Source: a virus | Virus record (IMG/VR): IMGVR_UViG_3300045988_030341 | Span: 1 to 32,023 of that record | DNA: 32,023 bases | Strand: one strand, 5' to 3' | In this document: in pieces, positions 1 through 32,023 of the stretch | How the letters are laid out: the number at the start of each line of letters is the position of its first letter | How positions within the stretch are numbered: position 1 is the first letter of the stretch | The notes under the pieces: generated by a model | What the model saw: the letters and a program-made list of their open reading frames with translations, nothing else | Told to the model about the DNA's origin: nothing | Databases searched by the model: none | Position numbers and translations under genes: made by a program

Positions 1-99
1 AGGCGGATATATCCACCCCGAACTCGGGCAAACAAACAGCATGTCCCCGATGCGCGGAATAAGCTTCGTCAAGAACCTGATTATTTCCGGGCTTAAGTA
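1..99. repeat. Terminal direct repeat, left copy (identical to 31925..32023)
   Basis: Bases 1-99 (AGGCGGATATATCCACC...CCGGGCTTAAGTA) recur base-for-base at 31925-32023. This implies a circular, circularly permuted or terminally redundant genome with a 31,924-nt unit. Confidence 0.95.
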
Positions 100-619
100 T
101 CTGCACGACCGGCTACCCGAGGTTAACAAAATCACTGTCATCGGTATATGCGGAAACCATTCAAGAACTACAAAAAAGATACAGTTCAGCAACGGTTTCG
201 AGATGAACTACGAATATTTCATGTACAAGAACATCGAGCACACCCTGACACTTATGGGGCTGACCAGACTTAGCTTCATTATCCCCGAAAGTGAATTCGC
301 TTATATCGACGTGTACGGAAAGAAAGTCTTATTTGCGCACGGGCATCAATTCCGCACGGCTGGCGGTATCGGAGGTATTTACCCGTCAATGATGAGATGG
401 TATGCCAAAATGAACCAAACGATAAAAATTGATAAAGCCTTTATAGGTCACTACCACCAAATGGTATATACCAAAGAGGTTTGTGTTAACGGCTCTTTAA
501 AAGGTTTCGACGCGTTCGCAATGGGGCACGGGCTGGCATATGAGGAACCGCAACAAACATACGTTATTCTGAACGAGAAGCGAGGCTTTATTTTCTACTC
601 GCCTATTTTTGCCGATTAA
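2..619 (+). CDS. Calcineurin-like metallophosphoesterase, C-terminal part (continuation of 31443..32023 across the junction)
   Basis: The frame is open from base 2 (GGYIHPELGQTNSMSPMRG...), which is the same text as the window end. Metallophosphoesterase motifs GNHSR, FAHGHQ and GHYH are present, and the N-terminal motifs lie in the 31443..32023 part. Confidence 0.85.
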   Translation, partial: GGYIHPELGQTNSMSPMRGISFVKNLIISGLKYLHDRLPEVNKITVIGICGNHSRTTKKIQFSNGFEMNYEYFMYKNIEHTLTLMGLTRLSFIIPESEFAYIDVYGKKVLFAHGHQFRTAGGIGGIYPSMMRWYAKMNQTIKIDKAFIGHYHQMVYTKEVCVNGSLKGFDAFAMGHGLAYEEPQQTYVILNEKRGFIFYSPIFAD

Positions 620-623
620 GTTA

Positions 624-670
624 AAAGGCTACTAATTGTTAAATAAAAGCAGTCAGTAGCCTTTCTTCTT
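624..670 (+). terminator. Hairpin plus T-rich tail after the phosphoesterase gene
   Basis: AAAGGCTACT (624-633) pairs with AGTAGCCTTT (655-664) around a 21-nt loop, followed by CTTCTT. The loop is long, so the call is moderate. Confidence 0.45.
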
Positions 671-690
671 GCCTGTTAAAAACATTGTCG

Positions 691-698
691 TACCTTTG
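691..698 (+). promoter_or_regulatory. Bacteroidota-type -7 box TACCTTTG upstream of the polymerase gene
   Basis: Perfect match to TAnnTTTG. A cTTG lies 19 nt upstream as a weak -33 element, and the ATG at 735 is 37 nt downstream. Confidence 0.55.
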
Positions 699-734
699 CC
701 GCTGTATTAGTAATAACAATCAAGACAATGGATT

Positions 735-2753
735 ATGCGGAATTTGTTTATCGATTTTGAAACATTTAGTACTACTGACATTAAAAGCGCCGGTAACTAT
801 AAATACTGTGAGGACAAGAATTTTGAAATTCTCCTTTGCGGTTACATGTGGGACACCGATACGGACGTTACAATAATCGACCTGACAAAGCCCGGAGGGC
901 TGGGTGAGTTCAACGAGTTGTTCACGTATGTAAAGAACAACGAGGACGTTGTAGTAGTAGCACACAACGCTACATTTGAACGCGTCTGTTTGCGTGAATA
1001 CGGTTTTGACATCAGCCCCATGCGTTTTTTCTGTACAGCTAACATGTCGTTATATTGCGGTATGCCCGCATCACTGGAAGCGGTATCCGACATTCTGAAC
1101 CTGGACGACAAGAAGAAGGGCACAGGCAAAAATCTTATCCATTACTTTTCTATTCCGTGCAAGCCTACCAAAACAAACGGAGGGCGCACACGCAATCTGC
1201 CGGAACACGCCCCCGAGGACTGGGAGGAGTTCAAAGATTACCTGCGTTATGATGTGCTTTCAGAAAAGGAAATATTTGATAAATTATCCCGGTTTGAATT
1301 CCCGGAAGAAGAGCAACGCATTTATGCGGCAGACCAGCGTATAAACGATTACGGTATACTGGCAGACCTCGAATTGGCACATGCCGCGCAGGATATGGAC
1401 GAAGAATATAAAGCCCGTCTCACCGAGAAAGCCGAAAAGAAATTCGGGCTGAGCTCCTTAAAGTCCATGCCGCAGCTTAAGGGCTTCATTAAAGAGCGTA
1501 CGGGCGTGGTTATTGATTCGCTCAATAAGAATAGCATAGAGGAGGTGATAAAGACCGTAGCGGGCCTTAAAAACGTTACCGAAGCGGATAAGCAAGCAGT
1601 GTTAGACGTTATCGACATGCGTAGGGAAATAGGTAAAACGTCTAATGCCAAATACACCGCTATACTCGCAAGCGCCGGGAGGGGCAACCGTATCAGAGGT
1701 TTGTTCCGTTACTACGGTGCGAACCGTACCGGACGATGGGCCGGGCGCCTGGTTCAACTACAGAACCTGCCGCAGAACCATATCGAAGACCTGGACGGTG
1801 CGCGAGACCTGGCAAAGATGCACGACCTGGATATGATGGAAGTCATATACGACAAACCTACACATATACTTTCGCAGCTTATACGCACCGCGTTTATCGC
1901 CCCCGAGGGGTACACGTTTGCTGTGGCTGACTTCTCCGCGATTGAGGCCCGGGTAATCGCATGGGTTGCTGACGAGCAATGGCGTTTAGACTTATTTAAC
2001 GACCCGAAGGCCGATATTTATTGCGCTTCCGCCTCTAAAATGTTCGGTGTTCCGGTACACAAGGGCGATGACTTAAGACAGCGGGGGAAGGTCGCGGAGC
2101 TTGCACTGGGGTATGGGGGCGGTGTCAACGCGCTTACTACAATGGATATTAAAAAAGCGTTGGCGGATGAAGAAAAACCTCAAATTTTGTCAAAATGGAG
2201 AGAAGCCAATAAAAAAGTGGTATCTTTGTGGCGTTCGCTTGAGGATTGCGCCAAAAGATGTATCGGAACGAGGCGCGGGCAGGTCTACAGAATAGACGAT
2301 GTTTCGAGTATTATTTTCCGATACGAGAGCGGCGCGATGACTATTGAGATACCGAGCGGCAGGAAGCTGTTCTACCCGTCGGCAAGAATGGGGGGACGCA
2401 CAATCGAGGGCGTTAACGGTTCGTTTGAGGTTGAGAATATATCCTACATGGGTCAAGACCAAACCTCCGGAAAATGGGTTAAACTAAACACCTACGGAGG
2501 CAAGCTGACCGAGAACGTTGTGCAGGCGATAGCCCGTGACTTGCTGGCGAATGCGATTTTCAAGGTTTTTGATTTAGGTTTTAATATCGTGTTGCATGTC
2601 CACGACGAAATAGCCGCCGAGATACCGAAAGACGGAAACGAAGAAAGGACGCTGCAAATAATGAGTGACGCCATGTGCAGCGCCCCGAGTTGGGCAAAGG
2701 GCATTCCGTTAAGAGCGGCAGGATATATTACGGATTATTACAAAAAAAGTTAG
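735..2753 (+). CDS. Family A DNA polymerase with N-terminal 3'-5' proofreading exonuclease
   Basis: ExoI DFET (MRNLFIDFETFS), ExoII-like HNATFE, Pol motif A DFSAIEARV, motif B RQRGKVAELALGYGGG, motif C HVHDE. No 5'-3' exonuclease domain is evident. Confidence 0.93.
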   Translation: MRNLFIDFETFSTTDIKSAGNYKYCEDKNFEILLCGYMWDTDTDVTIIDLTKPGGLGEFNELFTYVKNNEDVVVVAHNATFERVCLREYGFDISPMRFFCTANMSLYCGMPASLEAVSDILNLDDKKKGTGKNLIHYFSIPCKPTKTNGGRTRNLPEHAPEDWEEFKDYLRYDVLSEKEIFDKLSRFEFPEEEQRIYAADQRINDYGILADLELAHAAQDMDEEYKARLTEKAEKKFGLSSLKSMPQLKGFIKERTGVVIDSLNKNSIEEVIKTVAGLKNVTEADKQAVLDVIDMRREIGKTSNAKYTAILASAGRGNRIRGLFRYYGANRTGRWAGRLVQLQNLPQNHIEDLDGARDLAKMHDLDMMEVIYDKPTHILSQLIRTAFIAPEGYTFAVADFSAIEARVIAWVADEQWRLDLFNDPKADIYCASASKMFGVPVHKGDDLRQRGKVAELALGYGGGVNALTTMDIKKALADEEKPQILSKWREANKKVVSLWRSLEDCAKRCIGTRRGQVYRIDDVSSIIFRYESGAMTIEIPSGRKLFYPSARMGGRTIEGVNGSFEVENISYMGQDQTSGKWVKLNTYGGKLTENVVQAIARDLLANAIFKVFDLGFNIVLHVHDEIAAEIPKDGNEERTLQIMSDAMCSAPSWAKGIPLRAAGYITDYYKKS

Positions 2754-2756
2754 ATT

Positions 2757-5195
2757 ATGGATTTACGAAAAATGACTTTTAAAATTGCTACGGCGAGCAG
2801 CGCGAAGTCTACTTCATGGAAAAACCGCTCCTGCTCATGGGACGAGTTAGTCGAGAAGCTGGCAAGGGCGGTCGTTACGGATGAGACGTACCACGAGTTC
2901 ATAAGCGCGAGCAAAGCCGAGCAGGGTACAATCAAAGACGTAGGCGCATTCATGGGCGGCGAATTGTTCGGCAGCCGTAGAAACAAAAACAATGTAGGCG
3001 AGCGCTCTATTTTGGCGCTTGACATTGACTATGGGGAGAAGAATTTCCCCGAAATGTTCTACTCTGTCATTAATTGTGCATGTGTCATTCACGGAACGCA
3101 CAAGCACAACCCGAAAGCCGATACGCTCCGGTACCGCGTAATAATCCCGTTATCCGAGCCGGTGGACGGGGAGCAATACGAAGCTATCGCCCGAAAGGTC
3201 GCCGAGCTGACGGGTATCGACTTGTACGACCGCACCACCTTTCAACCCGAACGCTGCATGTTCTTTCCGTCGGTTTCCAAAGACGTAGAGTATGAGTTTA
3301 TAGATTACTCGGCATTCAACGAAAACCCTTTGGACGTTCAAAAGTATTTAGGTATGTACGACGATTGGAGCGATACGACCGAATGGGCATACCACAAGGA
3401 CGAGAAGGGAGAGGCCCGGACGCTCGCTAAAGAGCAACAAGACCCCACACTGAAAGAGGGTAATGTAGGCGACTTCTGCAGAGCCTACACCATCAGCGAG
3501 GCTATCGCGGAATACCTGTCGGACGTTTACAAACCTACCGGACGGGAAGATAGATGGACCTATACAGGCGGTTCTACTTCGGGCGGCATGATTACCTTCA
3601 ATGATATGTTTGCCTATTCATTCCATAACAACGACCCGATACAAGGTAACCACGTGTTTAACGCCTACGACCTGGTACGTGTACACAAGTTCGGAAAGAC
3701 GGACAAGGGCTCGGATAGAAAGAACTCCACCGAGGCTATGAACGAACTTGTAAACAAGGACCCGAAGGTAGCCGCGGCACGTGCCCGGATGCTGGCGGTC
3801 AAGGCCGGCGAGATAATGGACGATTTCGACGACGTTATAGAGGTAGAGGAGGCAACGGATGCCGATGCAGTGACAACGTACGAGGACGCAATGGCAAAAC
3901 TTGAAACGGATAAGCGCGGCGCGTATCTGCCATCTGCAAAGAATTTAGGTCTGATCATGAAGTATGACCCCAATTTAAAGGGGCTCATCGCCCGCGACCT
4001 GTTTAAAGAGCGCCGTGTTGTTACACGTGTCCCTCTATGGCGCGCAAAGGATAGTTCTTCGGACTTCCAGGATGTGGACTACTCGGGCGTACGTAAACAC
4101 ATTGAAGACGTTTACGGTATATCGAATAGTGTAAAGATTGACGATGCCATAGCGCTATCCGCCGAGATGAACTCATTCCACCCGGTGCAGGAATACCTGA
4201 CAAAATTAAAGTGGGACGGTATCGAAAGAGTCGACAAGGCTTTGATTCACATCATGGGTGCCGAGGATAACATATACACCCGAGAAGCATTCCGAATCAT
4301 GATGGTAGGAGCTGTCAAGCGTATCTTTCAAAAGGGCTGCAAGTTTGACAGCATGTTAGTGTTACAGTCCGAGCAGGGCGCGGGAAAAAGCACATTCATC
4401 CGAAAGCTGGGCAAGCAATGGTTCTCTGACAGCCTTTCGAGCATGGACGGTAAGGGAGCGTTTGAACAGTTGCAGGGTAACTGGATATTGGAGGTTGCCG
4501 AGTTGTCAGCAATGAGACGTTCGGAAGTAGAGGGTGTGAAAAACTTCATCTCCAAAACAGAAGACAGCTACAGACCGGCGTACGGACGTGTTACGAAGAA
4601 CTTTCCCCGGCAATGTATATTTATAGGTACGACAAACAGGGACGAATTCCTGAAAGACGATACGGGTGGCAGACGGTTTTTGCCCGTGAAGGTTAAGGCA
4701 AACGCCAACACGCATCTTATCTTTGAGAAGGGGTTCGACGAATATGTAGACCAGTTATGGGCGGAGGCAGTCCAGATGTATTTCCGCAAAGTAAGTACGT
4801 TGTTATCCCGTGAAGCCGAAGCAATAGCCGAGAGAGGACGCGAGGAACATTTTGAAGCAGACCCCCGTACCGCATCAGTAGAGGCGTATTTGAATATGCT
4901 CGTTCCGTCAGATTGGCGGCGCATGTTTTTGAATGAGCGACGCATGTACTTCAGGGAGTACGACGCTTCAAAGATAGACCCGGAAGATTTTACACTGGAA
5001 AAGATGGGCTTCGTGTCTACCATGCAAATCGCTACGGATGTGTTCGGGATGGAGGCAGGGCGCGTAACCGCCAAAGAGAGCAGGGAAATAGCTGCCATCA
5101 TGTCCAAGGTACCGGGGTGGAAACGTTCGGCAGATGCCAAGTCAGTTATGGGTCTCGGACGCGTACGAGGATATGAACGTATTGTTGACAAGTGA
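2757..5195 (+). CDS. Primase-polymerase / P-loop helicase fusion (VirE/D5-like)
   Basis: 812 aa. The N-terminal part has a DxD-type ILALDIDYG and HGTHKH, which is prim-pol-like. The C-terminal part has Walker A GAGKST (LVLQSEQGAGKSTFIRKLG) and a Walker B-like WILEVAEL. Confidence 0.85.
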   Translation: MDLRKMTFKIATASSAKSTSWKNRSCSWDELVEKLARAVVTDETYHEFISASKAEQGTIKDVGAFMGGELFGSRRNKNNVGERSILALDIDYGEKNFPEMFYSVINCACVIHGTHKHNPKADTLRYRVIIPLSEPVDGEQYEAIARKVAELTGIDLYDRTTFQPERCMFFPSVSKDVEYEFIDYSAFNENPLDVQKYLGMYDDWSDTTEWAYHKDEKGEARTLAKEQQDPTLKEGNVGDFCRAYTISEAIAEYLSDVYKPTGREDRWTYTGGSTSGGMITFNDMFAYSFHNNDPIQGNHVFNAYDLVRVHKFGKTDKGSDRKNSTEAMNELVNKDPKVAAARARMLAVKAGEIMDDFDDVIEVEEATDADAVTTYEDAMAKLETDKRGAYLPSAKNLGLIMKYDPNLKGLIARDLFKERRVVTRVPLWRAKDSSSDFQDVDYSGVRKHIEDVYGISNSVKIDDAIALSAEMNSFHPVQEYLTKLKWDGIERVDKALIHIMGAEDNIYTREAFRIMMVGAVKRIFQKGCKFDSMLVLQSEQGAGKSTFIRKLGKQWFSDSLSSMDGKGAFEQLQGNWILEVAELSAMRRSEVEGVKNFISKTEDSYRPAYGRVTKNFPRQCIFIGTTNRDEFLKDDTGGRRFLPVKVKANANTHLIFEKGFDEYVDQLWAEAVQMYFRKVSTLLSREAEAIAERGREEHFEADPRTASVEAYLNMLVPSDWRRMFLNERRMYFREYDASKIDPEDFTLEKMGFVSTMQIATDVFGMEAGRVTAKESREIAAIMSKVPGWKRSADAKSVMGLGRVRGYERIVDK

Positions 5196-5290
5196 TAACA
5201 GAGGGGTGTAAAAACCCCGAATGTTAACTGACTGTTAACAGAATAACTGAATGGGATTTATTTCTTAAATGGTGCTAACGTAATATACAG

Positions 5291-5330
5291 CCTGTCGTTA
5301 TTTGCCGTATATTTGTAATGTCAAAAGGAA
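5291..5330 (+). promoter_or_regulatory. Promoter cassette E1, copy 1 (-7 box TATATTTG at 5308-5315)
   Basis: CCTGTCGTTATTTGCCGTATATTTGTAATGTCAAAAGGAA is about 85% identical to 28024..28063 and contains a perfect TAnnTTTG. Confidence 0.6.
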
Positions 5331-5358
5331 ATAATAACAATTTAAAAAACTAAAGATT

Positions 5359-5769
5359 ATGAAAAAGTTAGTAGTGTTAGCAGTGTTAATTCTTACAAGT
5401 GTATCAATGTTCGGCCAAATCACGTCACAAGGTAAGCCGAACGTATTAAAGTCCTTCCGTATGGGCGTGTGCAAATTGGTTGATACCAACGGGTCAATAA
5501 CCATCGAGGCATTGACGCGCGAGACCCAAAGGTATACCATGATAGTCCGTTTAGGCACACCCGAGGAAGCGGCGGTAACGCTTGCGAGCCTTGCGGAATA
5601 CAAGCCCGGTAAAGGCGAGACGGTGAACCTGAACAACCCGAGCAACAACGAAGCGTATTATCAGAATCTTGGCGGCACATGGGTAATCACGGAGAAGTTA
5701 ACGGAGACTTTCAGCATTGCGGTTAGCCGCGGAGAGCTTAGAAAAATGGTCAAAGCGTTGGAAAATTAA
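5359..5769 (+). CDS. Small exported protein, unknown function
   Basis: N-terminal signal peptide MKKLVVLAVLILTSVSMFG followed by Q. It has its own promoter cassette and an A-rich leader (TTTAAAAAACTAAAGATTATG). Confidence 0.75.
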   Translation: MKKLVVLAVLILTSVSMFGQITSQGKPNVLKSFRMGVCKLVDTNGSITIEALTRETQRYTMIVRLGTPEEAAVTLASLAEYKPGKGETVNLNNPSNNEAYYQNLGGTWVITEKLTETFSIAVSRGELRKMVKALEN

Positions 5770-5810
5770 AGAAGTGTTTTTATTATATACAATTTTAAAA
5801 AGAAAAGATT

Positions 5811-5957
5811 ATGAAAAGCGGAAATTTTATCAGACCGGAATTCGTAGTTAAGGGTGAATTACAAGCGGAGTTTGTCAACATCGGACATGTATCGCGCATT
5901 ATGCACATGGAAGGCAAACCGTTTATCGGTATGCCGGGACAGACCTACACGCGCTGA
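5811..5957 (+). CDS. Small hypothetical protein (48 aa)
   Basis: My own translation (MKSGNFIRPEFVVKGELQAEF...), below the ORF-track cutoff. It carries the genome-typical leader TTTTAAAAAGAAAAGATTATGAAAAG. Confidence 0.45.
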   Translation: MKSGNFIRPEFVVKGELQAEFVNIGHVSRIMHMEGKPFIGMPGQTYTR

Positions 5958-6015
5958 CTTACAGGAACGGGCATGAAGGATTTAACGGAGTTCATTAACG
6001 TAAAAAACAATTAAA

Positions 6016-6177
6016 ATGGTTACTATCTTGAAAGTTATCGCAGTAAACGCAGGGGAGCGTACCTCTTATTATCCGACCACTGGAGACGGGGTATTCCCGA
6101 CCGTGGAGATGGCACGGGAGTTTTATAGAAACGAGTTCAAAACGAATAAAATAATATTGTGTTATGTCAGCAAGTGA
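6016..6177 (+). CDS. Small hypothetical protein (53 aa)
   Basis: My own translation (MVTILKVIAVNAGERTSYYPTTGDG...). It has an A-rich leader, fills an otherwise empty gap, and overlaps the next start by 14 nt. Confidence 0.35.
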   Translation: MVTILKVIAVNAGERTSYYPTTGDGVFPTVEMAREFYRNEFKTNKIILCYVSK

Positions 6178-6913
6178 AAACGTACAGAGTTACAATGTAG
6201 GAAAGTCCGGTTACGCAAAACACGCCATACAGCCGTGGGACATTTGGAAAGAGTATAACCTCAACCACTGGGACGCGGATATAGTGAAACGCGTGCTACG
6301 CGGCAAGGAAGGCGAGGCGCGGACGCTTGACTACGAAAAGATTATCCGCATTTGCAAATACCGCATTTCGGAGCTTTCAAAGGAAACCAAGGCAGTCGCA
6401 CCAGCCGAGGCGGAAAAGCCCGTAGAGGACGAGGAAAGCGATGATACAACGGTGTTCTGCTTGGACGAGACAATGAAGCCGGCAATGTTCTATGCCGAGG
6501 GCGAAAAGTGGAACGGTAATTATGTCGGTTACTCGGTGTTCATGGATGTTAACACCCCCTATATGTATCTGGGTGTCGACGCAGGGGGATGCCACTTGTA
6601 CGCAACCCTTTCGACGCGAGGGCGTTGGTATTCTGCCTCGGAAACGCACCTGCCGCCCGGGACGTTCAAGCTAAAATATACCAGCCTTTCAGGCAGCCAC
6701 AGAAGATCGCTAAAGATAGGGTACGTAGGTACGCTCTACGGGAAGCACGATTATATCATAACGGGCAACGGGTATTTGCTCCGCTACTTTGGAACGAAAG
6801 GCGGCAAGTTTTCATACCGTGATATGTCGGCAAAACGTGCGGATGGTACGTACCCCGAGTTCTTAAGCAAGGTCAAGTTAGAAAACAAGGCGATTCAATT
6901 CACGTTACGATAA
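6164..6913 (+). CDS. Hypothetical protein; N-terminus resembles the DUF3310 family
   Basis: 249 aa. YAKHAIQPWDIWKEYNLNHWDADIVKRVLRGKEG looks like the DUF3310 pattern as I remember it. The C-terminal two thirds are unrecognised. Confidence 0.7.
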   Translation: MSASENVQSYNVGKSGYAKHAIQPWDIWKEYNLNHWDADIVKRVLRGKEGEARTLDYEKIIRICKYRISELSKETKAVAPAEAEKPVEDEESDDTTVFCLDETMKPAMFYAEGEKWNGNYVGYSVFMDVNTPYMYLGVDAGGCHLYATLSTRGRWYSASETHLPPGTFKLKYTSLSGSHRRSLKIGYVGTLYGKHDYIITGNGYLLRYFGTKGGKFSYRDMSAKRADGTYPEFLSKVKLENKAIQFTLR

Positions 6914-7072
6914 GCAGGCAGGAATATGCGTACGGTACCGGAGACGGGATAGTGCATAACGGAGAGGTTTTAAAGTATAGGGGCTGTTATGGCGGGCGCA
7001 TCTGTATGACTACAGCAGACCACGAAGCAGGGGAATTCTCCGAAACAGTGGTATTTGAAAACAAATTGGGAA

Positions 7073-7684
7073 ATGAAGGAAATAATAAGTGAAAAGGACT
7101 TGGAGCGCACGTTTAGCGAGAGCCTGAACAGAACAAAAAAGGTGTGGGTAATAAAACTATTGTCCACCTTTGTAAAGGGATTGCCCGACAGAATGGTAAT
7201 TTGCCAGGGCGGGTACGTAGGCTTTGCCGAGATAAAGACCACGGGCAGGAAACCAACCAAGATACAAACGCATATCCACGAGAAGTTAAGGGCACTCGGC
7301 TTCAAGGTATTTGTTATCGACGACTTGGAAAGCAGGGACATTGCGGTGAGTTTCTTCTTGGGAAACGTTAAGAAAACAGACAGCGTACCGAGAAAAGGGT
7401 TATCTCTGTATCATTCGATTAAAAAAAAAAAAACAGAAATCATGAAAAAGAGAAGTTTAAAAGAAGAAATCGAATACCGTTCAGGTATGTACTTTGGAAT
7501 CGGGTCCGGCGCGCCGTATGTCCGTGATGACAAGTTCGGTAATACCGAGGAAATTCCAAACCGGTTGCAACGCGATATTACCCGTGATGTCAATTTCCTT
7601 TCGCGTAAAACGCCGGGTTACGTATCGGATGAACAGGATTTCAAAAGCATTCGCGTATTCTATAAAACAAAATTAATGAAGTAA
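7073..7684 (+). CDS. VRR-NUC nuclease, read through an A13 tract into a second ORF as sequenced
   Basis: VRR-NUC signature GLPDRMVICQGGYVGFAEIKTTGRKPTKIQ. I prefer the ATG at 7073 over the TTG at 7055. There is no stop before 7684 only because the A-run at 7421-7433 has 13 residues. Confidence 0.8.
   Translation: MKEIISEKDLERTFSESLNRTKKVWVIKLLSTFVKGLPDRMVICQGGYVGFAEIKTTGRKPTKIQTHIHEKLRALGFKVFVIDDLESRDIAVSFFLGNVKKTDSVPRKGLSLYHSIKKKKTEIMKKRSLKEEIEYRSGMYFGIGSGAPYVRDDKFGNTEEIPNRLQRDITRDVNFLSRKTPGYVSDEQDFKSIRVFYKTKLMK
7421..7433 (+). repeat. A13 homopolymer inside the coding sequence
   Basis: 13 consecutive A, counted directly. It encodes KKKK plus the first base of a Thr codon. Confidence 0.95.
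7442..7684 (+). CDS. Possible independent 80-aa ORF downstream of VRR-NUC
   Basis: The ATG at 7442 is preceded by the A-rich leader and followed by AAAAAG, as at other starts in this genome. With one A fewer, the upstream gene would stop at TGA 7443-7445 in an ATGA overlap. Confidence 0.4.
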   Translation: MKKRSLKEEIEYRSGMYFGIGSGAPYVRDDKFGNTEEIPNRLQRDITRDVNFLSRKTPGYVSDEQDFKSIRVFYKTKLMK

Positions 7685-7691
7685 TAAAGCT

Positions 7692-7898
7692 ATGATAAAC
7701 TATATCGATTTAAAGCTGAAGTGTATCGCAGGACACGCCGAGACAGTAATCAACGGTCGGCGCATCAAGTGCGCGGCCGATTACGGCAGAGTATTAGGAC
7801 ACGTAATGCCGGCAGCTCTCCGTGAGTTCGGTTCCCAGTTATCAATGATAAATGCAATGTTGTGTTGGAAAGAAAGCAATTATATGAATACCAAGTGA
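7692..7898 (+). CDS. Hypothetical protein (68 aa)
   Basis: The ORF fills the gap between VRR-NUC and SNF2 and overlaps the SNF2 start by 37 nt. Confidence 0.5.
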   Translation: MINYIDLKLKCIAGHAETVINGRRIKCAADYGRVLGHVMPAALREFGSQLSMINAMLCWKESNYMNTK

Positions 7899-9250
7899 AG
7901 GGGGTGCGGCATATTATCGACAATGAGTTTTGCGCGTTGTTCCTTGATATGGGCTTGGGTAAGACCGTAACAACCCTAACCGCTATCAAAGACCTTTTGG
8001 ATAATTGCATAATATCCAATTGTCTGGTAATCGCCCCGAAGAAAGTAACGCAGGTTACATGGAGCGACGAGATCAAGGCTTGGGCGCATCTTAAAGACTT
8101 GACGATATCGGTAATAGACGGTACGGTCAAGCAGCGCAGGGAAGCCTACGGGAAGCAAGCGGACATATACGCGATCAGCCGTGATAACATTGTCTGGCTC
8201 ATAATGGAGTACGGGGGTATCAAACTTCCCTATGATATGGTAGTTATCGATGAGTTGAGCAGTTTCAAGAACTATGACTCAAAGCGTTTTAAAGCCCTTA
8301 AAAAGGTGCGGAAGTTTATCCCCCGAGTAGTAGGCCTGACGGGTACGCCATCGCCTAACGGGCTGATAGACCTGTTCGCGCAAATGTATCTGATAGACCA
8401 AGGGCAAAGGCTCGGTAAATCAATCACAGCGTACAGGGCTAGGTTTTTCAGACCCGATAAACGGAACGGCGATATAGTGTACAGTTATGCACTGAAAAGC
8501 CCGCGGGAGGAAACAGAGCAGCAAATAAGCGACCTTATCAGCGACATAACCATATCAATGACAGCCGAGGACTATCTGAAGATGCCCGACCGCATTAACA
8601 TATACGACCGCGTGGAGCTCCCCCCTGAAGTGCTGGCACAGTATAAGGAGTTCGAGAAGGAACAAGTATTGGAGCTTATTAACTCGGACGAGCCTATAAG
8701 CGCGGCCAGTGCGGCGGCTCTTTCCAATAAGCTGCAGCAATTCGCAAACGGCGCGGTATACGATGCCGACCGGAAGGTTATCGAACTGCACGACGAGAAG
8801 CTGGAAAAACTCGAGGAGCTTGTAGAGGCCGCAAACGGTTCGCCCGTATTGGTCGCCTACTCCTACAAACATGACCTCGACCGTATAATGCGGAAGCTAA
8901 AGGCATATGGGCCCGTCAAACTGGAGAAGCCCGAGCAGATAGCCGACTGGAACGCTGGGAGGATTAAAGTGCTGGTAGCCCAGCCGGCGGGCACAGGGCA
9001 CGGGCTTAACCTGCAAAAAGGCGGGCATACGCTTATATGGTTCGGTAATACTTGGAGCCTGGAACTATACATGCAGTTCAACGCCCGTTTGTACCGTCAG
9101 GGGCAAGCGTACCCCGTAACCGTACATCACATCTTGACCACGGGAACGGTAGACGAGAAGATAATAAAAGCCTTGGAAGGCAAGAAACAGACGCAAGACG
9201 GGCTTATGCAGAGTATTAAGGAACTTATGGAATTTTACAGCAAGAAATGA
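7862..9250 (+). CDS. SNF2-family helicase/ATPase
   Basis: LYEYQ near the N-terminus, motif I LDMGLGKT, motif II VVIDELSSF, motif III LTGTPSPN, motif VI QFNARLYRQGQ. The start is GTG; no in-frame ATG lies nearby. Confidence 0.9.
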   Translation: MLERKQLYEYQVKGVRHIIDNEFCALFLDMGLGKTVTTLTAIKDLLDNCIISNCLVIAPKKVTQVTWSDEIKAWAHLKDLTISVIDGTVKQRREAYGKQADIYAISRDNIVWLIMEYGGIKLPYDMVVIDELSSFKNYDSKRFKALKKVRKFIPRVVGLTGTPSPNGLIDLFAQMYLIDQGQRLGKSITAYRARFFRPDKRNGDIVYSYALKSPREETEQQISDLISDITISMTAEDYLKMPDRINIYDRVELPPEVLAQYKEFEKEQVLELINSDEPISAASAAALSNKLQQFANGAVYDADRKVIELHDEKLEKLEELVEAANGSPVLVAYSYKHDLDRIMRKLKAYGPVKLEKPEQIADWNAGRIKVLVAQPAGTGHGLNLQKGGHTLIWFGNTWSLELYMQFNARLYRQGQAYPVTVHHILTTGTVDEKIIKALEGKKQTQDGLMQSIKELMEFYSKK

Positions 9251-9396
9251 AAAAGCCGATAGCAGTTACCGCAGTCCTGCCCGCATTGGCAGGCCGCACC
9301 GTAGTACAGAACGCGGCGGACAGCATACAACGTAATTTCAAGTTACAGCAATCAGAGTACGGGCTATCGCTGAAAGATAGTCTAATGCTTAAATGA
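9247..9396 (+). CDS. Small hypothetical protein (49 aa)
   Basis: My own translation (MKKPIAVTAVLPALAGRTVVQN...). Its ATG overlaps the SNF2 stop as ATGA. Confidence 0.45.
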   Translation: MKKPIAVTAVLPALAGRTVVQNAADSIQRNFKLQQSEYGLSLKDSLMLK

Positions 9397-9397
9397 G

Positions 9398-9465
9398 GTT
9401 AACGAAAGAACCGGCATAACGGGAAAAGCGTTATATTTGTATCAACGATTTAAAAACAGAAGATT
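9398..9465 (+). promoter_or_regulatory. Promoter/leader cassette E2, copy a (-7 box TATATTTG at 9432-9439)
   Basis: GTTAACGAAAGAACCGG...GCGTTATATTTGTATCAACGATTTAAAAACAGAAGATT aligns with 30355..30426 and partly with 28205..28270. Confidence 0.55.
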
Positions 9466-9741
9466 ATGGAAAAGTATTCAAAAGCAGTCAGTGGGATGTA
9501 CTCACAGTCTGGAAAGGGAGAAGCCCGCCCGTCGGAAAAGTACACAGGACGGTCAGCTTACGGATGCGGTGAGAAATCGGAAGTGGCAGGATACCGGAAA
9601 GATACGGACGAAACATGGGCGCTGATAGCAGACGGCACTAAAATCAAGAGTTGGTGCAGGGGGCGGACAGACAACCAGTGCGTGGTATTTAAAAATTGTG
9701 AATGTTATTATTTCGTTGGTATTGGCGATCTGACAAATTAG
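9466..9741 (+). CDS. Hypothetical Cys-rich protein (91 aa)
   Basis: First ORF after cassette E2a. The C-terminal Cys cluster is SWCRGRTDNQCVVFKNCECYYF. Confidence 0.65.
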   Translation: MEKYSKAVSGMYSQSGKGEARPSEKYTGRSAYGCGEKSEVAGYRKDTDETWALIADGTKIKSWCRGRTDNQCVVFKNCECYYFVGIGDLTN

Positions 9742-9747
9742 AAGATT

Positions 9748-10173
9748 ATGATTGGAAACAAGGATTTCGCATTGCTGTACGCGGGCCGTGCGGTATTCGA
9801 CAAGAACGGTGAGTATGCCGGCGTGGTAGTCGGTTGGAACGATATGCTCGGCGTTATACTGGGCGTTGACCACGGGGACAGTTGGCAGAACTGGAGCCTT
9901 GCCGACACAGGCGTTTCCGAGGATGAATTTCCGTCCTATGAATACCGCAACGCAGGGACACTGGTAGCGCCGGGCGAGCCGGCGGACGGAGAGGAAGCCC
10001 CGAAGCATAAGACGACAGGCGAGCTTGTCAAGGAGCACGAAGGCGTGCGGGGTATTCAATTCTCGACGGACGGGCACGGCAATGTGCGGGCCGCCTATAT
10101 CCGCGGTAAGCGCGGAGGCATGAAGCTTGTAAGCATGGGGGACGGTTTGGAAAATGTATCATCAAAAATTTAA
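9748..10173 (+). CDS. Hypothetical protein (141 aa)
   Basis: ORF tightly packed after 9741, with the leader AGAAGATTATG. Confidence 0.7.
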   Translation: MIGNKDFALLYAGRAVFDKNGEYAGVVVGWNDMLGVILGVDHGDSWQNWSLADTGVSEDEFPSYEYRNAGTLVAPGEPADGEEAPKHKTTGELVKEHEGVRGIQFSTDGHGNVRAAYIRGKRGGMKLVSMGDGLENVSSKI

Positions 10174-10178
10174 AAGAT

Positions 10179-10292
10179 ATGGAAGCGTTAATGTGTTTAT
10201 TCGGAATAGCGATAGGCGCCGGTTTGGTAACCGGTTTGTGGCTTGTGGCTAAATTTGCAGCCCGTAACATAGACGGGGAGTACGACGAGTAA
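10179..10292 (+). CDS. Small single-pass membrane peptide (37 aa)
   Basis: My own translation MEALMCLFGIAIGAGLVTGLWLVAKFAARNIDGEYDE: one hydrophobic helix and an acidic tail. Confidence 0.45.
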   Translation: MEALMCLFGIAIGAGLVTGLWLVAKFAARNIDGEYDE

Positions 10293-10323
10293 CGGAGTGT
10301 TTAATGAAAACAGGAATAAGAAA

Positions 10324-10611
10324 ATGATTAAAGAACCAAAGCTTCCCCATAAGCTTGAACGGGGCGACAGGACAGCCGCAAGGGTTGATGAAGCGGGATA
10401 CCTTATCGGTATCAGAGTAGCGGGCTGCACGAGCCTGAAAGACGTGATTATAGCCGAAGCGCACGAAAGTGTGGCGTACGGGGCGGACGCGTGGGGCATG
10501 CCCGAAGATTTAAAGAGTGCGGGCAGTGGAGACGTGTTTATGAAGAAGCCACGAGCCGTGGCATATTACAAGTATATAAGACTTAAAGACATCGTACATG
10601 AAGAAAGTTAG
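10324..10611 (+). CDS. Hypothetical protein (95 aa from ATG 10324; GTG 10297 also possible)
   Basis: ORF in track 10297..10611. The ATG at 10324 has an A-rich leader. Confidence 0.6.
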   Translation: MIKEPKLPHKLERGDRTAARVDEAGYLIGIRVAGCTSLKDVIIAEAHESVAYGADAWGMPEDLKSAGSGDVFMKKPRAVAYYKYIRLKDIVHEES

Positions 10612-10993
10612 TTTTATGGATATGGCGGTATGCCTCAACTGCCATGTATACATCATATGGGAGTTCATACGAAGGTATGGATATACCGCCGGGGTAACAA
10701 AGGATAAGTACGGGCGCGGTTATGTGGAAGCCGAACTGTGTGACCGGTGGGTCGATAAGCTGGCAAAGTATGTAGCGGCACAGGACTTCACGTATAAGCA
10801 GTCAATTAATAAAAGGCAGTATCTTGTCAGAGACGAGGCACGCCTCGCAGAGGAGAAAAAAAACGAGCAGGACCTGACAAGAACCTACGGAATCGGTCCG
10901 GACGGAAGAATAAAAAGGGTATCAATGTTCAAGGACGGAACGGTTCAAACGTGGTATTGGCATAGGGATTTGCTCGGGTGGAAATTGACATAA
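10598..10993 (+). CDS. Hypothetical protein (131 aa), last gene of the early block
   Basis: The ORF overlaps the previous one by 14 nt and is followed by the strongest terminator in the window. Confidence 0.7.
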   Translation: MKKVSFMDMAVCLNCHVYIIWEFIRRYGYTAGVTKDKYGRGYVEAELCDRWVDKLAKYVAAQDFTYKQSINKRQYLVRDEARLAEEKKNEQDLTRTYGIGPDGRIKRVSMFKDGTVQTWYWHRDLLGWKLT

Positions 10994-11071
10994 TGAAAGC
11001 GGTTTGTCTATAGGAATTAGCAGTATGATAGCGCCCTCTACGAAAGCCTATTGGCAAACCGAATGATAGCG

Positions 11072-11117
11072 AAAAGCCCAAATCTGATTACAAAATGTCA
11101 GATTTGGGCTTTTGTTT
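11072..11117 (+). terminator. Intrinsic terminator closing the early block
   Basis: Perfect 16-bp stem: AAAAGCCCAAATCTGA (11072-11087) pairs with TCAGATTTGGGCTTTT (11098-11113). The loop is 10 nt and the tail is T-rich (TTTTGTTT). Confidence 0.85.
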
Positions 11118-11155
11118 ATAAACAGAAAAAAGGGCCTCAAAAATTAACAGAATTT

Positions 11156-11360
11156 AACCACAGTTACACAGTAAAAAATCGCTACTGTGTCGTTTTTTGT
11201 ACACTCTAACTCCTTATATTATAATATATTATATGTAATTACACAGATACACAGATAAAAAGGGGTTAGAGCATTATTTTGGAAAGAAGTGTATTTTGGA
11301 GGGTGCAAAATATACTATTTTCTATATTAAAGTTAAGAAAAAAAGGTCTGTGTCTGTGTA
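11156..11360 (+). repeat. Structured intergenic element, copy A (40-nt invariant core 11239..11278)
   Basis: Aligns block-by-block with 27704..27920. Blocks are AACCACAGTTACACAG; an 8-bp hairpin 11166-11173/11183-11190 followed by T6; an AT-rich spacer; the core TTACACAGATACACAGATAAAAAGGGGTTAGAGCATTATT; and the inverted partner GTCTGTGTCTGTGTA at 11346-11360. Confidence 0.85.
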
Positions 11361-11495
11361 AGTGCTTGTAACGTTCAGTGAGATAGGTAGTTAACGTGTT
11401 TTCGCCCAAAACCATGTAAACATAATTCATTTGTAAACTTTATTTGTAAGAAAAGGCCTAACTGCCCGTAGGTTGGTCTGGTACGATTTGTTGCC

Positions 11496-11503
11496 TACCT
11501 TTG
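11496..11503 (+). promoter_or_regulatory. Candidate late promoter -7 box TACCTTTG
   Basis: Perfect TAnnTTTG. A gTTG lies 20 nt upstream as a near -33 element, about 125 nt before the terminase small subunit ATG. Confidence 0.5.
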
Positions 11504-11629
11504 TGCCATGATTGAAAATAACCAAAGCAGTTGATACGAACTGCGGGGTATCGTCCGAATACTGCCCGCGCATCTCTTTAAGAGACCGTGAACGCACACA
11601 TGCGATACCCTTAATACCGACTAACAACT

Positions 11630-12256
11630 ATGGCAGGGAGAGCAAAGAAGGAAGCCGCCCCGGATACGAAAGCGGCGATTATCAAGGGACAGGCGACGGG
11701 CAAAGCCCCAGCCCCCAAAGACGATCTGAAGAAATGCAAGGAACTTTATGAGGTCGTGCAGACGCGCGGCTGCAAAGGCGCTACGTTGTCTACCGTCGAG
11801 GAGTGCGTGGATTACGTAGCGGAGTATATGGACTTCTGCAGGCAGAACCCGTTCATCACGTATGAAGTCCTGAAGGGTGGAAACGCGGCCGGTCAAAAAG
11901 TACCCGTAGAGAAGAAACGCGCGCCGTCGCTTGGCGGCTTCTGCCTTTTCATCGGGTGGACTTTGCAAGCGTTCAAGAAGAACGGCGCACGGCTTGAAAA
12001 GCTGGCGGACGACGGGAACGAAGACGCGGCCAGCCTGTTGACCGGGTACGCCCTTATCGCCGAACTGATCGCGACCGATATGGACGAAAGCGCGCTTGCC
12101 GGTGTGGTTGACGCCAACTACATGGCGAAGCTCAGAGGACTGCGGGACCTTAAGGACGTTACAAGCAATGGCAAGGAGGCGGGCACGAAGGCCATGCAGG
12201 TTAACGTACTGTCCGAGGACGCGGTGAAGAACCTGCAGAAGCTGGGAGGCATTTAG
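11630..12256 (+). CDS. terS: Terminase small subunit (putative)
   Basis: Lies directly upstream of terL. It has a basic N-terminus, and KRAPSLGGFCLFIGWTLQAFKK resembles the conserved helix-turn-helix segment of gp3-type small terminases as I recall it. Confidence 0.6.
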   Translation: MAGRAKKEAAPDTKAAIIKGQATGKAPAPKDDLKKCKELYEVVQTRGCKGATLSTVEECVDYVAEYMDFCRQNPFITYEVLKGGNAAGQKVPVEKKRAPSLGGFCLFIGWTLQAFKKNGARLEKLADDGNEDAASLLTGYALIAELIATDMDESALAGVVDANYMAKLRGLRDLKDVTSNGKEAGTKAMQVNVLSEDAVKNLQKLGGI

Positions 12257-12259
12257 GGC

Positions 12260-13405
12260 ATGAACGTTACATTTACTTTTGAAAAGATACTGGCGGCTTT
12301 CGTAGACCCGAAGATACGCGGTGTAGCCTCCAAAGGCGGTACACGTAGCGGCAAGACATGGGCAACCCTGCAGATGCTGCATATCCTGGCGCTTAACAAC
12401 CCCCGACCGCTCGTCATCTCGTGCGTGGCGGCTACGTTCCCTATGGTCAAGCGCGGTATGCTCCGCGACTTTAAAGCGATGGTAGCCGCCGAGGGGTATT
12501 GGGAGGAGAACCGTTTCAACAAGACGGAAAGTACGTACGAATACCCGAACGGCACGATAATGGAGTTCTTCTCGTGCGATAACGCCGGAAAGGTGCACGG
12601 TCCCGCACGTGATATACTTTTCGTCAACGAGGCGCAAGGCATACCGCGTGAAATCTTCAGACAGCTTGATATCCGTACACGTAAGAAGGTTATTATCGAC
12701 TACAACCCCGTGCGCAAGTTTTGGGGCGAGACCGAGTTCGTAGGTGACAGATACGCCACAATACATTCGACGTACAGGGATAACCCGTACCTGACCCCCG
12801 AACAAGTGGCGGCCATCGAGAAGAACAAGGACGATGCCAATTGGTGGCGTGTGTACGGTGAAGGCCTGACGGGCGGTGTGGAAGGTAACGTTTACCCCGA
12901 ATACGAGGTTATAGACGATATGCCGGAAACTTACACGGGCAGGTGCCTGGGGCTTGACTTCGGTTTCGTGAATGACCCTACGGCGATAGTGGATATACGC
13001 ATGGAGGGCTGGGACTTGTTCGTGGACTTGCTTTGCTATGAACAAGGCTTGCTTAACAGCCGTATAGCGGACTACCTGAACGCCAATGCACTGAACCGCG
13101 TGGTAACGGTGTGCGATAGTGCGGAGCAAAAGAGCATCGTGGAGCTGCAGCAAAAGCATGTCAAGGCGATACCGTGTGTCAAGGGGCGCGGCTCGGTGGC
13201 AGCCGGCATCGCCCAGGTGAAGCAGTTCAAGTTGCACGTAACAAAGCGTTCCGTCAAGCTGCTTGACGAGCTGGATAACTACAAATGGATTAAGGACGAG
13301 GTATCGGACACATACACCAACGAAGCCATAGACGCGTGGAACCACGCACTCGACGCGCTCCGTTACGGTGTGGACTTCCTGATACGTAAATACAGACCCG
13401 AATAA
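12260..13405 (+). CDS. terL: Terminase large subunit (PBSX/Terminase_3-like)
   Basis: Walker A GGTRSGKT, Walker B ILFVNEAQ, nuclease-domain LGLDFGFVNDPTAIV, and a C-terminal DALRYG. Confidence 0.9.
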   Translation: MNVTFTFEKILAAFVDPKIRGVASKGGTRSGKTWATLQMLHILALNNPRPLVISCVAATFPMVKRGMLRDFKAMVAAEGYWEENRFNKTESTYEYPNGTIMEFFSCDNAGKVHGPARDILFVNEAQGIPREIFRQLDIRTRKKVIIDYNPVRKFWGETEFVGDRYATIHSTYRDNPYLTPEQVAAIEKNKDDANWWRVYGEGLTGGVEGNVYPEYEVIDDMPETYTGRCLGLDFGFVNDPTAIVDIRMEGWDLFVDLLCYEQGLLNSRIADYLNANALNRVVTVCDSAEQKSIVELQQKHVKAIPCVKGRGSVAAGIAQVKQFKLHVTKRSVKLLDELDNYKWIKDEVSDTYTNEAIDAWNHALDALRYGVDFLIRKYRPE

Positions 13406-14016
13406 TGAAAAAGTTTATTTTGAAGTGGATTTATCGCATAACAGCGATTAACAACCGGAAGGTTTTATTAAGAGTCGCCAACCTGCCGGCAAACGGAACT
13501 GTCCGGATAACCAAGGACGAGGAGAAGTTGCTGAAGGATATGATTAAGTACTGCAGACCTTCACAAGTCGCTACGCGCAACGGGAAGGCCGTGTACAGAC
13601 TTAGAGACGTCGAGGGTATAACCCTATGGTCCATGCTTGAAACGCGCCGTGCGGAAGACGCAAACGGGCGTATCAAGGCGTGGACTGATGACAACTACGA
13701 AGCGGAAACGATTCTCGATGCCGCGAAGCTTGACAAGTTCATAGTGTCGCAAATGGAGATTGCCGACGGTCTCGAACAAGTCGTGTTCCGGAACATGAAG
13801 CCGGGCGGCGAAAGCGCGTTGACGGGTGACGAGAACATCAGGCAGGCCAAGAACCTTCTCGGACTTGTGCAGATTACCGCAGAGCTGTTCCACTGTAGCT
13901 TTGAGGACGCGAAGCAAATCAACTACTCGGACGCCATGCTGGCTATCGCCAAACGTAACGACGAGATAGAGAAGGAGAAGCGGGAAATGAAGAAACAACA
14001 AATGAAAAACAGGTAG
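13405..14016 (+). CDS. Hypothetical late protein (203 aa)
   Basis: ORF with a TAATG overlap with terL and a charged, coiled C-terminus. Function not recognised. Confidence 0.7.
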   Translation: MKKFILKWIYRITAINNRKVLLRVANLPANGTVRITKDEEKLLKDMIKYCRPSQVATRNGKAVYRLRDVEGITLWSMLETRRAEDANGRIKAWTDDNYEAETILDAAKLDKFIVSQMEIADGLEQVVFRNMKPGGESALTGDENIRQAKNLLGLVQITAELFHCSFEDAKQINYSDAMLAIAKRNDEIEKEKREMKKQQMKNR

Positions 14017-14018
14017 TC

Positions 14019-14423
14019 ATGACTTTTGAAACAATAATCAACACAGCGAACGCCCGGGCTACAGCCCTGGGCAAAACGCTGGTTTTCGGAGATACCGCAG
14101 TACAGAACGTAGCGGCCAACGAATTGAGCGATGACTTCTTTACGCTTGACGTAACGACCGGAAGCTATACGGACACGAACGTACCTGACAGCAGCGCCTA
14201 CACGGTAGTCATACGCTGCATGGGTACATCGGCTTATATGCGGGACGATGCCGTAGAGATTGCGACACTGATACGTACGGACCTGCTTTTGCATGAGATG
14301 CTTAAGAGCTTCATATGCGGCTACGAGATCGGCTCACTGCGTATCGCTAAAGTGCAGAACCAGTACGACACCATAAAATCGGGCTGGGAGGCAACGTTCG
14401 ACGCTTACAAGTACGGGGCGTGA
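14019..14423 (+). CDS. Hypothetical late protein (134 aa)
   Basis: ORF 2 nt after the previous stop. Function not recognised. Confidence 0.7.
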   Translation: MTFETIINTANARATALGKTLVFGDTAVQNVAANELSDDFFTLDVTTGSYTDTNVPDSSAYTVVIRCMGTSAYMRDDAVEIATLIRTDLLLHEMLKSFICGYEIGSLRIAKVQNQYDTIKSGWEATFDAYKYGA

Positions 14424-14434
14424 ACTTGATACAG

Positions 14435-14466
14435 TTTGTTTTCTGACGGCTTGCTTCGTACTTTTG
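14435..14466 (+). promoter_or_regulatory. Consensus Bacteroidota promoter TTTG-N20-TACTTTTG inside the late block
   Basis: TTTG at 14435-14438, a 20-nt spacer, then TACTTTTG at 14459-14466 (TAnnTTTG). The ATG at 14491 is 24 nt downstream. Confidence 0.7.
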
Positions 14467-14490
14467 CGCACTGTTTAAAAACAAAAGAAC

Positions 14491-14835
14491 ATGAAAATCA
14501 TCAGAAACAACTTTATCCCGGTCAAGGGCTTCAAGGCTGTTAACCTGTTCGGCGTTCTCTTCGTACGTGGTAACGCGGTAATCAGCGAGAAGACGTTAAG
14601 ACACGAACACATTCACACGATGCAGATGCGGGAGATGCTGTACGTGCCGTTTTACTTGTGGTACGGTATTGAATACGTTATTCGCTTCTTTAGCTGGAGC
14701 TTCGAGAAGAAACCATGTGACCCGAACGACAAGCCATACGACCGTATGAGTTTTGAAAAGGAAGCCTACGGCAACGAGCACAACGTGGATTACCCGAAGA
14801 CAAGGAAACATTTCAGCTGGTTTAAGTATATTTAA
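14491..14835 (+). CDS. Small putative zinc metallopeptidase (HExxH)
   Basis: 114 aa. It has HEHIH (HExxH) after a beta-like segment NLFGVLFVRGNAVISEKTLR, a downstream FEKEAYGNEH with candidate third ligands, and an aromatic hydrophobic segment YVPFYLWYGIEYVIRFFSW. Confidence 0.6.
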   Translation: MKIIRNNFIPVKGFKAVNLFGVLFVRGNAVISEKTLRHEHIHTMQMREMLYVPFYLWYGIEYVIRFFSWSFEKKPCDPNDKPYDRMSFEKEAYGNEHNVDYPKTRKHFSWFKYI

Positions 14836-14837
14836 CT

Positions 14838-15278
14838 ATGAACAAAGAAGTAACCCGATTAGTCAGGCAGATACGCGACGAGATAGTAGCCAACTACTAT
14901 CGCATGAGGCTTAACGCTTCGGGTCGCTTCGACAGGGAAACAGAGGTGGTGGAGTATGCAGGCGGTGTGAAGATAGAAAGCCCGGCGTACATCTACCAGA
15001 TGGAAGGCGGGAGGGCGGCTGGCAGCTTCCCGCCCGTTTCCGCCATTAAGCAGTGGATTAAAGACAAGAACGCGAACGCAGGAACGGACATACCCGAAGA
15101 AGCGGCATACGCGATAGCATACGTTATCAAGCGCGACGGTATCCGTGTACCCAACGAGCACAACGAGGGCGGCGTGGCAAGCTCTATACTAACCCCCGAG
15201 ATGGTGCAGCGGATCACAGTAGAGGTGTCCCGGATAATAAGGGCGGAGATATTAACCATTTTAACTAAAAAGCAATGA
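14838..15278 (+). CDS. Hypothetical late protein (146 aa)
   Basis: ORF 2 nt after the previous stop. Function not recognised. Confidence 0.7.
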   Translation: MNKEVTRLVRQIRDEIVANYYRMRLNASGRFDRETEVVEYAGGVKIESPAYIYQMEGGRAAGSFPPVSAIKQWIKDKNANAGTDIPEEAAYAIAYVIKRDGIRVPNEHNEGGVASSILTPEMVQRITVEVSRIIRAEILTILTKKQ

Positions 15279-16294
15279 TAATAAGAAACCTATTAAATAA
15301 CCAAACGGCAACGGCGGCCGGCTCGATGACATTAGTCGGTATCGGTGCCGGTATCTATTGTCCTATACGGTTGGAACAGGCAGGCTCGGTTACGGGCATA
15401 CAGCTTATCTTTTCCCGCAACGGCGCACGGAAGGCAACGGCAACCGTAGCCCCATACGAGGGCGCTGTATTGGATATGTCGGTGATGGCAGCCGCGGCAC
15501 CAAGCATAACGGAGAGCATTAACGCGCGTCTCGGGTTTGCCGACTTCGTGGACTCCGTGCAAATACTATACACGGAAGGTACGTTGAAGAGTATTAATGT
15601 TAACGTTATACACGCCCCTTTGGCAGACGGGCGGTTTGCGACATGGGCGAGCACCCGCAACCTATCCGATTATGGTAACGGACTGTTTAACCAGCTGGAC
15701 TTTAGCTGTGCCTCGTTCCTTGACAGCCCGTTAACGGGTAAACCGTTTAACTTTGCCCTACGATACGGGCAGCTTACAGCAAACTCGGACGGCAGACTAC
15801 GTTTTCGAAATAACGGTACGGGTACATCCTCGGTGTGGGATAATGCCGGACTTTCGCAAGGCTCGAATCAGCCCAGTAGAGAATTCAGAACCGCAAACGA
15901 TGCGTCTACCTGGGGATGGGCGCGTTTTGAACGTAAATACCCGTATTGCCCCGACCCCGACAAACGGGTAACGCTTCGATGGCTTAACAGCAAGGGGGCG
16001 TATGATACGATGTATTTTGACCAATACCGTATTGTTCCTACTTACCTGGTTAACTTCTCGGGTGGAAACCGCGTGTTGTCCTACGACGTTACGATAAACG
16101 TGGTAGTAACCGACGATAATCAAAACGCGTTGTACTGGCTTTCACGTTCGGGCGAGGTTGCCGGGGTATTCCCTTTGGCTACTAACCAGTGGGCACGCGT
16201 TAAGATACAGAACCCGAACGCGCTGAACATACAAGGCGGTGCGACGGGACGTGTAGCCGCGTTTAAATGCAAATTTGAAATTGTAGAGCCTTGA
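15275..16294 (+). CDS. Putative tail/baseplate protein (339 aa)
   Basis: ATGA overlap with the upstream gene. It is beta-rich, and its size and position next to a larger tail-like protein and the tape-measure-like gene fit a tail role. No motif was recognised. Confidence 0.5.
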   Translation: MIIRNLLNNQTATAAGSMTLVGIGAGIYCPIRLEQAGSVTGIQLIFSRNGARKATATVAPYEGAVLDMSVMAAAAPSITESINARLGFADFVDSVQILYTEGTLKSINVNVIHAPLADGRFATWASTRNLSDYGNGLFNQLDFSCASFLDSPLTGKPFNFALRYGQLTANSDGRLRFRNNGTGTSSVWDNAGLSQGSNQPSREFRTANDASTWGWARFERKYPYCPDPDKRVTLRWLNSKGAYDTMYFDQYRIVPTYLVNFSGGNRVLSYDVTINVVVTDDNQNALYWLSRSGEVAGVFPLATNQWARVKIQNPNALNIQGGATGRVAAFKCKFEIVEP

Positions 16295-16298
16295 CAAT

Positions 16299-17903
16299 AT
16301 GGACTTGACGATACGAATTAATGGTGAAGCGATAGACGGTGTTTCCGCTAACTCGGTAAAACTGACTATCAACAACCCCGACCCACTTAAGTTTACGGAG
16401 CAAACGGTCAGTTACTCCGGGACCATCAACGTGCCCCGGTCAGAAGTAAATGACCGGGTGTTCCGTTCCGAGCGTTTCCCGTGGGCGTTCACAAGGACAT
16501 CCCCGTACCGAGCCGAGTTGTATTTCGGGGGCTTTAATATTCCGTTCGGCAGCGGTTTGTTCCGTGTACGGGTAACGGCAGACGAGGACGGATATAGCCT
16601 TGAACTGATAGAAAACATATCGAAGCTTTCGACATTGCGCGCCCCGGTGGTTGCCATACCTAAATTGGAAACACCGGCATATCAGTTTTCGACGTATATA
16701 GACAGCCTTAATTACGCGTACCCGAACAACGTTACCATACCCACGATATATGCGGCGAACGGGTCAACGCCCTTGCTTATGTCATACATCGCAGACCGGG
16801 TAACCAAGACGGCAGGGGAATACAAGGACGCGGAAAGCCAATTGGTTTTTAAAGGCGCGCACGACGGATTGGACGGCTCGGTATATGCCGCTAATTACAT
16901 GATAGCGGAAAGCAACGAGGCTGCCACGTGTTTTACCTACATGACCGGTTCGGACTTCGATTTAAGGTTTACGGACGATTCGTTTATTGTCCTCCCGCCT
17001 TCTGTTCCTGCTACGGTTTATCTTAGAAGCAACGGCGGTACATTCGCTTTGCCATTCAAGCGCGGTGCGGTAAGACCCGACGGCAACTACAAGTACAGCC
17101 CGGTAAGCCCGGGTTCTACGTCTTGTCTGGTTACGCCAAGACCGACACACGATTTGAACTTTGGTTTCACTACCTCCGCCTCGTCTATGGTATATTCGGG
17201 AACGCCGATTACCACCGTACCGAATGCGGAGGCGTACTATATATCGTTCAGAATTAATTCGGTCACGGCCCCTACCTATGCATGGGACTTGGTGGAAACA
17301 ATGGGGATAGATACGCCTTTCGAGATTGTGCAGGCATTCTGCAAGGCCTTCTGCTGGACATATGAATTTAAGTCCGAACCGTTTGCACTGACACTGAAAC
17401 CGTTTATCAACCCGTCTGCTACTTCTACGTACCGGGTGGACTGGACGGGGAAAATAGACCAGTCAAGTATGAAGGTTGCGGAAGCCGCCGGCGCCGCAAG
17501 AACATACGCAGTACAGGTAGGCTCAATCAAACAGACGGTAGGCGGCTACGGTGGAGCTATATCTACGCAGGAGACAGTAGGCGAGAGCGCGTTCCCGGTA
17601 AACCCCGGCGCGCAAAGACCGTACGCCTCTATGATCAGGTTGGCAGGCTCGTACGTACCGGATAACTATTTCAACCGTGCGAGCGGTTATCGCGCTACGA
17701 TAGCAGGGCACTATGACCGTTTCTCCCCCGGGTGGCAGGTGACGGCTAAAATGAACCTGTCATATTTCGATATACAGAAAATGAAGTCCGACGCGCTTTA
17801 TTTCGTAGGTGAGCTTAACCACTGGTTCTACCTCAGGACCTTAAGTAATTGGGACCCGTCAACAGGAAATGCGAACGTTACGTTAATCGCAGTTAAAAAT
17901 TAA
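16299..17903 (+). CDS. Putative tail/baseplate or receptor-binding protein (534 aa)
   Basis: The N-terminus MDLTIRINGEAIDGVSANSVKLTINNPDP...SGTINVPRSEVNDRVF resembles the N-termini of distal-tail or tail-component proteins as I recall them. It lies directly upstream of the tape-measure-like gene. Confidence 0.5.
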   Translation: MDLTIRINGEAIDGVSANSVKLTINNPDPLKFTEQTVSYSGTINVPRSEVNDRVFRSERFPWAFTRTSPYRAELYFGGFNIPFGSGLFRVRVTADEDGYSLELIENISKLSTLRAPVVAIPKLETPAYQFSTYIDSLNYAYPNNVTIPTIYAANGSTPLLMSYIADRVTKTAGEYKDAESQLVFKGAHDGLDGSVYAANYMIAESNEAATCFTYMTGSDFDLRFTDDSFIVLPPSVPATVYLRSNGGTFALPFKRGAVRPDGNYKYSPVSPGSTSCLVTPRPTHDLNFGFTTSASSMVYSGTPITTVPNAEAYYISFRINSVTAPTYAWDLVETMGIDTPFEIVQAFCKAFCWTYEFKSEPFALTLKPFINPSATSTYRVDWTGKIDQSSMKVAEAAGAARTYAVQVGSIKQTVGGYGGAISTQETVGESAFPVNPGAQRPYASMIRLAGSYVPDNYFNRASGYRATIAGHYDRFSPGWQVTAKMNLSYFDIQKMKSDALYFVGELNHWFYLRTLSNWDPSTGNANVTLIAVKN

Positions 17904-17914
17904 TAATTTGGATT

Positions 17915-20422
17915 ATGGCAACAGAAAAAGTTACTCTACTCGACCTCTCATTTGATACGTCTTCCGCTCTTGACGGGCTGGACGCCCTTATAGCAAAGTC
18001 CGTCGAACTGGCGGAAACAAAGAGCCAGCTAATGGCGGCACTTAAGGACGAGAAGAAGCAGCTGGACGAGGCGGGCAAAGCGTACAAGGCTGGGACAATC
18101 GGACAAGACGAGTATAAAAAGGCGGTAGGCGATGCGGCAAAGGCTCAAATAGATTTGAAAAAGCAGTTGTTGGACGTTAACGCCTCTATCTCCGATAACA
18201 ACCGCGAGATAAAAACAAGCACCACCCTGCTTAACAGCCAGGAGGACAGCGTAGACGCACTTCGTGCGCAGCTTGCAAAGAACACCAAGGAGCTGAACGC
18301 GATGAGCGCGGCAACCCGGAACAACACGGAAGAGGGGCAAAAGCTTGTAACCGAGACAAAGGAGATAAGCGACAGACTTAAGGACATGGAGAAGTCTGTA
18401 GGCGATAACCGCAGGAACGTAGGTAACTATGCGGAAAGCATCCAGGAAGCCATGAGCAGCACGCAGGGGCTTTCTGGGGCTACAGCGGCTATGGCTACGT
18501 CTCTATCCGGGGGCGTGAACATCCTAAAGGTGTTTAACGCTACGTTGAAAGCCAACCCTATACTTGCTGTCGTGTCGGTTATACTGGTTCTCATATCCAC
18601 GGTTGAGAAGCTGATGAAGCGTAACAGTGAGATGGCGGCAAGCCTAAAGGCGGCATTCGCTCCGTTTGAAGTTATCTTCTCGCGTATTCTGGACGGCGTT
18701 ACCGAGCTTCTCGGGGGCGTGGCAAAGGCTTTCGAGTGGATAACGGAGAAGGTTGTCAACTTGCTTTCGTCTATCGGCCTTATTACCGGGGAGACCACAA
18801 AGGCGGCGAACGCGGCAAAAGCGCTCACCAAGCAAGAGCTTGCGATATACGAGGCAGAGACAAACAACCTCGTACCATTGTCGGCGATGCGTAGAGAACT
18901 GGAAGCGCAACGTACCATTGTAGGGGACCAGCTAAAGACCGCGGAAGAACGGAACCTGGCAGCGCAAAAGGCTATCGCGATTTCCAAGCAGATGGAGAAA
19001 GCCGAGATAGGCGTACTACAGCAGAAGTATGACCAAATCAAGGCGCAAAACGAATTGGGTTACACCAGTAAGGAAGACAGACGCGCCGAGATGCAGGCAC
19101 TCGCAGACCTGCAAGCACGCCAAGCGGATTACATCGCCCAGCGTAAAGAGCTGGAGAACCAAGCGAGCGGTATCATAAAGGCGCAGATAGCAGCTGATGA
19201 GGCAGCCTACAAGGCAGCCGAGGCGGCAAAGGCGCAAGCCGCGATAAAGGCAGCGCAAGACGCGGAGAACCAAAAACGTGCGTTGCAGGCCGAGACAATA
19301 AAGCAGATGGAAACAGCGTTAACGGCTCTTAGCCTGTCAATGCAAGCTAAAGAACTGGAAAATGATACCATCGGAACGAAGTTGGAAAACGAAAAGGCAT
19401 ACGTCGAGGAAAGTCTGAAGCTTGAGAAGTACAGACTGGAACAGGGGCTTATCTCGAAGCAAGAATACGCCAACAAGGAGGCCGAATTCAATTTAGGCAT
19501 ACGTCAATTGGAGATACAGCATCAGGAAGAGCAAGACGCGCTAATGAAAGAACGCGAAGCCATGAACGCGGCGAACCTGCACGAACTTAAGATGGCGGAA
19601 ATAACAAACGAGTACGACCTAAGGCAGGCGCAACTTGACGCGCAATATGCGCAGGAGATTGCCGCCGCCGAGAAGATAGGCGCGGACACTGCGTTAATAC
19701 AGTCCAGGTATGAGAAGGCAAAGGAGGAAAACACCAGGGCGCGCGTTAACGCAGAGCTGACAATGACCGCAGGGCTCGCAGGACAAATGTCAACACTCTT
19801 AGGGGAACAAAGTGCTATAGGTAAGGCATTTGGCGTTGTTCAAGCGACGATAAATACTTACTTAGGCGCAACAAAAGCACTTGCCACGGGTGGTATCCTC
19901 GGTATTGCACAAGCCGCAGTTGTTATCGCATTCGGTATGAAACAAGTAGCTACGATTGCGAAGCAGAAAGACCCCGATACGAAAATCAACACATCAGTCA
20001 AGAAGTATGCAAAGGGCGGTATGATATACGGGCGCTCCCATGCACAAGGCGGCGTAACGTTCCGGGGCGATAACGGGCAAGTGTTCGAGGCGGAAGGCGG
20101 CGAAAACGTCTATATTATGAAGAAGACAGCGAGCGCCGAGATTAACGCCCTATCCGCGCTCAACGAGGCACACGGCGGCAACTCGTTCGGTACCTCGGGG
20201 CTTTACAAGTTCGCCGATGGCGGTATGGTTTCCGGGCTTTACGAGACAAACCGCGTAGTGAAGCAAGCGGAGAGCATGAAGTTATCAAGCGAAAGCATTA
20301 ACCAGCTCGCCGGGGTAGTTATCGACGCGGTAATGAGCATGCCCAACCCGGTTGTATCGGTGCAGGATATCAACAGCGGACAGAACGACGTTTCAGTAGT
20401 CCGGGGGCTGGCGACATTCTAA
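17915..20422 (+). CDS. Tape-measure-like protein
   Basis: 835 aa with long Ala/Glu/Lys/Gln coiled-coil stretches, hydrophobic segments (ILAVVSVILVLISTV, GGILGIAQAAVVIAFGM) and a Gly-rich C-terminal region. Confidence 0.65.
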   Translation: MATEKVTLLDLSFDTSSALDGLDALIAKSVELAETKSQLMAALKDEKKQLDEAGKAYKAGTIGQDEYKKAVGDAAKAQIDLKKQLLDVNASISDNNREIKTSTTLLNSQEDSVDALRAQLAKNTKELNAMSAATRNNTEEGQKLVTETKEISDRLKDMEKSVGDNRRNVGNYAESIQEAMSSTQGLSGATAAMATSLSGGVNILKVFNATLKANPILAVVSVILVLISTVEKLMKRNSEMAASLKAAFAPFEVIFSRILDGVTELLGGVAKAFEWITEKVVNLLSSIGLITGETTKAANAAKALTKQELAIYEAETNNLVPLSAMRRELEAQRTIVGDQLKTAEERNLAAQKAIAISKQMEKAEIGVLQQKYDQIKAQNELGYTSKEDRRAEMQALADLQARQADYIAQRKELENQASGIIKAQIAADEAAYKAAEAAKAQAAIKAAQDAENQKRALQAETIKQMETALTALSLSMQAKELENDTIGTKLENEKAYVEESLKLEKYRLEQGLISKQEYANKEAEFNLGIRQLEIQHQEEQDALMKEREAMNAANLHELKMAEITNEYDLRQAQLDAQYAQEIAAAEKIGADTALIQSRYEKAKEENTRARVNAELTMTAGLAGQMSTLLGEQSAIGKAFGVVQATINTYLGATKALATGGILGIAQAAVVIAFGMKQVATIAKQKDPDTKINTSVKKYAKGGMIYGRSHAQGGVTFRGDNGQVFEAEGGENVYIMKKTASAEINALSALNEAHGGNSFGTSGLYKFADGGMVSGLYETNRVVKQAESMKLSSESINQLAGVVIDAVMSMPNPVVSVQDINSGQNDVSVVRGLATF

Positions 20423-20464
20423 ACCGTTAACTCGTACAGAGATGGCAGTTTACTATATACTGCC

Positions 20465-20472
20465 TATCTTTG
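20465..20472 (+). promoter_or_regulatory. -7 box TATCTTTG upstream of the protease-scaffold gene
   Basis: Perfect TAnnTTTG, 26 nt before the ATG at 20499. No clear -33 element. Confidence 0.45.
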
Positions 20473-20498
20473 CACGTGTTACAGCAAAGACAAATTAT

Positions 20499-21470
20499 AT
20501 GAAATTTAGAAAACTTAGAATTATTCAAGCCGGGGTTACTACCAATTTCGGTACATACGAAGGCAAGGAATTTCCGTTAGTCATTAAGGAGACCGCAGTT
20601 CAAAGCGTTGTAACGCTCGGCAACCTGAAGCCTATCCATTGCAGGCGCACCCATGACGGGGAGGATATGTTGGACGGATATTTAGGAAAGTTCGTTAATT
20701 TTGTCTACGAGGACGGCGTAGCTTATGCCGATTTGGAATTATCCGAAGCCTTACAAGCCGCCTACCCGTCCGAGGCAAAATTCATCTCCGAGATGATAAA
20801 GAACGAACCCGATATGTTGGGCGTTTCAGTGGTAGGCATAAACAATCAGATATTAAACGGTGATGTGCTGGACGTTACCGAATTTTTTGAATTATATTCA
20901 TGCGATTTGGTAGGGCTGCCAGCAGCCACCACAAGCTTATTTAATAATCAAAACGAAAAGAAGATGAACAAATTTTTTAGTTCTTTCGCTTCTCTATTCA
21001 AGAAGTCGAGTTTTGCAACCGAAACGGTTGAAACCGTAGACGGCGCAAGTATCACTATTGAAGCGGCAGGCGAAGTAATGGCTATCGGAGACAAGGTGTT
21101 TGATAGCGAGGGCAACGTTCACCCGGACGGAAAAGTAGAAGTGCAGGTTGAGGACGGTGTATTGGTTATCACCATTGCAAACGGTGTTATCGAAAGCGTA
21201 GAAGCCAAGGTAGAAGAGGAAGTAAAAAAAGAAGAGACTGAAGTTGAAACCCCAGCCACCGCAGACGTACCCGAAGAGTTTGCAAACCGTATGGCAGCTT
21301 TGGAAACCGCGGTTACTGAACTCACCGCAACACTGGAGGCTATGACGGCTCAATTTGGCAGAACGACAGCGAAACCCGGTGCCCCAGCGGTTAACATGCC
21401 GAAGAAGAAAGAAACAAAATTATCAAAAGAGGCTGTAGCGGAAGCAGCTAAAAGATTTTACAACAAATAA
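20499..21470 (+). CDS. Prohead protease fused to a scaffold-like C-terminal domain (putative)
   Basis: The start is moved to ATG 20499 (MKFRKLRII) because the -7 box lies inside the longer ORF. HDGEDMLDGYLGKF...LGVSVVG resembles the His/Ser regions of HK97-type (S78/U35) proteases. The C-terminal half is acidic and coiled (VEEEVKKEETEVE, ALETAVTELTATLEAM). Confidence 0.5.
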   Translation: MKFRKLRIIQAGVTTNFGTYEGKEFPLVIKETAVQSVVTLGNLKPIHCRRTHDGEDMLDGYLGKFVNFVYEDGVAYADLELSEALQAAYPSEAKFISEMIKNEPDMLGVSVVGINNQILNGDVLDVTEFFELYSCDLVGLPAATTSLFNNQNEKKMNKFFSSFASLFKKSSFATETVETVDGASITIEAAGEVMAIGDKVFDSEGNVHPDGKVEVQVEDGVLVITIANGVIESVEAKVEEEVKKEETEVETPATADVPEEFANRMAALETAVTELTATLEAMTAQFGRTTAKPGAPAVNMPKKKETKLSKEAVAEAAKRFYNK

Positions 21471-21486
21471 CTAAAAACAAAAGATT

Positions 21487-22452
21487 ATGCCTTTATCATT
21501 TACAAGCCTTAACCAATTAAACCTCAACTCACTTAACGAGGTTATTTCTTTGACCGTCGGACTGGCCGGCGAAATCTCGCAAAGTATCACAGTAATGAAC
21601 GGTATCCCTAACGGTACGCCCGTTGTTTCCCTTACAGCAGCCGACAAGGTATTGCGTAAATCAGCAGGATGTAACAGTGAATACGTCTACAATAACATAT
21701 CTAACAAGGTTAAATATTACCAGCACGCGCCTATCGAACTGCCTATTGAGATTTGCTTGCAGAGCTTGTGGGGCAGGATGGTTGCGAAGGGTATCAACCT
21801 CGACGATAATTTCTCCGAAACAGAGTTGGCTGGGTTCATTCAAGCCGAAGTATTAAAGGTGCTGGAAGCTGACTTGCTTCGTCTGGCTTGGCTGGACGGT
21901 GACGTAATGACGGGAGCATTGGGTTACGGTATCTTCGCTAAAGGCGGTATTATCAGGCAGCACAAGGACAGCAAACTGACTGAAGGTGCATTGACCCTCT
22001 CCGATAGTGGCGTTCTCGCCGCATTGCGTGGTGCTATCGACGCACAGCGCCCCGATACACTGGACAACTCGGAATTCTTCGTTACGTCTAACGTTATGCG
22101 CTTGTATAAGAACTTGTTGCAGACACGTGATAACAGCGTAGCACAGTCCGATATCGTAGACGGCCGCCCTGTGTATTACTTCGAGGGTTACAAGATTAAC
22201 GAGCTTAGACATGTTTCCAGCGCCGTTACAGCTGAAGGTTTGAGCGCCGCGTTTATCGCTTTCACCCCGAAGGAAAATATTCAGCTTGCACTGGAAAGCG
22301 CTGGTACCGTTATTGCTCCGTTCATCCAGGACGCGAAAAGCCGCAACTATTACTCACAGACTTTGTTCGCGGCTGATGCTATGCTGGTAGCGCCCGAGAA
22401 AATGCAGTTGTGGTTGGCAGCAAAAGCAGGTAATCCGAAAATCATTCGCTAA
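21487..22452 (+). CDS. Major capsid protein (putative)
   Basis: 321 aa, directly after the protease-scaffold gene and followed by a strong terminator, as is typical for abundant capsid transcripts. No motif was recognised by eye. Confidence 0.55.
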   Translation: MPLSFTSLNQLNLNSLNEVISLTVGLAGEISQSITVMNGIPNGTPVVSLTAADKVLRKSAGCNSEYVYNNISNKVKYYQHAPIELPIEICLQSLWGRMVAKGINLDDNFSETELAGFIQAEVLKVLEADLLRLAWLDGDVMTGALGYGIFAKGGIIRQHKDSKLTEGALTLSDSGVLAALRGAIDAQRPDTLDNSEFFVTSNVMRLYKNLLQTRDNSVAQSDIVDGRPVYYFEGYKINELRHVSSAVTAEGLSAAFIAFTPKENIQLALESAGTVIAPFIQDAKSRNYYSQTLFAADAMLVAPEKMQLWLAAKAGNPKIIR

Positions 22453-22453
22453 T

Positions 22454-22488
22454 AAAAGGGGTTGGGATATTAACCCAGCCCCCTTTTT
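22454..22488 (+). terminator. Intrinsic terminator after the capsid gene
   Basis: GGGGTTGGG (22458-22466) pairs with CCCAGCCCC (22474-22482) with one G-U pair. The loop is 7 nt, an A4/T5 extension flanks the stem, and a T5 tail follows. Confidence 0.8.
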
Positions 22489-22501
22489 CATTTTATATAG
22501 T

Positions 22502-23017
22502 ATGGGAAAAAGTTGTTTGAATAAACTCGCCAGTAATGTGACGCTGAATTGTACTATTACTCCGGTGGGCGTGAAAGATATATACTTAATGTACGTTGAG
22601 GATGTTACAATTACCCTCGGCGATACATGGGTAGATGCCGTGGTGTTCGCGCAGAACACAAAAAGTTATAAGGTGGAGGGCTATAAGCAAAACATTCAGT
22701 TCGTAGCCTCTCTTAAAACTACAGACGCGTCGGCCAGATTGAATACCAGTGTATCTTTCAAGGTACCGTCTACTTCCAGAAGCACATTAAGTGCGCTTAC
22801 TACGGGCAGGTTCTATGTGATGGTTGTTTTTGTCAAAGGAGATTCCGTCATCGTTGGAGCTACGAGCCCCCTGGAATGTTCGGCTATGGAATTTGACAGT
22901 AACGCCAATGCGCGACTTGTGACGGTTACCCTATCCGACCCCGAGGGCTCGGCAGGTAATTATTTTTTGGCGGCCGACAACAAGGTTCGCGATTCGATAA
23001 TCTCTAAATCAGTTTAA
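22502..23017 (+). CDS. Virion structural protein, paralogue 1 of 3 (171 aa)
   Basis: Shares the N-terminal C-x11-C spacing and the C-terminal block GD-V-VG---PL-C------S------VT-TL with 23587..24135. Confidence 0.7.
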   Translation: MGKSCLNKLASNVTLNCTITPVGVKDIYLMYVEDVTITLGDTWVDAVVFAQNTKSYKVEGYKQNIQFVASLKTTDASARLNTSVSFKVPSTSRSTLSALTTGRFYVMVVFVKGDSVIVGATSPLECSAMEFDSNANARLVTVTLSDPEGSAGNYFLAADNKVRDSIISKSV

Positions 23018-23019
23018 TT

Positions 23020-23556
23020 ATGGCTTGTATAAAAAAATTAGAAAACGCGATTGCTTATGATTGCGACACGGGCGCAACGGGTTTAGTCAGCGCGATTATC
23101 ATTAATAAGGCCGATATTGCGAGTTTTACGGTAGACACCGTCGGGTTAACGTTGTCCGCCCTTACATTAAAAACAGGCGCGAAGGCTTTTAAGATTGACA
23201 CTGTAAAGCGCTCGCTGGTTGTATCGAGTGCGTTAAAGATTAACGACGGAGCACCGAATGCTTATTCGCATTCTGCCACAATAGTTTACGCGGGAGGTAT
23301 TGTTACAGCGCTACGCACAACTATGGAGGCATTTACAAACGGGTCTTTTGTAATTCTTGCAAAGGGGCTGAAAGGTTTGGCCACTGTTTACGGGTTGTAT
23401 TACGGATTGAGTGCGACATCTTCCGACAGAAGCAGCCACGATAACGGGGGGTGGATTACCACAGTACTCAGCACACCGGAAAACGTTATAGGCGAGGATC
23501 CGATTGCCGCCCTCGATGATGTGTATGATGCCTTATATGCGGCAGCAGCAGGGTAG
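23020..23556 (+). CDS. Virion structural protein, paralogue 2 of 3 (178 aa)
   Basis: MACIKK...C...NKADIASFTV...SLVV aligns with MACIGK...C...NASDIASFTV...SLVV of 23587..24135. Confidence 0.75.
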   Translation: MACIKKLENAIAYDCDTGATGLVSAIIINKADIASFTVDTVGLTLSALTLKTGAKAFKIDTVKRSLVVSSALKINDGAPNAYSHSATIVYAGGIVTALRTTMEAFTNGSFVILAKGLKGLATVYGLYYGLSATSSDRSSHDNGGWITTVLSTPENVIGEDPIAALDDVYDALYAAAAG

Positions 23557-23586
23557 TAATTAACTAAAAAAGAAAGGAAAAATAAT

Positions 23587-24135
23587 ATGGCATGTATTGG
23601 GAAAATAGCCTCTACTTTGGTGATGTCTTGTGGCGCTCCGGCGAACGCGGACTTGAGTAAACCCGTATCGGCAAAGATTCTAAACGCTTCGGATATAGCG
23701 AGTTTTACGGTAGCGCCCGGGAGTATGGCCACAATAACCCGGATACCTAAGGCAGTGGGCTATGACGTTACCACGGTTAACAACTCCCTGGTTGTTACGG
23801 TCGGTTTGAAGTCGCAGGACATTATGCCCGGGGCATACGATGTGGCGGTTACGTTCAAATCGTTTTCCGGAAGCTACTCAATTGCGAGCAGTTCCGCACC
23901 GTGGGGGGCTGTCGGTACAATGGAACGCGCGGAGCTTGTAATAGCCGTAGACCACGGCGATAGAATACGGGTTTATGGTTTGGGTGCTCCGTTGGTTTGC
24001 ACCGAGCTGTCGGGCGATTCAAGCGCGAGCGCGAATGTGACATACACGTTTGGCGTTGAGGATTGGCAGGTAGGAACAACGGCTCACTATTTGAGCAGAG
24101 CGGATTACGACGCGTTGTCCACACCAGCAGAATAA
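23587..24135 (+). CDS. Virion structural protein, paralogue 3 of 3 (182 aa)
   Basis: See the two preceding entries. Homology to both is visible by eye along the full length. Confidence 0.75.
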   Translation: MACIGKIASTLVMSCGAPANADLSKPVSAKILNASDIASFTVAPGSMATITRIPKAVGYDVTTVNNSLVVTVGLKSQDIMPGAYDVAVTFKSFSGSYSIASSSAPWGAVGTMERAELVIAVDHGDRIRVYGLGAPLVCTELSGDSSASANVTYTFGVEDWQVGTTAHYLSRADYDALSTPAE

Positions 24136-24150
24136 TAAATCAAAAAGAAA

Positions 24151-24507
24151 ATGACAAAAGAAAAAACAAATACTACGGGGCAGGGCGAAAGCACTGCTCC
24201 CGTTGTTGCCGAACCGAAGGTTGCAACATTACAAGAGAAGCTGGACACGTATTATGTGATGACAGGTTTAAAACTTGACCCTAATTGCCACATGGATATG
24301 GAATTTTTATCTTCGTGGTACGAAACGAAGTATCTGACAAAAGTAGTTTACAGGTGGGCGATGAAGCCCGAGGCGTGTATCGTGCATTACGTCGATGGTG
24401 TCGTGTATAAGAGTGCGAACATGACAGACGAAATCGCGGAACGGCTTATGCGTGAAAACCCGGCTTATGCGGAATGCTTCGTGGAAATCAATAAAAAGGA
24501 GGTTTGA
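24151..24507 (+). CDS. Hypothetical late protein (118 aa)
   Basis: ORF with an A-rich leader. Function not recognised. Confidence 0.7.
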   Translation: MTKEKTNTTGQGESTAPVVAEPKVATLQEKLDTYYVMTGLKLDPNCHMDMEFLSSWYETKYLTKVVYRWAMKPEACIVHYVDGVVYKSANMTDEIAERLMRENPAYAECFVEINKKEV

Positions 24508-24509
24508 AT

Positions 24510-25631
24510 ATGATAGGTTACAGACGTTTCGCGCTTGTTGTCGAAAAGGCGCTTAAATTGTCCGCTAATACGGGCGATAAGATTATCAACTACGGAGATG
24601 GCAACTTATATCCGCAGGAAATAGCCGAGCTGATATATGCTTCAAAGACAGCCACAGCCGCAGTTGAGAAAATGACCGAAAACATTATTTGTGAAGGGTT
24701 CAAAAACAAGGATTTCGCGGCGATAACAAACGGGAACGGCTGTAACATGGACGACGTTTTAGAGGCTACGGCAAACGATGTCGCACGTTTCAGGGGCTGG
24801 GCTTGGATAGTACAGTATGGGTTGACACCCGAAGGCTACAAGCCCCGAAACGTGTACAACGTTCCGTTTGAGTATGTCCGTGCCGAGATGAACGACAACT
24901 ATTTGAAAGACCCAGCCATAAAGAGATGGCGCGTTTTCAATAACTGGGACAGACAGAACGTCAAGGCAACGAGCAGCGCGCAGAACTCAACGGTATATCC
25001 GACATATGACCCGGAAAATTTCGCATCGGAGGTTGAGGAGTGCGGCGGTATTGAAAACCATAAGGGGCAGCTGCTATATGTGAACCTTGGAACAACGCGC
25101 CCGTATCCCCTTAGCACGTTCCATTCGGTACGTAACGAGATGGGCGCGGAGGACAAGAACGGCAAATACGTTAACCGTACTTTGGGCAGGGGCTTCCACA
25201 TGTGTAGTATCGTGTCGCACGGTGATTTCGAGAACGAGCAGGCGCAGCAGGAATTTCGCGATACACTGGCAGATATGATGGGAAGCGAGAACGCCGGCTC
25301 GGTTCTTGCTGTAAGGGATGAAAACGTAGCCACGGACAAGCCGTTTATCAGGGTAGACCAGTTAGGCAGCCCTATAGACAGGGAGCTTTACAAGGCTTAC
25401 GTAGAACCCTTAAGAAAGGATATCGCGATAGCGGCATATAACATTCCGTTACCCCTTATTGACAGCTCGCTGATGACTTATTCCAACGCTTCGGGCGAGG
25501 TTATAAAGGAGCTGCAAAAGGTTTATCGCAATAGCTTGCAAAAGATACGCCGGCGCATTTCGCGAGAGCTGTACCAATTGTTCGGGGTTGACCCGTCCAT
25601 AACAGAAATCAATAATAAATTTGAGGAATAA
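24510..25631 (+). CDS. Portal protein (putative)
   Basis: 373 aa from ATG 24510. DGNLYPQEIAELIYASKTATAAVEKMTENIICEGF and MGSENAGSVLAV resemble conserved portal segments as I recall them. It is the only late ORF of suitable size without another assignment. Confidence 0.5.
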   Translation: MIGYRRFALVVEKALKLSANTGDKIINYGDGNLYPQEIAELIYASKTATAAVEKMTENIICEGFKNKDFAAITNGNGCNMDDVLEATANDVARFRGWAWIVQYGLTPEGYKPRNVYNVPFEYVRAEMNDNYLKDPAIKRWRVFNNWDRQNVKATSSAQNSTVYPTYDPENFASEVEECGGIENHKGQLLYVNLGTTRPYPLSTFHSVRNEMGAEDKNGKYVNRTLGRGFHMCSIVSHGDFENEQAQQEFRDTLADMMGSENAGSVLAVRDENVATDKPFIRVDQLGSPIDRELYKAYVEPLRKDIAIAAYNIPLPLIDSSLMTYSNASGEVIKELQKVYRNSLQKIRRRISRELYQLFGVDPSITEINNKFEE

Positions 25632-25632
25632 G

Positions 25633-26064
25633 ATGGCATACCCGATAGCGTTGTTCCGCCAGTTGTTTGAGATAGCAACGGACGTCAAGGACAATAAAAT
25701 AGAGAAAGCGTTCTTCGAGGCAGACCTGCTCGATATAATGCCTCAGATTGGCAGCATGTATGAGGCCGTTCCGGGGCAATATATCCCGGACGGGTCTAAC
25801 TTCGCAGGACTTGAAAAGGTTATATGTTACTACGCTTTCGCGCGGTATCTGCAGATAGCGGACCAAAACAGTACGAGCACGGGTATGAAGATCCAGACCT
25901 ATGGCGGCTCGGTAGTCGTTCCCGATACAAGCAAGGTTAAAAGGTTTGAGGCCGAACGGGGCAAAGCAGACCTTTTTATAGAGCCGTTGATTTGCCGGAT
26001 GAAGGCGGACGGGTTTATAAAGACATGTAAGGTATCGAATACCCGTATAGGGTTAATCAAGTGA
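25633..26064 (+). CDS. Hypothetical late protein (143 aa), possible head-tail adaptor
   Basis: The ATG at 25633 lies 2 nt after the portal stop. The adaptor call rests only on position next to the portal. Confidence 0.6.
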   Translation: MAYPIALFRQLFEIATDVKDNKIEKAFFEADLLDIMPQIGSMYEAVPGQYIPDGSNFAGLEKVICYYAFARYLQIADQNSTSTGMKIQTYGGSVVVPDTSKVKRFEAERGKADLFIEPLICRMKADGFIKTCKVSNTRIGLIK

Positions 26065-26582
26065 TAGAACAATTGGAGACCTATTTCCGCACATTTTTTG
26101 CTGTTACCGTTCTGGCAGTAGTTACGGATATACGGGACTTTATATTTTTAGTGGTTATCGTTACCGCGTTGAACTGGCTGGCAGGCTATTTGGCAGACAG
26201 GGCGAAAGGAAAGCCCTACAGGCACGAAAAGACCATGCAGGCGGTCAAGGAGTTGTTTTTAACCACTGCGATTCTATTCTTTGTAGCCCTGACGTGTGAC
26301 ATGCTGGGGCCTGTGATAGATTACAAGCTTTTAGTAAAGGTGCTCACGGGTATGTTCCTTATTATATACGCGCGTAACATAACAGGAAACCTTAGGGTAG
26401 TGCAGCCGGGAAATGACTTTGTGAAGGTGTTAAACAGCATAGCAAATAGCAAGTATTTCCAACTTGAGAAAAAGATTAAGGATGGCGAACTTGATACACC
26501 CTTGGAAGAAAAGGAGAAAGAAGATGGCGGACTTGATATACCCTTAGAAGAAAAGGAGAAAGAAGATGGCGAACAGCAGTGA
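26061..26582 (+). CDS. Holin-like membrane protein
   Basis: Four hydrophobic segments (FFAVTVLAVV, FIFLVVIVTALNWLAGYL, LFLTTAILFFVALTC, LLVKVLTGMFLIIYA) and a charged repetitive C-terminus. It lies directly upstream of the endolysin. The start is GTG, overlapping the previous stop as GTGA. Confidence 0.6.
   Translation: MIEQLETYFRTFFAVTVLAVVTDIRDFIFLVVIVTALNWLAGYLADRAKGKPYRHEKTMQAVKELFLTTAILFFVALTCDMLGPVIDYKLLVKVLTGMFLIIYARNITGNLRVVQPGNDFVKVLNSIANSKYFQLEKKIKDGELDTPLEEKEKEDGGLDIPLEEKEKEDGEQQ
26481..26574 (+). repeat. 42-bp tandem repeat, about 2.2 copies
   Basis: GATGGCGAACTTGATACACCCTTGGAAGAAAAGGAGAAAGAA (26481-26522) repeats at 26523-26564 with 3 mismatches. A third partial copy, GATGGCGAAC, contains the endolysin ATG at 26566. 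Confidence 0.95.
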
Positions 26583-27081
26583 ATTGGTACCGTTCATCCT
26601 GCAGTGGGAGGGCGGTTTCGTTAATGACCCCGACGACTCGGGGGGCGCGACAAACAAAGGTATCACTATAGGCACATTCGCCGAATACAAGAAGCGGAAG
26701 GGGCAAAAAGCCCCTACCGTCGACGACTTGAAAAACATATCGGACGCCGAATGGCACGATGTTTTCAAGTCTTTGTATTGGGACAGGTGGAAAGCCGACG
26801 AAATCAAAAGCCAGCCGGTAGCAAATATCTTGGTCGATTGGGTCTGGGCTTCCGGTTCGCACGGTATAAAGCGCCCGCAACGTCTTTTAGGCGTCAAGGC
26901 GGACGGTATTGTAGGCAAACAGACCATTGCAGCCGTTAACGCTATGGACGCGGCTACGCTCTTTAAAATGATTAAAGACGACAGGGCAAAGTTCATAGAC
27001 GAGATATGCAAGGCGAGACCCAGAAACGAGAAATACCGCAAGGGGTGGATGAACCGTATTAATGCGATACGCTATGAATAA
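26566..27081 (+). CDS. Endolysin, GH108-type lysozyme with a C-terminal peptidoglycan-binding domain
   Basis: ILQWEGGFVNDPDDSGGATNKGIT is the GH108 N-terminal signature. LGVKADGIVGKQTIAAVNAMD matches PG_binding_3-type domains. Confidence 0.85.
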   Translation: MANSSELVPFILQWEGGFVNDPDDSGGATNKGITIGTFAEYKKRKGQKAPTVDDLKNISDAEWHDVFKSLYWDRWKADEIKSQPVANILVDWVWASGSHGIKRPQRLLGVKADGIVGKQTIAAVNAMDAATLFKMIKDDRAKFIDEICKARPRNEKYRKGWMNRINAIRYE

Positions 27082-27652
27082 ACTGCAAAAGATAATTACA
27101 GGCTTTGCAGTCCTTATGGTGCTGTTTGGTGCCATAACCAAGATGGCGGACACCATAAGGAAGCAAAGAGCCGAAATAGGACGTTTAGAACGTAACGTTG
27201 AGGCGGTGAACGACGCGCAGACAGAGTACAGAACAAAGCTCGGAGATGCGGCAGCGAAGTGTAAGGCTTTAGAGATGTCGCACAAGGAGCTGAAGAAAAC
27301 GAACGCAGACCTATACAAAGAGGTGGACGCGCTTAACGTCCGAGTGAAAGATGCGTTATCCGCAACCCGTACCGTTACCAAGACAGTAATAAAGGAGGTT
27401 GTGCGTACCGATACGGTAGCCGGCGAGTTGATAGCGGAATACCGGGACGCATGGAACACGATACAGGCAAGGGTTAGGCAAGACAGTACGGAATTAAACT
27501 ACCAAGGCAGGGACACGATAACGGGTGTTATCACGGTCCGGAAGAAAAGATTCTTGTTTTTCAGATGGGGGGTCAAGGCTATAGAGCACGACATATCGAA
27601 CAAAAACCCCAAAACAAAGACAGATATAGACATAGCGGTGAGGCTGAAATAA
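27062..27652 (+). CDS. Spanin-like / lysis accessory protein
   Basis: N-terminal TM helix (IITGFAVLMVLFGAI) followed by a coiled-coil region. It is the last gene of the lysis cassette and overlaps the endolysin end. ATG 27074 is an alternative start. Confidence 0.45.
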   Translation: MRYAMNKLQKIITGFAVLMVLFGAITKMADTIRKQRAEIGRLERNVEAVNDAQTEYRTKLGDAAAKCKALEMSHKELKKTNADLYKEVDALNVRVKDALSATRTVTKTVIKEVVRTDTVAGELIAEYRDAWNTIQARVRQDSTELNYQGRDTITGVITVRKKRFLFFRWGVKAIEHDISNKNPKTKTDIDIAVRLK

Positions 27653-27703
27653 TCAGGGAATGGAGGGCTGTTAACAGTTCTTCATTTTTCGTTTACATTC
27701 GTT

Positions 27704-27920
27704 AACCACAGCTTACACAGATAAAAAGTGAGTCTGTGTAGGTCTCTGTGTAAAATAACCATCTCTATATTAGCTACTTATCTCTATTTACACAGATACA
27801 CAGATAAAAAGGGGTTAGAGCATTATTCTGGGGAAAATAGCATTTACCACTACGAAACGGACTGTAAAAACCACAATATTCGAAATGGAAGTATATGAAA
27901 ACATGTGTGTGTCTGTGTAC
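27704..27920 (+). repeat. Structured intergenic element, copy B (40-nt invariant core 27788..27827)
   Basis: Same block order as 11156..11360: AACCACAGCTTACACAG; an 8-bp hairpin 27714-27721/27733-27740; an AT-rich spacer; the identical 40-nt core; and an inverted partner within TGTGTGTGTCTGTGTA (27904-27919). Confidence 0.85.
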
Positions 27921-28023
27921 GTGTAAAATAAAACACTGATAAATAACACTTTAGCTCACATCGACTGTTTCTTTACATCTTTTCACTTTTGATTAATATT
28001 TATTAGCACAAAAAGAGATACAA

Positions 28024-28063
28024 CCTGTTAGTATTTGCCGTATATTTGCGATGTCAGAAGGAG
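28024..28063 (+). promoter_or_regulatory. Promoter cassette E1, copy 2 (-7 box TATATTTG at 28041-28048); candidate early promoter
   Basis: CCTGTTAGTATTTGCCGTATATTTGCGATGTCAGAAGGAG is about 85% identical to 5291..5330. It is the first promoter-like sequence after the late block. Confidence 0.6.
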
Positions 28064-28080
28064 ACAGGAAAAAGAACTAT

Positions 28081-28197
28081 ATGAAAGCCGCTTGCATGAG
28101 GATGATTAAAAATTATCCTGATAGAATGTATGACGGATGGAAGTTCTGTGAGAAAGATTATTCGGCTTATGCCGATGACTTTAAAAGATTCGGATAA
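28081..28197 (+). CDS. Small hypothetical protein (38 aa), first ORF of the early block
   Basis: My own translation MKAACMRMIKNYPDRMYDGWKFCEKDYSAYADDFKRFG, 33 nt after the -7 box. Confidence 0.45.
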   Translation: MKAACMRMIKNYPDRMYDGWKFCEKDYSAYADDFKRFG

Positions 28198-28204
28198 AAA
28201 AGCA

Positions 28205-28270
28205 GGCTTGCCGTGAACCTTTTAAAACCGCAAACGTTATTATACTATCAACGATTTAAAAAATAAAGCT
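28205..28270 (+). promoter_or_regulatory. Promoter/leader cassette E2, degenerate copy c
   Basis: Shares the 17-mer TATCAACGATTTAAAAA (28246-28262) with 9440-9456. The -7 region is degenerate (TATTATAC). Confidence 0.35.
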
Positions 28271-28570
28271 GTGGAAGAGCAAAAGCTTATTACCGAGGAA
28301 GAGCGGAAGTTTATTATCGGGGAAGTGAAAAAGCATCTGCAGGCGAGTGCGGGAAAGAACAAATACCAGGTTATCGACGCGGTGCGGGAAATGCCGACGT
28401 TCGAGGGGTTTATATTCCCTTACTATTCCCAAAGGCTGGACGGCACCCGATTCCCCGTAGATGTCGAAGAAATGTATATCAACTGTGACAAGTGGGACGG
28501 GTTCTATAACGAGACGGTGGCAAAGGTCGCGCAAGCCATTTTGGAAACAGACCGAACCGGAGAGGCATAA
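28271..28570 (+). CDS. Hypothetical early protein (99 aa)
   Basis: ORF with a GTG start directly after cassette E2c. Confidence 0.6.
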   Translation: MEEQKLITEEERKFIIGEVKKHLQASAGKNKYQVIDAVREMPTFEGFIFPYYSQRLDGTRFPVDVEEMYINCDKWDGFYNETVAKVAQAILETDRTGEA

Positions 28571-28602
28571 ATCAGTTATTCACCATATAAAAAGAAAAGA
28601 AA

Positions 28603-29166
28603 ATGAAGATTACACCGTTAACAATCGATTTTGACGTTACAAACGCACAGGAAGTGGAATTTGTAAATGAACTCATGAACCGTCTATTTGGAAGCGCACC
28701 CCTTAAGGCTATGGCAGCGCCTGCAGAAAGCCCCGTAACCAGTACAAGCGTACCGACGTTTGGCGAACCCACGCAGACCGCGGCACCCGTCCGGGAAGTG
28801 AAGGAAGAGCCGAAGCAAGAAACGATTACCGAAGCTGTCGCCGAAGTTAAAAAGGAAATGGAAAAGCCCGTAAAGGTTGAAAAGCAAGCGGAGCCAAAGA
28901 CCGTAAATAAAGTCCCGCAAGCGACGATTGAACCCGAACCCGTACAAGCTCCCGCCGAGGAGGAGAAAGCCTCGGAGAAAGCCTCAAACAAGCCTCTAAC
29001 GGCGAAGGACATGCAGGCGTTCATGATTGATTTAATGAAAACCGGAAAAATCACCCGCTCGCAATTAACGGATATCATGCTTGAGTTCGGCGGCGCGTCC
29101 CTTATGCGTATCAAGCCCGAGAAGTACGAGCTATTGAAACAGCGTATCGAGACCTATAACGATTAA
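28603..29166 (+). CDS. Hypothetical early protein with a low-complexity Pro/Glu/Lys-rich linker (187 aa)
   Basis: It has an A-rich leader (AAAAAGAAAAGAAAATG) and lies upstream of the exonuclease. The antisense ORF 28572..29114 is rejected. Confidence 0.7.
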   Translation: MKITPLTIDFDVTNAQEVEFVNELMNRLFGSAPLKAMAAPAESPVTSTSVPTFGEPTQTAAPVREVKEEPKQETITEAVAEVKKEMEKPVKVEKQAEPKTVNKVPQATIEPEPVQAPAEEEKASEKASNKPLTAKDMQAFMIDLMKTGKITRSQLTDIMLEFGGASLMRIKPEKYELLKQRIETYND

Positions 29167-29170
29167 AAGA

Positions 29171-30349
29171 ATGAAAGTACAAGTAGACCACACAAGCAGG
29201 GCACACGCCCTGCTTTCCCCGAGCAGCTCGCATAGATGGTTTAACTGCACACCGTCCGCACGGTTGGAAGAACCGTATGAGAGCACAAGCAGCGCGGCAT
29301 CGGAAGAGGGAACGGTAGCGCACGAGTTGGCGGAGTATGCAATGGAAAAGTATTTGGCAGGGGAATACCTGCCGTTATTGGATGAATTGCCCGTACCCGA
29401 TGAGATACGCGACAACAAATACTACAGTTCGGAGATGGAGCACTACGTAACCGACTACGTTTGCTACGTGTGCGACATATACGAACTGGAGGAAGGCGCT
29501 AAAATGAGTATAGAACGGAAGTTCGACCTGACAACATACGTGCCCGAGTGTTTTGGCAGCTGTGACTGCGACATAGTGGGCGGGACAGTTCTAAACATCA
29601 TTGACCTGAAATACGGTAAGGGCGTACAAGTAGACGCTAACGGGAACAGCCAATTAATGATGTACGCTGTCGGGGTGCTTGATTCCTTGGAACCCTCGCA
29701 CCGCTCCAAGATTGAAAAGGTACGTATGCACATCGCGCAAGTACGGTTAGGCAATTACTCTGTATCTGAGATGTCCGCACGGGATTTGACCCACTGGGCG
29801 ATACACGTACTTCGCCCCACCGCGGAGAAGGCATGGGCGGGACAAGGAGAAACCAAAGTAGGCAGTCATTGCAAGTTCTGCAAGTTCAAAGCGCAATGCA
29901 GGGCACAGAAAGAGGCTTTAGTTAGCGAGTTCGAGACCCACAGGGACACCAAGGCGCTAACGCTTGACGAAATAGGCGATATATTAAGCAAGTCCGATAT
30001 GTTCACCGACTGGCTGGCATCGGTCAAGACTTTCGCAATGCAAGCCGCTACACGAGGCGAAAAGGTCAAGGGGTGGAAGCTTGTAGAGGGCAGGTCAGCA
30101 CGTGTCATAAACGACACGGAAACGGCTATAGAACGCCTGAAAGCTTTAGGTTTCTCAGCCGAGGACATAACTAACAGCAAATTGAAAGGTATCGGAGATC
30201 TGGAGCGGCTCGTAGGTAAGAAACGGCTCGCCGCAACTCTTGACGGCCTGATAGTAAAACCAAAGGGTCTGCCAACGTTAGCCCCGGAAAGCGATAAGAG
30301 GGAAGAATTAAGTCCTGCTATTGACGGCTTCGATGAATTAGATTCATAA
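29171..30349 (+). CDS. Cas4-like PD-(D/E)XK exonuclease (DUF2800-type)
   Basis: N-terminal SPSSSHRWFNCTPS (first Cys), nuclease core DCDIVGG...IIDLKYGKG, QLMMYA (QxxxY), and C-terminal CKFCKFKAQC (CX2CX5C), which gives the four-Cys Fe-S pattern of Cas4/AddB-type nucleases. Confidence 0.85.
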   Translation: MKVQVDHTSRAHALLSPSSSHRWFNCTPSARLEEPYESTSSAASEEGTVAHELAEYAMEKYLAGEYLPLLDELPVPDEIRDNKYYSSEMEHYVTDYVCYVCDIYELEEGAKMSIERKFDLTTYVPECFGSCDCDIVGGTVLNIIDLKYGKGVQVDANGNSQLMMYAVGVLDSLEPSHRSKIEKVRMHIAQVRLGNYSVSEMSARDLTHWAIHVLRPTAEKAWAGQGETKVGSHCKFCKFKAQCRAQKEALVSEFETHRDTKALTLDEIGDILSKSDMFTDWLASVKTFAMQAATRGEKVKGWKLVEGRSARVINDTETAIERLKALGFSAEDITNSKLKGIGDLERLVGKKRLAATLDGLIVKPKGLPTLAPESDKREELSPAIDGFDELDS

Positions 30350-30354
30350 AAGAA

Positions 30355-30426
30355 GTTAATGAAAGAACCGGCCGACCTGTCAGATAAAGCGTTATATTCG
30401 CATTATCAATTTAAAAACAAAACGAT
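30355..30426 (+). promoter_or_regulatory. Promoter/leader cassette E2, copy b (-7-like TATATTCG at 30393-30400)
   Basis: GTTAATGAAAGAACCGG...GCGTTATATTCGCATTATCAATTTAAAAACAAAACGAT aligns with 9398..9465. Confidence 0.45.
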
Positions 30427-30735
30427 ATGAAAAGTAACAACGGTATTTTAACAGAGAAAGAGATTCAGGCAAGAACAAAGTTTTGGAACAAAAAGCAATT
30501 CCGCATCTGGAGTAGAAAAGAACTTGAAAGAACCTCTACAGATATGCAAAAACTTTTGGCAGCCCTGAAGGAATTCAGTATGGACGGGATTAAAGCTGTT
30601 AGAAAGTCAGACGGATATAGCTTTGGAGTGCGCGGGAGAAATGACCCGAAGTATATCGTATGGTCGGCGTACCAAAGGGATTTGGATTACGCTATTTCAA
30701 TAGCACCAAAAGCTTTTAAAGTTAAACAAGGTTAA
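30427..30735 (+). CDS. Hypothetical early protein (102 aa)
   Basis: ORF directly after cassette E2b. Confidence 0.65.
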   Translation: MKSNNGILTEKEIQARTKFWNKKQFRIWSRKELERTSTDMQKLLAALKEFSMDGIKAVRKSDGYSFGVRGRNDPKYIVWSAYQRDLDYAISIAPKAFKVKQG

Positions 30736-30836
30736 CAGAATAAACAACTTATAGATTTATTTGTCATCTTTGCGGCATCAGATTAAAAACGGAACGCCCG
30801 AACCGATCAGAGGGCGAAAACAATAAAAAAGTTATT

Positions 30837-31379
30837 ATGGCAAAAGTAATGATCAAGAACGTGAGATTGAGTTATGTCAGATTGTTTGAAGCGCAACAAG
30901 TCAACGGACAAGGAGAAGCAAGTTACAGTGTATGCTTATTGATTCCGAAGGATAGCCCGGAAGTTCCGAAGATCAAGGCAGCTATTGAAGCCGAGTTTTC
31001 AGATCTTAAGGCGCGATATCCGAAACTGAACGGTAAAGACCCGAAGGTATGGGCTAACCCGTTAAGAGACGGGGACGCCGAGAAAGACGGTGCCGAGTAT
31101 CAAGGTTGCTACTTCATCAACGCAAAGCGTAAAGAGAAGCAAGGCGCACCTATCGTAATCAACGGTAGAAAACAGTACATCACAGACCCGAACGAGGTTT
31201 ATAGCGGTTCTTGGGGCAACGTAGCCGTATCATTTTACCCTTATGAGTTTACCGGGAAGTACGGTATTGGCGCAGGCTTGAACGGTGTACAAAAGACCAA
31301 AGACGGCGAAAGACTGGACGGCGGCACAAGTATTGACGATTTCGACTTTGAAGACGAGAACGACGATTTATTCGACTGA
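30837..31379 (+). CDS. ssDNA-binding protein, T7 gp2.5-like (DUF2815-type)
   Basis: RLSYVRLFEAQ...YSVCLLIPKD...PLRDGD...YFINAK...GAGLNGVQK matches the DUF2815 pattern as I recall it. The acidic C-terminal tail DDFDFEDENDDLFD has a penultimate Phe. Confidence 0.8.
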   Translation: MAKVMIKNVRLSYVRLFEAQQVNGQGEASYSVCLLIPKDSPEVPKIKAAIEAEFSDLKARYPKLNGKDPKVWANPLRDGDAEKDGAEYQGCYFINAKRKEKQGAPIVINGRKQYITDPNEVYSGSWGNVAVSFYPYEFTGKYGIGAGLNGVQKTKDGERLDGGTSIDDFDFEDENDDLFD

Positions 31380-31442
31380 CAATACACTTAAACGGATTAA
31401 TAACCGGGCGGTGTAACAGCCGCCCGAAAATAAAAAGCGGAA

Positions 31443-32023
31443 ATGGGGAAATACGATTCATACGTAAACGCGGAAGGTGTCAGAATTTCAAAGGTAACGG
31501 GAAAACCGTTGAAAAAGTATAATAAGGTCAACAAGGCATACTGGGCAGCTCGTGAAGGCAAAGCATTGGCAGGGGTACAGCAACCTATAGTTGAGGCAGA
31601 CCCCTTGATAGAGGAGCTTAAAAGCTATTACAACGAAGAAGAATTAAAGGGTATTATCAGTTTGAAGAAGGACGCGCCGCCCGTCGAACTGGTACGCATC
31701 GCACCGAAGAAAAAGACATCGCCCGACGAGGGAAACACTGGTTTTCTTATTGCATCAGACTGGCACGCCGACGAAGTAGTAAAAGCTTCTACAGTATTGG
31801 GCAAAAACGAGTATAACAAAGATATCGCGGAAAAGCGTATCACTAATTTCTTTGCAAATGCCGCCTATATGATTAAGAAAAAGCCGGTAGATAACTTGGT
31901 TATCGGTTTAATCGGCGATTTGACAGGCGGATATATCCACCCCGAACTCGGGCAAACAAACAGCATGTCCCCGATGCGCGGAATAAGCTTCGTCAAGAAC
32001 CTGATTATTTCCGGGCTTAAGTA
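31443..32023 (+). CDS. Calcineurin-like metallophosphoesterase, N-terminal part (continues at 2..619; 366 aa in total)
   Basis: ATG at 31443 with no stop before the window end. Motif I is SDWHAD (DxH) and motif II is GDLTGG. The last 99 nt are the terminal repeat. Confidence 0.85.
   Translation, partial: MGKYDSYVNAEGVRISKVTGKPLKKYNKVNKAYWAAREGKALAGVQQPIVEADPLIEELKSYYNEEELKGIISLKKDAPPVELVRIAPKKKTSPDEGNTGFLIASDWHADEVVKASTVLGKNEYNKDIAEKRITNFFANAAYMIKKKPVDNLVIGLIGDLTGGYIHPELGQTNSMSPMRGISFVKNLIISGLK
31925..32023. repeat. Terminal direct repeat, right copy (identical to 1..99)
   Basis: Direct comparison with bases 1-99 shows no mismatch. Confidence 0.95.

Follow-up and report, generated by a model that had tools for sequence, protein, structure and literature searches.

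The window, i.e., the whole stretch of 32,023 nucleotides analyzed here, holds the complete 31.9-kb genome of a virulent Bacteroides siphophage. Two non-coding elements of about 210 nt were found at two module boundaries, half a genome apart. Element A (11156-11361, plus strand) lies between the replication module and terS, 270 nt upstream of the latter, and element B (27704-27920, plus strand), which has the same layout and follows a lysis-module ORF in relatives, separates the lysis genes from the first early genes. The gap that contains A (10994-11629) had been described as devoid of any credible ORF in an earlier note on this DNA, and indeed it holds only short ORFs, the longest being of 79 aa. 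One short ORF of this gap is annotated in the relative BU2-1 (67 aa) and is absent from the present genome. The gene of a VapE-family primase-helicase of 812 aa (2757-5195, plus strand), the proposed iteron-binding initiator, ends at 5195; A at 11.2 kb and B at 27.7 kb are located 6-7 kb from it. A tRNA scan of the window gave nothing relevant. The GC skew is flat and positive throughout the genome and is uninformative, its monotonic profile resulting from a genome whose genes all lie on the same strand.

The 40-mer TTACACAGATACACAGATAAAAAGGGGTTAGAGCATTATT occurs exactly twice in the genome, at 11239-11278 in A and at 27788-27827 in B, where shuffled sequences are expected to contain none, confirming what had first drawn attention to the locus. 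The short repeat ACACAG/CTGTGT is found 17 times in the genome, and 12 of these occurrences are concentrated in the 442 nt covered by A and B (binomial P = 2.9e-19). Likewise, 10 of the 12 genomic copies of TACACAG lie inside A and B. Each element carries 7-8 boxes of 7 nt (TACACAG in the present phage), referred to as iterons below, clustered in non-coding DNA. The box order is the following: two direct, two inverted, a spacer, two direct, a 93-nt A+T-rich segment with a conserved core at its start, and two inverted.

According to the box map, element A starts with the direct iterons 1-2 (11157-11171, plus strand), a degenerate ACCACAG and TACACAG, both of which vary with the box class in relatives. 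They are followed by the inverted iterons 3-4 (11185-11203, minus strand), CTGTGTC and a degenerate TTGTACA that reads CTGTGCA in relatives. Then comes a spacer of 27 nt with 93% A+T (11213-11239), a candidate unwinding element that is near-invariant among A copies, and the tandem direct iterons 5-6, TACACAG AT ACACAG (11240-11254, plus strand). The non-iteron core ATAAAAAGGGGTTAGAGCATTATTTTGG (11255-11282, plus strand) is constant across iteron classes and always on the gene strand, and the motif GGTA[AT]AACA(C)TT(T)ATTTTGG is found at both sites in the 75%-VapE lineage too. It is continued by an A+T-rich segment between iterons 6 and 7 (11283-11345), the 93 nt from 11255 to 11347 being 73% A+T, and the element is closed by the inverted iterons 7-8, CTGTGTC and CTGTGTA (11348-11360, minus strand). 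In element B, the iterons are at 27705 and 27714 (plus strand), 27734 and 27746 (minus strand), 27789 and 27797 (plus strand) and 27913 (minus strand), and its copy of the 40-mer (27788-27827, plus strand) consists of two iterons and the core, identical to 11239-11278. In A, boxes 3-4 in minus orientation and boxes 5-6 in plus orientation flank the spacer of 93% A+T, and the same arrangement is observed in B around a spacer of 76% A+T. Hence, at least two iterons stand on each side of an AT-rich region, in opposite orientation.

The earlier note had aligned the two copies in six blocks. Blocks 1-4 and 6 were recovered where it had placed them, including the 8-bp inverted repeat (11166-11173 with 11183-11190) followed by T6, and the base pair beside the ACACAG core is indeed T-A in A and A-T in B. 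By contrast, the fifth block, said to lack any similarity between the copies, proved to be related: 11304-11364 and 27863-27923 are 70% identical, and in relatives the whole segment is homologous except for a 10-nt indel.

Each element is located just past a terminator-like hairpin. The first one, a perfect 16-bp inverted repeat detected by a repeat scan (11072-11113, plus strand), closes the early/replication operon just 5' of A, and the second one, a hairpin with a T-run (27656-27689, plus strand), closes the late/lysis operon just 5' of B. The -7 promoter motif of Bacteroides is TAnnTTTG. A match to this motif, TACCTTTG (11496-11503, plus strand), is a candidate late promoter 135 nt past A and 127 nt before the ATG of terS, with an equivalent, TACTTTTG, upstream of terS in the relative L053. 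Another match, TATATTTG (28041-28048, plus strand), a member of repeat family D8 located 121 nt past B, is a candidate first early promoter. A scan for sigma-70 promoter and terminator consensus sequences remained at background level, this consensus being unsuited to Bacteroides. With hairpins on one side and, 120-135 nt downstream, -7 motifs at the head of the late (11496) and early (28041) operons, the elements could be operator arrays through which the C-terminal domain of the helicase, or another protein, would control transcription. The early promoter past B would then be shut off and/or the late promoter past A switched on, instead of or beside an origin function, and many iteron-binding initiators also autoregulate. 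However, more than 100 nt separate the boxes from the candidate promoters, which they do not overlap, the opposed iteron pairs around a spacer of 93% A+T have the layout of a Rep-type origin, and the Pfam and PHROG scans gave no HTH or repressor-like match among about 20 small ORFs. Operator arrays are therefore considered unlikely.

Then, the elements were searched for in related phages, as the earlier note had proposed. At least two matching places were found in all 13 matching cultured phages of B. uniformis/xylanisolvens. Both A and B are present in the window genome and in 6/6 fetched cultured relatives, all of which keep A upstream of terS, as do most of the close IMG/VR relatives. In dozens of IMG/VR contigs, an element was found at one of the two sites or at both. 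The loci collected contain 94 full-length elements, among which 89 are distinct. The nhmmer profile built on the close group misses relatives with a TerS identity of 77% or less, whose elements were found by comparing A with B and by k-mer counts. While the spacer and the core stay constant, the boxes change from phage to phage and define the classes TGCACAG, TACACAG (the present phage), GACACAG, TGACCAG and TGTACAG, and the class differs even among phages with 94-98% identical TerS. The perfect identity of the two 40-mers is particular to the present genome, the boxes inside the 40-mer being variable in relatives.

This change is concerted. The variable positions are identical across the four main boxes, in both orientations, in 58 of the 89 distinct elements. 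Among the nine non-majority genomes with both copies sampled, A and B have the same class in eight; one of these genomes (024297) has a mixed B. The likeness of the tandem-box segments of A and B is 0.63 within a genome and 0.47 between genomes, a difference reached in 0/5000 permutations. Exceptions were also observed: some elements have non-uniform boxes, TGCACAG being mixed with TACACAG or AACACAG, and one phage has TGTACAG in A and TGCACAG in B.

Copies that look homogenized within genomes, lie exactly at module boundaries and have inverted termini (TTACACAG...CTGTGTAA) may recall a MITE-like insertion, or a boundary sequence that would promote the exchange of early and late modules by recombination. 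Nevertheless, every relative has just two copies, whose sites and orientation never vary, and no transposase is present. In addition, a scan of 185,579 species-representative genomes with the core pattern returned a single match among bacteria, a mis-binned contig of the same phage. Such an element would also leave unexplained the co-variation of the boxes with a helicase domain described below, and a mobile element or recombination substrate is judged highly improbable.

A structured regulatory RNA was the first role listed in the earlier note. Folded through stems of ACACAG and CTGTGT, such an RNA could act in cis, for example as a nut/put-like antitermination site where each operon starts, or be a small non-coding RNA. 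Helices 1 and 2 of the note's model reach 90% pairing, and 8 of their 15 pairs have changed on both sides, copy A folds better than shuffled sequences (z = -3.6), and the twin position at two operon starts recalls nutL/nutR. However, when box 2 is paired with box 8 and box 3 with box 5, a mutually exclusive arrangement, 96.6% pairing and a score of 0.166 are obtained, compared with 79.2% and 0.152 for the helices of the model, so that covariation does not single out any helix. Indeed, most 7-nt boxes of a genome have one and the same sequence, whatever their orientation and whichever copy they belong to, which makes the compensatory signal non-specific. Moreover, the direct-repeat boxes change in parallel, helix 3 is paired in only 54% of cells, and the partners in the minimum-energy fold are not the same in A and in B, the fold of B being ordinary (z = -1.8). 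The 12-bp complementarity noted in copy A alone does exist, yet it is found in 1/89 distinct elements, which is that of the present genome. An E-value scan of the whole window against Rfam 15 gave one weak and unrelated match (31043-31098). Finally, the box sequence tracks the DNA-binding wing of a protein. The elements are probably not RNA, and a function as structured RNA is judged highly improbable.

This protein is the VapE-family primase-helicase. It matches PF05272 (E = 5.6e-80) and, over aa 392-731, the SaPI1 Rep1 structure (PDB 7PDS; E = 1.9e-79). Rep1 is a self-loading initiator helicase whose binding to iterons has been characterized experimentally. In PHROGs, its N-terminal 400 aa are annotated as primase or helicase-primase, and this part gave no primase match in Pfam or PDB. 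An AlphaFold model of aa 641-812 reached a pLDDT of about 90 in the last 110 residues, on an alignment that is shallow because the word-indexed protein search with the C-terminal domain provided 10 homologues only. The best match of this model is the C-terminal region of 7PDS (probability 1.0), the next ones being weak and non-significant (E ≥ 0.1), some of them winged-helix DNA-binding domains.

The co-variation between boxes and proteins was examined across about 50 related phages. The association scan covered 18 proteins encoded outside the structural genes (13.4-24.5 kb) and the split exonuclease gene, with 2177 variable columns in total, and the top 14 columns by permutation z-score all belong to VapE. 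Columns 793, 794, 796 and 789 rank as the top four (z = 15.3 to 11.7) and are all located inside a 10-residue stretch, GWKRSADAKS (aa 787-796; codons 5115-5144, plus strand), which co-varies with the iteron class. In the AlphaFold model, this patch corresponds to the beta-hairpin wing that comes after the last long helix of the C-terminal domain. Residue 793 is D or E in 8/8 TACACAG phages, G in 3/3 TGACCAG phages and K in phages with TGTACAG boxes. It is N in 27 of the 31 labeled TGCACAG phages, and every N of the labeled set falls in that class (27/27); three GACACAG-type contigs outside the labeled set also have N, with A at 794. On the tree of VapE aa 1-700, the TACACAG phages appear at scattered places (8 Fitch changes), so that the association between box and wing is not accounted for by clonal descent. 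Distant lineages are consistent with the same principle applied to other boxes and other wings: a wing GWERSRQR is found with TGGCACAG, present in about 10 copies upstream of terS, wings of the type ..RS[RK]RR with GGAACAC in two lineages, and wings of the type ..VRR with GTGACAAA in two lineages.

No column diagnostic of the box class was found in TerS, TerL, g10598, g10297, g9748, the holin, the endolysin, g27062, g28271 or g28603. The product of g9466 had appeared as a possible partner from raw mutual information only; it is hypervariable and represented by few sequences, and its signal disappeared with permutation z-scores. VapE is the sole protein to track the box class among the 18 scanned, which also counts against operator arrays. 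The co-variation, read from sequence, indicates a functional link between the boxes and the C-terminal domain of the helicase, and suggests that the iteron sequence is matched to this domain as in a cognate pair; the purpose of the putative binding is not implied by it.

These data also bear on a role in packaging, another suggestion of the earlier note. In this case, the boxes would be the TerS binding sites of a pac region where headful packaging starts. Element A is indeed 270 nt upstream of terS, several IMG/VR contigs start in or just past it, and the relative EMB2 is headful and circularly permuted according to PhageTerm, the site not being given (PMC9584325). On the other hand, copy B is just as conserved and is 16.5 kb away from terS, TerS has no column that follows the box class, and the terS closest to the present one (98%, in L007) adjoins an element with TGCACAG boxes. 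Contig ends also cluster at B, a pattern that a repeat is expected to cause by breaking assemblies. A pac function is thus very unlikely.

The elements are most likely landing pads of the helicase, because the boxes change together with a small DNA-reading loop across about 50 phages. Replication origin was the third role proposed in the earlier note, on the basis of iteron-like hexamers and an AT-rich stretch, and it is the one favored by the co-variation of the boxes with the wing of a Rep-like helicase; taken as a whole, its interpretation is partly supported. Each element is probably an iteron-type replication-origin module acting on double-stranded DNA. By analogy with SaPI Rep and P4 alpha, we infer that the phage's own VapE/Rep-type primase-helicase would bind the boxes through its C-terminal winged-helix domain. 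Once assembled on the iterons, it would open the A+T-rich DNA, needing no separate loader, and initiate replication. A and B may be two origins, or one origin and a cis-acting enhancer comparable to P4 ori and crr. The conserved non-iteron core, on a fixed strand, falls outside this model and is not explained by it.

The closest parallel is found in the SaPIs. In SaPI Reps, a C-terminal winged helix recognizes iterons of 5-6 nt, and in the SaPI origin a central AT-rich region is surrounded by 6-12 iterons, two or more of them on each flank and oppositely oriented (PMC9371898). The present system shares a homologous initiator (VapE domain; 7PDS Rep1) whose C-terminal model matches the C-terminal region of Rep1, an AT-rich region flanked by short iterons, two or more on either flank and in opposite orientation, and a specificity that seems to reside in the C-terminal domain, here deduced from co-variation. 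However, the SaPI origin exists as one copy directly downstream of rep, whereas two copies are found here, 6-7 kb from the helicase gene, and the whole-genome box map has no box cluster 3' of this gene. The iterons of the present phage are also longer (7-8 nt), and its elements add an invariant non-iteron core and a second A+T-rich segment. Besides, SaPIs are satellites, whereas the present genome, with its putative iteron binding, is that of a virulent Bacteroides siphophage.

P4 offers another precedent, its alpha protein combining a primase, an SF3 helicase and a C-terminal winged helix (PMC2777425). As with P4 ori and crr, two separated cis elements carry the same short repeats on one small genome; in P4, only ori fires, crr being an enhancer. 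However, the iterons are unrelated in sequence (TGTTCACC in P4), and the spacing is 4.5 kb in P4 and 15-16 kb here. The primase of P4 alpha is of the DnaG type; in the present protein, the N-terminal domain is assigned by PHROG family names only. Plasmid iteron origins such as that of R6K likewise place initiator-specific repeats beside an AT-rich unwinding element, and their distant iteron clusters could be bridged by the initiator: in R6K, the gamma origin and the distant alpha and beta sites are looped by the pi protein. Plasmid Rep proteins differ in that they are not helicases and need the host DnaA/DnaB/DnaC, whereas the binding protein proposed here is itself the helicase. Finally, lambda nutL/nutR and HK022 putL/putR are also twin conserved non-coding elements near the start of two major transcription units, but they act as RNA under helix-specific constraints, while the covariation observed here is not helix-specific and tracks a DNA-binding domain.

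A further reading is tentative and, on balance, rather doubtful. The wing-iteron pairs may represent replicon specificity classes that diversify within one gut phage species complex, A and B both being true origins that fire on the same molecule. Near-identical phages (helicases 93-96% identical) would have repeatedly switched the wing hairpin together with all of about 15 iterons at two loci. Rivalry among co-infecting phages, hijacking satellites or a host defense aimed at the origin may have driven this switching.

No description of an origin was found in the papers searched on these phages or through a literature search on iterons and origins of Bacteroides phages, and the replication origins of Bacteroides phages are essentially unannotated. 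The two elements account for the tendency of metagenomic assemblies to break, in these phages, at two constant positions. They also call for caution in the search for RNA motifs, since inverted repeats that bind a protein and co-evolve with it can yield strong, non-specific compensatory signals. Natural variation further provides a testable specificity map, in which wing residues 789-796 are set against iteron positions 1-4. If the origin model is true, it would place the origin, or origins, of a prevalent gut phage family, the proposed 'Bacteroiduroviridae', and name its initiator. Should the specificity classes be real as well, these phages would offer a compact and readable protein-DNA recognition code for a self-loading helicase, along with a virulent phage that uses two origins.

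The first 99 nt of the record (1-99) recur exactly at its end (31925-32023), so the window is a complete genome of 31,924 bp, either closed into a circle or with terminal redundancy. GC skew gave no information on the origin position. All genes lie on the + strand, and their map was drawn from the annotation of cultured relatives and from family scans. The replication or early module extends from ~28.0 kb across the record junction to 11.0 kb (DUF2800 exonuclease, gp2.5-like SSB, metallophosphatase exonuclease, PolA, VapE-family helicase, VRR-NUC nuclease and SNF2 helicase), and is followed, up to 27.65 kb, by the late module (terS, terL, structural genes, holin, endolysin and one further ORF). 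According to this map, element A (11156-11361) marks the early-to-late boundary and element B (27704-27920) the late-to-early boundary. Directly upstream of each lies a strong terminator-like hairpin, i.e., a perfect 16-bp stem at 11072-11113 closing the early operon before A, and a 15-pair stem with a T-run at 27656-27689 closing the late operon before B. Elsewhere, the ORF at 9466-9741 (91 aa, without family match) is hypervariable among otherwise near-identical phages and absent or substituted in many, and the gene at 26061-26582, a holin in the relatives' annotation, contains a 42-nt tandem duplication (26466-26549, 76% identical).

Re-inspection of both copies confirmed the blocks delimited in the earlier note, which had described a twin structured non-coding element, as well as its common 40-mer, found exactly twice in the genome (11239-11278 and 27788-27827) for a chance expectation of none. 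Similarly, 12 of the 17 genomic ACACAG/CTGTGT occurrences fall within A and B, 442 nt combined (P=2.9e-19). These hexamers belong to 7-nt boxes (TACACAG in the window), numbered 1-8 along the element, and a spacer of 27 nt, 93% A+T, is flanked by boxes 3-4 (-) and 5-6 (+). The stretch that links the core to the 3' boxes, formerly said to lack similarity between copies, is in fact 70% identical over 61 nt and, in relatives, homologous along its full length except for a 10-nt indel. Two other traits are true of the window and peculiar to it: the perfect identity of the 40-mer between A and B, and the 12-bp complementarity in copy A, present in 1/89 distinct elements, the window's own.

The 636-nt gap around A was matched by 13 cultured Bacteroides uniformis/xylanisolvens siphophages (77-86% identity, at least two places in each), and the window and 6/6 fetched cultured genomes carry both elements, oriented like the genes. 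IMG/VR loci were fetched around terS (79), the ORF preceding B (59) and the helicase (70). In the window, the cultured genomes and the first two of these locus sets, a profile of the element yielded 101 matches, 94 of them full length and 89 distinct. The element is restricted to this phage group, since its sole match among species-representative bacterial genomes lies in a phage contig that had been mis-binned and is no prophage. This 15.8-kb contig (CAZYSQ010000029.1, in a MAG labelled Acholeplasmataceae) is 81-88% identical to the phage and carries the replication module and A. Neither two papers on these phages nor a literature search yielded an account of the element.

IMG/VR contigs of the group begin or end in or beside the twin elements far above chance (ends inside the element in L008, L023, L024, L094 and L131), which is most simply explained by assembly breakage at a repeat. 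Other contigs (L010, L018, L030, L039 and L046) start 111-223 nt upstream of terS; this cluster, outside the repeat, could represent a pac-proximal end. Packaging in the relative EMB2 is reported to be headful and circularly permuted (PMC9584325). In Bacteroides phage BU2-2 (L004, PQ571282.1), BLAST coordinates point to a terminal redundancy of ~140 nt (1-140 = 34398-34537) within its own element B, probably due to overlap in the assembly and not to a physical terminus.

The 7-nt box differs between phages with TerS 94-98% identical. It is TGCACAG in most, TACACAG in the window and about nine contigs, and GACACAG, TGACCAG or TGTACAG in others, while the AT-rich spacer, the core (TAAAAAGGGGTAAAACATTATTTTGG) and the CTATATTAAAGTTTAG block are constant across classes. 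Within one genome, a box change hits both orientations and both copies, with a minority box or two in many elements. The majority class is the same at A and B in 8/9 non-majority genomes with both copies sampled (window counted; one of the 8 has a mixed B), and variable positions are identical across the four main boxes in 58/89 elements. Likewise, the tandem-box segment of A resembles that of B more closely within a genome (0.63) than between genomes (0.47; 0/5000 permutations).

These changes bear on the compensatory pairing described in the earlier note, which had listed a structured regulatory RNA first among its candidate roles. In the 89-sequence alignment, pairing amounts to about 90% for its helices 1 and 2, both sides of which have changed, and to only 54% for its helix 3. 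A rival, incompatible pairing (box 2 with 8, box 3 with 5) reaches 96.6%, with a covariation of 0.166 vs 0.152. Since mutually exclusive pairings score at least equally, the covariation signal is ascribed to the boxes sharing one sequence rather than to particular helices. In minimum-energy folds A and B pair different partners, B being unremarkable, and an Rfam scan of the window returned nothing for the elements; both results likewise speak against a structured RNA. A sub-threshold Rfam match inside the SSB gene (31043-31098; c-di-GMP-I-GGC riboswitch, 22.9 bits vs a gathering score of 59, E=0.27) is almost certainly due to chance.

Genomes were then labelled by majority box and 18 phage proteins (4536 alignment columns, 2177 variable) were scanned for association. 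The top 14 columns by permutation z-score all belong to the VapE-family protein, the phage primase-helicase (2757-5195, +, 812 aa), and the top four (793, 794, 796 and 789, z=15.3 to 11.7) fall within a 10-residue patch, GWKRSADAKS in the window (aa 787-796, nt 5115-5144). The patch reads GW[KR]R[SA]A[DE]A[KR] with box TACACAG, GWQRAANGKT with TGCACAG, GWQRAANA[KR]P with GACACAG, GWQR[SA]AGR[KR]A with TGACCAG, and GWQR[SA]AKAK[SP] with TGTACAG or mixed boxes. Residue 793 is D/E in 8/8 TACACAG genomes and N in 27/31 TGCACAG-labelled ones, the latter class holding 27/27 of the N's in the labelled set; three GACACAG-type contigs outside this set also have N, combined with A at 794. As TACACAG genomes are dispersed on the tree of VapE aa 1-700 (8 Fitch changes), the link between box and patch is not due to common descent. 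The genes physically flanking the elements have no column diagnostic of box class, which argues against TerS as the box reader.

The VapE-family protein carries a VapE-like domain (PF05272, E=5.6e-80), and its aa 392-731 are homologous to PDB 7PDS (E=1.9e-79), SaPI1 Rep1 bound to DNA (PMC9371898). In the AlphaFold model of aa 641-812, which is confident over the final ~110 residues (pLDDT about 90), the patch is part of a beta-hairpin that follows the last long helix. Structurally, the model most resembles the C-terminal region of 7PDS (probability 1.0); lower-ranking matches, with winged-helix DNA-binding domains such as IRF, FOXO and ORC among them, are weak (E of at least 0.1). The N-terminal 400 residues are assigned to PHROGs labelled primase or helicase-primase and have no primase match in Pfam or PDB. 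SaPI Reps are self-loading initiator helicases whose C-terminal winged helix recognises 5-6-nt iterons; their origins comprise 6-12 iterons about a central AT-rich region, at least two per side in opposite orientation, and Rep binding and melting do not require ATP (PMC9371898). Boxes 3-4 and 5-6 have the same layout about the AT-rich spacer. However, the phage has two copies, neither adjoining the helicase gene, and its element possesses an invariant non-iteron core on a fixed strand. P4 needs both ori and crr, iteron regions that lie apart from each other, which is the closest precedent for this twin arrangement. P4 alpha combines a primase, an SF3 helicase and, at the end of the chain, a winged helix (PMC2777425), a domain order that the phage primase-helicase may share.

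Relatives with helicases 58-75% identical have lineage-specific repeat arrays upstream of terS, with a distinct wing for each: about 10 copies of TGGCACAG with GWERSRQR, (C)GGAACAC in two lineages with RS[RK]RR, GTGACAAA in two lineages with ..VRR, and TACAAAAG and TGTAACA with ..TRR. The TGGCACAG lineage likewise has the second site, located behind the lysis module. At both sites, and on the gene strand, the core (11255-11282 in A, 27804-27831 in B; 2097-2117 and 3250-3271 in relatives' loci L053 and L140) keeps an A-run followed by the motif GGTA[AT]AACA(C)TT(T)ATTTTGG, and it persists in the 75%-identity lineage despite different iterons. An origin model leaves it unaccounted for; it may serve for priming, as a promoter element or as the site of a host factor.

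Matches to TAnnTTTG, the Bacteroides -7 promoter motif, lie 120-135 nt downstream of each element (11496-11503 for A, 28041-28048 for B). With such candidate promoters nearby, the same putative binding events may possibly serve transcription. Repeats of 30-55 nt that form one family also precede genes, chiefly those of the early/replication module (5285-5365, 5789-5817, 7394-7441, 9385-9472, 14450-14497, 28018-28073, 28231-28278 and 30342-30433). Most members have the TAnnTTTG box followed by an AAAAACA..AAG..ATG leader, and the family probably represents the phage's host-RNAP promoters. The anatomy and conservation of the elements, the concerted box changes, the co-variation of box and wing, and the protein's homology to a characterised initiator that binds iterons are established. 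The interpretation with the best support makes A and B iteron-type origin modules for the Rep-like primase-helicase of the phage, which is predicted to bind them, melt them and initiate replication at one or both.

Follow-up and report, generated by a model that had tools for sequence, protein, structure and literature searches.

Twin iteron-type arrays as probable replication origins at the early/late boundaries of a Bacteroides gut phage

Introduction

Two related elements, copy A and copy B, lie at the two boundaries between the early and late gene blocks in the genome of a Bacteroides gut phage. Their repeated, partly palindromic layout raises a simple question: are they folded RNAs that act on transcription, or stretches of double-stranded DNA that are read by a protein? 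The genome is covered by the window, by which we mean the whole stretch of 32,023 nucleotides that was analysed. An initial annotation, made from the letters of the window alone, had proposed an RNA fold in which the first hairpin of copy B makes an attenuator-like choice between two partners; a protein-bound palindromic array was its second option.

Short repeats of this kind have been well described in two replication systems. The Rep proteins of the staphylococcal pathogenicity islands (SaPIs) recognize iterons of 5–6 nt through a C-terminal winged helix, and in the SaPI ori 6–12 iterons flank an AT-rich centre, two or more per side, the two sides pointing in opposite directions (PMC9371898). 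Bacteriophage SPP1 has two similar origins, each consisting of repeats and an AT-rich DNA-unwinding element (DUE), which share one origin-binding protein, gp38; one of these origins is intergenic, with transcription signals on both sides, and protein bound to the second copy has been proposed to stall forks and thereby to bring about the switch from theta replication to concatemers (PMC6316719). In the literature that we searched, there is no description of these candidate origins or of initiator–iteron pairs for this Bacteroides/Phocaeicola phage family.

Here, we report an analysis of both copies in the window and in its relatives, comprising 13 isolates and more than 100 metagenomic relatives. 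Both copies are most likely double-stranded DNA sites rather than folded RNA. We consider it probable (roughly 0.7) that they are iteron arrays bound by the Rep protein of the phage, and that they serve as origins of replication or as one origin and one auxiliary or fork-arrest site.

Results

Genome setting of the two arrays

On the 31.9 kb circle, 16.5 kb separate the two arrays one way round and 15.4 kb the other, and their orientation is identical. Copy B lies in the gap at 27653–28080, which has the last late gene on one side and the first early promoter-like box on the other; terS follows copy A at a distance of about 270 nt. The features at the two boundaries are as follows.

27062–27652, last late gene, encoding a DUF6549 protein, after the GH108 endolysin
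27656–27689 (+), terminator-like hairpin with a T-run: a 15-pair stem, then CGTTTACATT
28041–28048 (+), early promoter-like box TATATTTG, about 120 nt 3' of array B
11072–11113 (+), terminator-like hairpin at the end of the early block: a perfect 16-bp stem, then TTTTGTTTAT
11496–11503 (+), candidate Bacteroides-type -7 box TACCTTTG of the late (terS) operon, about 135 nt 3' of array A
11630–12256, terS

The hairpin at 27656–27689, with the palindrome CTGTTAACAG inside it, is directly 3' of the last late gene and immediately 5' of array B, and the hairpin at 11072–11113 is likewise immediately 5' of array A. The initial annotation was right that the elements are homologous, that they occupy both boundaries between early and late genes and that each lies 5' of the next promoter-like box. 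The box TATATTTG at 28041–28048, also correctly quoted there, is part of a repeated promoter-like block, in common with 5285–5340. The -7 consensus of Bacteroides is TAnnTTTG. No such box occurs within copy A or copy B on either strand, and the full Bacteroides promoter pattern (TTTG, 17–23 nt, TAnnTTTG) has just two matches in the search, neither of them near the arrays; a sigma-70 scan was also run, a model that is not appropriate for Bacteroides. A tRNA search found none. GC skew and cumulative skew are positive throughout, without an inflection or an origin signal, because all genes lie on one strand. Two relatives, EMB1 and EMB2, have circularly permuted genomes, and for EMB2 headful (pac) packaging has been reported (PMC9584325); the arrays are therefore not cos ends.

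Anatomy of copies A and B

Copy B (27704–27920) is made up of the following parts.

27714–27720 (+), iteron B1, TACACAG, left arm of an inverted pair
27734–27740 (-), iteron B2, CTGTGTA on the + strand
27746–27752 (-), iteron B3, CTGTGTA on the + strand, the 'alternative partner' of the initial annotation
27753–27788, AT-rich spacer between oppositely oriented iterons (27 of 36 bases A/T), candidate DUE of array B
27789–27803 (+), tandem iterons B4 (27789–27795) and B5 (27797–27803), TACACAG A TACACAG with a period of 8
27804–27835, conserved non-iteron core ATAAAAAGGGGTTAGAGCATTATTCTGG
27905–27919 (-), distal inverted iterons, a degenerate GTGTGTGT and then an exact CTGTGTA at 27913–27919

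Copy A (about 11155–11365) has the same order of parts.

11165–11191, inverted pair, TACACAG at 11165–11171 (+) and CTGTGTC, with one mismatch, at 11185–11191 (-)
11214–11239, AT-rich segment (21 nt of pure A/T, 25 of 26 overall), candidate DUE of array A
11240–11286 (+), tandem iterons (11240–11246 and 11248–11254) and conserved core
11348–11360 (-), distal inverted iterons, CTGTGTC at 11348–11354 and CTGTGTA at 11354–11360

The strings first reported for copy B, TTACACAGA (27713–27721), TCTGTGTA (27733–27740), CTGTGTAA (27746–27753), TACACAG (27789–27795) and CTGTGTA (27913–27919), are all found at these positions. Counted on both strands, TACACAG/CTGTGTA occurs 12 times in the window against 2.37 expected, a number that was reached in none of 100 shuffles, and ten of the 12 heptamers fall within 11165–11360 and 27714–27919. 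Array B holds six exact heptamers, and array A holds four together with two one-mismatch copies, which places both within the 6–12 short repeats of a SaPI-type ori; the 5-nt core is CACAG. The iterons are also opposed as in such an ori, in the order + - - / AT-rich 27753–27788 / + + in array B and + - (degenerate third) / 11214–11239 / + + in array A.

The two copies align over about 230 nt and have an identical 40-nt core, at 11240–11279 in A and 27789–27828 in B. The loop enclosed by the long-range stem had been described as unrelated between the copies; on the contrary, no part of the element is better conserved than its first 30–45 nt. As the initial annotation had noted, the spacers vary against a conserved background of repeats and core. 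The core ATAAAAAGGGGTTAGAGCATTATTCTGG is constant between the copies and also between phages with different iterons, a clade with the word GGCACAG carries a related core GGTATAACACTTTATTTGG, and this segment may be a priming or host-factor site. In most relatives the spacer at 27753–27788 is the same TATTATAATATATTATATGTAA stretch that copy A has.

A 56-aa ORF inside copy B (27728–27898) was rejected as coding, the stretch having single-base indels among relatives. TTAACCACA at the left edge was set aside as a possible DnaA box, since relatives do not conserve that stretch.

Concerted change of the repeats across relatives

Homologous phages with one copy or none would have spoken against the element as first annotated. 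Both arrays are present in all eight isolate genomes that were fetched, both intergenic regions are matched by 13 of 13 isolates, and both copies are also carried by most metagenomic relatives whose contigs include the two regions. The heptamers of the two arrays share one word within a genome and have different words between genomes, the word classes being TACACAG, TGCACAG, TGACCAG, GACACAG and TGGCCAG; B1, for instance, switches in concert with every other heptamer copy. GGCACAG is the word of a clade with 77% TerS identity, which has 9–10 heptamer copies, and copy number and arrangement vary freely between clades. The top motif is identical in A and B in 36 of 41 contigs. One exception has TGTACAG in A and TGCACAG in B. 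A single flank position, which is weakly constrained, distinguishes the words TACACAG and TGCACAG, and the two can occur together within one array.

The twin arrangement is retained by more distant clades, in which the arrays lie about 7.5 kb upstream and about 6.5 kb downstream of rep; every such clade has a motif of its own, among them TGTCACA (5 + 7 copies) and TGTAACA. In a third distant clade the A array (CGGAACA, seven copies; TCCGACA, four copies) sits in one contig and the B array (TCCGACA, six copies) in a near-identical second contig, so that the twin layout of this clade is pieced together across contigs. Array position, orientation and internal order are kept down to 58–72% Rep identity, with clade-specific words.

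The manner of this co-change bears directly on the nature of the elements. Copies in the same orientation are 91–92% identical in their changes (AA↔GG, AA↔CC), and inverted copies keep 90–96% canonical pairs. Direct copies thus co-change as strongly as inverted ones, and the constraint is therefore 'same word everywhere', which is the signature of a trans-acting reader.

The Rep primase-helicase as candidate reader

The genes and domains of interest are as follows.

2757–5195 (+), rep, candidate initiator, an 812-aa primase-helicase with a VapE-like ATPase domain at residues 481–698
4899–5192 (+), predicted winged-helix domain of Rep (residues 715–812), fast-evolving, with variants that track the iteron class
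735–2753, phage PolA

The replication module comprises the VapE-like primase-helicase, PolA, DUF2800, an Enc34-type SSB and SNF2; among the proteins scanned, which are a subset of the ORFs, there is no DnaB-type helicase or loader. Rep matches Pfam PF05272 (E = 5.6e-80), its two halves are matched by primase and helicase families of PHROG, and residues 392–731 are matched by SaPI1 Rep1 (PDB 7pds_A, E = 1.9e-79). An AF2 model of the C-terminal 172 aa has a pLDDT of about 90 over residues 715–812, on a shallow alignment of 11 sequences; the alignment is shallow because a protein search with the C-terminal domain gave only ten matches, mostly fragments. With this model, the top six Foldseek matches are all 7pds chains, and 7PDS chains are the only confident matches (E = 1.4e-5, probability 1.0). 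The C-terminal domain of SaPI1 Rep holds the iteron-reading winged helix (PDB 7PDS). As in the SaPI-type ori, the arrays share their genome with an initiator-helicase that has a predicted C-terminal winged-helix domain.

The winged-helix domain statistically tracks the motif class. In a scan of all proteins of the window and of BU183P1, covering the families present in either genome, the TGACCAG class, the one clear-cut switch in specificity, is perfectly separated by Rep only; other genes in the same contigs are mosaic. Rep has seven TGACCAG-specific substitutions, of which six are at or beyond residue 677 and five fall within 715–812, and M756T together with a G-R-[RK] wing is common only to the two CCAG-type classes. 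Within Rep, neither the TACACAG nor the TGCACAG class was marked by a residue exclusive to it. Residues 715–812 diverge 3–4.7 times faster than the remainder of the protein. Winged-helix identity is 0.81–0.85 in different-class pairs against 0.90 in same-class pairs, whereas identity over the rest of Rep is equal for the two kinds of pair (0.955–0.965). The association between winged helix and motif class has p ≈ 5e-4 by label permutation with phylogeny ignored, and the independent specificity switches in the close clade are essentially two, namely CACAG versus CCAG and flank changes.

Two other proteins were considered as readers of the repeats. TerS was rejected because it is invariant across motif classes, being 94–98% identical in every class. 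A hypervariable 91-aa early protein (9466–9741) was rejected because its grouping does not follow the motif class; in other TACACAG-class contigs it is only 45–47% identical to that of the window. Ten early proteins were scanned with Pfam and PHROG, and none emerged as a DNA-binding candidate.

No heptamer cluster lies directly 3' of rep (5196–5358). The arrays are about 6 kb downstream and about 7 kb upstream of the gene, and not immediately downstream as in SaPIs.

Discussion

A model for the twin arrays

We infer Rep binding, melting, origin firing and a division of labour between the copies in the following outline. Each array would present 6–7 heptamers with the core CACAG, in opposed orientations around an AT-rich segment, and then the conserved core and the distal inverted iteron pair. 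The iteron reader would most likely be the C-terminal winged-helix domain of the phage's own Rep (2757–5195). Early transcripts would supply Rep, which would bind the iterons, assemble on either side of the AT-rich segment, melt it and load itself as the replicative helicase; the N-terminal domain would then prime, and the phage PolA (735–2753) would extend the primer. Both arrays may fire, or only one may, with the second serving in an auxiliary or fork-arresting capacity, the role proposed for oriR of SPP1. Headful packaging depends on concatemeric replication, and fork arrest could help to bring that mode about.

A bolder version, to which we give little weight, holds that Rep on the arrays at both early/late boundaries forms a replication-coupled genome switch, firing at one array and arresting forks at, or looping to, the other, so that concatemers are formed and read-through or the late promoter is gated. 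If this were true, one protein–DNA code would time replication, transcription and packaging in an abundant gut Bacteroides phage family.

Comparison with known replication systems

The SaPI/PICI origins with Rep1 and PriRep5 (PMC9371898; PDB 7PDS, 7OLA) are served by a homologous self-loading initiator-helicase with a VapE-like ATPase, and, as in PriRep5, the phage Rep is also fused to a primase-type N-terminal half. Both systems have short iterons of 5–7 nt, with 6–7 per phage array, opposed around an AT-rich centre, and in both the specificity varies between relatives. Nevertheless, there are distinguishable differences. The first is the bearer, a virulent Bacteroides siphophage as against a Gram-positive satellite island. 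The second is the number and position of the arrays, since the phage has two, 6–7 kb from rep on either side, whereas the SaPI has one, immediately downstream of rep. The third is two additions to each phage array, the conserved core and, about 105–115 nt away, an inverted pair of distal iterons.

The window genome also resembles that of SPP1, which carries oriL and oriR (PMC6316719, PMC3485210), in having two similar sequences of repeats and an AT-rich DUE, about 13–16 kb apart on the circular map, and in both cases the phages are pac/headful siphophages. However, gp38 of SPP1 is a separate protein that works with the loader gp39 and the DnaB-type helicase gp40, whereas the candidate reader of the phage is a primase-helicase; a gp38-type binder with a separate loader and a DnaB-type helicase was not found among the proteins scanned. 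Furthermore, oriL lies inside gene 38, and a sequence relationship between the two systems would not be expected.

PDB searches with Rep gave no match to a P4 structure. Replication of the satellite phage P4 needs two separated cis elements, ori and crr, both with the same iteron, and crr lies 4.5 kb from ori and has two 120-bp direct repeats. The P4 alpha protein combines several functions as a primase-helicase and binds the origin repeats through a C-terminal winged helix; it differs from Rep in its Toprim-type primase (PMC4234260).

If confirmed, the arrays would be the first defined origins and initiator–iteron pairs for a widespread family of virulent Bacteroides/Phocaeicola gut siphophages. 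The natural series of words (CACAG-type, CCAG-type and GGCACAG, with the distant TGTCACA and TGTAACA), matched to small changes in a winged-helix domain of about 100 aa, would be a ready system for the recognition code of winged helices, and would also suit tests of initiator/origin co-evolution while recombination shuffles the remaining genome. Possible uses are origin cassettes for Bacteroides phagemids or vectors, origin decoys for phage resistance of the 'Per' type, and the iteron/winged-helix class as an indicator of which co-infecting gut phages are incompatible in replication.

Alternative explanations

An unlikely alternative to replication origins is that the arrays are operators for a phage regulator, be it Rep itself, as a repressor or activator, or another early protein; they would then govern the early-to-late switch and keep the two transcription blocks insulated, with no origin function. 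They do lie between a terminator-like hairpin and a promoter-like box, about 120–135 nt upstream of the TAnnTTTG boxes, and concerted motif change fits any sequence-specific DNA-binding protein. However, no small early protein tracks the motif class, the ends of the arrays are more than 100 nt from the promoter boxes, and an AT-rich centre with opposed iterons and a cognate initiator-helicase with a tracking winged helix is the anatomy of an origin. The arrays may have a dual role as origin and operator.

Much less plausible is that copy A is the pac recognition site bound by the small terminase and that copy B is a decayed or secondary copy. Although a position about 270 nt 5' of terS is a common pac/cos location and relatives package by a headful mechanism, the near-invariant TerS does not track the motif classes; moreover, the site is not unique, the second copy 16 kb away being equally conserved, in the same orientation and kept in every clade, and the anatomy is like that of origins rather than of terminase sites. 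A pac site may lie in the conserved leader at 11370–11629.

The structured-RNA reading, in which hairpin 1 with its two partners and the long-range stem would act in cis like an attenuator or antiterminator at the block boundaries, fares slightly worse again. The predicted stems are stable (hairpin 1, and a long-range stem of 14–15 bp), and stem positions show double-sided changes with the high proportion of canonical pairs given above. The predicted fold of copy A beats shuffled sequences (z = -3.0), but that of copy B is no better than shuffled (z = -1.49). The attenuator-like choice of hairpins had been presented as peculiar to copy B, yet copy A of relatives has the third heptamer, which is degenerate just in copy A of the window. 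All of the 'helices' use one word and switch together to the same new word, and the co-change of the stems is matched by direct copies that are unable to pair, so that the covariation is not specific to paired positions. In five of the six arrays of the TGACCAG class, hairpin 1 contains an internal A–G mismatch (TGACCAG against CTGGGCG), the sixth array reading CTGGTCG, and the freedom of copy number and arrangement between clades also argues against a fold. Rfam gave nothing relevant at gathering or E <= 1, with a weak miRNA match on the terminator hairpin and a weak snoRNA match only. The sequence context, with a terminator-like hairpin before each element and the next promoter-like box only after it, argues against transcription of the elements.

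Among known systems, putL and putR of HK022 come closest to such an RNA, likewise two related structured elements in one phage genome, each tied to a transcription unit. The put RNAs are transcribed just downstream of promoters, whereas copies A and B each have a terminator-like hairpin on one side and a promoter-like box on the other, with covariation that is not confined to paired positions. The evidence favours a protein-bound palindromic array, the second option of the initial annotation. For scans of sequence alone this is a warning, in that the concerted change of inverted protein-binding repeats mimics RNA covariation.

Least probable of all is a functionless duplication of intergenic DNA, selfish or neutral in nature (MITE-like or left over from recombination), which the resemblance between A and B might suggest through gene conversion, but which is opposed by the position, orientation and order kept to 58–72% Rep identity with clade-specific words, by the maintenance of the word at every site within a genome and by the lack of further copies elsewhere in the window genome. 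Copy A of the window is 86% identical to copy B of BU241P1 and only 77% identical to the window's own copy B, and in some relatives the left half of copy B is nearly identical to their own copy A; this pattern of resemblance suggests sequence exchange between the copies by gene conversion.

Genome organization

The window is a circularly closed, assembled phage genome of 31,924 bp with an exact 99-nt terminal direct repeat (1-99 = 31925-32023). This repeat reflects overlap in the assembly of a genome that is circular or circularly permuted, so that genes and distances continue across the two ends of the window. Megablast matched it to 13 isolated Bacteroides uniformis/xylanisolvens siphophages at ~86% identity across most of the genome, including C2_18_80S2P, EMB1/2, BU730P1, BU183P1/2, BU241P1/2, BU1-1, BU2-1/2, BU3-1 and BX788P2. 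EMB1 and EMB2 are reported to be circularly permuted, and EMB2 to be a headful/pac phage (PMC9584325). All plausible genes lie on the + strand.

Features of the window
~28082 across the junction to 10993, +: early block (DUF2800, Enc34-type SSB, PolA, VapE-like primase-helicase, VRR-NUC-type nucleases, SNF2 helicase)
2757-5195, +: 812-aa VapE-like primase-helicase (Rep)
~11155-11365: array A
11630 to 27652, +: late block (terS 11630-12256, terL, tail genes, GH108 endolysin, DUF6549 protein ending at 27652)
27704-27920: array B, in the 27653-28080 gap

Anatomy of the twin arrays

The coordinates and strings first reported for copy B all proved correct. The heptamer TACACAG occurs 12 times in the window, with 2.37 expected and none of 100 shuffles reaching 12, and ten of these copies fall within 11165-11360 and 27714-27919. 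Copies A and B can be aligned across ~230 nt, with an identical 40-nt core, and share the same order of parts.

Parts shared by arrays A and B
1: inverted heptamer pair, 13-nt spacer
2: third inverted heptamer (exact in B, degenerate in the window's A, present in relatives' A)
3: AT-rich stretch
4: two tandem heptamers, period 8
5: conserved core ATAAAAAGGGGTTAGAGCATTATT
6: ~60-100 variable nt
7: two inverted heptamers

Copy B has in addition a direct repeat at 27846-27852 and 27870-27876 (ACCACTA and ACCACAA in the window, ACCACTAT twice in relatives), which sits inside a conserved stretch, CATTTACCACTAT...AAAAACCACTATAT, missing from copy A and may bind a different factor.

Conservation and word classes

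Both intergenic regions are matched by 13 of 13 isolates, and both copies are present in all eight genomes fetched. Across the isolates and the IMG/VR loci (138 fetched via the last late gene and terS, 68 more via rep), the heptamer is uniform inside each genome but different between genomes.

Heptamer classes among relatives
TGCACAG: most contigs
TACACAG: window and about nine others
TGACCAG: BU183P1 and two contigs
GACACAG: four contigs
TGGCCAG: one contig
GGCACAG: clade with 77% TerS identity; 9-10 copies in A, 4-6 in B

The top word of A is also that of B in 36 of the 41 contigs showing both arrays, and most exceptions are technical. The only clear discordance is IMGVR_UViG_3300029708_000027 (A, locus L098; B, locus L041), with TGTACAG five times in A and TGCACAG five times in B, so that its Rep allele appears to tolerate word position 3. 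In five of six TGACCAG-class arrays, the first inverted pair has a second word, CGCCCAG, as its right arm (CGACCAG in the sixth), and related words also occur at the distal site of BU183P1 (L004). This is a hint that the sites inside one array fall into two types or form a series of graded affinity.

Distant clades (Rep identity 58-72%) likewise carry two arrays, one ~7.5 kb upstream of rep and the other ~6.5 kb downstream, with clade-specific words (TGTCACA, TGTAACA). In a third distant clade, one contig has an A array of CGGAACA (seven copies) and TCCGACA (four), and a near-identical contig has a B array of TCCGACA (six), so the twin arrangement is here pieced together across contigs. TAAACAA may be the word of a clade with 41% Rep identity. 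Homologous phages with one copy or none, which the initial annotation had named as evidence against the element, are thus not what was found, since both isolates and distant clades keep two arrays. In the loci of four relatives (L003, L006, L007 and L008), copy B has a left half that hardly differs from copy A of the same genome; in the window, C2_18_80S2P and EMB1 this half is a divergent variant, a pattern that suggests gene conversion between the arrays.

RNA fold or DNA site

The initial annotation had proposed either an attenuator-like RNA fold or a protein-bound palindromic array. When 47 distinct copy-B sequences were aligned, 90-96% of the pairs in the proposed stems were canonical and changes occurred on both sides, resembling RNA covariation. 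However, same-orientation copies, which are unable to pair, are 91-92% identical in these sequences and change together in the same ways (AA<->GG and AA<->CC); what is constrained is therefore the use of one word across all sites rather than base pairing. The predicted fold of copy B is no better than that of its shuffles (z = -1.49; copy A, z = -3.0), and an Rfam search gave no relevant match. Furthermore, each copy is preceded by a hairpin, a perfect 16-bp one with a T-run at 11072-11113 before A and a terminator-like one at 27656-27689 before B, and no TAnnTTTG box lies inside either element on either strand, the next being at 11496 and 28041. The first hairpin of TGACCAG-class phages also keeps an internal A-G mismatch in five of six arrays, with CTGGTCG in the sixth. 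We therefore reject the RNA reading. The protein-bound array is upheld and can be made specific, with Rep as the probable reader of the word.

Rep as the probable reader of the word

Rep carries a VapE-like domain (Pfam, residues 481-698, E = 5.6e-80), and PHROG primase and helicase families match its two halves. Its best PDB sequence match is the SaPI1 Rep1-DNA complex (7pds_A, E = 1.9e-79, residues 392-731). The C-terminal 172 residues, modelled with AlphaFold2, reach pLDDT ~90 across 701-810 and show a helix-helix-helix plus beta-hairpin layout; the model's only confident Foldseek matches are six 7PDS chains (E = 1.4e-5, probability 1.0, ~160-170 columns), followed by weak matches to winged-helix DNA-binding domains.

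When all window and BU183P1 proteins were scanned against all contigs grouped by motif class, Rep alone perfectly separated the TGACCAG class. The other genes of these contigs are mosaic, and the contigs are thus not simply clonal. TerS was rejected as the reader, being 94-98% identical in every class. Six of the seven TGACCAG-specific Rep substitutions lie at residue 677 or beyond (677, 721, 724, 756, 767 and 794), M756T is common to the two CCAG-type classes only, and the wing differs by class.

Rep wing, residues 789-798
TACACAG phages: KRSADAKSVM
most TGCACAG phages: QRAANGKTVA
TGACCAG phages: QRAAGRRAVM
TGGCCAG phage: QRSAGRKAVT

The predicted winged-helix part (residues 715-812) diverges 3-4.7 times faster than the remaining protein. 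Its identity is 0.81-0.85 for different-class pairs versus 0.90 for same-class pairs, whereas the remaining Rep is equal (0.955-0.965); label permutation gives p ~5e-4 without phylogenetic correction and with few independent specificity switches. In deeper clades with other words, recognition-helix and wing sequences also differ.

Replication-origin reading

The twin elements are most likely iteron arrays bound by the Rep winged helix and, as such, replication-origin-type sites. Both would be functional origins in the simplest model, since both have the complete part set. P4 needs two separated cis elements, ori and crr. One origin plus one auxiliary or barrier site would be equally compatible with a headful-packaging phage needing concatemers. 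GC skew of the window was uninformative on origin position.

SaPI Reps are initiators and self-loading helicases whose C-terminal winged helix reads 5-6 nt iterons, and the SaPI ori has 6-12 iterons around an AT-rich centre, at least two on each side in opposite directions (PMC9371898). Arrays A and B have exactly this iteron/AT-rich layout, although they are not adjacent to rep, as the SaPI ori is. The P4 alpha primase-helicase has a winged helix that binds the origin (PMC4234260). The dual arrangement recalls SPP1, which has two similar origins (repeats plus DUE) ~13 kb apart, both bound by gp38 (PMC6316719, PMC3485210), one of them intergenic with transcription signals on both sides (PMC6316719). 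It has been proposed that forks stall at gp38-bound oriR and that this switches SPP1 to concatemer synthesis (PMC6316719; PMC3485210). These gut Bacteroides siphophages would thus combine a SaPI-type initiator and iteron logic with an SPP1-like dual arrangement. More speculatively, the position of each array, after a terminator-like hairpin and ahead of a promoter-like box, could shield assembly from transcription or link replication with the early/late switch.

Other repeats and variable loci

Two families of repeated promoter-like blocks occur at 5285-5340 and 28018-28073, and also at 7394, 9425, 14450, 28231 and 30386. The first (...TATTTGCCGTATATTTG...) has 79% identity between its two sites; the second (GTTATATTTG...TTTAAAAAC) precedes one late and several early genes. 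Both families probably represent Bacteroides-type promoters that have a leader in common.

The palindrome CTGTTAACAG occurs just after rep (5231-5240), inside an early gene (6545-6554) and in the hairpin before array B (27667-27676), and GTTAACA is enriched (15 matches, 5.5 expected). Relatives carry 4-6 copies directly 3' of the rep stop codon (locus L164, 12426-12479). The element may act as a second operator or as an auxiliary site for Rep.

A 91-aa early protein (9466-9741) has no family match and is hypervariable, with 36-49% identity to all isolates in genomes otherwise 86-95% identical. Its variants do not track iteron class, which rejects it as the iteron reader; a role in host interaction or anti-defence would be possible. 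A gene annotated as holin in relatives has a 42-nt in-frame tandem duplication (26481-26574, 2.2 copies, 92% match). Between array A and terS lies a variable-number repeat: relative L086 has 17.6 tandem copies of the 17-nt unit GTCCGAATACCGGGATA within its terS leader (9630-9928), contigs L080 and L101 have ~6 copies of related units, and the window has a single copy at ~11553.
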